Part shown: positions 1 to 32,000 of the stretch, piece by piece
How positions within the stretch are numbered: the stretch's first letter is position 1
Layout of the letters: the number at the start of each line of letters is the position of its first letter
From: Candidatus Methanophagaceae archaeon GoMg2
GTDB lineage: Archaea; Halobacteriota; Syntropharchaeia; Alkanophagales; Methanospirareceae
Reading direction: 5' to 3'
Length of the DNA stretch: 32,000 nucleotides
Assembly: GCA_013180585.1 (NCBI GenBank)
Contig: QBUM01000250.1
Span: forward strand, 1 to 32,000
The notes under the pieces: model-generated
What the model saw: only the letters and a program-made list of their open reading frames with translations
The model's database searches: none
What the model was told of the DNA's origin: nothing
Translations under genes and position numbers: made by a program

Positions 1-55
1 AACTAGAACACAAACTAACTGAAGAACCTATTACGAAAAGAGGTTAAAGTTACAG
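1..55. repeat. Family-B repeat, copy 1, truncated by the window edge; second copy at 24010-24064
   Basis: The string aactagaacacaaactaactgaagaacctattacgaaaagaggttaaagttacag is present at both positions. Confidence 0.8.
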
Positions 56-158
56 TCAATAGCTCTGGACACAATTCATGTATTTCTATCTTCTATGACT
101 TACCAAAAGCCATCATCTCTTTATTTTTTTTCTCGTCGTGTGTTACGTTGGCGCTCAT

Positions 159-620
159 CTAACTTGAGGACACTAATTCTATTGCACCCGTGGGGCAATG
201 GTCAACACAAGCCCTGCAAAACTCCGGTGGATCAAATGCTCTCTTACACTTCGTCGCATCCACCAACCGCACTTTCCCTCCTTCGACCCTTAAAACCAGC
301 TCGTCATTATATCTGCCACCTTTACCGTATATTACATCCTCGTTCATCCGGTTCTCCTCGCATACCACAACGCATATCCCACAACCCGTGCATTTATCAT
401 CTTCTATTATCAAGCCTGTGAGTTCTTTTTCAGTAGACGGGCAAAGAATCCTTAGTTTTTCTAAATTTGTCTTATACACCGGCTCTAAGAGCAAAGGGCA
501 GTCTTCCGGCTTCGCTTCCCGTGAAATTAGTTTGGCAGCAAAGCCCATGCATATAGTTTCGCACTTCTTGCAGTTTGTCCGCGGTAATAAATTATACACT
601 TCCAATAAAGATATAGGCAT
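159..620 (-). CDS. Fe-S cluster protein: RnfB/CdhE-type N-terminal Fe-S motif plus a ferredoxin-like 4Fe-4S domain
   Basis: ORF track 159..740. The internal Met at 620 gives MPISLLEVYNLLPRTNCKKCETICMGFAAKL, followed by CTGCGICVVVC and CRACVDHCP cluster motifs. The longer N-extension is hydrophobic junk that runs into the gar1 start. Confidence 0.7.
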   Translation of the reverse strand: MPISLLEVYNLLPRTNCKKCETICMGFAAKLISREAKPEDCPLLLEPVYKTNLEKLRILCPSTEKELTGLIIEDDKCTGCGICVVVCEENRMNEDVIYGKGGRYNDELVLRVEGGKVRLVDATKCKRAFDPPEFCRACVDHCPTGAIELVSSS

Positions 621-696
621 ACTACTGATTTTGCTACTGATACATAAAAAAAAAACCGTAAACTTTATATACTCATCTTGCATATCTAAAACATTG

Positions 697-963
697 ATGA
701 AAAGAAAGGGTAAGGCACAAAGCCCGAGAATGTTGGGCACCGTGCTTCATATGGCAGATAACAAGTTGATTGTAAGGGGTGGTAAGATGAAAGCAGAGCG
801 AATAGTCAATTCCATCGTCATGACAAATGATAAAATGAAAATAGGAAGAGTTTACGATGTCTTTGGGCCTGTAAACAGACCTTACGTTAGTGTGAAGACT
901 TTTAAAGGTTTAAAAGAGAAGCAACTAAGGAAATTCATAAATAAGAAAGTTCTTGCCCTCTGA
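697..963 (+). CDS. gar1: H/ACA RNP component Gar1
   Basis: MKRKGKAQSPRMLGTVLHMADNKLIVRGG...IGRVYDVFGPVNRPYVSVK matches the archaeal Gar1 pattern (LGxVLH, DVFGPVxxPY). It is in frame within track ORF 190..963. The start could instead be 730. Confidence 0.8.
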   Translation: MKRKGKAQSPRMLGTVLHMADNKLIVRGGKMKAERIVNSIVMTNDKMKIGRVYDVFGPVNRPYVSVKTFKGLKEKQLRKFINKKVLAL

Positions 964-973
964 ACTGTAAAAA

Positions 974-1675
974 ATGCGAGAAGACACAGAGTATAAGGAA
1001 ACAAGCACATGGGAAGCAGGCAAAGTATCTGCGTCCAATAGAGAGCATTTACAGCGGCTTAGTGAACTACAGAGAAGAAAGAAATTGAGATCATCGGTCG
1101 GAAGGCAGCGTTTAGTTGCACAATCCGAGATTGAGAGATTATCTGCGTTGCTTTCCATACCCGAGGAGACGAGAGAGTACAGTATGGGAATATACCGTGA
1201 AGCATGGGAAAAGGATTTGATCCATGGGCGTTCAATCGAGAAAATACTGGCAGCGTCTATGTACATTGCGTGCCGTAAACAGAATGTGCCAAGAACGCTT
1301 GATGAAATAGAAACGGCAACGCGAGTGGGAAAAAAGGACATAATAAAGACGTCTAAGTTATTGGCAGGCAAGCTGGGAATGAAGCTCACTCCAACATCGC
1401 CGTTGGAATATGTGGGTAGATTTTGTGACAAATTAAACTTGAGGCGGCATGTAGAGGAACGGGCGAATGAGATAATAAAAGAGGCGTTAGAACAGGATAT
1501 AACAAGTGGTAGAGGCCCTACAGGCATAGCAGCATCGGCAATTTACATAGCAGCCATCTTATGTGGCGATAGAAAGACGCAAAAAGATGTTTCCGAGGCT
1601 ACGGGCGTTACCGAAGTGACTTTACGTGTAAGATATAAAGAGATAGCGAGGAAGTTAGGGATAAAAGTAGAATAG
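974..1675 (+). CDS. tfb: TFB/TFIIB-family transcription factor with cyclin-fold core only; no Zn ribbon or B-reader
   Basis: Contains GRSIEKILAASMYIACRKQNVPRTLDEI, TSPLEYVGRFCDKLNL and TSGRGPTGIAASAIYIAAILCGDRKTQKDV..TGVTEVTLRVRYKEI, the two TFIIB cyclin repeats. At 233 aa it starts at about residue 105 of a canonical TFB. Confidence 0.85.
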   Translation: MREDTEYKETSTWEAGKVSASNREHLQRLSELQRRKKLRSSVGRQRLVAQSEIERLSALLSIPEETREYSMGIYREAWEKDLIHGRSIEKILAASMYIACRKQNVPRTLDEIETATRVGKKDIIKTSKLLAGKLGMKLTPTSPLEYVGRFCDKLNLRRHVEERANEIIKEALEQDITSGRGPTGIAASAIYIAAILCGDRKTQKDVSEATGVTEVTLRVRYKEIARKLGIKVE

Positions 1676-1682
1676 TTGATTT

Positions 1683-2405
1683 TTCATACATCACTATCTG
1701 GCTCATCTTTGACGTCTGCCGCGTAGGATACAATCCCGACAGGATTCCCACGAGAGCGGTAACCGCAACTACACCGAGTAACACTTCGGGTTTCACGATA
1801 ATTACAATTTCCGCATCAAATGTAGAGTTGGTATCCCGCGACTTATTACGTGAGCGCCAATAATGTCTAAGCTACCGCCACAAACGCTTCATATTGCGCT
1901 TATTACGCAGGATTCTATCAGAAAGGGAGAATAGATATTTCTGCTCTTCGCTCATATCGCCTTCATCACTTCAATCTCATGCGTACGTCCCATCACAGAC
2001 ATCAGCATCGGATGCCAATGGATGCGACTGCGATTGCTGCTATACCCACAGTAATACCCAGCACGGGAAGTATCGAACGGGCTTTTCTCGCCCTACGATA
2101 CGCCAGGAAGAATTTCATAGGTGTTCAGTTAAGTACGACTCAACATAAATAATGACCCATAAAATAATATAACAACGCATTTCCGAGACAGATTTACACT
2201 GATTTACAAGGAGTTGTCTTTTTTGTCTTTCATACGACTTTTTACCGTCACAGAGCAGATCGCCCAAAATCAATTAGAAGTTTGTGAGTTCCATCTGCGT
2301 TAATCTGCGTTAATCCGTGTCCATAAAATACTTTTTGTATGTCTTTTCTTTTGGTTTTGTGGGCCATATATTACTTCCGAACACACATGGGAAAAATTTA
2401 TCTTT
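1683..2405 (-). pseudogene. Degraded FtsX/MacB-type ABC permease gene, interrupted by a family-C repeat
   Basis: Fragments with stops and frameshifts on the minus strand: EIEVMKAI*, AKSRNISILPFLIESCVISAI*, and the C-terminus VAVTALVGILSGLYPTRQTSKMSQIVMYE (FtsX tail pattern GxxxGxxPAxxAxxxxPxxALRxE). The total is far shorter than a ~400-aa permease. Confidence 0.55.
2188..2322 (+). mobile_element. Family-C MITE-like element, long form (~135 bp)
   Basis: Arms are acagatttacactgatttaca ... tctgcgttaatctgcgttaatccgtgtcc. The same arms occur inverted and adjacent at 5707-5771. Confidence 0.55.
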
Positions 2406-2441
2406 CATTACACAATCATTCCGTCGCACATCCTCTTTGTT

Positions 2442-2859
2442 CTACTTGCACATGCTGCAATCTCGAGCATAATGCGTCGCCACGATTAATCGTCCTTCAC
2501 GATTCAATCCCTCTAAGATGCTCATTATTGCATTTCCCGCTTCGGTGTCCACGTTTCCTGCGGGCTCATCACCGATAACGATCCCCGAGTCGTTTGAAAA
2601 CGCCCTTGGCATCGCCACACGCTGGTGCTGCCCGCTGATCAACTCTGCGGGTTTATGGTATTTGCGGCTGCCAAGCCCTACCTTTACGAGTAGTTCCGCC
2701 GCTTTCTCCAACCTCGCTTCTCGATCCACACCCGCGAAGAAGCGGGGGAGTGCACATTTTCTTTTAACGTATGGACGAGATTAAACTGCTTTGAAGTGCT
2801 TGAACCCCCATCTGGTATATCTTGCTTAAGTCATCGGTGCGGATCATACTTTTCGTCAT
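2442..2859 (-). pseudogene. ABC transporter ATP-binding protein (LolD/MacB-like, COG1136 type) with an internal deletion removing Walker A
   Basis: The N-terminus MTKSMIRTDDLSKIYQMGVQALQSSLISSIR* stops early. The downstream frame has LISGQHQRVAMPRAFSNDSGIVIGDEPAGNVDTEAGNAIM, a degenerate LSGGQ/Walker B region. No GxxGxGKS motif is present. Confidence 0.7.
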
Positions 2860-2867
2860 CCCCGCTT

Positions 2868-3652
2868 TCACTTTAGCGCATCCCGCTGCAACACCGCGGC
2901 AAGGGATATGATTACAAGCAAAGCACCGAAGAAGATTGTATTCGGTAACTCACCGTTCTGCTGCTCCTTTAGTTCTATATGCACCTCGTAACCCGTAACT
3001 TCACGTCGTTTATCAGTATCACTATCCCGAAACACCAGTTAAAATGTATTCTGACAGTGCCATAGTTCAGGTCACTGGTATATACCTCAAAAGAAGCAGA
3101 AAAGAGTTCTCTTACCCCCATGTCACCATTGAAATATTCAGAAGGCAGTACTCTGAGTCATTCCGTCGCAACAAGTATCACAGATACCGCTTTAAAATAC
3201 TTCGTCATACCATTCCACGTCAAACTATATCATTGCCACGTCCATTTTAAAGACCGATTCAGGCGCATTCACTAAGATGTGCTTCACACTTTTGCGATGT
3301 TCCTTACGACTACAGAAGATTCAAGCTCGCTGTGGTGTGTGTAATATTCCCATTCTTGTAGGGAACCTCAAAAGCGATTCTTTTGTGCGGTTTCTATTTC
3401 TGCACTTACCGCTGAAGTTATCTTGGTAGCAGATGAGTTCCCAGTAGTCGTAGTTTCCGTTTCTGACTACGGTGTATCCCTATTATTTATCGTGACTGTA
3501 ATGGAGCCAGCGTATCCGGGCATCAGGACTTCGGGCTCCACGTTAAATCAGTGATTATAACTGCAGGCCCCTCGGCAGCGGAAGCTGTTACAAGAAGCAA
3601 TACGAAGGCTACTGCAAAGAGCGTTGCAATGATCACATTCCGTTCGTTCATA
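2868..3652 (-). pseudogene. Degraded signal-peptide, C-terminal-TM surface protein (COG1361/CARDB-like), first gene of the decayed ABC operon
   Basis: MNERNVIIATLFAVAFVLLLVTASAAEGPAVIITDLTW, then a frameshift into EPEVLMPGYAGSITVTINNRDTP*. Many stops follow. The terminal fragment TIFFGALLVIISLAAVLQRDALK* lies 8 nt before the ATPase start. Confidence 0.5.
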
Positions 3653-3675
3653 GTGTTTTGATTTTGGACTCCTTA

Positions 3676-3782
3676 GAGGCTGTCCAACAATTCAAAAACG
3701 GGAGAAAAAGAGAGGTAAATAGGACTTTAAATCCAAAAAGAAGCAAAATTTTTAGTGCTAAAATCAATTGTGGGACAGCCTC
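3676..3782 (-). mobile_element. Family-D MITE-like element (~107 bp) with ~19-bp terminal inverted repeats
   Basis: gaggctgtccaacaattcaa ... tcaattgtgggacagcctc. Its reverse complement matches 5798-5902 along the full length. Confidence 0.65.
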
Positions 3783-3909
3783 CTTACGTAAACGCCGCAC
3801 ATAAAAAAGAGAGGCTTGAAATTAAGACAAAATGCAAATTCTGCCCGCAGCCGTTAGATCATTATGTATATGCTTTAAATATTTTGAGTGAGATATACTA
3901 AACAACGAA

Positions 3910-4734
3910 ATGGCAGACACACCGCAGATCAGAGATACAATGCAGGCTACGGAAAAGATAGGCTTAGCTTTTGCTTTATTGACTGCGATAATCATGCTTG
4001 GCTGGTCGCTTTATTCGTTAGTTGTGGATTTAATATTACAATTTGATATATACGGCATCGTGATTGATTCATTTTTCTTAGGAGTGGGCATCTTTTTGGG
4101 TTATTTCGCCATGCGAATGTACAAGAAAGCGACATATTACGAAAGTTTGATGGATACAGCTTTTGACCAAGGGATATATGGGCGATTGGAACCGGTACTG
4201 AGGAAAGTAGCGGAGACGCAGGTGGAGATGGAAACTTTAGAAGGTCGTTTGGGCAAGATTGACCATATGGTTCAGACGGTAATAGACGAGCAGGTGAAGA
4301 CGGAAGGCAGTCCTGGTGTAGAGGTGGTAGGAAAATCTATCGCTCCCGGGACTTCCACGAGCTTTGCGACAAAAGTTATCCTTATGGTTATGGTATCCAT
4401 GTCGGGCTTTATATTTATGATAGAGACCTCGTTTGGAATGGCTCATCTCGCAACTTTAGTCTTTTTCGTGGCGTGGTGGCTGCTCATATCATCGGAATTT
4501 AAAGTTTTTGATAAAAATACCGCATGGGTAGTGCTCTTTCTGCCCATTATTTTGGTTCCTTTTAGCTTCATGTTTCTTGGTATTGCAGGGATATTTGCAA
4601 TGAATAATTTGCTTGGCATTTTTTATGCTTGCCTTGCGCTATATGCCCTCTTATACTACTCGTGGGCGGCATATGAAACGAAAGGGACGGTGCCTTTCAA
4701 CCTCGACTTTATACGTCACATCAAGCGCAAGTGA
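3910..4734 (+). CDS. Polytopic membrane protein of unknown function: 2 TM, a coiled-coil-like loop, then ~4 TM
   Basis: Track ORF. Hydrophobic segments include IGLAFALLTAIIMLGW, VIDSFFLGVGIFLGYFAM, VILMVMVSMSGFIFMI and LVFFVAWWLLI. It lies 61 nt upstream of the cytochrome gene. Confidence 0.6.
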   Translation: MADTPQIRDTMQATEKIGLAFALLTAIIMLGWSLYSLVVDLILQFDIYGIVIDSFFLGVGIFLGYFAMRMYKKATYYESLMDTAFDQGIYGRLEPVLRKVAETQVEMETLEGRLGKIDHMVQTVIDEQVKTEGSPGVEVVGKSIAPGTSTSFATKVILMVMVSMSGFIFMIETSFGMAHLATLVFFVAWWLLISSEFKVFDKNTAWVVLFLPIILVPFSFMFLGIAGIFAMNNLLGIFYACLALYALLYYSWAAYETKGTVPFNLDFIRHIKRK

Positions 4735-4795
4735 ACGGAAAAAAAAGCGAAAAGTTTTTAAAGAGGTAGGAGACAATAGCGATACGTGGTATAAA

Positions 4796-5347
4796 ATGAA
4801 CAAGAAATTAGTAGGAGCTATTATAGCAGTAGTATTGATAGGGGTACTAATGGCAGGCTGTGTGGAGCAACCCGCACCTGAGGAGGCACACACACCAGAA
4901 CCGGTGACTACACCAAAACCGACACCAAAGCTGACACCTGTGCCAACACCAGCAATGAAACCGACAGTGGAAATGTCTGCAGGTGGTTGTGAGATGTGTC
5001 ACAAGGCGGAAATTACCGCTGATTTGAGTGCTCACGTAGAGGGCGGACAGTCATGTTTTGGTACATCACAGCTTAGTCCATGCCATAGTGCGGAGAAATA
5101 CGGAGGGGCTGATGCTGACGTGCATACCGTTCATCCTCCTGAGGTGACGTGCAGGCAATGTCACATGGTAGAAGGGAATTTAGTAATTCCAGAAACAGGG
5201 AAATACTCAAGTTGTGAAGCCTGCCATGGATATCCAAATCCGCTTGATCCAAGTAATGGACGTCTTGTAGAGATACACCTGGATAGAGGCAGAGACTGCA
5301 CAGTTTGCCACGTTGGAGAGATTTCGCAGATACATGGGTTGTCATAG
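4796..5347 (+). CDS. Lipoprotein-type multihaem c-type cytochrome with 4 CxxCH and one C-x8-CH
   Basis: MNKKLVGAIIAVVLIGVLMAGC forms a lipobox, followed by a Pro/Thr-rich linker. Haem motifs are CEMCH, CRQCH, CEACH and CTVCH. An aggag sequence lies upstream. The part of track ORF 4613.. before this Met overlaps the previous gene. Confidence 0.85.
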   Translation: MNKKLVGAIIAVVLIGVLMAGCVEQPAPEEAHTPEPVTTPKPTPKLTPVPTPAMKPTVEMSAGGCEMCHKAEITADLSAHVEGGQSCFGTSQLSPCHSAEKYGGADADVHTVHPPEVTCRQCHMVEGNLVIPETGKYSSCEACHGYPNPLDPSNGRLVEIHLDRGRDCTVCHVGEISQIHGLS

Positions 5348-5403
5348 GACAGCCCACTTTTTTTCTCTCCCCCCCTCTTTTTTATTTATTGCTCCGAGTA
5401 TTA

Positions 5404-5646
5404 TAACCACAAGATTTTCACGAGAAACCTTTTCTTTGAACAGCTTTGCTGTTCCATTGCTTTACCTACAACTTTTTTACCTCGGTAAAAACCTTGACTA
5501 AAAACCTTCTATTGTTTTTCTTTTAGCACAAACCTTTCTTAAAAAGAAAGCTTTACCAAAGAAACAATGGTTTTCTTTTTCTAAAAAAGAAAAAGTGTTG
5601 TGTTAATCTCGTGAAATCTCGTGGTTTTACCCCTGCTATACAAATA
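5404..5646 (-). mobile_element. Family-A MITE-like element, long variant (A7)
   Basis: Ends are taaccacaagattttcacgagaa ... cttgtgttaatctcgtgaaatctcgtggttttacccctgctatacaaata. These match family-A termini; the internal ~180 bp is unrelated to other copies. Confidence 0.5.
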
Positions 5647-5706
5647 TCAATTTATTACTAAAATGGCTACAAGAAGGCATAATATTCAACTAAAATTAAT
5701 TATTGA

Positions 5707-5771
5707 CACAGATTAACGCTGATTAACGCAGAAGAAATCAAATCTGTGTAAATCCGTGTAAATCTGCGTCC
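5707..5771 (-). mobile_element. Family-C element, short form with the two arms only
   Basis: cacagattaacgctgattaacgcagaagaaatcaaatctgtgtaaatccgtgtaaatctgcgtcc. Its arms are the reverse complements of those of the 2188-2322 copy. Confidence 0.5.
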
Positions 5772-5797
5772 TAAATAGATAGAAGTTATACTTTATA

Positions 5798-5902
5798 GAG
5801 GCTGTCCCACAATTGATTTTGATCATAAAAATATCGCTTCTTTTGGGTTTAAAGCTCTATTTGTCTTTCTTTTTCTGGCATTTTGGGATTGTTGGACAAC
5901 CT
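5798..5902 (+). mobile_element. Family-D MITE-like element, copy 2
   Basis: gaggctgtcccacaattgatttt ... gggattgttggacaacct. Collinear with the reverse complement of 3676-3782. Confidence 0.65.
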
Positions 5903-5953
5903 ATATATACAATAAAAAGGAAAAGAAAGTTTGTATGTAGTCTTATTATAAAT

Positions 5954-7183
5954 TCAAACGACGAAAAAGGAAACTACCTTAGTTAAGCTTATTTGGTGGC
6001 AAATCAGGTCGAAAACAGAAGAAAGTAGCACATACTCAGTTGAAAGTTCCTTTCTGTTGCTGGCAAAAAGCCCCCACATTAACTCCCCCCTGCGAGGACT
6101 TTCTTGTGTCTCCTCTTGGGTTGATGCGGTACTACGTTCCGCTGATTTTTGTATTATGTCCCCGATAGTATCGGAAGTGGGTGATGATGGCGAGGGTTCC
6201 GGTGTTTCCTCAATGTCTTCTTCTCCCTCTGCTTGGACAAAGAATATTTTCACTATGTCGGTACCAGGAATAGTAATTTTATAAGTGCCGGGAAGTTCCT
6301 TCGACACCAAGAAATGGAGTGTTTCCGTGTTGCCACTGCCCACAGTAACCGCAGCTTCGGCTTCTTTTTTGCCGTTTATTACCAGTGCTATCCTTTCCGT
6401 CCCCTTTTCCCCCTCGTTCTTTACCGCTACCGAAATTGCAACGGGCTCGTTGGGTTTAACCTTAAATTGATCTATTTGCATGTCAGACACCACGAATTTA
6501 GACCCTTCAATTACCTCGCCTTTCGGCGGCTGCTCAGGCGATTCTTCTTTTAGCTCCTCAGGACTGCGCACGTAGAATTGTAGTTTTGCTACTTCCTCCA
6601 ACGAATCGTCAATTGACTTTACTACCCCCACATCCTCCAGGTCATCTCTATCTCCTCCGCACCCGGTTTCAAGGAGGTTTGTCATGTCATCATATGTATC
6701 ATCGTCATCATCATCAGCTACGGTACCAAAAAACGTCTTAAGAGTCTCTTTGTCGGAATCTACTTTTCGGTTTATATACGATATTCTCGCCTTGTCCAAG
6801 CGATTATATGAATATATAGCAATCTCATACCTGCCATACAGCCACCAGGATGGGATTGGCTTTGTGTACATCACGTTCACATCGTCCTCGTAAGTTCTGC
6901 GATTTACACCCATGTGGTCTATCACAACCACATGCCCTCGAGGGTCTTTTATAACATAGAACAAATCAACGATCGTGTAACCCGCGTAATTTACGTTATA
7001 CAGCTCCGTATACACTTTGATGGTATCGCCATGAGTATAACAACCATCCATGGTTGCATATCCGGTCCATGCACCTATATCGGAAACAACCTCCGCTTTC
7101 ATCGCGTCTACTGTAGTAGCAGAAAAGAGTAACAACAATAACAACGCAAAGATGGCCAAGGTGCTTCTTCCCCCTCCCTTCAT
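5954..7183 (-). CDS. Secreted acidic protein with a CARDB-like Ig domain
   Basis: Signal peptide MKGGGRSTLAIFALLLLLLFSATTVDA; poly-Asp DDDDDDTYDD; VKPNEPVAISVAVKNEGEKGTERIALVINGKK..TETLHFLVSKELPGTYKITI resembles CARDB. The C-terminus has no clear anchor. Confidence 0.7.
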   Translation of the reverse strand: MKGGGRSTLAIFALLLLLLFSATTVDAMKAEVVSDIGAWTGYATMDGCYTHGDTIKVYTELYNVNYAGYTIVDLFYVIKDPRGHVVVIDHMGVNRRTYEDDVNVMYTKPIPSWWLYGRYEIAIYSYNRLDKARISYINRKVDSDKETLKTFFGTVADDDDDDTYDDMTNLLETGCGGDRDDLEDVGVVKSIDDSLEEVAKLQFYVRSPEELKEESPEQPPKGEVIEGSKFVVSDMQIDQFKVKPNEPVAISVAVKNEGEKGTERIALVINGKKEAEAAVTVGSGNTETLHFLVSKELPGTYKITIPGTDIVKIFFVQAEGEEDIEETPEPSPSSPTSDTIGDIIQKSAERSTASTQEETQESPRRGELMWGLFASNRKELSTEYVLLSSVFDLICHQISLTKVVSFFVV

Positions 7184-7284
7184 TTCTTCACTCCATAATC
7201 TATTTCATCCAGCCCTACATAAAATTATACATTTTAATTGATTAAAAACGAATATATTTTATTTACCTCAAAGCAATATATCGA

Positions 7285-7938
7285 ATGATGAAAATCAAAT
7301 TATTTGCGTTATTTGTCATGGTATTCCTCGTTGCCGCCGCACCTTCCCCTTGTGCGGGGGATGGGGAGAGCGAGAGCGAGGTGGTTCCGCCGAATCCTAT
7401 GGGGTTCATAGGGTCGTGGCATCCCGTGCCCGAGTGTGGGCAGTGTCATGTCACGCTTCTATCCGATGGTGAGTTGCGCGCAAAGCTCGGGTCTTGCAAG
7501 TGTCATAAGGAAGCATACACCAGTGGGGGGAATATAGATATGGGGAAGATAAGAACGGTGGCGCATGGTTCAAAGATATGCGTGGATTGTCACATAGGCA
7601 GTGGAATGCTAACCAGTACGGGGGAAATACCCTGTGATGACATCCATCGTGTCCACGATGTGGGCGTAGATTGTCAGGCATGCCATGGAGAGGAGGATAA
7701 CCCGCTAATACCGGAAACAGGGAATTGCAATTTCTGCCATCTCGGGGACGGTCATTCTATTCACGGCCAGAAAACGGGCGATCTCTGCGTTGCCTGCCAT
7801 GGCGCGTTTGGATCAGAATACAAGGAAGCGGGTTACCAGATGGTAGAGGGAGTCCCGGTAGTGATAGAAGAAGAAGTGGTGAAACATCCCACAATCTTAA
7901 ATACATTGAAAGCGTTGATAAGGTTCGTAATCGAATAA
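7285..7938 (+). CDS. Secreted multihaem c-type cytochrome with 5 CxxCH and one C-x-CH
   Basis: Signal peptide MMKIKLFALFVMVFLVAAAPSPCAG. Haem motifs are CGQCH, CVDCH, CQACH, CNFCH and CVACH. Paralogous to 4796-5347 (shared LIPETG block). Confidence 0.85.
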   Translation: MMKIKLFALFVMVFLVAAAPSPCAGDGESESEVVPPNPMGFIGSWHPVPECGQCHVTLLSDGELRAKLGSCKCHKEAYTSGGNIDMGKIRTVAHGSKICVDCHIGSGMLTSTGEIPCDDIHRVHDVGVDCQACHGEEDNPLIPETGNCNFCHLGDGHSIHGQKTGDLCVACHGAFGSEYKEAGYQMVEGVPVVIEEEVVKHPTILNTLKALIRFVIE

Positions 7939-7954
7939 AAGAGTGAGTAAACAG

Positions 7955-8386
7955 ATGAGAAAAGGAACTATTGTTGCAGTTGTTACCATTAACATTTTGG
8001 TTATAACCATCCTTACGAGTTCATGTATAAACTTAGAAGACGTGCCGGTTATAAACATAAAAACTGAGGTTACTTTGATAGATGAAAAGACGACAATTGA
8101 AATTGTCAGTGCGGAACAAGATGAGACCAGTATCTTGAAAAGTCCGAAGGGTACTTCTGTCGGTTTTCCAAGCGTGGATGCAAAGGCGCTAATCAATTAT
8201 GGACATGGTGGAGTCAGCTACTGGGCGGCAAAGGAATACACGGGGAGTGGCACGTATGAGCTTGTACTCGGCTTTGAGAAGGAGAGGGTGCCAAAAAAGG
8301 ACGATATAGTGAAGGTACTCGTGCGGGTAATAGATGGAAATGGCAAGACGATAGCGAGTACTACGCGAGTGATAATCTGGGAATAA
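7955..8386 (+). CDS. Small exported or lipoprotein-like protein of unknown function in the cytochrome operon
   Basis: MRKGTIVAVVTINILVITILTSSC is an anchor or lipobox-like sequence. The track ORF starts at GTG 7943. Tightly packed between the cytochrome and ccmF. It has no CcmE haem-binding motif. Confidence 0.55.
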   Translation: MRKGTIVAVVTINILVITILTSSCINLEDVPVINIKTEVTLIDEKTTIEIVSAEQDETSILKSPKGTSVGFPSVDAKALINYGHGGVSYWAAKEYTGSGTYELVLGFEKERVPKKDDIVKVLVRVIDGNGKTIASTTRVIIWE

Positions 8387-8389
8387 AAA

Positions 8390-10345
8390 ATGGAGACGGG
8401 GGAAATTTTTATAGTTTTAGCTTGCTTCTTACTGCTATCCGATTTTATTCTGTTGTTAATGGCAAAGCAAGAAGGGAGTAAGAAACGTGACCTCGCTTTT
8501 ATCGCTTCTGCCATCGCTTGCGTGCTGATAGTAGCCTCTTACTTCCGGCTCACAATGGCGTTCGTGAATGATAATTTTTGGATAAGTGAAGTTTACACGT
8601 ACAGTTCATCGGGCTTGTCGCTCATGTATAAGGTGGGCGACCCCTGGATAGGGAGTAGCGGGTCAATGCTCTTTATAATTTTCGTCTTTGCACTTGTATA
8701 TTTTACGTATCGGTTTAAAGGATTGGGAAAAGAGAGCGAGTTCCGTACAACTACCTACAAAATATTGGACGTCTTCCTCATCTTCCTCCTTCTCGTCACC
8801 CTTCTGAAGAGCCCTTTTGAACTTCTACCCGTGAATCCCCCGGATGGGGGGGGTCTAAATCCGTTGCTACAAACGTTATGGGTGCTTATTCATCCGCCTG
8901 TGGTCTTTTTGGGCTACGTATTTGTCTTCTTCGCATTCGCGCTGACGCTGGCGGGGATGATAACAAGGGAAAGCGAAAGGCAAGAAGTAAGAGCGACCTT
9001 AAAACGTTTCTTGTACACGGCATGGCTGTTCTTAGCACTTGGAATTGCGCTTGGTGGTTGGTGGTCTTATGAAGTACTGGGTTGGGGTGGATACTGGGCT
9101 TGGGACCCGGTGGAGACGGCGTCCTTACTTCCCTGGCTTGCTCTCACCGCGTACTTTCACCTGCCGGTAAGAAGCAAAGATTTGGCGAAGGAATTCACGC
9201 TCATGATTACGTTTTTCATGATTATCTTCGCCTCCGCTCTGACGCGAGGGGGGCTATTGGAATCGGTTCATGCGTTTGGGGAATCCCCAGTCGGGCCAGC
9301 ACTTATGTTATTCGCTTTTGGCGTCTTTTTATACTTCGTATATCTTGCGAAAAAAGCGAAAAAACCGCTTTATGCTTTTGAGATTGATTCTTCTTCACTT
9401 CACTCTGTCTCTATCTTTGTCGCTTACTGGTCGCTGATGATTCTGTTAATCATATGCTTTTTGGGCGATGCCGTGCCGATAATCGGTGGCTTTTTCCGCG
9501 ATGCGTCCATGACCACAAGCGCAGAATTTTATAACCGGTGGTGCTTCCCCTTTACACTCGCATTCGTAGCTGCGTTAATGGGCTGCAATCTCGGTCTGAA
9601 GCTGAAGAATTTTGCCTGGCTAATCACAGTGATATTGGGCATTGGAGTTGTGTTAGCACTGCTTGGACTACCCACGCCAAATCCACTTGCAAACTTCGGG
9701 CTCCCGCTCCTACTCACGGCGGGGTTTGCTATCGCGCATAGTTTTGTGCGTTCATTACAAAAGAAACAGCAATCATCACACGTGTTGGGCAAAACCCTCG
9801 TGCATCTCTCCGTCATAATTATCTTAATAGGCGTATTTATCAGCGCCACCGCGGAAACGGACAGTGGCAACATTCTCGCAAAACCCAACTCTGTTATTGA
9901 TACGCAGGGCGTGAAGATAGAATTAAATGATTTCGCAGTACACCCTGGTATAGGTAGCGTTTACCCCAGGACAGGGCATTTATTCACAGTCCCGGAATAT
10001 TCCGCTCTGAAAATGGACGCTACTATAGAGGATGGCGGGCGTGTCCATAATGAAATCCTGGAGCTGTACTACTATGCAAACTGGGGTGTGGTGTCCGAGC
10101 CTTTGATTATTACCTCTCTGTCCGGCGACATATACGTGTTCATGCAACATACAAACTCCAGTTATAGTTCCTTACGTTACGCCCTTATGGGCGGGATAGT
10201 TCAGCCAGAAGATTTTATCATCAATGTGAAGCGGGTCCCCCTGATATGGCTTGTTTGGCTGGGGATAATATTACAGGGATTGGGTATGACTATATTACTA
10301 TACGGTGAACTCAGGAAAACAGGAGCGAACTACAGCAAAAAATAA
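8390..10345 (+). CDS. ccmF: Cytochrome c maturation haem lyase CcmF
   Basis: 651 aa and polytopic. ALGGWWSYEVLGWGGYWAWDPVETASLLPWL is the CcmF-type WWD haem-handling motif. Confidence 0.85.
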   Translation: METGEIFIVLACFLLLSDFILLLMAKQEGSKKRDLAFIASAIACVLIVASYFRLTMAFVNDNFWISEVYTYSSSGLSLMYKVGDPWIGSSGSMLFIIFVFALVYFTYRFKGLGKESEFRTTTYKILDVFLIFLLLVTLLKSPFELLPVNPPDGGGLNPLLQTLWVLIHPPVVFLGYVFVFFAFALTLAGMITRESERQEVRATLKRFLYTAWLFLALGIALGGWWSYEVLGWGGYWAWDPVETASLLPWLALTAYFHLPVRSKDLAKEFTLMITFFMIIFASALTRGGLLESVHAFGESPVGPALMLFAFGVFLYFVYLAKKAKKPLYAFEIDSSSLHSVSIFVAYWSLMILLIICFLGDAVPIIGGFFRDASMTTSAEFYNRWCFPFTLAFVAALMGCNLGLKLKNFAWLITVILGIGVVLALLGLPTPNPLANFGLPLLLTAGFAIAHSFVRSLQKKQQSSHVLGKTLVHLSVIIILIGVFISATAETDSGNILAKPNSVIDTQGVKIELNDFAVHPGIGSVYPRTGHLFTVPEYSALKMDATIEDGGRVHNEILELYYYANWGVVSEPLIITSLSGDIYVFMQHTNSSYSSLRYALMGGIVQPEDFIINVKRVPLIWLVWLGIILQGLGMTILLYGELRKTGANYSKK

Positions 10346-10372
10346 ATAAAAACCGGAGAATTGGTTTATTGA

Positions 10373-11017
10373 TTAATGTGTTTTCTCCGGCGGATGGCAG
10401 ACATCACAGGTTTCTTCTTTATTAACGTTTACATCGTGGTCGTTGTGACAGGCAACACATTCATAACCCTCATAACTCGGACTCTCGTAGCCTTTGTACT
10501 CCCCAACCGGGTGCTCGGTGTGCAGAATTAGAGGCACATTCTCTCTAATCCCATCGTGGCACTCAACACACGAAATATCAGTACCTGTAATCACTTCCGG
10601 CATCTCAACATTGCGTTCCTCATGGCATTCCATACACCATTCGCTCTTTGGTGATGCAGGCGGTTTCTCTTCTATGTGATGTGCATGCTCCTCGAGTGCT
10701 TCGTTCATGCTCTTTCCTTCCATCATCCCTCCAGCTATCGCTTCAGCATGATGCGTGGCATGACCCATATACATGAACATTTCATCGACTATTTCTTCGT
10801 GCGAGTGATGGCAATCGTGACAATCTACGCCCTTATGCGCGGACACTTCCAAAGAGTCGTAAAAGGGCTGCATTTCATGACAGTTCGAAGCACAACTCTC
10901 TGGCTTCTCCATCTCATGCATCATTATAGGCATCATAATTGCCGCGCCACCGATAACTCCAACGGTAACCAGTACGACCAGCGCAATAATCACCTTCTCA
11001 CCTGTTTCCATACTCAA
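10373..11017 (-). CDS. Membrane-anchored hexahaem cytochrome, NapC/NirT/NrfH-like at the N-terminus
   Basis: An N-terminal TM (VIIALVVLVTVGVIGGAAIMM) is followed by CASNCHEMQPFYDSLEVSAHKGVDCHDCHH (NapC/NrfH pattern CxxCHEM...H...CxDCH). Further motifs are CMECH, CVECH, CVACH and CDVCH. SD aggagg lies upstream. Confidence 0.8.
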   Translation of the reverse strand: MSMETGEKVIIALVVLVTVGVIGGAAIMMPIMMHEMEKPESCASNCHEMQPFYDSLEVSAHKGVDCHDCHHSHEEIVDEMFMYMGHATHHAEAIAGGMMEGKSMNEALEEHAHHIEEKPPASPKSEWCMECHEERNVEMPEVITGTDISCVECHDGIRENVPLILHTEHPVGEYKGYESPSYEGYECVACHNDHDVNVNKEETCDVCHPPEKTH

Positions 11018-11181
11018 ACCTCCTAATCACATTTCTGATTTCCATTTTTATATACTCCAAGAATTTACTCACTTTTAAGCAGGCGATGATATATAAACTT
11101 TTCTATTTTTTCGCATCACGGTAAAAATTAGAAAGTTTTATATAGAGGAAAAAGTCCTTTATGATGTGGTGATTAGTAGAA

Positions 11182-11727
11182 ATGGAAATGTTAAGTAGAA
11201 TACGTGGTTTCTCCTTTAACCCGTCAAGAGAATTTGAGGCAGCGAGGGAAGAGACTATAAGTGATGCTTTTAAGTATTTCGTACCGCTTCTGGCGTTTCT
11301 TGCGGCAATTTTTGCAATCGCGGTGACTGGGATAGTGCTAATGCTTGGAATACCGGATATTAGTGGATTTGCACCACTGCTCGGAGCGGGTGCTTTTGTG
11401 GGCATAATCGTTGTCGGGATATTCGCCGCTATGTATATCAGCGTATGGCTTCATATCTGGGTCTATTTGTTTGGCGGCAGGAAAGGGTTTAAGCAGACAG
11501 TAAAAGCGATTACGTATGGCTCAACGCCGTGCTTACTATTGGGCTGGCTACCAGGACCAAACATCATTCTCGCACCGATATGGTCACTGCTGTTAGTGAT
11601 TAATGGTATAATTGAGCTTCACGAGATGTCGCCAGGAGTGGCAATTCTTTCGGTTGTATTTGCGATTCTTGCTCCGTTTGTTATAGCAGGAGTAGCGGTT
11701 GCCGCTATTGCACTAGTAATGCTCTGA
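11182..11727 (+). CDS. Yip1-like polytopic membrane protein
   Basis: An N-terminal soluble stretch (SFNPSREFEAAREETISDAFKYF) is followed by ~5 TM segments. The family assignment comes from remembered architecture only. Confidence 0.45.
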   Translation: MEMLSRIRGFSFNPSREFEAAREETISDAFKYFVPLLAFLAAIFAIAVTGIVLMLGIPDISGFAPLLGAGAFVGIIVVGIFAAMYISVWLHIWVYLFGGRKGFKQTVKAITYGSTPCLLLGWLPGPNIILAPIWSLLLVINGIIELHEMSPGVAILSVVFAILAPFVIAGVAVAAIALVML

Positions 11728-12017
11728 TTTAAAACCTTTATTGCACAATAGAGGGAGAAGAGGGAAGCATCTATGATATAGTTTCTTTGGCGCACAGAAA
11801 AGAAAAATCTTCTTAAACCTCACTGCAGTTGGAGATATAGCAGAAAAGGTGCAACGGGAAGACGCGGATAGATGAAACGTCTTCTATCGGGTCCTTTACC
11901 GCTCATACACTTCGCTACATAATATAAAGATTGCGCATGCCACTATTCATAGATTGCTCTACCTACTTTTGGGATGAAGCAGGCAAGCGTAATTGTTGAT
12001 ATTCGTGCAACCTATTG

Positions 12018-12178
12018 TTGTATTTGTATAGCAGGGGTAAAACCACGAGATTCCACGAGATTAGCACAAGATTTTTGGGGTTAACATGGGATAAAAAAAA
12101 CAATAATGGACTTAAGCAGGATCCCAAGTATTATCTTCTCGTGGAAATCTGTGTAATCTGTGGTTAGCTAAACAAATA
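12018..12178 (+). mobile_element. Family-A MITE-like element, alpha subtype (A1)
   Basis: ttgtatttgtatagcaggggtaaaaccacgagattccacgagattagcacaaga ... tcttctcgtggaaatctgtgtaatctgtggttagctaaacaaat. Near-identical copy at 17576-17736. Confidence 0.65.
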
Positions 12179-12542
12179 CCTACTGTTTTTTCACGGGAGG
12201 TTATATGGGCCTTTTCATACCCTTCTCGGCGCAACAACATTATCATTAGCGGTCATTATTGCAATTTATATACTTCGTAACCCGCTTGAACCAATCTCAA
12301 ACGGTTTTAAAATTGAACAGGATTACTCTTTACAATCAATTGTTATTGGAGCAGCATTTGGAGTCGGGATACATATTATACTTAATGCCTTTTTATATCC
12401 AGAAATGTCTCCGCTTTGGCCCGCTCCGGGAAATCCTTTGGTTGGGACCTTCGGCACTAAAGACGTATACGGTTTTTATATCGTGGGATTTGTGATTGGC
12501 GGGGTGATTTATGTTTATAACAGCTATAAAAACCATGCGTAA
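12169..12542 (+). pseudogene. 5'-truncated membrane-bound metal-dependent hydrolase-like ORF (DUF457/YdjM-like) reading out of repeat A1
   Basis: A start-less frame encodes ..HGRLYGPFHTLLGATTLSLAVIIAIY...GAAFGVGIHIILNAFLYPEMSPLWP...FYIVGFVIGGVIYVYNSYKNHA*. My hand reading around 12259-12301 differs by one base from the supplied ORF track, so the frame and edges are uncertain. Confidence 0.35.
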
Positions 12543-13284
12543 AATGAAAGAAAAAGGAGCAATTGTGACAATCCCCATAAAAGGGCTGATAACATCAGAG
12601 GAATCCGCTTTCGGGTTCATGTCAGCATCTACTGAAGTAATAAGAGCGATAGATGAAGCGGAGAAGAAAAAGAAGATAAAAGCGGTGATATTCGAGATAA
12701 ATTCCACCGGTGGTACGCCTTTTGCATCCAGGGAGATAGCAACTCGAATAGAAAATATGGATAAGCCCACCGTAGCCTGGGTGAGAGAACATGCAGCTTC
12801 GGGTGCTTATTGGGTTGCAAGCGCATGCGATGAGATTGTAGCTGATGAGCTGAGCACGGTAGGCAGCATAGGGGTGATGAGCATAAGACCAGACATCGGA
12901 GAGTTGATGAAGAAGTTTGGCATAGACATTGAGACGCTAAAGACGGGCGTCTATAAGGGCTTGGGACTACCGTATGAGAAGCCGACAGAGGTGGAGAGGG
13001 AGTTGATGAAGAAAGAATTGGCTGAGATTCAGGATTATTTCTTGAATGCTGTAGCGAAGAACAGAAGATTAGAAGATGCGAAAGTGCAGGAATTAGCCAC
13101 TGGTAAGGTGTATTTAGGACGCGAAGCAAAACAGATGGGTTTGGTTGATCATTTAGGTGGGAAGGAACTGGCAATACGCATAGCGAAGGAACGAAGCGGG
13201 ATAAAAAAGGAGAAGATAATAGATTATGGTGAGAGGAAGAGAAAAGGATTTTTGAGAAGAGTGATGGAAGAGATGATGCGGTGA
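12511..13284 (+). CDS. sppA: Signal peptide peptidase SppA (36K type)
   Basis: IKAVIFEINSTGGT, HAASGAYWVASACDEIVADELSTVGSIGV and KVYLGREAKQMGLVDHLGG match the ClpP/SppA S49 pattern. Confidence 0.8.
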   Translation: MFITAIKTMRKMKEKGAIVTIPIKGLITSEESAFGFMSASTEVIRAIDEAEKKKKIKAVIFEINSTGGTPFASREIATRIENMDKPTVAWVREHAASGAYWVASACDEIVADELSTVGSIGVMSIRPDIGELMKKFGIDIETLKTGVYKGLGLPYEKPTEVERELMKKELAEIQDYFLNAVAKNRRLEDAKVQELATGKVYLGREAKQMGLVDHLGGKELAIRIAKERSGIKKEKIIDYGERKRKGFLRRVMEEMMR

Positions 13285-13288
13285 AACT

Positions 13289-14215
13289 CTACACCCGCTC
13301 CAACCATCTCATATATCGCTCTTCTTTCGCATTCACGATGTCAAAGAACTTCCTTTGTATCGCACCTGTCACTTCGCCCCTCTTGCCTATCCCTATTATT
13401 ACATTGTCTATCTCTCGTATCGGCGACACTTCTGCTGCGGTGCCCGTGAAAAAAACTTCATCGGCTGATAATAACTCCTCCTTCTTTATGCTTTTCTCTA
13501 CCACTTCATACCCCATATCACGTGCGAGCTCGATTACGGACGCCCTGGTGATGCCAGGAAGAATAGAAGATTCTATCGCAGGTGTGTATAGAGTTGCGTT
13601 TTTTACTGCGAATATATTCTCGCCCGGACCTTCCGCTACGTAGCCTTTATTGTCGAGCAATATCGCCTCGTCAACTCCCTGTTCCTTAGCTTCATGTACT
13701 GCTAACATCGAATTCAGATAATGCCCCGTAGCTTTTGCCGTGACGGGCAATGTATTGGGGTCTATCCTTCGCCATGATGAGAATGCACATCTTATACCGT
13801 TCTCCAACGCATCATCGCCAAGATAAGCGCCCCAACGCCATGCTGCAACTGCACAATCCACAGGACAGCCCGCAGGGTTCACGCCTAAATGATGGAACCC
13901 ATAGAAAGCGATTGGCCTTATGTAGCACGCATCAAGTCCGTTTATACGAACCGTCCCTTTTATAGCTTCTGTCAGCTCTTCCTTCGAGTAAGGGATTTCC
14001 ATCTTGTACAACTCCGCTGACCGATACATCCTATCCACATGTTCCTTCAGCCGGAAGATAAACGAACCTTTGGCCGTGGCATAGCATCTTATCCCCTCAA
14101 AAACACCCGACCCGTAATGCAAACCATGCGCGAGCACGTGTACTGTGGCTTCTTCCCAATCCACAAATTTGCCGTTATACCATATTTTTCCCGATTCTGG
14201 TAGTCGCTCCACCAT
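13289..14215 (-). CDS. ilvE: Branched-chain amino acid aminotransferase
   Basis: MVERLPESGKIWYNGKFVDWEEATVHVLAHGLHYGSGVFEGIRCY...EGPGENIF...TPAIESSILPGITR. The track ORF extends to a TTG at 14236; the ATG at 14215 is preferred. Confidence 0.85.
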   Translation of the reverse strand: MVERLPESGKIWYNGKFVDWEEATVHVLAHGLHYGSGVFEGIRCYATAKGSFIFRLKEHVDRMYRSAELYKMEIPYSKEELTEAIKGTVRINGLDACYIRPIAFYGFHHLGVNPAGCPVDCAVAAWRWGAYLGDDALENGIRCAFSSWRRIDPNTLPVTAKATGHYLNSMLAVHEAKEQGVDEAILLDNKGYVAEGPGENIFAVKNATLYTPAIESSILPGITRASVIELARDMGYEVVEKSIKKEELLSADEVFFTGTAAEVSPIREIDNVIIGIGKRGEVTGAIQRKFFDIVNAKEERYMRWLERV

Positions 14216-14263
14216 TTTTATCGCCTCTGAAAGCAATGTCTTAATAAATTCTACATGTTTCTA

Positions 14264-14275
14264 TTTAAAAATATA
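14264..14275. promoter_or_regulatory. AT-rich TATA-like box in the ilvE / DUF357 divergent intergenic region
   Basis: tttaaaaatata is centred ~25 nt upstream of the ATG at 14295, implying a leaderless or very short leader. It is near-palindromic, so it could serve both directions. Confidence 0.35.
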
Positions 14276-14294
14276 GGTCTTTCCAACCCACGAA

Positions 14295-14525
14295 ATGAAC
14301 GAAGCGGAACGGATAAAAAAGGACATTGCTCTTTTCGATAAGAGCATAACAGAACTGAGCGCTTTATCGCTCGAAGGCAAGGAGGAAGAAGTGGTAGAAC
14401 TTGCCAAGGGATACTTTGAGGATACGAAATATTATCTTGATAAGGGCGATTACTTCACGGCCTTTGGTTGTATAAACTATGCTCACGGGTTATTAGATGC
14501 GATAAGACGCAATAAAGAAGAATAG
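14295..14525 (+). CDS. DUF357-family small archaeal protein
   Basis: 76 aa. [33 protein letters not shown] matches the remembered DUF357 pattern (Y..D..Y.l..GD...A....YA.G.LDA). Confidence 0.55.
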
Positions 14526-14539
14526 GTGACTGCCCTCTT

Positions 14540-15094
14540 CTATTTTTTCCCTACGCTGCGGAATGAGACAGCTATTACAAACCATATAATAAACGGCACC
14601 GCTATGCCTACAATCCCTATTGAAGCATAAACCATCGCTGCAAACTTTGAATGGTCTATATACATAGGAAAGCGTACCAGAATATCTGTGACATGCAGAA
14701 GAAATAGAATCGGGACGCCTATTGCAAGTATTTCAAGTCTCTTCTTCAGTATCAGCTTCGGCGTTGCTATCGCCAATGCGAACAACGGAACTAAATTAAA
14801 ATTCACAAGATAAGCTTTTCCTAAGTTAAGAGCAGCGATTTGCTCTTTTGTATAACCCATAAGAAGTGGAAAAGGTTTTGAAAACGCAAAGACCGCACTT
14901 TGATAAAATTCACCAAGGTAAAACTTCCACCATACAATTAGAAGCGCCGCGGCGACAACCAGGAACTCCAGCAAGAAGATCAAAATTTGATTCTTAGTTA
15001 AATTTAAAATATCGCATTTACCATTTGCCGGCGGCTTTTCATCTGCTTTCACTTCTTTCTTTCCCCCAGTTCCCCTGCGCTTATCCTTCGCCAT
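14540..15094 (-). CDS. Cys-less paralogue of the adjacent archaeosortase-like protein
   Basis: Overlaps the upstream gene by 14 nt. It has the same basic N-tail and TM layout, and AIATPKLILKKRLEILAIGVPILFLLHVTDILVRF aligns to the paralogue core. NLV occupies the position of ECT. Confidence 0.55.
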   Translation of the reverse strand: MAKDKRRGTGGKKEVKADEKPPANGKCDILNLTKNQILIFLLEFLVVAAALLIVWWKFYLGEFYQSAVFAFSKPFPLLMGYTKEQIAALNLGKAYLVNFNLVPLFALAIATPKLILKKRLEILAIGVPILFLLHVTDILVRFPMYIDHSKFAAMVYASIGIVGIAVPFIIWFVIAVSFRSVGKK

Positions 15095-15701
15095 CTGCCA
15101 CCACCACCTTCAGCCATATCAGAAAGAGCACTACCACGAATATGATAAAAGAAGCCTGCCACAGATACACGTGCATAAACTCAAACATCTCGGGATTGTG
15201 CATGCCAACAAGAGCCAGTACGAAAATACGAAGGAGGTTTATTGCATAGAGGCTGGGTACGCCGAAGAGGATACCCAGACCTTTCTGCTTTGGCGTTGCG
15301 GGATATGCTAATACACAGGAGCTATACACGATGGACGAGAAAACTGCGGTACATTCGTCTATTATCTCCATCGAGAAGCCATTGATTGTTAACACGTCGC
15401 CCCTCACAACTACGTCCAGCCCCACCAAAGAGAAGATAGCACCTAAAATTAATGCGGTGACGTGCCTCACATGCACCATTATCCCCGAGCCGCTAACTGT
15501 TATAGCGTAATAAACCATATAAAACGCGAAACAAAAAGCTAAGAAAAGAGCCACGTACTTTATTGCCTCCCCGTTCTCTTTTACTATTTCCAATATGGGG
15601 GTTAATATACCTTTTTTAGCAGGGGTTTTATCGTTAACGCTATGCGCCACATTCTTCTTGCTCTGCGTTCTTCCTCCTTTCCCCTTTTTTCGGGCCGTCA
15701 T
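15081..15701 (-). CDS. Small archaeosortase/exosortase-family protein
   Basis: 206 aa and polytopic. It carries the ordered Cys (MEIIDECTAVFSS), Arg (YAINLLRIFVLAL) and His (FEFMHVYLW) signature and sits directly downstream of a protein with a tripartite C-terminal sorting tail. Confidence 0.6.
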   Translation of the reverse strand: MTARKKGKGGRTQSKKNVAHSVNDKTPAKKGILTPILEIVKENGEAIKYVALFLAFCFAFYMVYYAITVSGSGIMVHVRHVTALILGAIFSLVGLDVVVRGDVLTINGFSMEIIDECTAVFSSIVYSSCVLAYPATPKQKGLGILFGVPSLYAINLLRIFVLALVGMHNPEMFEFMHVYLWQASFIIFVVVLFLIWLKVVVADGEG

Positions 15702-15791
15702 AAATGCAAAGAAAGAGAGAGAGTTGAAAAACGTTTAACTATTCCAACTTATTTTACAGTGCGAGAATAAAAACAAAAAGGGAAGACGGCC

Positions 15792-17435
15792 TTATCTACG
15801 TCTTCCTATCATACCTCTTATTGCAACCAGACTCAGCAGTCCAATCAAAGCTGCGATACCTACCGGCATAAGCACTGGTAGCTCTGGAACCCCTCTGATC
15901 TTTGTTATCGCCGACCGATCTATAGGCTCTGTCTCATCGGTAGTCAGGATAGCGGTATTGTTTATGACTGTTCCAGCAGGCACAAAAGCATTTATTTTGG
16001 CTTTAAACGTTGCATCTCCGCCTACTCCGGATGCCAACGTGCCTATATCCCATATCAGCGTGTTATTCACAGGATAATAGGTTCCCGCGTCATCATCCGC
16101 TGCGTCGGTTAGATCAACGCCGTTTAAGCCCATGCTTTCTGATATGTAAGTGGTGTTCGCTGGTATCGTATCATGTATCGTAGCGTTCGTAAGCGTTCCG
16201 GCTCCGATATTGTTATAGTGTATCCGGTAACTGAGCGTGTCATTGGAAGAAGCAAAGCTCTTATCAACCGTCTTATACGCAGATAGTTCAAAACTCGGTA
16301 ACACTAAAACCGTCGTATTCACAGAGGCGTTTTTCGGTTCTGTTTCATTTGTGTCTATCGTGGCGGTATTGGTTATTAACGTATTATTTGTGAGATAATC
16401 GTGAACCGTTACATCGAACGATTGCGTTCCCTCTGCTCCAATCAACAAGTTGCCTATGTTCCAGACGATTCTGCCCACATCTACTTTTCCACCACCGGAT
16501 ATGCTTCCATCAACTAAAGTGGTATCTGTGGGAATCGGGTCGGTTAAAATGACTTCTGTAAGGTCTTCGTTATCATCGTTCCTATAGGTTATTGTATAGC
16601 TTAGCACGTCACTACAGTTGCATGTTGGTTTACTGACGTTCTTAGTGATGCTGACATGTGGTTTTAATTCCCTTTGCATCTTCTCTTTTATTGCTTCAGG
16701 GAAAGCCTCCCAATTTGGAGCTTCCATGTAAAACCCGGAATGATTAGCTGGTTTTAGCGAATAATTCAACTTAACCAAGAATTCACGGTTATATGGCTGC
16801 GCGGGTGGGTGAGCTTCATCAATGACATCAACACCGAGAACGTTCACTTCGTCAAAATAGCCTTTAAATATCGCATCATCCCTCGCTTCATATGTTGCAT
16901 CTACGGCCGGTTGGTATTCTTCCCTATTTCCACCACATATCCAATTTGGTCGCCCATCTGTTGATATATCTATTATTTGCCTAACATTCGGAGAGGTATT
17001 TCCTCTTGTGACGTAATCCGTTAAGGTTTCGTTCGCTAATGTGAATGCTCTTGGCATTGGGGTATGATCCCCGGGCTGCGGCATAGCCAATATGGTGTCA
17101 GCGATGGAATCGGCAACGGTCTGGTTTGTGATTGTTGTAAGGGGCACTTCCACATTAGCGTAATATGGTGGGGAACGTGGCCCCTTAATACGGTTAGGGG
17201 GGAAATACCCAAACATGATTACACAAACTGAGATATCACCATTTTGTGGAGTTACCGATGAGTTTGATATAGCATCAGCGTATCCGTTCAATTGTATAGA
17301 ATAGTTCGCAGGGCTAATGCTATTGGACCCATCCAGTATCAAGAACAAATCCACCTTTTCCGCTGCGCTCACTCCTGTCAATGCAAAAGCAGAAATCACT
17401 AAAATCGCTGCAATAAATATTCCTCTTCCTTTCAT
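15792..17435 (-). CDS. Surface glycoprotein: signal peptide, vWA (MIDAS) domain, 2 DUF11 repeats, non-PGF C-terminal sorting signal
   Basis: Signal MKGRGIFIAAILVISAFALTGVSAAE; vWA motifs LILDGSNS and IIDISTDG; DUF11-like SYTITYRNDDNEDLTEVILTDPIP and SYRIHYNNIGAGTLTNATIHDTIP; about 18 N-x-S/T sequons; tail GVPELPVLMPVGIAALIGLLSLVAIRGMIGRRR. Confidence 0.8.
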   Translation of the reverse strand: MKGRGIFIAAILVISAFALTGVSAAEKVDLFLILDGSNSISPANYSIQLNGYADAISNSSVTPQNGDISVCVIMFGYFPPNRIKGPRSPPYYANVEVPLTTITNQTVADSIADTILAMPQPGDHTPMPRAFTLANETLTDYVTRGNTSPNVRQIIDISTDGRPNWICGGNREEYQPAVDATYEARDDAIFKGYFDEVNVLGVDVIDEAHPPAQPYNREFLVKLNYSLKPANHSGFYMEAPNWEAFPEAIKEKMQRELKPHVSITKNVSKPTCNCSDVLSYTITYRNDDNEDLTEVILTDPIPTDTTLVDGSISGGGKVDVGRIVWNIGNLLIGAEGTQSFDVTVHDYLTNNTLITNTATIDTNETEPKNASVNTTVLVLPSFELSAYKTVDKSFASSNDTLSYRIHYNNIGAGTLTNATIHDTIPANTTYISESMGLNGVDLTDAADDDAGTYYPVNNTLIWDIGTLASGVGGDATFKAKINAFVPAGTVINNTAILTTDETEPIDRSAITKIRGVPELPVLMPVGIAALIGLLSLVAIRGMIGRRR

Positions 17436-17575
17436 TTCATCCTCCTTTTTCTGTGTTGTTTCTATATGGTAATAACAGGTTGTTTTATCCCATTATATGC
17501 TTTTCGGGTACATTTCCGGTGGAGATAGCAGGTGTTGGCAAAACAGGTGCGGAACTAGTAAAAATGAATTATAAT

Positions 17576-17736
17576 TTGTATTTGTATAGCTAGGGGTAAA
17601 ACCACGAGATTTCACGAGATTAGCACAAGATTTTGGGGGTTAACATGGGATAAAAAAGCCAATAGTGCACTTAAGCCGGATCCAGAGTATTATCTTCTCG
17701 TGGAAATCTGTGTAATCGGCGGTTAGCTAAGCAAAC
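17576..17736 (+). mobile_element. Family-A MITE-like element, alpha subtype (A2)
   Basis: Collinear with 12018-12178 with few mismatches (..ggggtaaaaccacgagatttcacgagattagcacaaga...ggttagctaagcaaaca). Confidence 0.65.
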
Positions 17737-17823
17737 ACCATGATTTTAATGTCTAAAAACGAGGGAAACGTCCTTTAGTTACTCTTTCTTTTCTAAAGAA
17801 GCGCGTGATTTAAAAAAAGGTAA

Positions 17824-17983
17824 TTGTTTAGCTAACCACAAGATTACACAGATTTTCACGAGAATAGAAGGGCAGTAACCAGATTTTAGTATACCATAGA
17901 CCACATTATCCCACCGTAATCCCTATTTCTTGTGTTAATCTTGTGGAATCTCGTGGTTTTAAAAATTCGCTATACAAATACAA
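17824..17983 (-). mobile_element. Family-A MITE-like element, beta subtype (A3)
   Basis: ttgtttagctaaccacaagattacacagattttcacgagaatagaagg...cttgtgttaatcttgtggaatctcgtggttttaaaaattcgctatacaaatac. About 90% identical by eye to the reverse complement of 26023-26180. Confidence 0.65.
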
Positions 17984-18014
17984 AAAAAGAAAAAAAGAAA
18001 ATTGGTTATTCGTT

Positions 18015-18740
18015 TCAGCCCTTCCTTCTCCACCGCACTAAATACGCGACTGCGATTACCCCCGCAATAAAGAAAACGGCTTCAAATCCAGGGGTTGACG
18101 GCTTTGTCGTTGTACTTGGCGTTGGCTCTAGTGTTTCTGTAGGGGTTGTTGTCGGTGTTGGCGTTGCCTCATGTGTAGCCTCGGGACTCGCTGTTGGTGT
18201 AATTGTCTCATTTACCGCTGCTGGTGTAGCCGTTGCATTTGATGATGCTTCTACTTCGCTACTTTCGCTCGCTACGCCATTGCCTGAAATTGTTGCTGTT
18301 ACTACGGTTCTAGGTTCCACAAAAGTTACCTCCGTTAAATTCCATCCGCCACTACGACACCTTACGTGAATCCCTGCAACTCCCGTTTCATTTCCCGATA
18401 GTAGCGCGATTGCTGTGCCATTGTCATCTGTGATTACGTTAATACTGGAGCCGGTATTGCTTTCATTTCCCGCATCGGTAAGCCAAGCAGATGCCCCCTC
18501 CATTATAGACATAATCACCGTCTCATTCTCCGCAGGTTCACCACTATGTTCAGTTTCTTCCGGCCACCGAACCACCACTTTTATCTCTGACGTGGAATTG
18601 CCATCGGCAGGTATTTCAGCGGGATTCGCACTAATTGTCACCCAGTCACTCGCTCTGTCCGCTCCCGTCCCCTGCGCCCCTGCAAGAGCAGGAAGTGCAA
18701 ATAAAACTACTGCTAAAATTGCCCATATTCTTATTGTCAT
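18015..18740 (-). CDS. PGF-CTERM-anchored surface protein with an Ig-like (Big_1-type) domain and a Thr/Pro linker
   Basis: Signal MTIRIWAILAVVLFALPALAGA; WVTISANPAEIPADGNSTSEIKVVV; linker TPTPTTTPTETLEPTPSTTTKPST; terminal PGFEAVFFIAGVIAVAYLVRWRRKG. Confidence 0.85.
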   Translation of the reverse strand: MTIRIWAILAVVLFALPALAGAQGTGADRASDWVTISANPAEIPADGNSTSEIKVVVRWPEETEHSGEPAENETVIMSIMEGASAWLTDAGNESNTGSSINVITDDNGTAIALLSGNETGVAGIHVRCRSGGWNLTEVTFVEPRTVVTATISGNGVASESSEVEASSNATATPAAVNETITPTASPEATHEATPTPTTTPTETLEPTPSTTTKPSTPGFEAVFFIAGVIAVAYLVRWRRKG

Positions 18741-18815
18741 CTTTTATAATACCTCCTATTTAACTGTTCACAACGCAAAATAAAAATCTTTCGCTTTTTA
18801 TCTAATCCTTCTTAT

Positions 18816-18856
18816 AAAAAAAATAAAGAAGGAGGGATAAGGTTTTATCCTTATCC
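18816..18856 (-). terminator. Hairpin plus oligo-T terminator candidate after the 1553-aa gene
   Basis: On the minus strand, ggataagg-ataaaa-ccttatcc (perfect 8-bp stem) lies ~26 nt after the stop and is followed by ctccttctttatttttttt. Confidence 0.5.
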
Positions 18857-18881
18857 ACCTACACTAAAGTTTGTCGTTTGT

Positions 18882-21800
18882 TTACGATACTTTGTATGTC
18901 CAGTATGCTTTTCCGGGTTCGAGTTCTTCGCCTGGTGGTCCTGGTATCAACGACATGAAGTCGTATGGATATGGGTATCCGTTCCTGTATTTCAGAATCA
19001 CTGCACTTAGCGGTATATCCTTACCATCCATGCGTAAACTCTCGTTGCCTATACCTATCAGGTTCCAGCCCGTACCTGAATTGTCGTAAATCTCTTGCCA
19101 CGTTAGTGATACACCAGTTCCGTATACTGTAATCTCCTTCGGCGCCCATGGGTTGTACACGTAGTAGCCCTTGCCACCCTCTACTTCACTTGCTTCTGAC
19201 CAGCCCGTTGTTGCATTATAGCTCCATACTTCCACGTCACGACCGAAGATAGCTTCCGTGTTTTTATTGTCTGGTATTACTGGCAGTGATACGTAGTTCT
19301 GTCCCACATCAAGCGGGACGATGAATGGTTTTTTTCCCGGCTCAAATATGGGTATCTCTGGGTCCTTGTTCATGTAGATGCCTGTGCCATCCTCTGGGTT
19401 GTACGTGAATGCGAACCTATCTCTCGCCGGGTATGACTGACCACGGTTCAGGTCGCCTTTTGCATTCGGTGCAAAGAACGAAGTCGTGATTATGTAACAT
19501 CCCGGTTGTGCATTGTTCACCATATCAAACCGTATATCAGGCTCGAATGTGAGCTGATATTCGCCGCCCACGTAAACCTCTGGGTTCAACGAAGGTATCT
19601 CAGGCAGTAGGAATCTGGTGTACTCGTCTGGTATCGTCTGTATATCGAACTTAGTCCATGACTCGATAAGACCACTCTCGTTCAGTATCTCTAGCAAGTT
19701 AGTCGAATATCTCGGCTCTGGCTTTTCATCTTTCCAGCAGAACTCCAACGGATCCAGATCCTCTATGATTCGCTCGTCAACGTCGTTTGCAATCCAGTGT
19801 TCGGTGTCAAAGACCGTGAATCTACCAGGCAGCGGCATTGGTATTCCGCATTCGCAACACTGCCAGCCATTTGGCACTGCTACATTTACGTCTCCCGGAT
19901 AGAACGGACCTCCATAGTCACTCCATAACTGCCAATCTGATGGTATACTTGTAGTCATATCTCCGTCTGTATCAATCGGCACTGCACGGAAGAATCTCAA
20001 CCATGCTGCCGGTGGATACTGCATTGTCAGGTAGCGTTCTCCACATGGGAAGTACTCTGTACCTGCTTTTCCGGTATCTCTATCGCCATAAGGCCACTTG
20101 TCCAGTAGTTTCAATGGTTGCCACAGTACCACATCGGTATCGTCCACGAGTTCGTGATCCATGTTCATCGGTGGAAGCACTGGTAGTGCCAATAGCGGAT
20201 AGCAAGGTTTAACTTTCGTGAGCCATTGCGAGTCTGCACATGGCAGATAATGTTGTCTCAGTGTGTATTCGCCATCGTCAAGATACTTCGGAAGTGGTGT
20301 TCTCAATGTTATGTACTTGAACTTCTCACAATCATATCTGTTCCCATCGTTGTCCAGAACCTCTATTGCAGGTATCTCGTATCGCACTCCGTCCACGTAG
20401 AAGATGTCTCCTCTCTGTAATTCTTTACCCACTGTGATCAGTGCCTTATCTCCAGAAAATCGTCCTTCGTAGTTAGCATACCATGTTCTATCTGGATGCT
20501 TTTTTGTTGTTTCGAAACTATGTCTATCGAAGTACTTTCTTTCATTAGTTTTCAAATAGTTTTGTACACCATCTTCTGGTTCGGAATTACCGTAGTACGA
20601 TATGAACACCATCGGATAGCTATCAGATATGTCATATCCATCGAATAGCAGACTGTGGTCAAGGAATTGCACTTCATCGCCTTCCTCCATGATGTACGTC
20701 TTCTCTATACTTATTGTTCCGTTTGTTGTTTTCGGTAGTAACCCGTCCATGTCCGATGGGTCGCAAGATATGTTTGCGAGTCTTACAAGGTTAGTCCTTT
20801 TAGACTCGGCACCTGGGTTCTCAAAAGAATCAAGTCCTATCTGATCCGTTGTTGGATCTGATACGATTGGGAATGGGAACCAACTGCCTACATCTGCATG
20901 ATGTGGTTTCTTGTCCTGCGAATCAATAAGCATATAAGTTGTCTCGATAACTATTGCTGGTGCTAACCCAATCATCTCATGCCAGCCATAGAACTCGTAC
21001 TCGGGCACATACCATACTCTTAAGTACTCCTTCAGGTCACTGTTTTCATCCTGTGCATTTGTTGGATACTCTGGGCTGTGTCGTAGTATCGCTGCATCAA
21101 AGGTGATCGAATCCTTTCTTATCGCAGTCGGATTGAAAGGCTCTTCCCAGCTCACGTATTGCTCGATATTGCAGCTATTGTTAATTCCAAACGTGCTATC
21201 ACTACCATTACCGTATATCTTCACTGTGCCTTTCTTTAGCTCTTCATCATAGTACACATAGATGTCATTACCGTCCTCTCCGTCCTTCTGATCGTATGAG
21301 AACGCGACTCTCTGTTCAGTGGGATCTCCACCTCTTTTGTTGTCGTACAAATCTCCTGTTGCTTGCGGTGCAATCCACGAAGTCGTGATGATGTAATCAC
21401 CATCAAGTTCGACCGGCCAGCCACCATCTCTAGGTATTGTATAATAGTCTGGTAGTTCAGGTAGCACGAACATTGTGTACTGGTCTGGTAGAGACTGAAC
21501 ATCGAATTTCGTCCATGACTCTGTTATTAGTCCTCCTGCCTCTTCTCTTATCTTCTCTATGGTTTTATCCACGATGATCTCAGAATTTTCTGCAAATATG
21601 TAGAAACCTGGTGGAATATTCCATGGTTGTGGGTTTGCCAAGCTCTTCAAAAAGTCTTCATCAATCGAGTCCGCAGATTCTCCTAGCCCGAAAACGTTTA
21701 TTACATCAAGTCCCGCATCCAATGAAGCATTTCTCGCTTCCATCGTTGCATCAGCATCTCCGCTTGGTATGCCTCCATCACTGGATATATCAAGTATTTG

Positions 21801-23543
21801 CAGTCTTGCACTGGCATCTGGATTTTCTTCTATGAGTGTTTTTATTTTGTCGAATGCTGCAATCATGTTGGTGCCGCCATCTATTGCGTCCATCGCCCGT
21901 ATCTGTGTCGCAACACTGTTGACTGTGTCAGGTGTTATTGTAGTAAGTGGTACTTCTACCTTGGCAACGTCCGAAAACTGAATCACACACACAGAGACAG
22001 TGCCATCCTGAGGTATTTCGTATATCGCCGAAGCTAAACCTTCTTTCTGCAAATCAAAGTATCCGTGCATAGCCAGGTTTTGTGATGAATCAACAACAAG
22101 GAATAAATCCTTTTGCTCTTTACCTTTCCAGTCTTCTCGCAGCTTCTCCAGTAAATTCGTTGAATATCGCTCTTCTACTTGCTCTTCGATGTATATAACC
22201 TCTAATGGGTCTATGTTATCAATTACTCGCATCTCAACATCGTATGCGATCCAATCGCCCTCGCTGTCTGTAAGTTCTGTACCATCATAATCCTGCCTTG
22301 TCCAGTCTCTTTCTTCTGTAGCATCTGTCCACAACGGTATGTCTATGTCATCAACCATGTCATGGTTCATGTTAAACGGCGGAAGCAGCGGTATTAACTC
22401 TGATTGCGCGATACACTCTATAAACTGTGTAGATACTATGCTCTCATCACGAACAGAATCATCGCCCTTCGGCAGCTTCGTCCTCAGCGTTAGGAACTTG
22501 AAAGCATCCGCTTCACCATCTAGCGGTTGTAATGTATCAAGCACTGCGACTGCCGTTACATCGTATCTTACTGCATCAACGTAGAACACATCGCCCCAGT
22601 TTAGCTCCTTACCGACGTAGATAAGAGGTCCATCCCGGCGTACATACCATGTCCTCATCGGAGTTGTTGTGTCTTCACCGTGATTCGGACTGGGATGCTC
22701 ATTGTTATGACGGTCAAAGTATATTGTTTGTTGAGGACCTATACTGATCCAGCCTTTTTCTGCATCGTCCAGTTTATTTCCTGTATACCCCACTTTTATA
22801 ACGTAGTCATCAGTTTCTTCATTGACCGTGGTGAGTTCCACATAGTGATCGAAGAACCGCACAGTAGATCCTACAACCGGAGTAAATTGCTTCTCGAGAG
22901 TAATGTTTCCCTTTACAGTTGTACCGTCTGGATCTACAATTCCACTAACACTTGCAAGCGTGGTTATGTTGTCAACATTTGTTCCGCTCTTCCATGCACC
23001 GAGTCCCGTCTGTGTATCAATCTCACATGTTGGTACTAAAAATTGTGTCTTTGGTGCTGTGCCCGTTATTGGTAGATACAAAGTGTCCATCAGCATGTAA
23101 GTGTATTCCATGTTTATCGTGGGATGTGTGTCATTCTTTCTCGGACCATTGTACTGACCACAGGGCTCGTACCATGACCTCAAGAATATCTTCTCACGGG
23201 CGTTCTCTGGACTGCCGATCGCATTACCTACTAATACACGATAATACGGTTCCCCTTCTTCGTGGCTCTCTTCAATAATCGCTGGATTGTACGTGATCGA
23301 ATCTTTTGGTATTACTGTCGGGTCAAATGGGTCTTCAAAATTGATATATCGCTCTGGTGCATTCCCATGTGGTTGCACGTCACCGTATATCCTTACCGAA
23401 GAAGCAGGTTCTTCCTCTGGAGGAAACCCCCCATTCGTTCCTGCCATACTGGTAGGCGCGACCATAGCAAATATCGAAGCGACCATTATCGCCGCCATTG
23501 CTATCCCTACTATCACTTTTCCTTCTCTTACTTTTGTTTTCAT
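18882..23543 (-). CDS. Giant secreted protein (1553 aa): two tandem copies of an uncharacterised ~650-aa module, a vWA domain inserted in copy 1, and a distinct C-terminal beta-rich domain
   Basis: Single uninterrupted track ORF; signal peptide MKTKVREGKVIVGIAMAAIMVASIFAMVAPTSMAG; SD aggagg. The internal duplication and vWA motifs are detailed in the findings. Confidence 0.9.
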   Translation of the reverse strand: MKTKVREGKVIVGIAMAAIMVASIFAMVAPTSMAGTNGGFPPEEEPASSVRIYGDVQPHGNAPERYINFEDPFDPTVIPKDSITYNPAIIEESHEEGEPYYRVLVGNAIGSPENAREKIFLRSWYEPCGQYNGPRKNDTHPTINMEYTYMLMDTLYLPITGTAPKTQFLVPTCEIDTQTGLGAWKSGTNVDNITTLASVSGIVDPDGTTVKGNITLEKQFTPVVGSTVRFFDHYVELTTVNEETDDYVIKVGYTGNKLDDAEKGWISIGPQQTIYFDRHNNEHPSPNHGEDTTTPMRTWYVRRDGPLIYVGKELNWGDVFYVDAVRYDVTAVAVLDTLQPLDGEADAFKFLTLRTKLPKGDDSVRDESIVSTQFIECIAQSELIPLLPPFNMNHDMVDDIDIPLWTDATEERDWTRQDYDGTELTDSEGDWIAYDVEMRVIDNIDPLEVIYIEEQVEERYSTNLLEKLREDWKGKEQKDLFLVVDSSQNLAMHGYFDLQKEGLASAIYEIPQDGTVSVCVIQFSDVAKVEVPLTTITPDTVNSVATQIRAMDAIDGGTNMIAAFDKIKTLIEENPDASARLQILDISSDGGIPSGDADATMEARNASLDAGLDVINVFGLGESADSIDEDFLKSLANPQPWNIPPGFYIFAENSEIIVDKTIEKIREEAGGLITESWTKFDVQSLPDQYTMFVLPELPDYYTIPRDGGWPVELDGDYIITTSWIAPQATGDLYDNKRGGDPTEQRVAFSYDQKDGEDGNDIYVYYDEELKKGTVKIYGNGSDSTFGINNSCNIEQYVSWEEPFNPTAIRKDSITFDAAILRHSPEYPTNAQDENSDLKEYLRVWYVPEYEFYGWHEMIGLAPAIVIETTYMLIDSQDKKPHHADVGSWFPFPIVSDPTTDQIGLDSFENPGAESKRTNLVRLANISCDPSDMDGLLPKTTNGTISIEKTYIMEEGDEVQFLDHSLLFDGYDISDSYPMVFISYYGNSEPEDGVQNYLKTNERKYFDRHSFETTKKHPDRTWYANYEGRFSGDKALITVGKELQRGDIFYVDGVRYEIPAIEVLDNDGNRYDCEKFKYITLRTPLPKYLDDGEYTLRQHYLPCADSQWLTKVKPCYPLLALPVLPPMNMDHELVDDTDVVLWQPLKLLDKWPYGDRDTGKAGTEYFPCGERYLTMQYPPAAWLRFFRAVPIDTDGDMTTSIPSDWQLWSDYGGPFYPGDVNVAVPNGWQCCECGIPMPLPGRFTVFDTEHWIANDVDERIIEDLDPLEFCWKDEKPEPRYSTNLLEILNESGLIESWTKFDIQTIPDEYTRFLLPEIPSLNPEVYVGGEYQLTFEPDIRFDMVNNAQPGCYIITTSFFAPNAKGDLNRGQSYPARDRFAFTYNPEDGTGIYMNKDPEIPIFEPGKKPFIVPLDVGQNYVSLPVIPDNKNTEAIFGRDVEVWSYNATTGWSEASEVEGGKGYYVYNPWAPKEITVYGTGVSLTWQEIYDNSGTGWNLIGIGNESLRMDGKDIPLSAVILKYRNGYPYPYDFMSLIPGPPGEELEPGKAYWTYKVS

Positions 23544-23586
23544 GTTCTTTTTATTTACCTCCTGTGATACAGGTGGGAAGTTTGAG

Positions 23587-23595
23587 TATATAAAA
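23587..23595 (-). promoter_or_regulatory. TATA-box candidate for the 1553-aa gene
   Basis: The minus strand reads gcttttatatactc about 45 nt upstream of the ATG. SD aggagg lies at 23558-23563. Confidence 0.4.
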
Positions 23596-23740
23596 GCATA
23601 TGTCGAAAACAGGTGTATTTCTCCTCTGCCTGATCAACATTTAAATAGGGTACATTTCGTGTCGAGAAAATGTGGCCAAATGTGTGGAGGGGAAATGCAG
23701 GGGAAGCTGGGGAAAAGTGGGGATACTCTAACAAATGGTA

Positions 23741-23818
23741 GTTGTATAGCAGGGGTAAATAAACCACGCGATTCCACGAGAATCACACAAGGATTTTTGG
23801 GGTTAACCAGGGATTAAA
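23741..23818 (+). mobile_element. Family-A element, alpha subtype, left half only (A4)
   Basis: gttgtatagcaggggtaaataaaccacgcgattccacgagaatcacacaaggatttttggggttaaccagggatt aligns to the first ~80 bp of A1 and A2, then homology stops. Confidence 0.55.
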
Positions 23819-24009
23819 CCGTAACTTCGACCATTTTTAGGAATATGTTTTTGTGTGATGGTTTTAGATGTCTTTTTTCGTGTATTCATTGCTTTTCCTT
23901 ACTTATCCTTATTTGTGTGGATATTACTAATTTTGGTAATATGAAAGGTGGGAACAATAAAAAACGAAAAACGCAGAAGTACCCCCAAAATCAAAAAAAC
24001 TACGGGAAA

Positions 24010-24064
24010 AACTAGAACACAAACTAACTGAAGAACCTATTACGAAAAGAGGTTAAAGTTACAG
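24010..24064. repeat. Family-B repeat, copy 2
   Basis: The same 55-bp string as window positions 1-55. Confidence 0.8.
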
Positions 24065-24110
24065 ATTAAAGAGTCAATAAAGTGCTTACGCCTGAAATAT
24101 TTTATTGCCT

Positions 24111-24238
24111 TTCCACGAGAATAGAAGGACAGTAACCAGATTTTAGTATACCATCGGTCACATTACCCCACATTAATCCCAATTTCTTGTGTTAATCTTG
24201 TGGAATCTCGTGGTTTTAAAAATTCGCTATACAAATAC
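24111..24238 (-). mobile_element. Family-A element, beta subtype, lacking its distal terminus (A5)
   Basis: ccacgagaatagaaggacagtaaccagattttagtatacc...cttgtgttaatcttgtggaatctcgtggttttaaaaattcgctatacaaatac. Collinear with 17855-17983. Confidence 0.6.
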
Positions 24239-24419
24239 ATTGTGGTTAACCAAACAAGCGCAAAAAAAATTAATAGCTACTCTTCCCTTCTTCAGGTGCC
24301 CTTGCGTGAAGCATTTTAGAGTATATACAGCAATCCGGATTTACCCTTGCTCCTATTCTTTCGTTGTAATCGCAAAATACAATATGCTATTTTTGCTTCG
24401 GGTTGGCATAGTTGATCCT

Positions 24420-25010
24420 TTAAGTTCTCTTCACCATCATCGTCAAATTCAAGTCTTTTTCCAGTATCTTCTCGTATTTACCTTTTATATGCGGCTTTAT
24501 CTTCTCCAAATCCCATATCCCCATGATTATCTCGCCAACCAACTCGCCATCGTCAAATAATCTTACCACGCCCTCACTCTCTGATACCACAATAGCCACG
24601 GCGTTTGTTTCTTTCGAGATAGAAGCGGCAGCCATGTGTCTGCTGCCAAACCCCATTGGAAGGTCTATATCATGGGAACCAGCTTCTATGTACCTCGCTG
24701 CGGAAAGAACATAGCCATCGGCACTGATGACAAATGCACCGTCCAGTTTCGACAGTTCGTTTAAAGTTCCCTGAACGTTTGCATTCCTTATATCCTTCAT
24801 CGCTTTTGGGTAATTTGCAAGTGGATCTAAGATTAAGGGTTTGGATTTCTTCAATACCGCTTCCTCGTCACCGACCACAAATAGTGCGCCTACCCGCCCC
24901 CTCTCTACACTGTGTCGCGCTATTCCCACCGCTATTTCTATCACCGTCTCTAACACTTCGGGGTCACAGTTCCTCCCCTCTTCACAGATTATGCCTGCTA
25001 TTTCTCTCAT
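24420..25010 (-). CDS. Diadenylate cyclase (DisA_N/DAC domain) protein
   Basis: GALFVVGDEE...LDGAFVISADGYVLSAARYI...GFGSRHMAAASISKETNAVAIVVSESEGVVRLFDDGELV contains the DGA and RHxAA DAC motifs. It is 196 aa with only a short N-terminal extension. Confidence 0.75.
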   Translation of the reverse strand: MREIAGIICEEGRNCDPEVLETVIEIAVGIARHSVERGRVGALFVVGDEEAVLKKSKPLILDPLANYPKAMKDIRNANVQGTLNELSKLDGAFVISADGYVLSAARYIEAGSHDIDLPMGFGSRHMAAASISKETNAVAIVVSESEGVVRLFDDGELVGEIIMGIWDLEKIKPHIKGKYEKILEKDLNLTMMVKRT

Positions 25011-25064
25011 ATACTAAAAATATAATCTCTCATTTGTTTATTAAATCGTAGAGGATAGCAAGAA

Positions 25065-25982
25065 ATGATAAATCCTGAGTCTTTTAGCACCGCGCCTCAT
25101 TTTGAGAAACGGATTGTGAAGGCATATTCGCCCTCGCACATCACGGGCTTCTTTATGATATGCGATAACAGAAATCCGTTGTATAAAGGCAGTGTTGGCG
25201 GTGGCATCGTATTAGATGCGGGTTGCCTGTCTGAAGTTTCTCTCAATGCCCCTCTGGAGGCAAGAACAGAGCTAAGAATAAACGGTGTAGAAACAGAGGA
25301 GGCGGATACCACTAAATACGTTGTTGATAGTATGATAGGGAAATGTGAGCAGGAGGTTAATGTAACAGTGTCAGCGAACTTTGAAGTTCCGGTAGGCTGT
25401 GGCTTTGGGGCAAGTGGTGCGGGTGCGCTCAGCACTGCCTGTGCACTAAACAAGTTGTTGTCGCTTAATATGACGTTTAGCGAAGTAGCGCAAATAGCAC
25501 ATCTCGCAGAAGTGGAGAACGGTACAGGCTTAGGTGATGTAATTGCTGAAGCATACGGCGGAGTGGTGATAAGAAGAAAGCCAGGTCCGCCGGGAATAGG
25601 TGTGATTGAGAAGATACCAAGTCCTGATGCAGAAGAAAAAATAAGCTCTGTTACATTCGGAACGAAATCAACAAAAGCGGTTTTAGCGGATGATTCCCTG
25701 AAGCGTAGGATAAACGAAGCAGGTAAGGCCGCACTGAAAGAGCTGATGAAAAAACTGAATTTAGATAATTTCATGCGGGTATCAAGGGATTTCTCATTAC
25801 GAAGCGGCGTAATAAGTGATAAATGTCGGGATGCGATAGAGGCGGTGGATGCGGAAGGTAAGGTTGCCAGTGTAGCGATGTTGGGAGAAACGGTTTTTGT
25901 CGTTGGCGATAGTGAAGCATTGAATGAGTTCGGAGAAGTAAAAGAAAGTAGAATATCGGATGTAGGTGCCAGGATTATTTAG
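25065..25982 (+). CDS. Pantoate kinase (archaeal CoA pathway, GHMP superfamily)
   Basis: AYSPSHITGFF; the GHMP motif VPVGCGFGASGAGALSTA; LGDVIAEAYGG. Size and pattern fit the COG1829 archaeal pantoate kinase. Confidence 0.7.
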   Translation: MINPESFSTAPHFEKRIVKAYSPSHITGFFMICDNRNPLYKGSVGGGIVLDAGCLSEVSLNAPLEARTELRINGVETEEADTTKYVVDSMIGKCEQEVNVTVSANFEVPVGCGFGASGAGALSTACALNKLLSLNMTFSEVAQIAHLAEVENGTGLGDVIAEAYGGVVIRRKPGPPGIGVIEKIPSPDAEEKISSVTFGTKSTKAVLADDSLKRRINEAGKAALKELMKKLNLDNFMRVSRDFSLRSGVISDKCRDAIEAVDAEGKVASVAMLGETVFVVGDSEALNEFGEVKESRISDVGARII

Positions 25983-26022
25983 CAATAAAAACCGATTACA
26001 GAAGCGCCTTAATCTTTAAATA

Positions 26023-26180
26023 GTATTTGTATAGCGAATTTTCAAAACCACGAGATTCCACAAGATTAACACAAGAAATTGGGATTAATGATCGATAATG
26101 TGGTCTATGGTATACTAAAATCGGGTTACTGCCCTTCTATTCTCGTGAAAATCAGTAAAATCTTGTGGTTAGCTAAACAA
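26023..26180 (+). mobile_element. Family-A MITE-like element, beta subtype (A6); overlaps the pheT stop codon
   Basis: gtatttgtatagcgaattttcaaaaccacgagattccacaagattaacacaaga...ttctcgtgaaaatcagtaaaatcttgtggttagctaaacaa. Confidence 0.65.
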
Positions 26181-27846
26181 TTACTTTAGATATACTTATC
26201 TCAAATCCCACCACAGGATAACTCAACCCGAAATTCAGAATAACTTCTGGATGTAGTTCGCCAAAAACGCCTATAAATTTGTTTTCTAATAATATATCCG
26301 CTCTTCTACCCTCTAAGAACGCCATATCCTCAGACATCACCACTTCTGCCGCTTCCCACCCCAACTCGTTCAGCACCGTATCAACCACCGACTTCACCTC
26401 CGCGAAATTCGCAGTCGCATGTGTTGAAATACCCGCAAGCCTGTATTCCTCTTTTAAGTTCAGCACTATCGGCCCCACCTCAAAAATACGCTGTGGCAAG
26501 TCCCGATGCTTGTTAAACGAAAGGATTTCCAGCAAATTAGGCATAATAGAGCATCTAAGCATCGTATGCTCGCTGCTTATCGGAGATGCTACTTTTACTG
26601 CAAACTCTGAAAAAGTTTGATCAAAACGCTTCGCAACTTTTAGCCTCTCCCTCTGCATCAGCTCAAACTGCTTCCGCTCTGAGGTTAATGTGAATGTCAA
26701 AACCTCAAAATACCCTAAGCCTGTCATTATTTCTCTTACCGTTCTATTTCTCTCTTCTATCGGATGCGCTTCGCCTATGAGCATCGTACCCGGAATCACA
26801 GGCTTTATCCGGTCATAGCCGTACCCAATAGCGATGTCTTCAATTATATCCCATGTGTGGAGTATATCATACCGATAAGCAGGGATTTGGACCTCTAACA
26901 TCCCTTCTGTTTTCGCTTTCGCGCCAAGTCCCATCCTCTCACAGCACTTCTTACAATCCTCCACGCTCAAGTCAATACCTGTAAGCGAAGTGACCTCTTT
27001 CACTGATATTTCCTTCGTCTTGATCTCAAAACGGGGTGTTTCTTTCTGCTCACCGCTTTTATCGCCAGGGAAGCGAAGCATCACCGATTGAATCTGCCCG
27101 CCTCTATCGGCAAGCGCGCATGCTATAATATTGAGTGCCCTCGAAACGCTTTCATTTAAGCCGGTAACCTCTATAAATATGTCCGTCGTGGATTCGGTTA
27201 CCCTTGTCCGCTCTGCGTTGATAATGGGTGGGAACGAAAGCGTTTTTCCTTCGCAATCCTGAATCAACGGATATTTAGCCTTGCCTTCGAGAATATAACG
27301 GAAACCAATACCCTTTGGATGCCGCTCTAAAATCTCCGCCATGCTCATCTCTTCTTCAAAGTCAAGCGGAACAAAAGAGAAGCTGGGATCAACAGCAAGA
27401 TACCGGAACGGTGGTTTCACGCCCGCTAAGTCATGCACGCCCACTGAGACTTTCGCCCTGTTACGACCTATTCCACGATGCAAATGCTCCTGTAAGAGCA
27501 TCAGCGATTCTATCGCCATTGAATCGAACTGCACGTTTCTTACCACACCGCAAACGAGGTAGGGTCGCACTTCCAGAACAGAAGGCTCCACAACCATCTC
27601 TATCCCCGATTTCGCCACCTCGTAGGTAACCAATCCCGTCTCGATGTCCAGAAACTGTTTCAGAGCACGAGAAACACCCTCTACACTGAAAAGGTCAGGT
27701 CTGTTCGGGAAAAACTCCACATCCATATACTCGGCTTCTGTTCTTTCTACATCCGCGCACATCAATGGCAGTCGCTCCTTTATCTTCTCGATGCTCACAC
27801 CGGTAAGTGCTTCCAAATCTTCATAAAACAGTTTTATTACGGGCAT
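26173..27846 (-). CDS. pheT: Phenylalanyl-tRNA synthetase beta subunit (archaeal type)
   Basis: 557 aa. MPVIKLFYEDLEALTG...VEFFPNRPDLFSVEGVSRAL...IPAYRYDILHTWDIIEDIAIGYGY matches the archaeal PheT pattern. Confidence 0.9.
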   Translation of the reverse strand: MPVIKLFYEDLEALTGVSIEKIKERLPLMCADVERTEAEYMDVEFFPNRPDLFSVEGVSRALKQFLDIETGLVTYEVAKSGIEMVVEPSVLEVRPYLVCGVVRNVQFDSMAIESLMLLQEHLHRGIGRNRAKVSVGVHDLAGVKPPFRYLAVDPSFSFVPLDFEEEMSMAEILERHPKGIGFRYILEGKAKYPLIQDCEGKTLSFPPIINAERTRVTESTTDIFIEVTGLNESVSRALNIIACALADRGGQIQSVMLRFPGDKSGEQKETPRFEIKTKEISVKEVTSLTGIDLSVEDCKKCCERMGLGAKAKTEGMLEVQIPAYRYDILHTWDIIEDIAIGYGYDRIKPVIPGTMLIGEAHPIEERNRTVREIMTGLGYFEVLTFTLTSERKQFELMQRERLKVAKRFDQTFSEFAVKVASPISSEHTMLRCSIMPNLLEILSFNKHRDLPQRIFEVGPIVLNLKEEYRLAGISTHATANFAEVKSVVDTVLNELGWEAAEVVMSEDMAFLEGRRADILLENKFIGVFGELHPEVILNFGLSYPVVGFEISISKVIV

Positions 27847-27949
27847 CTCTACATCTCAGTTATCTTTTGTAAATGTTTATCTCTTTTCGCTATAAAATTT
27901 ACTTCCATTATACTGTTGTATGAAATGAACCGAGCTTTTATATTCAGTT

Positions 27950-28477
27950 CTATTCTCCTCCAACATCCACCCACAGATGAAGTGAGCGATAAACCGGTTG
28001 CTCCCCCGCTTTATACAATAAGAATTCCATCTTTTGGTCCTCTCCTTTCTTCTTCGCTCTAAACATGAAAGGGGTCTCCCAAGTTTCATTATGTGATAAC
28101 GCAATAGCCTTCTCATCTATAACATCTCCATTCAACTGCACTTCCAGACGATAGGATGTATTGGCATATTCGTGATTTACAATGCCTATTATCACATTCC
28201 CCCCATCTCCGAGTTTTAAATCCGTAGGATAATCTGTGGCGTTTCCTTTAGGACCGAGAATATAAAATTCCGTGAACTTCTCGCCCTGTTTCGGCGTTAT
28301 TATGACATAAAGGGTCATAGAGATCGCAATGATAATCGCGATGACCAGAATGACAGTCAATATCTCATCTACCCTACTGCCTGTTCTTTTAAAAGGTACT
28401 TTACTCGTTCTTTTAAAAGGTATTTTACGCGTCTTCTGAAATGGTATCTTACCTGTCCTTCTAAACGATTTTTTCAC
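27950..28477 (-). CDS. DUF1616-family membrane protein
   Basis: A TM (ILTVILVIAIIIAISMTLYVII) is followed by EKFTEFYILGPKGNATDYPTDLKLGDGGNVIIGIVNHEYANTSYRLEV, the remembered DUF1616 pattern. The N-terminus has three basic 8-aa repeats. Confidence 0.6.
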   Translation of the reverse strand: MKKSFRRTGKIPFQKTRKIPFKRTSKVPFKRTGSRVDEILTVILVIAIIIAISMTLYVIITPKQGEKFTEFYILGPKGNATDYPTDLKLGDGGNVIIGIVNHEYANTSYRLEVQLNGDVIDEKAIALSHNETWETPFMFRAKKKGEDQKMEFLLYKAGEQPVYRSLHLWVDVGGE

Positions 28478-28540
28478 TTTTCTGTATTACATATTTATAC
28501 AAGTTGCCCGGATATTTCCTGTGATTTGTTGTCTGCCTGT

Positions 28541-29002
28541 TCACATCTGACTTTGTCCTGACGGTCCTGATGCGAGCCCCTGTAACCTCGCCTGTACCTT
28601 CTGCGCCTCTTGCTCTATCTGCTGCATTATTCCCGTCATTTCGCGCTGTGACAGCTCTAACTCTTCTTTCTTTTCCTTGAGGTACTGCGCAGATGAATCA
28701 GGATCTTTTTCCGCGCTTACCCCGCCACCTATCATAACTATTACACTATCGGTAGCGCTAAGCGTGACATAAATTGATGAATTCGCGCCTATTGGCACTA
28801 TCAGTTCGTCACCCTGTTTCAATTTCTTCAACTGTTTTATCGTCTCTATCGCCTTCTCGTGCTCGGCTATCGCCTGCTGGACAAAGAGCAACTCCTGAGA
28901 CGTTGCCTGCGCCTGCGCCTGGTATTGTCGTAAAGTTAATGCTAAAGTCTGCATTTCTGCTTGCTGATCCTTTCCACCCTCATCGCTCTCTCTTTCTTCC
29001 AT
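28541..29002 (-). CDS. pfdA: Prefoldin alpha subunit
   Basis: Coiled-coil flanks surround ELIVPIGANSSIYVTLSATDSVIVMIGGGVSAEKD, the alpha-type double beta-hairpin. The start may be the internal Met MQTLAL. Confidence 0.8.
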   Translation of the reverse strand: MEERESDEGGKDQQAEMQTLALTLRQYQAQAQATSQELLFVQQAIAEHEKAIETIKQLKKLKQGDELIVPIGANSSIYVTLSATDSVIVMIGGGVSAEKDPDSSAQYLKEKKEELELSQREMTGIMQQIEQEAQKVQARLQGLASGPSGQSQM

Positions 29003-29139
29003 TTCTATTACCCTTAATCTCCAATACCCCTTCGCCCTTTATCCTTATAAAGCCCTCTGGTTTATGAATAGAGTGATGGTTAAGCAGATGGATAGCATAG
29101 CGGGCTGAGGCAAAATTTGACTATAAAATACGGGTAAAA

Positions 29140-29547
29140 ATGCAGGGAAGCAGGATAAAAGGAAGAAGCATCTCAAAAGGAATAGCATCCGGGAAAGCGT
29201 TAATATCTAAGCAAAAAATCTCGTTCCTCGGTGCTGTGGATCCTACCACGGGCATTATTATAGATAAATCGCTTTATGTCTATGGAGAGGAGATAACAAA
29301 CCGGATTTTGATATTTCCGAGTGGAAAAGGTTCAACCGTTGGCTCTTATGTGATATACCAGCTTAAAAAGCATGGAAAAAGTCCTGCTGCGATGATTACT
29401 CGTCGTGTAGATACGATAGTGGCAGCAGGTGCGATTATAGCGGAGATACCTGTGGTTGATTCGCTTGAGATTGATCCGATTGAACGGATACGGGATGGAG
29501 GGGAGGTGCTTGTAAATGGAACAGAGGGCTATATTGAATTACGATGA
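29140..29547 (+). CDS. Aconitase X swivel-domain protein (DUF126); candidate phosphomevalonate dehydratase small subunit
   Basis: GRSISKGIASGKALISKQKISFLGAVDPTTGII...ILIFPSGKGSTVGSYVIYQLKKHGKSPAAMI matches the DUF126/AcnX small-subunit pattern. The functional name is inferred from the archaeal modified mevalonate pathway. Confidence 0.65.
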   Translation: MQGSRIKGRSISKGIASGKALISKQKISFLGAVDPTTGIIIDKSLYVYGEEITNRILIFPSGKGSTVGSYVIYQLKKHGKSPAAMITRRVDTIVAAGAIIAEIPVVDSLEIDPIERIRDGGEVLVNGTEGYIELR

Positions 29548-30487
29548 AGCGACGGGAAGAACATTAGAGCGACAGGGTTATCACTTCGTGGGAACGCACA
29601 AGCACAGTGCGGTGAAAACTTGTCTGTGGTTATGGAAGTCAATGAGAGGCGAAGGAAACTGCTATAAGGGTAAATTTTACGGCATCAGTGCACATAGGTG
29701 CATCCAGATGACGCCTTCTATATTCTGCAACCAGAGCTGCCTTCATTGTTGGCGCCCTCTTGAGGCGTTCAATATAGGGACAAAAAAGCGTGCAATCGTT
29801 TGGGATTCTCCCGCTGAGATAGTAGAGGGATGCCTGAGAGAGCAAAAGCGGCTCATTTCTGGCTTCAAAGGCTCACCCAGGACGAACATGGATGTTTTTA
29901 CTGAGGCTACACATCCAAAACACGTCGCTATTTCGCTCATTGGCGAGCCTACATTGTACCCCTATCTGAAGGAACTCATAGAGGAATTCCATGCCCGTGA
30001 CATGACCACGTTTGTGGTGACAAACGGCACGAATCCAGAAGTGGTGCGAGAAATAAGCCCAACTCAATTGTATTTATCCTTGAATGCACCCGATGAACTC
30101 GTTTATAATACAGTTTCTCCCGCTGGTTACTGGTCTCGTATAAACGAATCGTTGGGAGAGCTGAGAAGGCAGAAGGTTAGAACAGTGATAAGAATCACCT
30201 GCGTGGAAGGGGTGAACATGTTGAATCCCGAAGGCTATGCAGAATTGCTAAAGATAGCGAATCCCAATTTTGTCGAGGTAAAGGCATATATGCACATTGG
30301 ATATTCAAGGAAACGGCTAAGTCGGGACGCTATGCCCACGCATTCGCGTGTGAAGGATTTTGCCGGTGAGATTGTAGATTGCTTAGTTGCACAGGGGCAG
30401 GAATATCGGATTGCTGATGACTCAGAGATAAGTCGGGTGGTTCTTATTTCATCTAAAAAAGCGATATCAAAATTAAATTGCTTTTGA
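29516..30487 (+). CDS. taw1: tRNA 4-demethylwyosine synthase (TYW1/Taw1, radical SAM)
   Basis: HSAVKTCLWLWKSMRGEGNCYKGKFYGISAHRCIQMTPSIFCNQSCLHCWR (radical-SAM Cx3Cx2C plus N-terminal cluster cysteines); AISLIGEPTLYP. Overlaps the upstream gene by 32 nt. Confidence 0.85.
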   Translation: MEQRAILNYDEATGRTLERQGYHFVGTHKHSAVKTCLWLWKSMRGEGNCYKGKFYGISAHRCIQMTPSIFCNQSCLHCWRPLEAFNIGTKKRAIVWDSPAEIVEGCLREQKRLISGFKGSPRTNMDVFTEATHPKHVAISLIGEPTLYPYLKELIEEFHARDMTTFVVTNGTNPEVVREISPTQLYLSLNAPDELVYNTVSPAGYWSRINESLGELRRQKVRTVIRITCVEGVNMLNPEGYAELLKIANPNFVEVKAYMHIGYSRKRLSRDAMPTHSRVKDFAGEIVDCLVAQGQEYRIADDSEISRVVLISSKKAISKLNCF

Positions 30488-30513
30488 CGCCTTTTTTGTT
30501 CTTAGCGGTAGAG

Positions 30514-31691
<1,178 letters not shown>

Positions 31692-31820
31692 AATAAGCGC
31701 ATCGGAGAAGAACGAAATAATATTGTAGTGCGTAAGGTGATAGCTTTGCGCATATGATTTTTTTTTGATTAATTCTATACCTATTTTTTAATATTGGATA
31801 GACATTATTGCTATAATGAA

Positions 31821-32000
31821 ATGAAGATTCCAGTTGATAAGCCAGTTCTGGTAACCTCTGCACTGCCTTATGTTAATGGTGAGTGTCACATAGGGCACCT
31901 CAGGACTTACGTCCCCGCTGATATCTACGTGCGGATGCTCCGGAAAATGGGCTACGATGTACGTTTTATTAGCGGTTCCGATACGCATGGAACGCCGATT
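31821..32000 (+). CDS. metG: Methionyl-tRNA synthetase, 5' part; runs off the window
   Basis: Hand translation gives [60 protein letters not shown], a class I HIGH motif in MetRS context. The frame is open to the window end, so it is absent from the ORF track. Confidence 0.8.

Follow-up and report, generated by a model that had tools for sequence, protein, structure and literature searches.

Two small secreted cytochromes are encoded in the window, a stretch of 32,000 nucleotides from the genome of a methane-oxidising ANME-1 (Methanophagales) archaeon, and each contains at its second haem site a motif that departs from the CxxCH consensus in the spacing of its cysteines, namely CxCH in the protein termed cyt2 and Cx8CH in that termed cyt1. 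Both of these sites are very probably true haem c sites. It is likely that each is an ordinary haem c site which drifted from CxxCH, and that both are matured by a general archaeal-type System I. Each cytochrome would then probably hold one haem more than its count of CxxCH motifs, making cyt2 a probable hexahaem and cyt1 a probable pentahaem protein, both with bis-His ligation.

Gene neighbourhood of the two cytochromes

The following features of the window bear on these sites:

3910..4734, plus strand: polytopic membrane protein of 274 aa without a family match, a conserved neighbour upstream of cyt1
4796..5347, plus strand: cyt1, secreted cytochrome of 183 aa, lipobox-type, with four CxxCH motifs, Cx8CH and a linker rich in Pro and Thr
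5054..5086, plus strand: Cx8CH (translation CFGTSQLSPCH), expanded motif at the predicted second haem site of cyt1
5954..7183, minus strand: acidic secreted protein of 409 aa with a weak CARDB-like domain
7285..7938, plus strand: cyt2, 217-aa secreted c3/c7-like cytochrome with five CxxCH motifs and CKCH
7495..7506, plus strand: CKCH (from translation), contracted motif at the predicted second haem site of cyt2
7955..8386, plus strand: membrane-anchored beta-sandwich protein, with an alternative GTG start at 7943
8390..10345, plus strand: CcmF, System I haem lyase (PF01578), ATG at 8390
10373..11017, minus strand: NapC/NirT/NrfH-type membrane-anchored cytochrome with five CxxCH motifs and Cx3CH, probable start ATG 11011
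10877..10894, minus strand: Cx3CH (translation CASNCH, then E-M), first predicted haem site of the NapC-like protein

Translation placed CFGTSQLSPCH and CKCH where the original prediction had put them, and the short intervals described there between the cyt2 stop at 7938, the small ORF and the ccmF start were likewise recovered. Of the two starts considered for the small ORF, the preferred ATG is favoured by its orthologues, which begin with MKK or MRE-K. As had been noted, the window contains no ccm gene other than ccmF. The proposal that both cytochromes lie in the same operon as ccmF holds for cyt2, which is joined to the small gene and ccmF by gaps of a few nucleotides or overlaps, but fails for cyt1, which is cut off by the minus-strand gene at 5954..7183 that splits the two cytochromes into separate transcription units. 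The product of this intervening gene matched PF07705 with an e-value of 0.0086, under the cut-off, and minus-strand genes of 366-380 aa take its place in three other loci (L003, L004 and L040). Two of these (L003 and L040) also have a gene of 259-271 aa in the slot before cyt1; searches with the product of 3910..4734 against Pfam and NCBIfam drew no match.

Of 25 ANME-1 species loci, 21-22 retain the order cyt2, small gene, ccmF, and ccmF is adjoined in nearly all loci by the NapC-like gene, here convergent with it such that their 3' ends face each other. This arrangement reflects the conserved synteny of a neighbourhood for electron transfer and maturation and does not point to a motif-specific lyase. 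In this reading cyt1 and cyt2 would be small secreted multihaem c cytochromes of an extracytoplasmic electron-transfer chain, presumably with a role in electron export.

The gene between cyt2 and ccmF occurs in that position in 22 of the 25 species loci. An AF2 model of its product (pLDDT 89.7) consists of one N-terminal helix and a 7-strand sandwich, for which fold matches were weak only, and no Cys, His or Met is conserved among its orthologues. Its distribution by genus follows cyt2 and not CcmF, and the protein is a partner of cyt2. Its earlier description as a small lipoprotein applies at most to the closest genus, the only one with a lipobox-like Cys; in most orthologues the N terminus is a plain membrane helix.

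The CxCH site of cyt2

The cyt2 sequence has a readable signal peptide and a conserved amphipathic C-terminal helix. It scores above the gathering thresholds of both PF14522 (29.0 bits, cut-off 24.8) and PF02085 (27.5 bits, cut-off 22.9), either of which assigns it, at the level of sequence profiles, to the class III cytochrome c3/c7 fold. Cys71, Cys73 and His74 are invariant in 37 orthologues sharing 53-97% identity, with the middle residue free to be K, N, R, E, Q, D or V, and the site is CxCH in all 25 ANME-1 species loci. When the family was widened to 33 representatives, with identities as low as about 25%, that column held CxCH in 21 and canonical CxxCH in 12, the former including ANME-2 members and the latter Geoglobus and Methanoperedenaceae. 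The upstream Cys is at least 90% conserved in this wide family. The other five CxxCH motifs and the distal His residues are conserved too, except that Met replaces His124 in five members. In a weak alignment with cytochrome c3 (2cy3), CKCH pairs with a Cx4CH haem site; an AF2 model of cyt2 (pLDDT 43) was too poor for site geometry.

The Cx8CH site of cyt1

The Pfam scores of cyt1 are borderline, with PF14537 at 25.2 bits (cut-off 25) and PF14522 at 23.1 bits (cut-off 24.8). The protein has 34 homologues. Cys96 and His97 are invariant and the upstream Cys is never missing, with a spacing of 5, 7, 8, 11 or 12 residues; the site is canonical CxxCH in four remote homologues. The odd site survived, in both families, the alignment of orthologues that could have revealed loss of a Cys or the His. 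In subfamily B the upstream Cys of cyt1 takes a different alignment position from that in subfamily A, and the first thioether could be less constrained there than in a normal site.

The two odd sites occupy different positions

The predicted paralogy of cyt1 and cyt2 was borne out by BLASTP (e-value 1e-7 over 37 residues) and by hhalign (probability 97-98%, e-values 2e-10 to 2e-14). Their odd sites, however, do not align with one another across an indel as had been supposed: hhalign pairs each with a canonical CxxCH of the paralogue, such that CKCH of cyt2 matches CEMCH of cyt1, and CVDCH of cyt2 matches Cx8CH of cyt1. With broad family profiles the alignment covers 100 columns (probability 97.3%) with high per-column confidence, and it brings the ligand His residues into register, His94 of cyt2 with His80 of cyt1, and His121/124 with His110/113. 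About half of the cyt1 orthologues, those of subfamily B, lack the E.Y..GG flank that was taken earlier as part of a shared element. Judged from these alignments, the odd sites are different haem positions and are not homologous to each other; each is homologous to canonical sites.

Haem content and mode of attachment

Twelve His residues are invariant in the 37 cyt2 orthologues, six in the motifs and six outside them, and cyt1 has five conserved His in motifs and five others (80, 110, 113, 161 and 180). The conserved non-motif His (or Met) thus number six in cyt2 and five in cyt1, giving one conserved distal ligand per haem if the odd sites are counted. Taken with the conservation of the motifs and the CxxCH of some homologues at the same positions, this makes both odd sites very probably haem c sites. 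The atypical haem attachment raised in the original prediction is supported in both cytochrome families. We propose that the second site of cyt2 would have lost one residue to give CxCH, while that of cyt1 would have gained a loop, giving Cx8CH here and Cx5 to Cx12 in orthologues. At both sites two cysteines would hold the haem covalently, the His after them being the proximal and a conserved His the distal ligand.

That the Cys...Cys-His elements are free of haem, serving as a metal site or as a disulfide with a free His as ligand to an adjacent haem, was suggested earlier, and binding of Zn or Fe by a cluster of Cys and His is conceivable. This is highly improbable given the CxxCH in the aligned column of 12 of the 33 wide-family cyt2 members and of the four remote cyt1 homologues, and given that the conserved distal ligands are as many as the motifs, odd sites counted, as expected for one haem each. 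Moreover, without its second haem a nanowire homologue that has CxCH (see below) would have a gap in the haem chain that its solved relative shows.

Attachment through a single thioether, by the Cys beside the His, with the upstream Cys being free, in a disulfide, structural or redox-active, has a natural precedent in the F/AxxCH motif of Euglenozoa. The shift of the upstream Cys between cyt1 subfamilies, with a spacing of 5-12, also suggests a loose geometric constraint. We nevertheless consider this arrangement unlikely: the upstream Cys is never lost in the 37 cyt2 orthologues or in any cyt1, shows at least 90% conservation across the wide cyt2 family, and corresponds in alignments to the leading Cys of CxxCH in homologues with the canonical motif. 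It is also at odds with the CKCH of Kuenenia stuttgartiensis, reported as a functional haem-binding motif. Attachment through both cysteines is hence the reading that we retain.

Comparison with known odd-spaced haem motifs

Contrary to the original prediction that C-x1-CH was not an established haem motif, CxCH is already known as such: according to PMC7096707, haem binding by CKCH was demonstrated in a tetrahaem cytochrome of Kuenenia stuttgartiensis. The contracted CXCH motif of this protein is credited to Ferousi et al. 2019 (J Biol Chem 294:16953), as cited in PMC7096707 and PMC11492766. The protein resembles cyt2 in its identical CKCH, in being a small multihaem c cytochrome with canonical CxxCH sites beside the odd motif, and in the conservation of the latter among orthologues. 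Correspondingly, in cyt2 a conserved C-x-C-H is present in an exported cytochrome and matches canonical CxxCH by position. The two differ in that the Kuenenia protein is from an anammox bacterium with System II, whereas cyt2 is from an archaeon whose System I has no detectable CcmH; and while haem binding by CKCH was shown in the former, the case for CxCH in ANME-1 comes from comparative sequence evidence, in two unrelated cytochrome families.

Known expanded motifs include CX15CH of Wolinella MccA, CX11/CX17CH, and CX3-4CH of cytochrome c3. The CX14CH of Geobacter OmcZ has been structurally verified (PMC13748539). As in the MccA and OmcZ type, cyt1 keeps the two Cys and the His, and a loop separates the cysteines of a haem site that is normal in other respects. 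It differs from the known CXnCH cases in that the spacing is not fixed within the family and that remote homologues have CxxCH.

CcmF and the maturation system

A dedicated lyase of the CcsA type is required for the CX15CH of MccA, and NrfE is used for CxxCK. On such precedents it had been proposed that the ccmF beside cyt2 encodes a dedicated lyase, needed specifically for the non-CxxCH sites. The tight cyt2, small gene, ccmF order agrees with this, as does the presence of one odd motif in each of the three cytochromes around ccmF, and specialised CcmF paralogues have been proposed for the ANME-2 MHC-B (Chadwick et al., PMC9012536). However, in this genome, which is 79% complete, we found one match of CcmF size and one CcmC, and no CcsA, so that, in contrast to MccA, no dedicated lyase paralogue accompanies the odd motifs. 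Since this CcmF, the only one found in the genome, would have to act for about 10 further c-type cytochrome ORFs whose canonical sites require a lyase, it would be a general enzyme and not a dedicated one. Most of the CcmF-containing genomes in a sample of 60 from ANME-1 also have a single copy, a second, partial CcmF being seen in a few relatives (G039 and G049). Furthermore, three genera (g2, g7 and g13) retain ccmF beside the NapC-like gene and lack cyt2; conversely, cyt2 with CxCH is unlinked to ccmF in L082, L087 and L095, and the CxCH-containing nanowire homologue lies on another contig. The dedicated-lyase model is largely refuted by CcmF copy number, and in view of all these points we regard it as quite improbable.

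The CcmF itself scores 103.9 bits against PF01578 (cut-off 29.9) and has a readable WWD motif (WGGYWAWDP); its match to CcmF_C (PF16327) reaches 23.7 bits, under the cut-off of 28.7, and spans profile positions 44-318 of 323. NrfE belongs to the same CcmF/NrfE superfamily, but the models TIGR03145 (213 bits) and TIGR00353 (199 bits) are both matched far under their cut-offs. Unlike the setting of NrfE, which is dedicated to the CxxCK of NrfA, this genome yielded neither a second CcmF, nor a CxxCK substrate among its multihaem ORFs, nor NrfF/G or CcmH. The NrfE-type dedicated class was rejected for this CcmF on these grounds.

The remaining maturation genes are found elsewhere in the genome, with ccmA, ccmC and ccmE together on contig C68 and ccmB on C14. 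The CcmE ORF on C68 is of the Cys type (CxxxY) and ends in CASKYE; a search for CcmH/NrfF (PF03918) in this 79% complete genome found none. A variant System I of archaea is described by Kletzin et al. in 2015 (PMC4429474) and by Chadwick et al. in 2022 (PMC9012536), and reportedly by Allen et al. in 2006. The set of CcmA, B, C, E and F with a Cys-type CcmE (CASKY) and no CcmH found equals the pattern published for ANME. Maturation of cyt1 and cyt2 would thus fall to a general archaeal-type System I comprising CcmA, C, E, B and the single CcmF, with no detectable CcmH, and this CcmF must presumably also serve the other cytochrome ORFs.

Further odd motifs in ANME-1 cytochromes

The NapC-like protein encoded next to ccmF scores 42.9 bits against PF03264 (cut-off 24.1) and 45 bits against TIGR03153 (NrfH), under the cut-off of the latter. 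Its Cx3CH followed by E-M is present in 14 of 14 orthologues detected, in a paralogue on contig C20 of the same genome, and in genera g13 and g7. Given CxCH, Cx3CH and Cx5-Cx12CH sites alongside one Ccm system, a single archaeal system would handle cysteine spacings from 1 to 12. The literature that could be searched contains no mention of CxCH in ANME-1 cytochromes, and published accounts count CxxCH only. New here are the CxCH of an ANME-1 nanowire homologue and the Cx3CH of the adjacent NapC-like cytochrome.

The nanowire homologue, an independent case in favour of haem attachment at CxCH, is encoded outside the window in the same genome (C194:219-911) and matches PDB 8e5g, which we take to be an archaeal extracellular cytochrome nanowire, the Archaeoglobus veneficus ECN, with an e-value of 2e-44 over 206 residues. 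The structure is named as the Archaeoglobus veneficus ECN in PMC13748539. Four haem motifs occur in the same order in both proteins; the second is CDCH in the homologue and CxxCH in 8e5g and in a tandem paralogue, and the CxCH is kept in 13 orthologues.

Layout of the cytochrome locus

The locus lies on contig C112 of an ANME-1 genome assembly of 2.19 Mb in 251 contigs (79% complete), and all close homologues of the studied genes came from ANME-1/Methanophagales assemblies. Its features are as follows:

4796-5347, cyt1, a small secreted multihaem cytochrome of 183 aa with the motifs CEMCH, Cx8CH, CRQCH, CEACH and CTVCH in order
5054-5086, the Cx8CH site of cyt1
5954-7183, minus strand, an acidic secreted protein of 409 aa with a weak CARDB-like segment
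7285-7938, cyt2, a small secreted multihaem cytochrome of 217 aa with the motifs CGQCH, CKCH, CVDCH, CQACH, CNFCH and CVACH in order
7495-7506, the CKCH site of cyt2
7943 or 7955 (alternative starts) to 8386, a small ORF
8390-10345, ccmF
10373-11017, strand opposite to ccmF, a NapC/NirT-type cytochrome (the NapC-like gene)

The ORFs and motifs of the two cytochromes agree with the original prediction, as do the gaps of a few bases between cyt2, the small ORF and ccmF, and cyt1 and cyt2 are indeed paralogues (BLASTP E 1e-7; hhalign probability 97-98%). The placement of both in one operon with ccmF may hold for cyt2 but not for cyt1, which is cut off by the minus-strand gene at 5954-7183. Counterparts of the latter, 366-380 aa long, occupy the same position in other ANME-1 loci, some of which have a 746-aa surface protein alongside.

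Conservation and correspondence of the two atypical sites

At the atypical site of cyt2, Cys71, Cys73 and His74 are invariant in 37 orthologues (53-97% identity), with the residue between the cysteines free to be K, N, R, E, Q, D or V. A locus search of GTDB genomes, the reach of which was ANME-1 only, gave 25 species-level loci, and the site is CxCH in all of them. In cyt1, the pair Cys96-His97 is invariant in 35 homologues and a cysteine upstream of it is present in every one, at a spacing of 7 or 8 in the subfamily of the window protein and of 5, 7, 11 or 12 in the other subfamily. Orthologues that had lost a cysteine or the histidine, the case set against the original prediction at the outset, were looked for, and both sites proved intact.

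It had also been proposed that the two atypical sites are one shared site with similar flanks. However, when cyt2 was compared with cyt1 by hhalign using broad family profiles (100 columns, 97.3% probability, high per-column confidence), each site instead matched a normal CxxCH of the paralogue. CKCH of cyt2 fell on CEMCH of cyt1, and CVDCH of cyt2 on Cx8CH of cyt1; in the second pair the first cysteines coincide, as do the Cys-His elements, and cyt1 has six extra residues inserted. The same alignment paired His94 of cyt2 with His80 of cyt1 and His121 and His124 with His110 and His113, and the final three motifs matched in order. Because the broad profiles pair the motifs in this register, cyt1 is predicted to be cyt2 minus its N-terminal haem. 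Narrow orthologue alignments gave local hhalign matches in which the N-terminal path was ambiguous, and the same result for Cx8CH. A Viterbi path without realignment, in which the first Cys of CKCH went to the first Cys of Cx8CH before a jump, is a hybrid and was discounted. As for the flanks, the likeness is missing in half of the cyt1 family.

Comparative evidence for haem at the atypical sites

Four comparative lines argue that the atypical sites of cyt1 and cyt2 are probably haem sites. A search of 1.8 billion representatives with a cyt2 profile yielded 63 matches at E ≤ 0.001, and 30 of these were aligned with two ANME-1 orthologues and the protein of the window, giving a wide alignment of 33 sequences. 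In the column of the atypical site, 21 of the 33 have CxCH (among them an ANME-2 archaeon) and 12 have canonical CxxCH (including Geoglobus and Methanoperedenaceae), while the remaining five CxxCH motifs and the non-motif histidines are unmoved. Similarly, the second site is a plain CxxCH in four remote cyt1 homologues, the first Cys of which aligns with the first Cys of the Cx8CH in the window. Twelve histidines are invariant in cyt2, six within motifs and six elsewhere (His46, 94, 121, 124, 157 and 160), and ten are conserved in cyt1, five within motifs and five elsewhere; in both proteins the total agrees with a bis-ligated haem at each motif only when the atypical site is included. Five remote cyt2 members replace His124 with Met, the other common axial haem ligand. 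The fourth line is the precedent of contracted and expanded motifs set out below. The N-terminal part of cyt2 could also be placed on cytochrome c3, with CxCH over the Cx4CH of 2cy3 (a weak profile match, E 0.012), and PF02085 (Pfam) exceeds its cut-off in cyt2. An AF2 model of cyt2 built from 37 orthologues reached a pLDDT of 43.

Atypical spacing in other cytochromes of the genome

The first haem site of the NapC-like protein is a Cx3CH followed by E-M (10877-10894 of the window, minus strand), which is kept in 14 of the 14 orthologues found, and occurs in a paralogue on contig C20 (plus strand, ORF from about 1476) and in genera g13 and g7. If the Cx3CH is counted, the NapC/NirT-like cytochromes of ANME-1 would be six-haem proteins. 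A further case is a tetrahaem protein on contig C194 (219-911, plus strand; locus L009), which matches the archaeal cytochrome structure 8e5g with E 2e-44 and which we term the nanowire homologue. Its second haem motif is CDCH, as against CxxCH in both 8e5g and a tandem paralogue (L009:995-1543), and BLASTP puts a one-residue gap within the motif. CxCH is found in 13 orthologues from several ANME-1 genera (x = D, N, L or G), and 23 paralogues have CxxCH at the same site. In all, the genome has about ten c-type cytochrome ORFs, of which five contain a single non-canonical site, and they would all share one lyase.

CcmF and the haem-attachment machinery

The original prediction saw in the adjoining ccmF a dedicated lyase. 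This is contradicted by its copy number and distribution: it is the only gene of CcmF size with PF01578 in the 79% complete genome, ccmF is kept in genera without cyt2, and cyt2 also occurs unlinked to it. In genera g2, g7 and g13 ccmF still adjoins the NapC-like gene without cyt2 and without the small gene, and CxCH-type cyt2 lies apart from ccmF in three loci (L082, L087 and L095). Of the 25 species loci, 21-22 have the order cyt2 - small gene - ccmF, and in most cases the NapC-like gene follows just past ccmF on the opposite strand. Membership of the window CcmF in the NrfE type was ruled out by scores and copy number. The steadiest unit of the locus is the ccmF/NapC-like pair, and in the g13 and g7 loci L096-L098, which are devoid of cyt2 and the small gene, a radical-SAM-like gene (~380 aa) lies upstream of ccmF.

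In the same 79% complete assembly, contig C68 encodes CcmA, the single CcmC and a CcmE that ends in the Cys-type CxxxY motif, CcmB is on C14, and searches for CcsA and CcmH found neither. This set is the archaeal variant of System I described for ANME. The CcmE on C68 is normal (122 aa); a 513-aa ORF (C178:2688-2930, minus strand; L008) additionally has a CcmE-like domain that scores weakly, at 27 bits only slightly over the Pfam cut-off. A crude scan for ORFs with at least two CxxCH recovered 11, which resemble c-type cytochromes except for one on C209 that has two CxxCH in a ferredoxin-like sequence; all save the latter would depend on the window CcmF. Across 60 sampled genomes of the family, CcmF was detected in 43, nearly always as a single full-length copy, and weak second matches proved to be CcmC. 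Second, partial CcmF-like ORFs are seen in a few ANME-1 genomes (a tandem at G049:C269:4020-5267 and 6507-8495; G039:C37 and C133), and could stem from duplication, from the splitting of a gene or from misassembly. A direct source on Ccm tolerance of CXnCH was not found in the literature searched. Allen and co-workers are said to have reported in 2009 that the Ccm of E. coli matures n = 2-6.

Relation to known motifs and implications

The view that CxCH is not an established motif is contradicted by precedent: PMC7096707 describes CKCH as a functional contracted haem-binding motif of a Kuenenia tetrahaem protein (Ferousi 2019), PMC11492766 lists it among known motifs, and the cyt2 tetrapeptide is identical to it. 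Expanded motifs are known up to CX17CH, and the OmcZ structure has a CX14CH with bound haem (PMC13748539). Both CxCH and CxnCH are therefore already known kinds, and the modest new point is that CxCH recurs in archaea whose System I has a single CcmF. No paper linking ANME-1 to a contracted motif was found in the searchable literature, and published haem counts for ANME-1 cytochromes are based on CxxCH alone, for example in an ANME comparative paper that counted only this motif (PMC9012536). If the atypical sites bind haem, several small ANME-1 cytochromes, namely cyt1, cyt2, the NapC-like quinol-side cytochrome and a nanowire homologue, would each have one haem above their annotation, and models of the haem chains through which partner bacteria receive the electrons of methane oxidation would change. 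A CcmH-less archaeal System I with a single CcmF would then cope with contracted and strongly expanded motifs alike, which bears on the basis of lyase specificity. For annotation of ANME genomes, we suggest scanning for CxnCH and letting n range from 1 to about 15.

The small beta-sandwich protein

A confident model of the small protein (pLDDT 89.7) has one N-terminal membrane helix and a seven-stranded beta-sandwich. Its fold weakly matches C2 domains and the N-terminal domain found in Bacteroides peptidases (E about 3e-3); a PDB sequence search gave no match. Its orthologues have no conserved Cys, His or Met, and a lipobox-like Cys is restricted to the genus of the window. By genus, the small gene has the distribution of cyt2, unlike CcmF, and we infer that its product is a partner or anchor of cyt2. 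We rejected a chaperone role of the CcmE or CcmH kind because the protein is a beta-sandwich with only weak fold matches, without a PDB sequence match and without conserved Cys, His or Met, and because the gene tracks cyt2 and not CcmF. In a far broader reading, which we consider unlikely, one CcmF in a CcmH-less System I would handle CxnCH with n = 1, 2, 3 and 5-12, the broadest natural lyase range known; CxCH, recurrent and under selection in two unrelated families (one of them that of the nanowire homologue), would tune how the second haem packs or its potential; and the beta-sandwich would act as a new factor for the assembly or anchoring of cyt2 specifically. An ORF of >1100 aa in another ANME-1 genome (L070; G022:C198:2883-3251) contains a domain with 52% identity to the small protein, so that this fold also serves as one module within a large surface protein.

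Follow-up and report, generated by a model that had tools for sequence, protein, structure and literature searches.

The window analysed here (the whole stretch of 32,000 nucleotides from contig QBUM01000250.1) carries a block of five ORFs, all located on the minus strand. Deposited proteins of 'ANME-1 cluster archaeon GoMg2' match the small archaeosortase and its 184-aa partner encoded in this block at 100% identity, which identifies the host, described as ANME-like by a previous reading made without database searches (the sequence-only reading), as an ANME-1 archaeon. The five same-strand genes recognized by that reading are all present, and the features of the region are as follows:

14540..15094, minus strand: partner protein, 184 aa, a multi-helix membrane protein; its start and the stop of the sortase overlap by 14 nt
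15081..15701, minus strand: small archaeosortase of an ArtB/XrtH-like clade, 206 aa, matching PF09721 and TIGR04178
15792..17435, minus strand: cargo protein, 547 aa, with a vWA domain, two CLIPPER/DUF11 domains and a tail (Pfam and NCBIfam matches)
15795..15887, minus strand: three-part C-terminal sorting signal of the cargo, i.e. motif GVPELPVLMP, hydrophobic helix VGIAALIGLLSLVAI and basic end RGMIGRRR
17436..18014, no strand: intergenic gap of 579 bp between two modules
18015..18740, minus strand: PGF-CTERM Ig-like protein, 241 aa (PF18204, 27.9 bits; cut-off 18.8)
18882..23543, minus strand: giant secreted protein, 1553 aa, with a signal peptide, no membrane anchor and a VWA_2 match
22134..23417, minus strand: A1 of the giant protein, residues 43-470
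21540..22121, minus strand: inserted vWA domain of the giant protein, residues 475-668
residues 672-755 of the giant protein, minus strand: B1
19677..21245, minus strand: A2 of the giant protein, residues 767-1289
residues 1296-1386 of the giant protein, minus strand: B2
18885..19346, minus strand: C-terminal 'GWNLIG...GxAYW' beta domain of the giant protein, residues 1400-1553
23544..24419, no strand: region upstream of the giant-protein gene, with a second MITE-like copy and a GGAGG site

The consecutive genes are separated by -14, 90, 579 and 141 bp. An oligo-T tract (3' of the PGF-CTERM gene) and a MITE-like element with terminal inverted repeats (17597-17961) lie in the longest of these gaps; the five genes therefore do not constitute one tight operon, and the block probably comprises at least two transcription units. 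The single block proposed earlier holds as regards the common strand, but not as a compact operon. Also in this gap are a GGAGG ribosome-binding site, ahead of the cargo gene, and 28 codons that are either a remnant or a leader (17465-17548). Upstream of the giant-protein gene, the MITE-like repeat occurs a second time (about 23690-24240), alongside another GGAGG site; every structural gene has such a site of its own.

The 206-aa protein exceeds the cut-offs of both Exosortase_EpsH (PF09721; 40.5 bits, cut-off 25.7) and the exo/archaeosortase signature TIGR04178 (60.4 bits, cut-off 23). The best-scoring curated model was ArtB (TIGR04144), followed by XrtH (TIGR04177), with scores under their respective cut-offs (108.7 bits vs 150, and 82.4 bits vs 86); ArtA (TIGR04125) gave 32.3 bits, under its cut-off of 75. 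Seven members of the sortase clade scored 90-114 bits with ArtB and 78-98 with XrtH. Some clade members pass the XrtH cut-off, hence the PGAP name 'exosortase H', and the public names of the relatives are a mix of 'exosortase H' and 'archaeosortase B'. The hosts of the clade are ANME-1, Syntrophoarchaeum and Archaeoglobi. Cys117 (IIDECTA), Arg158 (AINxLR) and His177 (FxHVYLWQ) are invariant in an alignment of 16 sequences, and the N-terminus is basic and cytoplasmic. The enzyme probably lipid-anchors a sticky surface protein. We know of no experimental work on ArtB- or XrtH-type enzymes, so that cleavage and lipidation by this sortase are proposed by analogy with ArtA, a point that counts against the main interpretation given below.

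The cargo protein consists of a Sec signal peptide, a vWA domain of the DUF1194 type (residues ~27-259) with a full MIDAS motif (D35/S37/S39/T125/D160), and two CLIPPER/DUF11 domains (261-375 and 388-505), followed by the tail. It is recognized by Pfam as DUF11 (90.4 bits) and DUF1194 (56.1 bits), and by NCBIfam as containing two B_ant_repeat copies and an RrgB isopeptide domain. CLIPPER is an isopeptide-bonded stalk domain (PMC12617251), and the candidate isopeptide triads K265/D299/N356 and K388/D422/N493, as well as the MIDAS residues, are invariant in 11 orthologues. The non-PGF sorting tail ascribed to this vWA-DUF11 protein was confirmed as a three-part LPVLMP-TM-RRR structure. Judged from its sequence, it is a VPXXXP-type signal with Leu replacing the first Val, since the orthologous tails (L020, L021, L046) read VPVLMP. 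Other cargos encoded near the sortase carry VPTLTP, VPVLTP, VPALTP or VPAITP, then xG[IL]xAL[IV]GLLS and a run of R/K, and 30 distinct VP-type tails occur on varied proteins near the sortase clade. None of the curated CTERM models reported the tail of the window's cargo, while those of its relatives are sub-threshold on TIGR04143 (17.6-22.4 bits, cut-off 30) and also on midcut_by_XrtH and IPTL-CTERM. The lack of a curated match for this tail and the sortase scores below the ArtB and XrtH cut-offs likewise count against the main interpretation. The pairing of a small dedicated archaeosortase with an adjacent tailed cargo recurs: the same vWA-DUF11 cargo lies beside the sortase in 7 of 22 genome loci, and other VP-tailed cargos do so in many more.

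In all 22 archaeal genome loci, the gene just downstream of the sortase encodes a homologue of the 184-aa partner, and its start often overlaps the sortase stop or lies close to it; no homologue was detected in the nine bacterial sortase loci (L030-L038). A reciprocal scan seeded on the partner revealed a sortase upstream in 39 of the 43 metagenome loci whose upstream sequence extended for 1.2 kb or more. The family is characterized by the invariant motifs AYLxNFNLVP..ATP and GxPxLFLLHVxD, no Pfam or NCBIfam family matches the protein, and 126 of 126 homologues are annotated as 'hypothetical'; its AF2 model (pLDDT 81.5) is a helical bundle. The partner had been described as a Cys-less paralogue of the sortase, and this conserved companion without the catalytic Cys is indeed linked to the enzyme by profile-profile comparison, but not by BLASTP. 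With hhalign, run on two independent alignment sets, the two families are collinear over 104-182 columns with a probability of 84-94% (E 1e-6 to 2e-8), compared with 0.1-1.5% for reversed-sequence controls, and all three catalytic residues of the sortase are unmatched in the partner. There is a slight chance that the 184-aa protein has no kinship with the sortase and is some other small membrane protein, for instance a fragment of a transporter or a membrane chaperone, that merely shares a transcript with the enzyme: BLASTP between the window's sortase and partner gave no significant match, a separate hhalign run was weaker (31.6% over 31 columns), and a structural match was not obtained. This explanation is opposed, apart from the collinear alignments, by direct matches of the sortase HMM to partner ORFs (E 5e-8 to 1.6e-5), by one partner-sortase BLASTP pair (E 1.4e-4 over 211 residues), by local motifs common to both proteins (AYPT/ATPK and GVPSLYAINxLR/GxPxLFLLHVxD), and by their similar length and basic N-termini. 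On these comparisons, the partner is a probable divergent, catalytically inactive paralogue of the adjacent archaeosortase.

The 241-aa protein, correctly predicted to be a PGF-CTERM Ig-like protein, starts with a signal peptide, after which come a single Big_1/Invasin_D3-like domain, a linker rich in Thr and Pro, and the tail PGFEAVFFIAGVIAVAYLVRWRRKG, which alone scores 26.6 bits on TIGR04126 (cut-off 24.5); Big_1 and Invasin_D3 are sub-threshold in this protein and clear in its orthologues. In the giant exoprotein, the predicted vWA domain was found as VWA_2 (residues 479-639; 32.5 bits, cut-off 27), and Pfam gave no match outside it. This protein is internally duplicated (A1 vs A2, 30% identity, E 6e-48; B1 vs B2, 36%, E 4e-17). 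An AF2 model of residues 770-1553 is all-beta (pLDDT 80.8, pTM 0.73), sequence and profile searches revealed no relative in the PDB, and the best Foldseek match, a weak one, was 3u2g, the DUF1608 domain of a Methanosarcina S-layer protein (E 2.6e-3, TM 0.24 on target, rmsd 19 Å). The next gene downstream of the giant homologue encodes a PGF-tailed protein in 12 of 19 cases examined (233-342 aa where the ORF is complete). Homologues from Methanolobus carry a dockerin and are encoded between cohesin proteins, a layout consistent with the retention of a secreted protein by an anchor that a neighbouring gene encodes.

The vWA domains of the cargo and the giant protein had been regarded as close paralogues; however, they are only 34% identical (E 3e-16) and are not mutually nearest relatives, as proteins encoded elsewhere are closer to the giant's insert (up to 47% identity by BLASTP). 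Its nearest relatives are themselves VP-tailed proteins. The ten homologues closest to the giant protein (55-90% identity) have the vWA domain, as does a distant group (25-28%), but the intermediates lack it. Taking these relationships into account, the insert seems to belong to the same vWA subfamily as typical VP-tailed cargos and to have been acquired in this clade.

Roughly 28 loci, those in which the upstream flank spans 7 kb or more, were used to examine the synteny of the five genes. By a rough hand count, the giant, Ig-like and VP-tailed cargo proteins occur together with the sortase and its partner in about 11 of them, and about 15 have the giant protein alongside the sortase pair. 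The exact five-gene order was found in the window, L008, L044 and L047 (L045 and L010 are cut at the contig end). Because the co-localisation recurs in other loci, the juxtaposition was not created by the flanking repeats, as the sequence-only reading had allowed for. Its suggested link to a neighbouring cytochrome cluster was not reflected in conservation, as no cytochrome genes flank the sortase in five relatives with annotated flanks. Each module also occurs without the other: the vWA-DUF11 cargo, sortase and partner are found without the giant protein in L001, L020, L021, L043, L046 and L048, and giant-protein homologues without a sortase in Methanolobus and L039. This, together with the oligo-T tract, the MITE-like element and the 579 bp between the modules, also counts against the main interpretation.

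We interpret the region as two adjacent cell-surface modules of an ANME-1 archaeon, in which a dedicated archaeosortase system (module 1, 14540-17435) lies beside a giant/PGF-CTERM surface module (module 2, 18015-23543), and assign this reading a probability of about 0.6. The cargo would be exported by the Sec pathway and would stay in the membrane through its C-terminal helix. The small archaeosortase, with Cys117 as nucleophile and Arg158 and His177, would recognize the VPXXXP-type motif (here LPVLMP), remove the helix and basic tail, and join the new C-terminus of the cargo to a membrane lipid, by analogy with ArtA of Haloferax; the ArtA mechanism and the archaeosortase subfamilies have been described (PMC6098224). 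The processed cargo would be a short, covalently anchored fibrillar adhesin, whose two CLIPPER domains, probably isopeptide-stabilised, would form a stalk keeping the metal-dependent vWA (MIDAS) head off the membrane. The overlap of the partner start with the sortase stop suggests translational coupling, and the most likely role of the partner is that of a non-catalytic subunit bound to the sortase (a scaffold, or a presenter of substrate or lipid). In module 2, the giant anchorless beta-protein would probably be tethered by the small PGF-CTERM Ig-like protein on its Thr/Pro-rich stalk; this module may be independent of the sortase, PGF-CTERM being classically an ArtA signal. An adhesion layer, or the sortase-assembled receptor and scaffold for cell-cell or cell-mineral contact envisaged earlier, could be the function of such an arrangement.

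It is possible, although less probable than the above, that the two modules are merely unrelated neighbouring surface units, with the giant and PGF-CTERM proteins served by a separate ArtA-type enzyme encoded elsewhere and having no functional tie to the sortase, partner and cargo. The features of the 579-bp gap, the separate GGAGG sites, the six loci lacking the giant gene and the Methanolobus homologues with no nearby sortase all agree with this, as does the assignment of PGF-CTERM to ArtA (PMC6098224); moreover, two PF09721-type proteins in the ANME-1 metagenome of Meyerdierks indicate that a second sortase may exist. Nevertheless, in many lineages (L006, L007, L014, L022, L044, L047, L052, L061, L071, L098 and L109 among others) the sortase pair is immediately preceded by the giant and Ig genes, and the sortases of these lineages are only 50-93% identical to that of the window. 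The association also outlasts changes in gene order, such as the location of a VP-tailed cargo on the opposite strand beyond the giant gene (L019, L052, L061, L071), and the giant protein of this clade has acquired a vWA subfamily typical of VP-tailed cargos.

Two further explanations are improbable. The sortase-partner pair might have dual specificity, processing both VPXXXP-type and PGF-CTERM tails, perhaps by means of a second recognition site supplied by the partner, and thus replace ArtA in ANME-1. Such a role would suit the loci in which a PGF-CTERM gene immediately precedes the sortase, without an intervening VP-tailed gene (L007, L014/L077, L022, L086, L090, L098), and the findings of Timmers et al. 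(2017), who in the ANME-1 metagenome that they trusted found PGF-CTERM proteins but neither an archaeosortase A nor an archaeosortase C domain. However, this census is based on one incomplete 2010 metagenome and TIGRFAM cut-offs, the two motifs (PGF and VPxxxP-xG) are markedly unlike, and VP-tailed cargos are still nearby in several of these loci. Slightly less probable still is that the giant tandem-duplicated beta-protein represents the missing S-layer or sheath subunit of ANME-1, whose envelope protein is regarded as unidentified (PMC5244752, PMC9012536), which would make this an envelope-assembly rather than an adhesin locus. A large, secreted, anchorless, all-beta and duplicated protein does resemble the tandem DUF1608 S-layer protein of Methanosarcina, the source of the top Foldseek match, but that fold match is not significant, no Pfam DUF1608 or NCBIfam S-layer match was obtained, and the PDB-sequence profile search was empty. 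In addition, the Methanolobus homologues beside cohesin proteins look like accessory surface display rather than a lattice, and the giant gene is absent near the sortase in half of the loci.

The two-module reading can be compared with several known systems. Haft, Payne and Selengut reportedly described archaeosortase B with VPXXXP-CTERM (TIGR04144 / TIGR04143) in 2012. The system in the window shares with it a small archaeosortase (about 160-200 aa) with a Cys/Arg/His core, a cargo tail of V/L-P-x-x-x-P, helix and basic residues, and the adjacency of the cargo and enzyme genes. It differs in that all tested clade members remain below the ArtB cut-off and their tails below that of VPXXXP-CTERM, in the extended conserved helix start following the motif, in its hosts (ArtB was counted in a halophilic methanogen) and in the obligate inactive paralogue downstream of the sortase; in the literature, Haft 2012 aside, we found no mention of such a paralogue of an ArtB-type enzyme. 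Exosortase H with IPTL-CTERM/midcut-by-XrtH (TIGR04177 / TIGR04174 / NF033207) is the second closest by model score and has a similar motif (IPTLxxWG vs VPTLTPxG), and the nearest vWA relatives include a bacterial protein of the DUF1194 vWA type ending in a true IPTL-CTERM tail. Unlike the XrtH systems, that of the window has an archaeal host, tails without Trp and a partner of which no homologue was detected in the nine bacterial loci.

ArtA with PGF-CTERM (Haloferax volcanii ArtA and the S-layer glycoprotein) belongs to the same superfamily, of which it is, to our knowledge, the only experimentally studied member, and a bona fide PGF-CTERM tail is present on the neighbouring 241-aa protein. 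The ArtA model is longer than the window sortase by about 100 residues. We know of no inactive paralogue subunit of ArtA, and its many substrates are scattered around the genome. The vWA-headed fibrillar or pilus-tip adhesins (RrgA, GBS104) and the marine proteobacterial sortase with a vWA target (TIGR03788) follow the same logic, i.e. a MIDAS vWA head, a CnaA-like isopeptide stalk, a C-terminal signal and a co-encoded dedicated transpeptidase; the RrgB domain of the cargo and a weak match of one relative to marine_srt_targ accord with this. Here, however, the enzyme is of the membrane-embedded exosortase type and not a sortase beta-barrel, the expected acceptor is a lipid and not peptidoglycan, and there is no evidence of polymerisation. 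Finally, module 2 recalls the cohesin-dockerin display of Methanosarcinales and ANME, since giant homologues end in a dockerin in Methanolobus and apparently at some ANME-1 loci, whereas the window's giant protein lacks a dockerin, ends in its beta domain and has a PGF-CTERM Ig protein as neighbour in place of a cohesin protein. The enzyme-cargo pairing is an already known kind of system; the apparent novelty lies in the inactive partner and in the conservation of the neighbourhood.

The five minus-strand genes at 14540-23543 are best read as two adjacent units whose neighbourhood is conserved and probably functional: module 1, encoding a cargo protein, a sortase and a partner of the sortase, and module 2, encoding a giant protein and a PGF-CTERM Ig-like (PGF-Ig) protein. 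All five ORFs were found in the window as described by the sequence-only reading:

14540-15094, minus strand: partner, 184 aa
15081-15701, minus strand: sortase, 206 aa
15792-17435, minus strand: cargo, vWA-DUF11 protein, 547 aa
18015-18740, minus strand: PGF-Ig protein, 241 aa
18882-23543, minus strand: giant protein, 1553 aa

The intergenic spacing across these genes is -14, 90, 579 and 141 bp, and the products of the sortase and 184-aa ORFs match hypothetical proteins of 'ANME-1 cluster archaeon GoMg2' at 100% identity. The remaining part of the window is ordinary archaeal chromosome (TFIIB, Gar1, prefoldin, Phe-tRNA synthetase), and neither a tRNA scan nor an Rfam scan of the window found any RNA. 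Strong GGAGG ribosome-binding sites lie ahead of all three structural genes but not of the sortase gene, and a T-rich tract, TTTTTGTTTTTATT, follows the cargo stop codon (regions inspected: 15702-15791, 17436-17470, 18741-18881 and 23544-23570). This arrangement would fit high expression of the cargo and low expression of the enzyme.

The sortase belongs to the exosortase/archaeosortase superfamily, as indicated by its scores with PF09721 (40.5 bits, cut-off 25.7) and with the exo/archaeosortase signature TIGR04178 (60.4 bits, cut-off 23). Its residues C117, R158 and H177 do not vary among 16 diverse homologues and correspond to the proposed Cys/Arg/His catalytic triad, a role assigned after the ArtA literature (PMC6098224). 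The scores with the subfamily models all fell below the cut-offs: archaeosortase B (ArtB, TIGR04144), the best-scoring of them, gave 108.7 bits (cut-off 150), exosortase H (XrtH, TIGR04177) 82.4 bits (cut-off 86), and archaeosortase A (ArtA, TIGR04125) a partial match of 32.3 bits (cut-off 75). Seven further clade members, drawn from ANME-1, Syntrophoarchaeum, Archaeoglobus and Geoglobus, scored 90-114 bits with the ArtB model and 78-98 bits with that of XrtH, some of them above the XrtH cut-off of 86. Because the clade scores between these two models, its public names are split between 'exosortase H' and 'archaeosortase B'. The clade would justify models of its own, for the enzyme, the signal and the partner.

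A genome scan with tblastn placed a homologue of the 184-aa partner immediately downstream of the sortase in 22 of 22 archaeal loci; the nine bacterial XrtH-like loci gave no such homologue. In most of the archaeal loci the partner gene either begins before the sortase gene has ended or starts no more than ~70 nt from the sortase stop, and one locus has a gap of 674 nt. When metagenomes were scanned with the partner as the seed, 80 loci were recovered, and a sortase was present upstream in 39 of the 43 that had at least 1.2 kb of upstream sequence; among the four exceptions is a locus where the partner gene is duplicated. Duplicated partner genes were observed at loci L018 (3032-3547, 4672-5181) and L072 (1-270, 1194-1757), and at some loci no sortase lies within 2.4-4 kb upstream of the partner (loci listed for either feature: L018, L072; L070, L094, L114). 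The duplications and the sortase-less loci indicate that partner and enzyme do not occur in a strict one-to-one ratio.

No Pfam or NCBIfam model matches the partner family, all 126 detected members of which are annotated as 'hypothetical', and BLASTP gave no significant match between partner and sortase, so that profile methods were required. Comparison of the two families by hhalign yielded probabilities of 84-94% (E 1e-6 to 2e-8) over 104-182 collinear columns, which dropped to 0.1-1.5% when either family was reversed, and the sortase HMM directly matched several partner ORFs. Since hhalign with a different alignment pair was weaker (31.6% over 31 columns), we regard this sequence-based homology as probable, though not proven. 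In the alignment, sortase Cys117 falls in a two-residue gap, Arg158 is paired with the invariant partner Asp137 and Asn155 with the invariant His134, while His177 has no conserved counterpart; an invariant Cys is absent among the 42 members of the partner family examined. The description of the 184-aa protein as a Cys-less paralogue thus agrees with the hhalign results, i.e. detectable homology to the sortase core combined with loss of the catalytic residues. The AF2 model of the partner is helical and confident (pLDDT 81.5), and the gene arrangement suggests that partner and sortase may form a complex.

The cargo gene lies directly upstream of the sortase gene. Its product starts with a signal peptide, followed in order by a vWA domain of the DUF1194 type (vWA families considered: PF00092, PF13519 and PF06707; DUF1194 56.1 bits, cut-off 27), two CLIPPER/DUF11 domains (PF01345, 90.4 bits) and the C-terminal tail GVPELPVLMP-VGIAALIGLLSLVAI-RGMIGRRR. 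The MIDAS motif of the predicted metal site is complete (D35/S37/S39/T125/D160, conserved in 11 orthologues). The candidate Lys/Asp/Asn residues of the CLIPPER domains, whose positions were set by motif and not by alignment to 9IFR, are invariant in the orthologues, and a search of PDB sequences with the cargo, for placing the isopeptide residues on 9IFR, gave no match. Together with what is known of CLIPPER biology (PMC12617251), these invariant residues suggest that the cargo may contain isopeptide bonds.

None of the curated C-terminal sorting models of NCBIfam and Pfam, including TIGR04143 and TIGR04174/PF18203, reported the LPVLMP tail of the window. The cargo orthologues have VPVLMP at this place, and unrelated passengers whose genes adjoin those of homologous sortases terminate in VPTLTP, VPVLTP, VPALTP, VPAITP or VPLLTP tails. 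Each VP motif is followed by xG[IL]xAL[IV]GLLS and then by a basic cluster (30 distinct tails across the loci), and at the motif level a literal VPxxxP occurs in at least 20 tails. The tails of related loci and of vWA relatives scored below threshold with the VPXXXP-CTERM, IPTL-CTERM and 'midcut-by-XrtH' models: TIGR04143 gave 7-22 bits (cut-off 30), and the tail from locus L005 reached 17.3 bits with PF18203 (IPTL-CTERM, cut-off 20.8) and so is no cognate IPTL-CTERM by this model. The VPVLMP of the orthologues, the similar tails near homologous sortases and these sub-threshold scores probably place the cargo tail in the VPXXXP/IPTL class; what had been termed a non-PGF sorting tail can therefore be specified, by comparison across loci, as a probable variant of this signal class. 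The facts on ArtB and VPXXXP used here derive from the model names, from two secondary papers and from the general background of the field. The neighbouring sortase is the expected processing enzyme, and by analogy with ArtA (PMC6098224) it would cleave the tail and attach the cargo to a lipid.

The giant protein has a signal peptide, lacks an anchor, and is internally duplicated, with segment A1 (43-470) resembling A2 (767-1289; E 6e-48) and B1 (672-755) resembling B2 (1296-1386; E 4e-17). A1 and B1 are separated by an inserted vWA domain (475-668), and the second repeat is uninterrupted at this place. The 94 homologues, all uncharacterised, occur in ANME-1, Argoarchaeum and Methanolobus. The ten closest (55-90% identity) and a distant group (25-28%) contain a vWA domain, which is absent in between; other homologues contain PKD, dockerin or cohesin domains in its stead. 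The AF2 model of residues 770-1553 is confident and all-beta (pLDDT 80.8, pTM 0.73). Comparison with the PDB gave a trace of the vWA domain by sequence, no match in the profile search and none of significance with Foldseek, whose top match, the DUF1608 domain of a Methanosarcina S-layer protein (3u2g), had an E value of 2.6e-3 and a TM-score of 0.24. No Pfam or NCBIfam match to DUF1608, i.e. to the S-layer domain, was found either. Assignment of the giant protein to S-layer proteins was dropped because sequence, profile and fold searches gave no significant match.

The downstream neighbour of the giant gene encodes a PGF-CTERM protein, as indicated by PF18204 (27.9 bits, cut-off 18.8); with TIGR04126 (cut-off 24.5) the tail alone scored 26.6 bits and the whole protein 21.6, below the cut-off. 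The signal lies at the very end of the protein and shows the PGF motif, the helix and the basic residues. A PGF-CTERM gene is next downstream in 12 of the 19 giant homologues examined, with complete ORFs encoding 233-342 aa, and the Methanolobus homologue carries a dockerin at its C-terminal end and is flanked by two cohesin proteins. Both observations support, by analogy, the view that the giant protein may be secreted and held by an anchor encoded in its neighbourhood; such tethering would be in keeping with the gene arrangement. ANME-1-type homologues with a dockerin-like end recognised by eye (e.g. HGGNGNGEVDLPEL...) and without the GxGYW domain were observed at L006 (2246-7021), L098 (1716-6788) and L109 (3334-8058), where a PGF-CTERM gene still follows. 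At three loci of one lineage (L052, 6938-7840; L061, 7017-7919; L071, 7293-8195) the gene following that of the giant protein encodes a 300-aa Ig-like protein without a PGF tail, which ends in 'GxGYW', as does the C-terminal domain of the giant protein. This common end points to an uncharacterised interaction or assembly domain in both proteins.

The vWA domains of the cargo and of the giant protein (window 21528-22136), both DUF1194-like, had been regarded as close paralogues. They are only 34% identical (E 3e-16), and nearer relatives exist elsewhere: a full-library search with the giant insert gave 103 cluster representatives at E <=1e-10, several of them nearer to the insert than is the cargo domain (up to 47% identity by BLASTP, 51% in the search table). 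The insert scores 32.5 bits with VWA_2 (cut-off 27), and its metal-site motif is D-S-S-Q-N, with the second Ser replaced by Asn and the GGT and SSDG elements present. Among its best matches (vWA relatives P0338, P0341, P0344-P0347, P0349, P0363) many end in VP-type tails and one in PGF-CTERM, and a bacterial protein of 250 aa has a true IPTL-CTERM (40.2 bits, cut-off 20.5), being the sole one to pass the IPTL-CTERM model. The insert therefore derives from the pool of vWA cargos that belongs to this sortase class, and not recently from the adjacent gene. The DUF1194-type vWA domain recurs as cargo of ArtB/XrtH-type enzymes, which ties it to a sorting pathway in both archaea and bacteria.

Whether the five genes form one dedicated system, as the sequence-only reading proposed, was judged from the sortase/partner loci of relatives. 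The order giant, PGF-Ig, vWA-DUF11, sortase, partner is kept in L008, L044 and L047, as well as in L045 and L010, each cut by a contig end; the sortases of these loci are 70-93% identical to that of the window. The giant, Ig, sortase and partner genes occur without an intervening VP-tailed gene in L007, L014/L077, L022, L052, L061, L071, L086, L098/L099 and L109/L110, several of which have a VP-tailed cargo beyond the giant gene. The vWA-DUF11, sortase and partner genes are found without the giant protein in L001, L020, L021, L043, L046 and L048, and further loci have other VP-tailed cargos. By a rough hand count of ~28 non-redundant loci whose upstream flank measures at least 7 kb, ~15 have a giant homologue and ~11 all five component types. 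This recurrence indicates that the association is real and older than the repeats of the window, though not obligate.

The alternative is that repeats brought the genes together by chance, and two fuller copies of a MITE-like element do flank the giant and PGF-Ig gene pair, with an oligo-T tract, one such element and a 28-codon remnant lying between the modules. The same order recurs in relatives with different gap lengths and with sortases as divergent as noted, and a juxtaposition created by the repeats was therefore rejected. The element has ~41-nt terminal inverted repeats, TAAAACCACGAGATTYCACRAGATTA, with six intergenic matches in the window against zero expected. The features concerned are:

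17597-17961: MITE-like element copy
~23690-24240: MITE-like element copy
5604, 12038 and 26043: inverted-repeat matches
17465-17548, minus strand: 28 codons
4613-11017: multihaem c-type cytochrome cluster (c7/c3/NapC-like) and CcmF-like maturation protein
13289-14236, minus strand: class IV aminotransferase gene

The 28 codons match, at 68% identity, the C-terminus of a secreted 709-aa protein of L001, whose gene lies directly upstream of the vWA-DUF11 gene, and the same match occurs in L008 (71%); they represent either the scar left by a rearrangement in which a gene was lost or a leader sequence that has been conserved. A functional link to the cytochrome cluster, also suggested earlier, was rejected, as cytochrome genes are absent beside the sortase in the five relatives with annotated flanks (L001, L003, L005, L006, L007). 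The aminotransferase gene adjoins the partner gene in the window and in L001 (11472-12398), whose sortase is 71% identical to that of the window; this is probably merely conserved local gene order. Contig L014 (DATKXZ010000023.1), labelled 'Desulfobacteria bacterium', carries an archaeal sortase-partner pair with giant and PGF-Ig genes, and is near-identical to metagenome locus L077; it probably derives from ANME-1 and was placed in a bacterial MAG during binning.

Much of the anaerobic oxidation of methane in marine settings is due to ANME-1 archaea, which are physically associated with sulfate-reducing partners. The conserved gene set provides candidates for their surface: a MIDAS adhesin predicted to be lipid-anchorable, the secreted giant protein and the protein that probably anchors it. 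PGF-CTERM proteins have been noted in ANME-1, yet no ArtA or ArtC domains, the envelope being described as unresolved (Timmers et al. 2017), and two genomic reviews disagree on the presence of an S-layer (PMC5244752, PMC9012536). Our literature search found the locus, the partner and ANME-1 archaeosortases described nowhere beyond these statements on ArtA/ArtC absence and the envelope. Taken jointly, the results could mean that archaeosortases of the ANME-1/Archaeoglobi clade are active only when joined in a heteromer with a paralogue that is catalytically dead, that the pair anchors both VPXXXP-type adhesins and the neighbouring PGF-CTERM protein, and that these, with the giant beta-protein, build an outer layer of ANME-1 or a matrix for cell-cell contact; we consider this full reading doubtful, with a probability of roughly 15%. 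If the partner were a required subunit, the way in which archaeosortase mechanism and specificity should be studied would be altered.

The dedicated pairing of a sortase with its cargo has already been described for archaeosortases and exosortases (PMC6098224, PMC12617251). New in the present case are a distinct sortase clade with a variant signal, a pseudo-sortase partner that had not been annotated before, and the conserved association with a giant surface protein that is so far uncharacterised. The heteromer, if true, would make the partner the first subunit of the pseudo-enzyme type to be described for the exosortase/archaeosortase superfamily.

Follow-up and report, generated by a model that had tools for sequence, protein, structure and literature searches.

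The two overlapping genes studied here most plausibly encode a two-part sortase, in which a 206-aa archaeosortase is the enzyme and the 184-aa protein encoded directly downstream is an obligate non-catalytic subunit; we put the probability of this reading at about 0.6. The genes lie in a window of 32,000 nt, the whole stretch of DNA that was analysed, from contig QBUM01000250.1 of Candidatus Methanophagaceae archaeon GoMg2, which oxidises methane and belongs to the ANME-1 group. In the mechanism that we propose, the archaeosortase would recognise the tail of the adjoining vWA/DUF11 adhesin (LPVLMPVG, a TM helix, RRR), as well as the tails of a few more proteins. Cleavage would take place at the outer face of the membrane, after which the protein would probably be passed on to an anchor. 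The partner is very probably an ancient duplicate of the sortase, which kept the membrane scaffold and lost the three catalytic residues. It would be made in step with the enzyme via translational coupling and would most likely sit beside it as an obligate non-catalytic subunit, so that a physically associated 1:1 pseudo-dimer is predicted. A polar cluster of the partner (N98/N100, H134, D137), found at the position of the enzyme's active site, might then dock the TM helix of the substrate or the acceptor.

Layout of the Locus

The features of the locus are collected in Table 1. Both reading frames were recovered as an earlier note on this DNA, made from the letters and their translations, had described them, with 206 and 184 aa and 14 nt in common (15081-15094). 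A G-rich Shine-Dalgarno-like sequence, GGTGGTGG, stands directly 5' of the partner ATG, and the layout of the overlap is compatible with translational coupling of sortase and partner. The Lys/Arg-rich N-terminal tails reported for both proteins are present, with 11 (206 aa) and 9 (184 aa) K/R ahead of the first TM helix.

Table 1. Features at and around the sortase-partner locus (positions within the window).
Feature	Position	Strand	Basis
Catalytic small archaeosortase, 206 aa, ArtB/XrtH-like clade	15081..15701	(-)	ORF, profiles, and C117, N155, R158, H177
Partner, 184 aa, putative degenerate sortase paralogue without Cys, Arg, His	14540..15094	(-)	ORF, hhalign vs sortase profile
14-nt gene overlap, partner ATG within the last sortase codons	15081..15094	(-)	ORF coordinates
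Candidate substrate, secreted vWA/DUF1194 protein of 547 aa; two DUF11 domains, C-terminal tail in three parts	15792..17435	(-)	Domains, synteny
Sorting-signal-like C-terminal tail: LPVLMPVG, hydrophobic helix, RRR	15795..15893	(-)	Sequence
8-bp hairpin across the stop codon of the adhesin gene, with a T-run after it	15766..15806	(-)	Sequence, fold
DUF357 gene, convergent, downstream, closing the unit	14295-14525	(+)	ORF, domain match

The 206-aa Protein Is a Small Archaeosortase

The three motifs by which the 206-aa protein had been taken for an archaeosortase with a conserved triad, IIDECTAVFSS, YAINLLRIFVLAL, and FEFMHVYLW, were all found in it, and profile searches bore out the assignment. 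The exosortase/archaeosortase signature TIGR04178 was passed with 60.4 bits (cut-off 23) and Pfam PF09721 with 40.5 bits (cut-off 25.7). In an alignment of 35 homologues, C117, N155, R158, and H177 are invariant, and the Cys, Arg, and His among them lie in the last three TM helices. Such a conserved Cys/Arg/His triad is the suspected catalytic chemistry of the superfamily (Haft 2023, 10.1101/2023.06.07.544157). With these features, the 206-aa protein is a bona fide small archaeosortase of the exosortase/archaeosortase superfamily.

The subfamily is less clear-cut, as the top-scoring subfamily model, ArtB (TIGR04144), gives 108.7 bits and stays below its cut-off of 150, while XrtH (TIGR04177) narrowly misses its cut-off of 86 with 82.4 bits. 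The annotated ones among the 196 database relatives are called ‘exosortase H’ by NCBI and ‘archaeosortase B’ by JGI, and the organisms, where named, are mostly ANME-1/Methanophagales or unclassified Halobacteriota/Euryarchaeota MAGs. A PDB sequence search with the sortase profile gave no match; the AF2 model of the sortase has a mean pLDDT of 72.

Sortase and Partner as a Fixed Module

Whether a small archaeosortase is always followed by a Cys-less paralogue, a point that the earlier note had proposed to survey, was followed through related genomes. The partner lies on the same strand and downstream of the sortase in 28/28 ANME-1-class loci from other genomes. The two genes overlap in 16 of these loci and are separated by gaps of 2-69 nt in 10, which gives an overlap or short gap in 26/28, while one locus is fused and one split. 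Each genome has a single partner gene, which invariably adjoins the small sortase; ArtA has no such partner. Within the class, 31 of the 79 genomes carry the sortase and 29 the partner, and the two sortase-only genomes have partial matches, one at a contig end and the other a 145-aa frame. The arrangement recurs in three metagenome relatives that are very distant from the family (E of about 1e-4 to 1e-5 with its profile); in each of them, the overlap is with the 3' end of a gene for an Exosortase_EpsH protein. Natural fusions in the order sortase-partner were found in at least nine proteins; one fusion cluster is annotated as ‘exosortase H’ in Ca. Methanogaster (ANME-2), for instance the 390-aa protein P0398.

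The co-occurrence, the overlapping genes, and the natural fusions support the reading of sortase and partner as an obligate pair, with the partner as a putative subunit. A co-operonic, membrane-embedded partner might also act conditionally, as a regulator, chaperone, or membrane ‘holdase’ for substrate or sortase, and not as a stoichiometric subunit; pseudoenzymes do often act as regulators. We nevertheless consider this rather unlikely, as the repeated independent fusions and the strict 1:1 co-occurrence favour a fixed complex.

Some irregular partner loci were seen in the survey. In the split locus (L007, G039:C41, 1995-2670; L033), 674 nt with two small opposite-strand ORFs stand between sortase and partner, and by eye these ORFs look like a HicA/HicB toxin-antitoxin pair. 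On this contig there is also another copy of the partner, and it contains an in-frame TAA. The partner match in L024 (G045:C1:44232-44738) contains two in-frame TGA codons, for which pseudogenisation, an error of sequencing, or recoding may be responsible.

The Partner Family and Its Lost Catalytic Residues

No Pfam family matches the 184-aa partner, and NCBIfam gives noise-level matches only, such as the pacearchaeosortase model with E 0.45 across residues 44-179. Its 126 relatives are all ‘hypothetical’ and free of Pfam domains; where organisms are named, they are nearly all ANME-1-type or unclassified archaeal MAGs, with one labelled bacterial. In the close family W55, Y64, Y95, N98, N100, P103, T111, P112, R119, G126, H134, D137, and W171 are invariant, and L107 and F168 are conserved as well. 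The AF2 model, a confident one (mean pLDDT 83.9, pTM 0.73), is all-helical. Foldseek searches of the AF2 models of both proteins against the PDB returned nothing below E 0.9.

In the hhalign register (see below), C117, R158, and H177 of the sortase stand opposite Y95, D137, and Y156 of the partner. By this alignment, the 184-aa protein is devoid of all three triad residues. The earlier note had NLV of the partner in place of ECT of the sortase. The loss of Cys in that proposal holds, while the exact register differs by a few residues, as hhalign sets Tyr95, not Leu101, opposite Cys117. The Tyr95/Cys117 pairing itself falls in a low-confidence stretch; nevertheless, the sole Cys of the partner is C27 in the N-terminal, presumably cytoplasmic tail, and with none in the membrane core the loss of the nucleophile holds whatever the register.

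The polar residues of the partner occupy columns of the sortase active-site region, and across the wide family of 118 sequences N100 is kept in 96 and H134 in 101, while in the ANME-1 branch D137, N98, and Y95 show no variation. The invariant Asn, His, and Asp could provide an activity of their own, and the partner might be a second enzyme in which N98/N100, H134, and D137 catalyse a separate step, such as resolution of an acyl-enzyme or attachment or trimming at the anchor. In addition, a divergent partner subclade has Cys and Arg near the canonical columns. We hold a second enzyme to be unlikely, since no nucleophile is conserved at any canonical column, the column opposite C117 is variable in the 118 sequences, D137 is present in only 56 of them, and no known catalytic family matches the partner among curated profiles or in the Foldseek comparison of its AF2 model with the PDB.

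The divergent subclade comprises the ORFs of L027 and L029-L032 and protein P0359. Its Cys (‘GIRSCIPPF’) falls in the N100 column and its Arg (‘LFVFRTIL’) in the H134 column; both lie close to the canonical columns but outside them, and they may have migrated or be a coincidence.

Besides the K/R-rich N-terminal tails of both proteins, basic loops follow the P134 column of the sortase (PKQKG) and the P112 column of the partner (KLILKKR), and the linkers of the fusions have mostly 2-15 residues, several of them basic (KKIR, QPRKPKFK). By the positive-inside rule, both termini of sortase and partner would be cytoplasmic, in which case the sortase helix 73-92 and the modelled β-hairpin would not span the membrane. 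C117, R158, and H177 of the sortase and N98/N100, H134, and D137 of the partner are then predicted at the outer membrane face, the side on which a tail-anchored substrate has its motif.

Homology of Sortase and Partner

Pairwise BLASTP of the 206-aa against the 184-aa protein found nothing, and hhalign with narrow profiles of partner and sortase gave 27-33% probability over 32 columns. The profiles were widened with the partner-family HMM, which had 153 matches among 1.84 billion representatives; full-length matches were retained, fusions were split at the domain border, and sortases and partners from related genomes were added. With these profiles, the partner family (118 sequences) aligns with the sortase family (48 sequences) at 97.1% probability and E 6.6e-11 across 139 co-linear columns (34-175 vs 43-200). 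A strict partner set of 53 sequences, made up of relatives of the 184-aa protein and of fused or sortase-adjacent copies, gave 95.9% and E 6.1e-9. Controls in which either profile was reversed gave P 0.05-0.11. A signal that rises with the diversity of the profiles is as expected of true remote homology.

The profile alignment that the earlier note had called for thus stands at 96-97% and E 6e-9 to 7e-11 over ~140 co-linear columns. The core alignment that it had drawn by eye (AYPATPKQKG...NLLRIFV vs AIATPKLILKKR...HVTDILV) is in the register found by hhalign, and a 184-aa protein unrelated to archaeosortases, the outcome that would have refuted the idea, is not what the diverse profiles gave, the reversed controls staying at P 0.05-0.11. 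Nine pairs of conserved residues (partner/sortase) coincide over the whole length: F44/F53, W55/Y64, P112/P134, R119/K140, G126/G147, P128/P149, H134/N155, F168/F193, and W171/W196. Curated sortase models also match unfused relatives of the partner weakly, ArtE with 8e-4 and pacearchaeosortase with 3e-4. Against an independent ArtA profile built from 18 genomes, the small sortase reached 96.8%, and the partner P 0.0014-0.0063 and 6-17% probability in the same register; this marginal partner-ArtA signal means that the partner is closest to its own neighbour sortase clade.

In the membrane core, hhalign places the 184-aa protein in the superfamily as a degenerate homologue. We conclude that it is very probably a remote homologue of the sortase, a reading which draws mainly on the comparison with the neighbour clade. 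A similarity of mere TM-helix composition between non-homologous proteins would account for the empty BLASTP, the 27-33% over 32 columns, the 6-17% with ArtA, and a TM2-TM3 loop that is a β-hairpin in the sortase AF2 model and a short helix in that of the partner, and is nonetheless very unlikely in view of the E-values and co-linear columns of the diverse profiles, the reversed controls, the nine coinciding positions, and the curated sortase HMMs that match partner relatives.

Two hybrid proteins, P0265 (157 aa) and P0268 (123 aa), join the N-tail and TM1 of a sortase to a partner from the second helix on. The junction is at columns which hhalign aligns in sortase and partner. Deletion by unequal crossover of the paralogues could have produced these hybrids, or else mis-assembly of the metagenomes.

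Candidate Substrate and Its Tail

The 547-aa protein encoded upstream of the sortase has a signal peptide besides the vWA/DUF1194 and DUF11 domains, and its tail is tripartite, with a motif, a TM helix, and a basic cluster. Seven further loci have a gene with this tail upstream of their sortase, at a distance of 35-94 nt. On this synteny, the vWA/DUF11 adhesin is the likely cognate substrate, and its cleavage is predicted. Two other ORFs of the genome have related tails (IPTLMPVG..., VPALTPAG...).

Curated C-terminal signal models gave no significant match on the adhesin tail, which is conserved and uncatalogued. VPXXXP-CTERM (TIGR04143) scored 12-14 bits on the two other ORFs (cut-off 30) and had no match on the adjacent tail; ‘midcut_by_XrtH’ scored 16-20 bits on two ORFs (cut-off 45), and IPTL-CTERM had no match at E ≤ 10 among the ORFs scanned with signal models. 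A control with PGF-CTERM was passed by a 241-aa neighbour (26.8 bits, cut-off 24.5).

The hairpin between the substrate and sortase genes folds with −11.2 kcal/mol (z −1.8), which is only moderately unusual. Together with the T-run, it resembles a terminator- or attenuator-like element and may set the expression ratio of the substrate gene to the sortase gene.

Two further secreted or tailed proteins are encoded upstream on the same strand. The 241-aa protein with a true PGF-CTERM tail lies at 18015-18740 (-). A 1553-aa secreted protein is encoded at 18882-23543 (-). By eye, it lacks a sorting tail and appears to hold a vWA-like region in its interior along with two long, internally repeated halves.

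Comparison with Known Systems

A close parallel is the bacterial exosortase H system, in which a small (about 160-200 aa) Cys/Arg/His sortase, XrtH (TIGR04177), is followed by a small multi-TM partner, NF041730. The 184-aa protein is likewise encoded next to a small XrtH-type sortase, ‘exosortase H’ is the NCBI name for near relatives of the 206-aa sortase, and the motif xPxLxxxG of the adhesin tail resembles the IPTLxxWG of IPTLxxWG-CTERM cargo. In contrast, the host is archaeal, the sortase has 82.4 bits where the cut-off is 86, and the tail matches no curated model; by at least 86 bits and an IPTLxxWG-CTERM cargo, the 206-aa protein does not class as exosortase H. The same is found for the partner, which falls outside NF041730 as defined by at least 35 bits: the model has no match to the 184-aa protein at E ≤ 1, nor any genome-wide at E ≤ 10 in its own genome, and 0/301 Halobacteriota genomes exceed the cut-off. 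Below the threshold, 24 of 74 distant partner relatives are matched, the best E-value among the 74 being 3.9e-7, and ten that were scanned individually have 13-21 bits.

Sortase subfamily, partner, and signal of the archaeal branch all stay below their curated thresholds, and the pair is probably an uncatalogued archaeal branch of the bacterial arrangement of exosortase H and its associated membrane protein. The earlier note knew of no description of an enzyme/pseudo-enzyme archaeosortase pair. The pairing as such is known, NF041730 being named ‘exosortase H-associated membrane protein’. A literature search that covered XrtH and its associated protein, ArtB, and pseudoenzymes among exosortases turned up no paper on the partner, and none that describes it as a dead paralogue.

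The ArtB (TIGR04144)/VPXXXP-CTERM (TIGR04143) system provides the best subfamily model and the JGI name ‘archaeosortase B’ for relatives, and the tails IPTLMP, LPVLMP, and VPALTP fit xPxxxP. It differs in its scores, with 108.7 bits for the sortase where at least 150 are asked for, and 12-14 bits for VPXXXP-CTERM, with none on the adjacent tail, where at least 30 are. The 206-aa protein is thus not an archaeosortase B by these thresholds.

The XrtF system of Flavobacterium johnsoniae (Fjoh_1448/1449) also has a minimal exosortase and an adjacent small membrane partner. It is bacterial, and the XrtF model scores 40 bits on the 206-aa sortase; the XrtF partner family is absent among the 25 families listed of 35 that distant partner relatives match. 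Deletion of either xrtF or the adjacent ‘exosortase F system-associated protein’ leads to the same defect in colonisation and biofilm formation (PMC10936215). By analogy, the XrtF genetics offers a precedent for the need of such a partner.

ArtA of Haloferax volcanii, which acts with PGF-CTERM, belongs to the same superfamily with the same suspected Cys/Arg/His chemistry, yet it is larger (about 270-300 aa), has no such partner, and uses another signal. Membrane homologues without catalytic residues are familiar as partners or regulators from iRhoms with rhomboids and from APH-1 in γ-secretase. Their folds and organisms are unrelated to those here, and the parallel is conceptual only.

Significance

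To our knowledge, substrate recognition and the acceptor of exosortases and archaeosortases are largely unknown, and we know of no available structure. An enzyme/dead-paralogue pair that is also found naturally fused would be a testable model for minimal members of the family, and the single-chain fusion a convenient target for structure determination. The reading of the 184-aa protein as a subunit would give a function to several hundred archaeal membrane proteins, a family annotated as ‘hypothetical’ and without a Pfam or NCBIfam model. It also points to a dedicated anchoring route for the vWA/DUF11 adhesin in ANME-1, for which cell-surface contact with partner bacteria is important in the anaerobic oxidation of methane.

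A wider proposal, which we put forward tentatively and regard as doubtful for now, is that minimal (about 5-helix) sortases of the XrtH/ArtB type are active only when paired with a dead paralogue in a pseudo-symmetric heterodimer. The remodelled site of the paralogue (Asn/His, with or without Asp) would bind either the substrate helix or the acceptor, which would be a lipid or glycan head-group. If true, the partner would stand in for the contribution that additional N-terminal helices or EpsI domains make in large enzymes, and this would be an undescribed enzyme/pseudoenzyme architecture common to bacteria and archaea.

Other Sortases of the Genome and Class

ArtA was not found in the 79%-complete assembly (G000), though ~20 of its ORFs end in PGF-CTERM-like tails. 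In the class, ArtA is above cut-off in 68/79 genomes, including most of the same-genus genomes surveyed, and its absence from this assembly is most likely an assembly gap. With ArtA in 68/79 class genomes, the idea that the small sortase processes PGF-CTERM in place of a missing ArtA was rejected. The same count contradicts an older statement that ANME-1 lack ArtA (PMC5244752).

The other sortase of the genome (G000:C192; L002 540-2304, minus strand) had been considered as an ArtA, which was rejected, as the protein is an 8-TM EpsH-type exosortase of the bacterial kind. It scores 130 bits with TIGR02602 (cut-off 105.55), and a weak EpsI-like protein is encoded after it. About 20 ORFs of the genome end in PEP-CTERM- or PEF-CTERM-like tails (PIPEL-ST, IPEF-TT), which would fit this 8-TM EpsH exosortase.

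Follow-up and report, generated by a model that had tools for sequence, protein, structure and literature searches.

A putative VPXXXP-type sorting tail on a vWA-DUF11 surface protein encoded next to an ArtB-like archaeosortase in an ANME-1 archaeon

ANME-1 archaea are uncultured, play a key part in the marine methane sink, and have an envelope and cell-cell contacts that are still poorly known. The described protein-sorting system closest to the locus analyzed here is that of archaeosortase B (ArtB, TIGR04144) and its VPXXXP-CTERM substrates (TIGR04143), which Haft, Payne and Selengut reportedly defined in silico in Methanosarcinales in 2012. We know of no experimental study of an archaeosortase B; to our knowledge, ArtA is the only archaeosortase that has been studied experimentally. 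The latter enzyme attaches its substrates to lipid, and cleavage with subsequent lipid anchoring is modeled on it (PMC7157517). A review states that ANME-1 lack ArtA (PMC5244752). In our searches, 54 of 61 Methanophagales genomes had an ArtA that scored above its cut-off, among them all six congeners of the organism under study; the enzyme was not found in that organism's own 79%-complete assembly, from which it is simply missing.

The window, a stretch of 32,000 nucleotides from “Candidatus Methanophagaceae archaeon GoMg2” (contig QBUM01000250.1), encodes a surface protein with a von Willebrand factor A (vWA) domain, DUF11 domains, and a tripartite C-terminal tail, as well as a small archaeosortase (Table 1). 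Judged by sequence comparison, we regard the tail and the sortase as a diverged form of the known, bioinformatically defined ArtB/VPXXXP system and not as a system of a new kind.

Table 1. Features of the vWA-DUF11 locus (positions within the window)
Feature	Position	Strand	Evidence
Cys-less multi-TM partner, 184 aa, 14-nt overlap with sortase gene	14540..15094	(-)	locus comparison, hhalign
Small archaeosortase, 206 aa, ArtB/XrtH-like, predicted catalytic C117, R158, H177	15081..15701	(-)	TIGR04144, TIGR04177, TIGR04178
8-bp hairpin spanning stop codon plus T-run, possible terminator	15766..15806	(-)	weak evidence
vWA-DUF11 surface protein, 547 aa	15792..17435	(-)	ORF, domain models, 25 orthologues, AF2 model
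Putative tripartite C-terminal sorting tail, aa 514-547: LPVLMPVG, TM helix, RGMIGRRR	15795..15896	(-)	alignment, class survey, motif comparison
DUF11/DUF7619 beta-sandwich 2, aa 388-505	15921..16274	(-)	TIGR01451 388-440, PF24595 393-505, TIGR04226 388-499
DUF11 beta-sandwich 1, aa 261-375	16311..16655	(-)	PF01345, best stretch 261-375; all-beta in AF2 model
DUF1194-type vWA domain, aa 27-259	16659..17357	(-)	PF06707; MIDAS D35-x-S37-x-S39, T125, D156/D160
Predicted Sec-type signal peptide, aa 1-24 (MKGRGIFIAAILVISAFALTGVSA/AEK)	17364..17435	(-)	read from sequence
PGF-CTERM Ig-like protein, 241 aa, upstream neighbor of other sorting class	18015..18740	(-)	PF18204 27.9 bits, cut-off 18.8
vWA insert (aa ~471-675) of 1553-aa giant protein (gene 18882-23543)	21519..22133	(-)	VWA_2, VWA, DUF1194 matches aa 479-639

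Domains of the surface protein and a related vWA insert

The vWA-DUF11 gene starts with ATG, with GGAGG 7 nt upstream. The first 24 residues of the product, with a basic n-region, a hydrophobic core, and VSA at the end, are predicted to be a Sec signal peptide; they are helical and have low pLDDT in the AF2 model, whose overall pLDDT is 81.8. They are followed by a domain of alternating, Rossmann-like strands and helices that matches DUF1194 (Pfam ID PF06707) with 56.1 bits against a cut-off of 27 (56.5 bits in a six-frame search), in agreement with the original prediction, which had likened it to the DUF1194 flavor of vWA. The perfect MIDAS start noted there is present as DGSNS at aa 35-39, and the MIDAS is intact, with D35, S39, T125, D156, and D160 invariant in 18 orthologues. 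The remainder of the ectodomain comprises two copies of DUF11, for which both PF01345 (90.4 bits) and TIGR01451 (84.6 bits) score above their cut-offs; the second copy also passes the isopeptide-forming domain model TIGR04226 (32.5 bits, cut-off 30). Over the whole length, the best fold matches of the AF2 model are the pilus-tip adhesins SpaC (6m48) and RrgA (2ww8), at TM-scores of no more than 0.35. The protein contains 18 N-x-S/T sequons, compared to 6.2 +/- 2.2 expected (none of 5,000 shuffles reached 18), which places it at the 97.8th percentile among the ORFs of this genome. It is therefore probably N-glycosylated, as its earlier description as a glycoprotein had implied.

The vWA domain had also been proposed to be a paralogue of the one inserted in the giant protein. 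All the sequence strings quoted in favor of this proposal are present in both domains, and the insert carries DSSQN, which had been read as a weakened MIDAS. The two domains share 33% identity over 236 aa (BLASTP E value of 1e-20) and belong to one well-supported 18-member clade, so that their homology stands; their closest kinship does not. The insert is 45 to 47% identical to other proteins versus 33% to the vWA-DUF11 protein, and the tree does not place the two domains together, although the AU test (P = 0.059) neither shows nor rejects their sisterhood. We thus set aside a sister-paralogue relationship and consider the two domains, on present alignments, members of the same clade that are apparently not each other's nearest relatives. 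A homologue of the giant protein in L017 lacks exactly the stretch that corresponds to the insert.

The C-terminal tail and its class

The protein ends in LPVLMPVGIAALIGLLSLVAIRGMIGRRR, and its tail, RGVPELPVLMPVGIAALIGLLSLVAIRGMIGRRR, is the one quoted in the original prediction. The layout described there, i.e., a motif followed by a transmembrane (TM) helix and a basic cluster, is confirmed: the TM stretch VGIAALIGLLSLVAI (helix 524-543 in the AF2 model) leads into RGMIGRRR and the stop codon. None of the curated C-terminal models recognizes this tail. There is no match to the PGF-CTERM models, as anticipated, LPXTG is absent from the tail, and the VPXXXP-CTERM model TIGR04143 (cut-off 30 bits) finds nothing even at E values up to 10. 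The sole weak match, of 9.9 bits, is that of the PEF-CTERM model to VPEL; we rejected this reading, as the orthologues keep LPV(L/I)xxVG but have EPAP, PPIL, or QPSE in place of VPEL.

All 25 full-length orthologues retain the tail. Alignment A1 shows the P, the G at +6, an L, and a G to be invariant. The orthologues grade from VPVLTP(I/V)G through VPVLMPAG to LPVLMPVG, with VPVLTP, VPVLMP, VPLLLP, and LPVLTS among their motifs, the last of these in a single orthologue that lacks the second P. The L-P-V-L-M-P studied here has L in place of the V of V-P-x-x-x-P; the change is conservative, but it counts, like the lost second P, against the sorting reading. A profile built from 8 tails and run on the 61 Methanophagales genomes gave more than 150 hits, spread over 40 of them, and every one of the 20 hits that were fetched lay at a protein C terminus. 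The class reads (V/A)PxLTPxG(L/I)xALxGLLS...basic and is found on varied proteins, with 3 tails in the genome under study and up to 14 in its relatives. Its occurrence on orthologues and unrelated proteins alike supports the view, already taken in the original prediction, that we are dealing with a class of sorting signals and not with an ordinary membrane anchor.

The ArtB substrates carry tails with the same motif as this class. Bona fide VPXXXP-CTERM tails, which score 30 to 54 bits with TIGR04143 and come from genomes with true ArtB, carry motifs such as VPAMTPIG, VPALTPTS, VPVMTPAG, and VPLLTPVG. In all 4 ArtB genomes examined (Methanosarcinaceae-like), such tails are encoded directly upstream of ArtB, and it is exactly these ArtB-adjacent tails that the ANME-1 profile matches. 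The tail is also the only significant similarity between the vWA-DUF11 protein and the ArtB-adjacent substrates of other genera. The suggested kinship of LPVLMP with the VPXXXP-CTERM signal of archaeosortase B therefore holds for the motif of the class, but not for the TIGR04143 cut-off: canonical tails of related ANME-1 score 12 to 19 bits, and the paralogue L005 from the same genome scores 9.4 to 13 bits. We interpret the tail as a diverged VPXXXP sorting signal that has so far gone unannotated.

The small archaeosortase and the proposed sorting route

An archaeosortase-like gene had been predicted 90 nt downstream, and the ORF of the small sortase begins exactly there. It matches the general exosortase/archaeosortase signature TIGR04178 with 60.4 bits (cut-off 23), and the best of all the sortase models is that of ArtB (108.7 bits, cut-off 150), compared to 82.4 bits for XrtH (TIGR04177, cut-off 86) and 32.3 bits for ArtA (cut-off 75). 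C117, R158, and H177 are invariant in 18 sequences, true ArtB included. In two ANME-1 genera, the gene immediately upstream of that for the small sortase encodes the putative substrate. The sortase can hardly be called the protein's own, as it had been, since the same genome has three such tails. Its candidacy as the missing PGF-CTERM enzyme was likewise rejected, given the presence of ArtA throughout most of the order and in all six congeners.

The sortase gene is followed by that of a Cys-less protein, which has no family match in Pfam or NCBIfam and bears only “hypothetical” names in public databases. Its gene follows that of the sortase in 23 of 24 loci; among bona fide ArtB loci, 8 of 14 show this order. 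Alignment of this partner to the sortase family with hhalign gave a probability of 76%, and 54.5% with wider alignments, so that the two are possibly homologous. On the other side of the sortase gene, the hairpin at the vWA-DUF11 stop codon (-11.2 kcal/mol, no better than shuffles) is unremarkable because its z-score is only -0.64; the T-run that follows the stop may end the transcript ahead of the sortase gene.

The reading that we consider likely is that the vWA-DUF11 protein is a secreted adhesin that is sorted, via its tail, by the neighboring diverged ArtB-type archaeosortase. The signal peptide would carry this cell-surface adhesin of ANME-1 (Methanophagales) across the membrane, where its metal-dependent vWA head might bind a ligand at the end of a stalk formed by the two Ig-like DUF11 domains, and the tail would retain it in the membrane. 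The small sortase, possibly together with the Cys-less partner, would then recognize the tail. By analogy with ArtA and exosortases, its Cys/Arg/His site would most likely cleave the tail at or close to the motif, handing the mature adhesin over to an acceptor in the membrane or envelope, thereby anchoring it.

It is unlikely that the tail is instead a never-cleaved membrane anchor, whose motif would reflect the needs of packing or insertion and which would be next to a sortase by chance. In its favor, the curated sorting-signal models all fail to match the tail, and a T-run lies between the two genes. In addition, two nearly complete genomes, G007 (97%) and G012 (92%), have 4 such tails and no detectable small sortase. 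However, a P and a G next to the TM helix, always the same number of residues apart, are invariant across unrelated proteins, and the same motif and the same order of substrate, sortase, and partner genes recur in another archaeal family with bona fide ArtB. Among 23 high-quality genomes, tails are found in 12 of 12 with the small sortase versus 5 of 11 without it, at a mean of 5.7 versus 1.0 tails per genome, figures that overstate the support because the compared genomes are related.

It also seems improbable that ArtA or the 280-aa EpsH-type exosortase processes the tail as a genuine sorting signal, with the small sortase serving other substrates. Genomes that have tails but no small sortase still encode ArtA and often the EpsH-type enzyme, and in G007 a variant tail, VPVFNTVG, is encoded 3 kb from the EpsH-type gene. 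Against this, ArtA is near-universal and the tails are patchy, while the direct neighbors of the EpsH-type gene are an EpsI-like gene and genes for PEP/PEL-type tails, and its presence is not associated with the tail class (tails in 10 of 13 genomes with it and in 7 of 10 without it), so that we rejected it as the processing enzyme; moreover, the position of the substrate gene directly upstream of the small sortase is common to the two ANME-1 genera and the ArtB genomes.

More speculatively, and with a low probability in our estimate, ArtB-type enzymes might form an obligate pair with the Cys-less protein as a dead paralogue, and this pair might in ANME-1 join the vWA adhesin covalently to the envelope built by the two-module giant protein and its PGF-CTERM partner, or polymerize it like a pilus tip, and not merely anchor it to lipid; in that case, the genes would form a cassette dedicated to surface assembly of the ANME-1 cell coat, itself still uncharacterized. 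A covalent fiber, with the adhesin as its subunit or tip and the sortase joining protein to protein as Gram-positive pilus sortases do, is very improbable: SpaC and RrgA are the best fold matches, the second DUF11 passes the isopeptide model, and genes for two other surface proteins belong to the same cassette, but class C sortases have no relationship to the exosortase family, no partner resembling a pilin and bearing a pilin motif was seen, ArtA joins its substrates to lipid, and the fold likeness may merely mirror a common architecture of vWA and Ig-like domains.

If sorting by the small archaeosortase is accepted, ANME-1 would gain a third protein-sorting system besides ArtA/PGF-CTERM and the EpsH-type exosortase, with a definable set of up to 14 substrates per genome, all of them missed by the current curated models, and with a vWA/MIDAS adhesin as the locus-linked substrate. 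The ArtB/VPXXXP-CTERM system would then reach beyond the Methanosarcinaceae-like family and would include a conserved, previously undescribed Cys-less partner. Systems of this type have been described before, and databases already carry names for homologues of the sortase. ANME surface proteomes would be annotated better with new profile models of the tail and of the sortase subfamily, and the adhesin itself is a candidate for mediating contact with partner bacteria or sister cells.

Comparison with known sorting systems

Like the Gram-positive pilus-tip adhesins SpaC and RrgA, the vWA-DUF11 protein combines Ig-like (CnaB/DUF11-type) domains with a vWA/MIDAS head and ends in what would be a signal for a cysteine transpeptidase. 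Unlike them, it has no LPXTG, and its putative processing enzyme is unrelated to sortases A to F; the TM-scores are low, and the likeness is one of fold and architecture only. With the ArtA/PGF-CTERM system of Haloferax volcanii, the locus shares the three-part logic of the tail, a sortase that belongs to one superfamily and has identical catalytic residues, and, if the vWA-DUF11 protein is indeed glycosylated, glycosylated surface proteins as substrates, whereas it has a different motif and an enzyme of another subfamily.

The XrtH/IPTL-CTERM system (TIGR04177/TIGR04174) has a small sortase of similar size and fold class. Relatives of the ANME-1 enzyme at 47 to 71% identity pass the XrtH cut-off (90.7 to 104.8 versus 86 bits) and carry the NCBI name “exosortase H.” The P, L, and G of the name-giving motif IPTLxxWG stand in the same register as those of VPxLTPxG, and the signal part of NF033207 (“midcut-by-XrtH”) weakly matches ANME-1 tails, with 12 to 22 bits. 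Nevertheless, the small sortase itself falls below the XrtH cut-off and scores higher with ArtB, and its gene neighborhood is that of ArtB loci. Membership of the tail in IPTL-CTERM was rejected, since TIGR04174 has no match in this genome, its best score being 12.6 bits at an unrelated place (cut-off 20.5).

The closest likeness is to ArtB/VPXXXP-CTERM. In both cases, a motif, VPxLTPxG in the ANME-1 class and VPx(L/M)TPxG in the bona fide tails, precedes a TM helix and a basic end; the sortase is small and carries a Cys/Arg/His site; the genes run in the order substrate, sortase, and Cys-less partner; several proteins per genome bear the tail; and the adjacent substrate has Ig-like DUF11/DUF7507 domains ahead of it. 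There are also differences. The ANME-1 sortases score 94 to 129 bits with TIGR04144, separated by a clear gap from true ArtB (185 to 315 bits, cut-off 150), which among the 401 Halobacteriota genomes sampled is found above the cut-off only in the Methanosarcinaceae-like family. Likewise, the ANME-1 tails stay at or below 19 bits with TIGR04143, the vWA-DUF11 protein has LPVLMP as its motif, and the adjacent substrate in ANME-1 has acquired a vWA head of the DUF1194 type, which its Methanosarcinaceae counterparts lack.

Architecture and C-terminal tail of the vWA-DUF11 protein

The ORF of the vWA-DUF11 protein on contig C112 (own assembly, 2.19 Mb, 79% complete) is genuine: it encodes 547 aa from an ATG codon with a GGAGG sequence 7 nt 5' of it, and its C terminus reads as originally quoted (LPVLMPVG, a TM helix, and RGMIGRRR). 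The suggested DUF1194 flavor of its vWA domain is borne out by the Pfam match (Table), and MIDAS residues D35, S37, and S39 are retained across orthologues, whose alignment has invariant columns at D35, S39, T125, D156, and D160. The protein contains 18 N-x-S/T sequons, compared to 6.2 ± 2.2 in shuffled sequences. An AlphaFold model built from 18 orthologues (pLDDT, 81.8) has an alpha/beta head corresponding to the vWA domain, then a pair of beta-sandwiches, and ends in a TM helix (residues 524 to 543); its best whole-length fold matches are SpaC and RrgA, sortase-dependent pilus-tip adhesins. Public names of the orthologues go no further than "hypothetical," "DUF1194 domain-containing," or "TIGR01451 repeat protein."

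Table. Features of the surface-protein locus and of related loci in the GoMg2 genome
Feature	Position	Strand	Remarks
Branched-chain-aminotransferase-like gene	13289-14236	-	Ends ..RYMRWLERV
Partner protein	14540-15094	-	184 aa, multi-TM; overlaps sortase gene end by 14 nt
Small ArtB-like sortase	15081-15701	-	206 aa
vWA-DUF11 protein	15792-17435	-	547 aa
Signal-like peptide	N terminus of vWA-DUF11 protein	-	Read from sequence
PF06707 (DUF1194)	aa 27-259 of vWA-DUF11 protein	-	56.1 bits, cut-off 27
DUF11, two copies	vWA-DUF11 protein	-	90.4 bits
Second DUF11 domain	15921-16274 (aa 388-499)	-	TIGR04226 isopeptide-forming fimbrial domain model, 32.5 bits, cut-off 30
Intergenic region 5' of vWA-DUF11 gene	17436-18014		580 nt; repeated elements (..cacgagattccacaagatt..) and inverted copies
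PGF-CTERM protein	18015-18740	-	
Giant two-module protein	18882-23543	-	1,553 aa; vWA domain at aa ~471-675
Tail IPTLMPVGI...	Contig C1		421-aa protein
Tail VPALTPAGI...	Contig C233		177-aa protein
EpsH-type exosortase	G000:C192:12167-13006 (L001:1462-2304)	-	280 aa; 8TM_EpsH, 130 bits, cut-off 105.55

The tail had been taken for a non-PGF sorting signal, and this assignment holds. Among the curated C-terminal models, PGF, VPXXXP, and IPTL do not match it, and the PEF model gives 9.9 bits. It is present in all 25 full-length orthologues as a gradient: the most distant ones have VPVLTP(I/V)GI, intermediate forms are VPVLMPAGL and VPLLLPVGI, and the series ends with LPV(L/I)MPVGI here. The residues preceding the motif (VPEL in our protein) are freely variable. 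Four positions are invariant in an alignment of eight tails: a P, the G at +6 from it, an L, and another G. The profile derived from this alignment has >150 matches in 40 of the 61 Methanophagales genomes, and a single genome can have as many as 14. All 20 matches that were fetched lie at the extreme protein end and read (V/A)PxLTPxG(L/I)xAL(I/V)GLLS..., followed by a basic cluster and a stop codon; the sequences before them are of several different kinds. The genome-wide scan proposed with the original prediction finds three such tails in the own genome, including the one studied here. The profile is specific, since it matches none of the ~15 PGF-CTERM or 8 PEP/PEF-like tails of that genome. 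It is the comparison with relatives that decisively argues for the tail being more than an anchor.

Several canonical ANME-1 tails (P0140, P0130, P0123, and others) weakly match positions ~30 to 64 of the "midcut-by-XrtH protein" model NF033207 (12 to 22 bits; cut-off, 45), a hint that XrtH and ArtB recognize related sequences.

The small sortase, its partner, and other candidate enzymes

As predicted, an archaeosortase-like gene starts 90 nt downstream; its 206-aa product matches the exosortase/archaeosortase signature at 60.4 bits (cut-off, 23). A vWA-DUF11 gene is found directly upstream of the sortase in genera g1 (six genomes) and g3 (three), and a tail-bearing 242-aa protein is encoded two genes upstream of it in g9. 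The sortase is patchily distributed (27 of 61 Methanophagales genomes). Of the 23 high-quality genomes, 12 encode it and all of these have tails (mean, 5.7), compared to 5 of the 11 that do not encode it (mean, 1.0); the one-sided Fisher value of ~0.005 overstates the support, because the genomes are kin. Two observations count against the link: G007 (97% complete) and G012 (92%) have four tails each without the small sortase, and the stop codon of the vWA-DUF11 gene is followed by a T-run that could terminate the transcript, with an unremarkable hairpin ahead of it. In loci without the vWA-DUF11 gene (L058, L060, and L065), a giant and a PGF-CTERM protein are encoded directly upstream of the sortase.

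In 23 of 24 loci, out to Archaeoglobus, the sortase gene is followed by the partner gene; loci other than our own that have it include L018 to L020 and L106 to L113. Its product falls in no Pfam or NCBIfam family and is called "hypothetical" wherever it has a public name. Among close relatives, N98-F-N100, T111-P112, H134, and D137 are invariant. The membrane part has no Cys, and some versions of the protein have a zinc-ribbon-like C-terminal CPVC...H..H extension. In a profile-profile comparison (hhalign), the partner and the sortase family align colinearly but weakly, over a single stretch of 145 columns, at 76% probability (54.5% with wider alignments). The partner is possibly a dead paralogue of the sortase. 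The aminotransferase-like gene downstream retains its position in L013 to L016, and the surface cassette thus ends here.

Two other enzymes could process these tails. Archaeosortase A scores above the cut-off in 54 of 61 Methanophagales genomes, including all 23 high-quality ones, which contradicts a review statement that ANME-1 lack ArtA (PMC5244752); its absence from the own genome is simply a matter of incomplete assembly. As the presumed enzyme for the PGF class, ArtA is set aside by elimination. The bacterial-type 8TM EpsH exosortase (34 of 61 genomes) is rejected, as its neighbors in G007 are PEP/PEL-type tails and an EpsI-like gene and it shows no association with VPxLTPxG tails, which occur in 10 of 13 genomes with it versus 7 of 10 without it. 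Eight (I/V)PE(F/L/W) tails occur in the own genome, and 3 of them pass the PEF-CTERM model.

We therefore favor the small sortase and infer, with reasonable confidence, that the vWA-DUF11 protein is a Sec-exported, N-glycosylated adhesin with a vWA head, which would bind a ligand, atop an Ig-like stalk. The neighboring ArtB-like cysteine transpeptidase would recognize its VPXXXP-type tail, cut it, and, as ArtA does by analogy (PMC7157517), hand the protein to an acceptor in the envelope or a lipid. What the sequences demonstrate directly is the architecture, the tail class, the synteny, and the co-occurrence.

Relationship of the two vWA domains

The proposed paralogy of the vWA domains of the adhesin candidate and the giant protein stands only in part. 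They are homologous (33% identity over 236 aa; E value, 1e-20). An exhaustive HMMER search yielded 350 relatives, and a tree of 87 domains unites the two in a single clade of 18 members (SH-aLRT, 98) but does not place them as sisters. The former groups with its own orthologues and then P0127; the latter forms a long branch among proteins 45 to 47% identical to it. Forcing them together costs 42.9 log-likelihood units (AU test, P = 0.059), which falls short of a firm rejection of sisterhood. The giant's domain is a true, lineage-specific insert, because the homologous 1,423-aa giant of L017 lacks residues ~471 to 675 of our giant. Seven clade members have VPxLTPxG-type tails and one has PGF-CTERM; habitual display through the VPxLTPxG sorting class is thus a trait of this vWA family.

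Comparison with archaeosortase B/VPXXXP-CTERM

Of the family models, archaeosortase B (TIGR04144) fits the sortase best, at 108.7 bits against a cut-off of 150; exosortase H comes next, at 82.4 bits against 86. Homologues of the sortase are already publicly named "archaeosortase B (VPXXXP-CTERM-specific)" (JGI) or "exosortase H" (NCBI). Among 401 genomes of the phylum, TIGR04144 exceeds its cut-off in 14, all from one family (185 to 315 bits), whereas a distinct lower tier, at ≤129 bits, is made up of ANME-1 together with a few other lineages. In all four bona fide ArtB genomes inspected, a VPXXXP-type tail is encoded directly upstream of ArtB (NGVPAMTPIGLVALIG..RRRD, VPALTPTSL.., VPVMTPAGL.., and VPLLTPVGI..); three genomes have VPXXXP-CTERM tails above the curated cut-off (30 to 54 bits), and that of G132 scores only 19.5 bits. 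These tails share the VPx(L/M)TPxG motif with the ANME-1 class, whose profile matches exactly them (30.6, 20.8, and 18.9 bits). In pairwise comparison, the vWA-DUF11 protein is significantly similar to the ArtB-adjacent proteins in the tail alone; the latter have DUF7507/DUF11 domains but no vWA head. A partner homologue follows true ArtB in 8 of 14 loci (E values, 1e-8 to 1e-13); with the upstream tails, this makes the substrate-sortase-partner layout common to both systems. The original VPXXXP/ArtB reading is thus right in substance (motif, layout, and best model), although tail and sortase both fall under the curated thresholds. Useful for the annotation of ANME-1 surface proteomes, the ANME-1 tail/sortase pair is a variant form of an already known, in-silico-defined system.

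Follow-up and report, generated by a model that had tools for sequence, protein, structure and literature searches.

The methane-oxidizing ANME-1 archaeon GoMg2 encodes a giant secreted protein that is built from two tandem copies of a large module. A vWA domain is inserted into the first copy, a separate beta-rich domain (here termed Cdom) closes the chain, and the next gene encodes a small Ig-like protein. The explanation that we favor, with a probability of roughly 0.55, is that the giant protein is a surface protein held in trans via the Cdom, with the vWA domain displayed as an adhesion site. The window analyzed is a 32,000-nucleotide stretch of DNA (positions 1 to 32,000 of contig QBUM01000250.1), and its features are collected in Table 1.

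Table 1. Features of the giant gene and its neighborhood (positions in the window).
Feature	Position	Strand	Basis or remark
Archaeosortase-family protein, small, 206 aa	15081..15701	(-)	NCBIfam
Hydrophobic protein, 184 aa	14540..15094	(-)	Accompanies archaeosortase-like gene; equivalent in L002 (55% identity, E 1e-52)
Neighbor, secreted vWA + 2x DUF11 protein, 547 aa	15792..17435	(-)	Pfam, NCBIfam; BLAST to vWA insert
Partner gene, secreted Ig-like (Invasin_D3/Big_1-like) glycoprotein, 241 aa	18015..18740	(-)	Pfam; 8 sequons
Hairpin GGATAAGG-ATAAAA-CCTTATCC + T-rich run	18835..18856	(-)	Directly after giant-gene stop; terminator-like scan
Giant gene, 1553 aa	18882..23543	(-)	ORF list; NQE46807.1, "hypothetical protein C5S31_12375", ANME-1 cluster archaeon GoMg2
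Cdom, last 158 aa	18885..19358	(-)	Separate beta domain in model; motifs GWSEA..GKGYYVY, GWNLIG..LEPGKAYW
Module 2, aa 772-1395	19359..21230	(-)	Self-BLAST; AlphaFold; 11 Cys
Module 1, second part, aa 669-771	21231..21539	(-)	Self-BLAST, third segment; model aa 36-771
Inserted vWA domain, aa 478-668	21540..22112	(-)	Pfam, Foldseek, motif alignment, P0010/P0012 pair
Module 1, first part, aa 48-477	22113..23402	(-)	Self-BLAST vs module 2; AlphaFold model
Signal peptide, aa 1-34	23442..23543	(-)	Read from translation: basic n-region, hydrophobic core, SMA/G cleavage-like site
Putative core promoter + RBS	23557..23595	(-)	Read from sequence; archaeal promoter consensus

The duplicated module and its family

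The N-terminus of the giant protein (MKTKVREGKVIVGIAMAAIMVASIFAMVAPTSMA, with GTNGG after the probable cleavage site) reads by eye as a Sec-type signal, and no hydrophobic tail is seen at the C-terminus (...LEPGKAYWTYKVS). The ORF list and the translation thus agree with the original prediction of a 1553-aa secreted protein lacking an anchor. The mature protein has a computed mass of 172 kDa, a pI of 4.3 and 11 N-x-S/T sequons; these values, the signal peptide and the missing C-terminal tail together give it a surface-like character. Upstream of the gene, a TATA-like element (TTTTATATA, 23587-23595) and a Shine-Dalgarno sequence (GGAGGT, 23557-23562, 13 nt before the ATG) are putative expression signals. 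The hairpin after the stop codon could possibly act as a terminator or attenuator separating the giant gene from its partner gene, a weak reading since the count of terminator-like sites in the region is not above the shuffled expectation.

BLASTP comparison of aa 1-771 with aa 772-1553 yields three collinear segments: aa 64-420 versus 794-1156 (E 8e-38, 32% identity), aa 431-470 versus 1250-1289 (E 4e-10, 58%), and aa 652-769 versus 1273-1397 (E 3e-16, 39%). At the sequence level this signal is far above chance for a single comparison, and it confirms the proposed tandem duplication of a large module. The duplication is ancient. Each module spans ~500–620 aa and consists of a domain A of ~360 aa and a domain B of ~140 aa. 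In module 1, the first part runs from domain A through a short linker into the domain-B hairpin, whose first strand ends in RYSTNLLEKL; the second part begins with the return strand ESWTKFDVQ and contains the remainder of domain B. Module 2 consists of domain A, a Cys-rich variable insert of ~110 aa (WQPLKLLDKWPYGD...CCECGIPMPLP), and domain B with an unbroken hairpin. The AlphaFold models have a pLDDT of 85.7 for aa 36-771 (module 1) and of 82.4, with a pTM of 0.75, for aa 772-1553 (module 2 and Cdom).

The module had been described as unrecognised and as lying outside the DUF1608 family, and both statements hold. It has zero matches in Pfam and NCBIfam even at E 10, its family profile matches no PDB sequence, and a Foldseek search with its model returns no PDB or BFVD fold below E 1e-3. 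Membership in DUF1608 finds no support, as DUF1608 HMMs give no match and the hhalign probability of the module profile against the DUF1608 alignment is 0.3%. The sole link is the top fold match, the Methanosarcina DUF1608 S-layer domain 3u2g, which is weak (Foldseek E 9e-3, TM 0.24). The Methanosarcina proteins MA0829 and Mbar_A1758 (tandem DUF1608, PF07752 / TIGR01567; PDB 3u2g, 3u2h) are secreted acidic archaeal surface glycoproteins with a tandem beta-rich module, as the giant protein appears to be, and both families are found in Methanosarcinales-related lineages. However, the DUF1608 module measures only ~270 aa and has no vWA insert, and MA0829 anchors itself by a C-terminal transmembrane helix, where the giant protein ends in a separate beta-sandwich.

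The module family is small, with 334 cluster representatives among 1.84 billion, and is found in ANME-1, other Methanosarcinales, Methanolobus and Thermoplasmatota. Domain A also exists alone in other proteins. Relatives join the module or a lone domain A only to extracellular domains (PKD, dockerin, cohesin, fn3, LTD, beta-helix, Big), and in some distant relatives domain A is fused to metallophosphatase, transglutaminase-core or NlpC/P60 domains. These fusions, and several polar residues that are invariant in both modules across the family, would suit an extracellular hydrolase, lyase or transglutaminase-like enzyme whose catalytic fold is so far unrecognised, with the vWA domain and the Cdom serving only to target it to a substrate or a surface. 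Such an enzyme is very improbable. No enzyme family matches the module by sequence or fold, the candidate His residues of the QFLDH and RH motifs vary, and the invariant positions are mostly occupied by Gly, Pro or aromatic residues, as expected of a structural scaffold. Moreover, the catalytic domains are separate additions in the fusions, which points to domain A as the non-catalytic part.

The inserted vWA domain

Pfam recognizes the insert over aa 479-640 (VWA_2 32.5 bits, cutoff 27; VWA 30.5, cutoff 23.8; DUF1194 28.9, cutoff 27). AlphaFold models this stretch as an alpha/beta domain, which Foldseek matches to TRAP, complement C2a and integrin I-domains (E 4.5e-10 to 1e-7). It is bounded by RYSTNLLEKL and ESWTKFD, which in the module 2 model form the two strands of a beta-hairpin (residues 510-519 and 522-530 of the aa 772-1553 model), and the vWA domain sits at the tip of the module 1 hairpin. 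Homologues occur with and without the insert: P0010 (1588 aa, with) and P0012 (1363 aa, without) share 83–85% identity over their full length, and what separates them is precisely the vWA cassette of ~195 aa. This pair, 84% identical with and without the cassette, therefore proves the predicted insertion into a loop of the first module copy.

The expectation of a MIDAS-type domain was correct as to the vWA domain itself and its MIDAS-like residues (D485, S487, N489, T558 and D589), but the motif is DSSQN (DxSxN) and not the canonical DxSxS. By motif alignment, DxSxN is shared with the closest relatives, and one of the five MIDAS positions departs from the canonical residue in the giant protein, compared to none in P0008-P0010. 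The insert is 34% identical (BLAST, E 2e-19) to the DUF1194-type vWA domain of the neighboring 547-aa protein, which has a canonical DGSNS MIDAS, and the two are paralogous as judged by this similarity. It also resembles DUF1194-type vWA proteins (PF06707) in scoring above the DUF1194 cutoff, although in those proteins the vWA domain is free-standing or N-terminal, and here it is embedded as a cassette inside another module. In a distant clade, vWA domains from different subfamilies occupy the same hairpin, and among orthologues the vWA domain has diverged faster than the module that hosts it (60% versus 75–86% identity in P0003, for example). This pattern suggests an exchangeable display cassette.

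The integrin alpha I-domain, which lies between beta-propeller blades, and the vWA domains of pilus tip adhesins are likewise inserted into a loop of a rigid host rich in beta structure. The likeness extends to adjacent vWA N- and C-termini, MIDAS-type residues, and a fold match to integrin I-domains at E ~1e-8; the integrin host domain is, however, unrelated, and its motif is DxSxS. In the explanation favored here, two rigid beta-rich modules would act as a conserved tandem pair forming the body of the protein, and the vWA domain, at the hairpin tip as an integrin I-domain on its propeller, would present a metal-ion-dependent binding site, whose external ligand might be a partner cell, another surface protein or part of the matrix.

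The Cdom, the partner gene and proposed attachment to the envelope

The partner protein combines a Thr/Pro-rich linker with a PGF-CTERM lipid-anchor signal (Pfam 27.9 bits, cutoff 18.8), and its Invasin_D3 and Big_1 matches lie under the Pfam cutoffs. A gene for an Ig-like protein of ~240–333 aa with a Thr/Pro linker and PGF-CTERM is found downstream in 8 of the ~13 loci whose downstream DNA could be read, over a range of 32–89% identity; it is the next gene in L001, L002, L005, L008, L009, L014 and L016, and the next but one in L012. The Cdom is modeled as a separate all-beta sandwich (pLDDT about 85–93), as had been anticipated for the last 158 residues, and has no Pfam match. Its own HMM finds it in 74 fetched homologues, at the extreme C-terminus in most and subterminal in a few, and also in unrelated surface proteins, including a Methanolobus adaptor with two cohesins. 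This occurrence on other kinds of surface proteins fits a general attachment module, the role that we propose for the Cdom in the giant protein, and counts against a strict S-layer reading.

Cellulosome-type cohesin-dockerin systems have been described for ANME genomes (PMC9012536, PMC5244752). The Methanolobus two-module homologue ends in a dockerin in place of the Cdom, and it is flanked by genes for the 2x-cohesin protein bearing a Cdom and for a cohesin protein that has a PGF-type tail. Other relatives likewise end in a dockerin and lie beside cohesin genes, following the same logic of displayed protein, adaptor and anchor. The ANME-1 giant protein, in contrast, has no dockerin and directly bears the Cdom that Methanolobus has on its cohesin adaptor. 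It would thus be a secreted, acidic, probably glycosylated protein, presumably located at the surface, that is retained on the envelope in trans, with its Cdom most likely binding the lipid-anchored Ig-like glycoprotein from the next gene. In Methanolobus, the same task may be divided between the dockerin and the cohesin adaptor.

The original functional prediction, an S-layer- or sheath-like protein with ligand capture, is plausible given the secretion signal, the large acidic protein and the PGF-CTERM Ig-like partner. In its strict form, the giant protein would be the lattice-forming main S-layer protein of ANME-1 and related archaea, with the anchorless large subunit as canopy and the small PGF-CTERM protein as stalk, as in SlaA/SlaB of Sulfolobales, and with the module pair in the role of the Methanosarcina DUF1608 pair. 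This is unlikely, yet has several points in its favor. No S-layer protein is known for ANME-1, whose genomes have no recognisable S-layer domains, a matter that has been left open (PMC5244752, PMC9012536). The large and small genes stay paired across loci, the giant protein is duplicated, acidic and rich in sequons, its putative TATA box is consensus-like and its putative Shine-Dalgarno sequence strong, and its best fold match, albeit weak, is an S-layer domain. SlaA is likewise an anchorless large outer protein (~1400–1550 aa) encoded beside a small membrane-bound partner.

Against this, no sequence or fold similarity to SlaA/SlaB was found (no PDB match < E 1e-3), and the partner here is an Ig-like protein with a PGF-CTERM lipid anchor, where SlaB pairs a coiled-coil stalk with a membrane-spanning helix. 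The hhalign and TM values cited above for DUF1608 and 3u2g are very low, and the Cdom is common to other surface proteins. Methanolobus genomes carry as many as three dockerin-type homologues each, which suggests accessory proteins, and these lie beside cohesin genes, a layout that by analogy with other families may indicate displayed accessory proteins; Methanosarcinaceae are reported to have DUF1608 S-layer genes (PMC3361143). In addition, a pattern-limited genome scan recovered only about five Methanophagales species representatives.

ANME-1 cells reportedly have a sheath (PMC11576556), and the giant protein could instead be a component of the sheath, a plug or a cell-cell connection, or a fiber tip assembled with the neighboring vWA-DUF11 protein by the adjacent archaeosortase. 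The neighbor, whose vWA domain is paralogous to the insert, has an isopeptide-type domain and a C-terminal sorting-type tail (VPELPVLMP, TM, RRR). The archaeosortase-like protein scores 60.4 bits with TIGR04178 (cutoff 23), passes the exosortase/archaeosortase signature, and is closest to ArtB, though under the cutoff (TIGR04144, 108.7 bits; cutoff 150); L002 has a 56% identical counterpart in the same relative position, and L016 also carries one. The 184-aa hydrophobic protein has no family match. We give this possibility the lowest probability of all. The ANME-1 sheath (SH) proteins on record, which a different profile detects, are built around a compact amyloid-like core of two sheets (PMC11576556), and nothing in the giant protein resembles them. 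A sorting signal is absent from the giant protein, and the vWA-DUF11 gene, present in the close relative L009, is absent from L001, L002, L005 and L008 and missing from most related loci, while the PGF-CTERM partner is retained.

The vWA insert and the recurrent small lipid-anchored partner gene make the giant protein, with its undescribed module, a candidate for the ANME-1 cell-surface coat.

The duplicated module and its predicted fold

The giant ORF encodes 1553 amino acids on the minus strand of the window, and an exact-sequence look-up identifies its product as NQE46807.1, "hypothetical protein C5S31_12375" of ANME-1 cluster archaeon GoMg2. The N-terminus contains a basic stretch and a hydrophobic core followed by an SMA/G site. 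Without its first 34 residues, the protein has a mass of 172 kDa, a pI of 4.3, and 11 N-x-S/T sequons. Its C-terminus has no hydrophobic tail and lacks the PGF motif, transmembrane helix and basic tail that make up the PGF-CTERM signal of archaeosortase substrates. That signal is found on the 241-aa partner encoded by the next gene (27.9 bits against a cutoff of 18.8).

The original prediction described two tandem copies of one large module, now delimited as module 1 (aa 48-771) and module 2 (aa 772-1395). When its two halves are aligned with each other by BLASTP, three collinear segments result (E 8e-38, 4e-10 and 3e-16), and the tandem duplication is therefore real. Two AlphaFold models, made from alignments that held 67 and 74 homologous sequences, cover aa 772-1553 (pLDDT 82.4, pTM 0.75) and aa 36-771 (pLDDT 85.7, pTM 0.70), and both predictions are confident. 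In these models the module is almost entirely β-structure, with a domain A of ~360 aa that features very long hairpins, a variable linker, and a domain B of ~140 aa. The linker of module 2 is a 110-aa cysteine-rich insert. The last 158 residues, proposed earlier to be a separate domain (Cdom), are indeed modelled as a β-sandwich of their own. In a Foldseek search of BFVD, ~100 residues of His1 virus ORF23, a putative transmembrane protein of 148 aa, align with the aa 772-1553 model at probability 1.00, rmsd 3.7 Å and target TM 0.43, but with E 0.19.

The module matches no Pfam or NCBIfam family, even at E 10 across 23 module sequences. Neither the single protein nor a family profile finds it among PDB sequences, and Foldseek returns no PDB fold match below E 1e-3. 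The only family found in the giant protein by the Pfam, NCBIfam and PDB sequence searches is the von Willebrand factor A (vWA) domain. An enzymatic function finds little support here and is very unlikely. The dockerin model (PF00404) is not matched in the giant protein; dockerins do occur in the relatives P0075, P0076 and P0085-P0091, and cohesin genes flank P0089.

At first reading the module could not be placed in DUF1608, the Methanosarcina S-layer domain, and this stands: PF07752 and TIGR01567 match neither the whole protein at E 1 nor the 23 modules at E 10. A Foldseek lead (3u2g) prompted a direct comparison with DUF1608 proteins gathered from the Mbar_A1758 peptide seed (PMC3361143 supplement), and assignment to that family was rejected, with hhalign giving a probability of 0.3% and E 0.21 for module alignment A3 against DUF1608 alignment A4. 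No homology to SlaA or SlaB appears as a PDB sequence match or as a PDB fold match below E 1e-3. The SH sheath proteins of the Methanospirillum/Methanothrix type, which have been reported in ANME-1, possess an amyloid-like core of two six-stranded sheets (PMC11576556). The core as described in print is unlike the modelled multi-domain module. The idea that the giant protein belongs to a sheath or fibre likewise finds little support and is very unlikely.

The vWA insert and its hairpin

A vWA domain had been read by eye inside module 1, and Pfam bears this out: VWA_2 (32.5 bits, cutoff 27) and VWA (30.5 bits, cutoff 23.8) both match aa 479-640, and DUF1194 is likewise above its cutoff within aa 478-668. 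This segment is the gap between the second and third self-alignments in copy 1, and is the only region of the protein with database matches. It is modelled at pLDDT >90 as a Rossmann-like α/β fold, and Foldseek matches it to TRAP, complement C2a, integrin I-domains and the anthrax receptor vWA (E 4.5e-10 to 1e-7, target TM up to 0.79). Four of the five MIDAS positions (D485-S-S487-Q-N489, T558, D589) are canonical, the third serine being replaced by asparagine. The same DSSQN-T-D signature is common to the giant protein and its homologues P0001-P0007, while P0008-P0010 have a canonical MIDAS reading DGSQS or DGSGS.

The models also indicate how the domain is accommodated. In module 2, RYSTNLLEIL and ESWTKFDIQT are predicted to be the two strands of one hairpin; in module 1, the first of these strands continues directly into the opening strand of the vWA fold, and the second emerges from its last helix. 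The proposed insertion is further confirmed by natural homologues with and without the domain. P0010 (1588 aa) and P0012 (1363 aa) share 83-85% identity from end to end, and differ by a vWA of ~195 aa located exactly between RYSTDLLEKLHE.L and E.WTKFDIQ.

Among 94 first-round homologues, a vWA occupies this hairpin in the closest ANME-1 clade (P0001-P0010, P0013) and in a distant clade (P0066, P0069-P0073, P0076, P0077, P0081, P0082); P0066 has three modules with inserts in two of them. When every vWA domain is compared with every other by BLAST, the ANME-1 insert clusters with two domains: that of the neighbouring 547-aa protein (E 2e-19), which is its closest free-standing relative, and the C-terminal vWA carried by P0088. 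The distant-clade inserts fall in other vWA subfamilies, so this hairpin has received a vWA on at least two occasions. The idea that all of the inserts share one origin was rejected on account of these separate subfamilies in the P0066-P0082 clade, and of the window's insert being nearer to free-standing and C-terminal vWA domains.

Neighbouring genes and the C-terminal domain

Four genes follow the giant gene on the same strand, encoding the partner, the 547-aa protein, a 206-aa archaeosortase-family protein and a 184-aa membrane protein. The partner has a signal peptide and 8 sequons, and combines an Invasin_D3/Big_1-like Ig domain with a Thr/Pro-rich linker and the PGF-CTERM. An Ig-like PGF-CTERM gene lies directly after the giant gene or its homologue in the related loci L001, L002, L005, L008, L009, L014 and L016, and one gene further away in L012; loci with this pairing span 32-89% identity.

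The 547-aa protein carries two DUF11/isopeptide-forming-type domains, VPELPVLMP, a transmembrane segment and an RRR tail, and its gene is directly upstream of the archaeosortase-family gene, a layout that resembles the sortase-assembled pilus tip adhesins of Gram-positive bacteria. Among the related loci, a vWA-DUF11 gene occurs only in the closest relative. L002/L003 and L016 retain both the archaeosortase-like gene (56% identity) and the gene for the small membrane protein (55%), and in divergent loci the pair adjoins the gene of the PGF-CTERM partner. According to a published survey, ANME-1 has PGF-CTERM proteins but no archaeosortase A; because of this, the 206-aa/184-aa pair may be the missing processing enzyme.

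Locations of the genes and elements discussed (window positions unless a related locus is named)
Feature	Location	Strand	Remarks
Giant gene	18882-23543	-	1553 aa
Partner gene	18015-18740	-	Ig-like PGF-CTERM protein, 241 aa
vWA-DUF11 neighbour	15792-17435	-	547 aa, secreted; N-terminal DUF1194-type vWA, canonical DGSNS MIDAS
Archaeosortase-family protein	15081-15701	-	206 aa; closest to ArtB, below ArtB cutoff
Membrane protein	14540-15094	-	184 aa; no assigned function; travels with archaeosortase-family gene
Archaeosortase-like/membrane protein counterparts	L002 13465-14100, 14155-14748; L016 8136-8759		
Hairpin and T-run	18835-18856	-	right after giant gene stop codon
Upstream non-coding region	23544-24419		876 nt
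33-nt motif copies	5596-5628, 12039-12071, 17598-17630, 17928-17960, 24185-24217, 26044-26076	both	intergenic
130-nt repeat copies	17853-17982, 24110-24239		93% identical
CcmF-type cytochrome c maturation gene	8390-10345	+	ordinary neighbour
Diadenylate cyclase (DAC) domain gene	24420-25010	-	ordinary neighbour
2415-aa PKD/CLIPPER protein	L004 623-7870		carries Cdom
315-aa protein	L012 4671-5618		carries Cdom
807-aa Big/CARDB protein	L008 9859-12282		carries Cdom
Methanolobus 2x-cohesin gene	L007 11611-13092		equivalents in L031, L034, L035, L040-L051

The giant gene is followed by a hairpin with a T-run, as has been reported after the Methanosarcina S-layer gene (PMC3361143), and preceded by an unusually long non-coding region that contains a repeat element. 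Two copies of this 130-nt repeat bracket the giant gene and its partner, with inverted partial copies nearby. Its 33-nt core, AAAACCACGAGATTYCACRAGATTARCACAAGA, occurs six times in the window where 0 copies are expected by chance. A role for the repeat as a shared promoter or mobile-element boundary was rejected, since the core is found in unrelated intergenic regions; the element is therefore a repeat dispersed in the genome, apparently of the REP or MITE kind, and does not belong to the giant-gene feature. Rfam returns zero matches for window positions 14000-25500.

The C-terminal domain has no Pfam model, and a Cdom-only search of a 5.8-billion-protein index returned two fragments of orthologues and nothing else. 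With a local HMM, Cdom is located in 74 fetched family members, at the C-terminus or close to it and at the extreme end in most of them; the HMM also detects it in three unrelated surface proteins (table), which it likewise ends. In every Methanolobus locus examined, the HMM further finds Cdom in a 2x-cohesin protein encoded right after the dockerin-type homologue; the domain that ends this cohesin protein is related to Cdom of the giant protein and has the motifs PGWNLISIP...LKAYWV. In Methanolobus sp. WCC4, the gene order is a cohesin protein whose membrane tail is of the PGF type, a two-module protein ending in dockerin, the 2x-cohesin protein with Cdom, and a small C-tail-anchored protein. 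As read from these sequences, the two-module protein of Methanolobus would be joined to a Cdom carrier by dockerin and cohesin, whereas in ANME-1 Cdom is fused to it directly. This is the main argument that Cdom attaches the giant protein to the envelope. Judging by position, the PGF-CTERM Ig-like protein would be the likely Cdom receptor.

The preferred reading, to which a probability of roughly 55% is given, is that the giant protein is secreted and held on the cell surface by an anchor in trans, and that its two modules form a structural scaffold while the vWA provides an exposed, exchangeable, metal-dependent binding site.

Family distribution and the ANME-1 surface

Among 1.84 billion cluster representatives, only 334 match a profile of 23 modules at E <= 1e-3, 211 of them at <= 1e-30, and nearly all full-length family members have two modules. 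Domain A also occurs alone, together with PKD, lamin-tail, NosD/β-helix, dockerin, fn3, LGFP, metallophosphatase, transglutaminase-core or NlpC/P60 domains, and all of these contexts are extracellular. In a pattern-limited scan that took one genome per species, relatives appear in Methanophagales (ANME-1), Ca. Methanoxibalbensis, ANME-2, ANME-3 and other Methanosarcinales, in many Methanolobus species (strain ZRKC3 has three copies), and in Thermoplasmatota and a few bacterial MAGs. The bacterial loci L014 (candidate division WOR-3) and L016 (Desulfobacteria) each have a two-module gene followed by a PGF-CTERM protein gene, with an archaeosortase-like gene in addition in L016. As PGF-CTERM and archaeosortase genes are archaeal hallmarks, these contigs are probably misbinned.

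The identity between the two modules of one protein is ~31-36% in the giant protein and 58-64% in P0020, P0034, P0068, P0085 and P0089, and modules are often nearer to their own partner than to the equivalent module of other proteins. This pattern suggests that repeated duplication or gene conversion may keep the protein at two modules. Because the intra-protein identity varies, the two-module state would have been re-created repeatedly or homogenised, and selected either way.

Much of the methane in marine sediments is consumed by ANME-1 archaea living in physical association with sulfate-reducing bacteria. From the absence of any known S-layer domain, one genome survey concluded that these archaea have no S-layer (PMC5244752), and a later survey left the question open (PMC9012536). 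The absence of known S-layer domains is one reason to consider that the giant protein is itself the S-layer, or outer canopy, of ANME-1. A large anchorless subunit gene beside a small membrane-anchored one is also the layout of SlaA/SlaB, the tandem module pair recalls that of Methanosarcina, where the DUF1608 pair is followed by a linker and a C-terminal membrane anchor that the giant protein lacks, and a consensus-like TATA box and strong ribosome-binding site stand ahead of the gene. Against this reading, Methanolobus has dockerin-type paralogues, and Cdom is common to other surface proteins. An S-layer role is doubtful. A broader and about equally doubtful proposal casts the family as the envelope protein so far missing from ANME-1 and from related archaea that oxidise alkanes. 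In it, a large canopy subunit and an Ig-like stalk with PGF-CTERM would build a two-component lattice of new fold, in which lineage-specific vWA cassettes at the exposed hairpin would make metal-dependent contact with syntrophic partner bacteria, matrix or extracellular cytochromes, and Methanolobus would reuse the module in an accessory layer displayed through cohesin and dockerin.

Archaeal surface or adhesion proteins that contain a vWA are familiar. As far as the searches show, the module, Cdom, the hairpin insertion hot spot and the conserved PGF-CTERM pairing are undescribed. The supplements of PMC9012536 contain neither the accession or locus tag of the giant protein nor the term von Willebrand, and a literature search likewise found no mention of this locus tag, accession or vWA proteins.

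The analysis adds a domain family, undescribed and confidently modelled, that is specific to the surfaces of ANME-1 and related archaea, a conserved pairing of a large protein with a lipid-anchored partner together with a domain-fusion argument for cell attachment, and a natural homologue pair with and without the adhesion cassette. Experiments are possible because cultured Methanolobus species have relatives, and the family, the pairing and the homologue pair together offer concrete candidates, open to testing, for what makes up the ANME-1 envelope and what mediates contact between cells or with the matrix.
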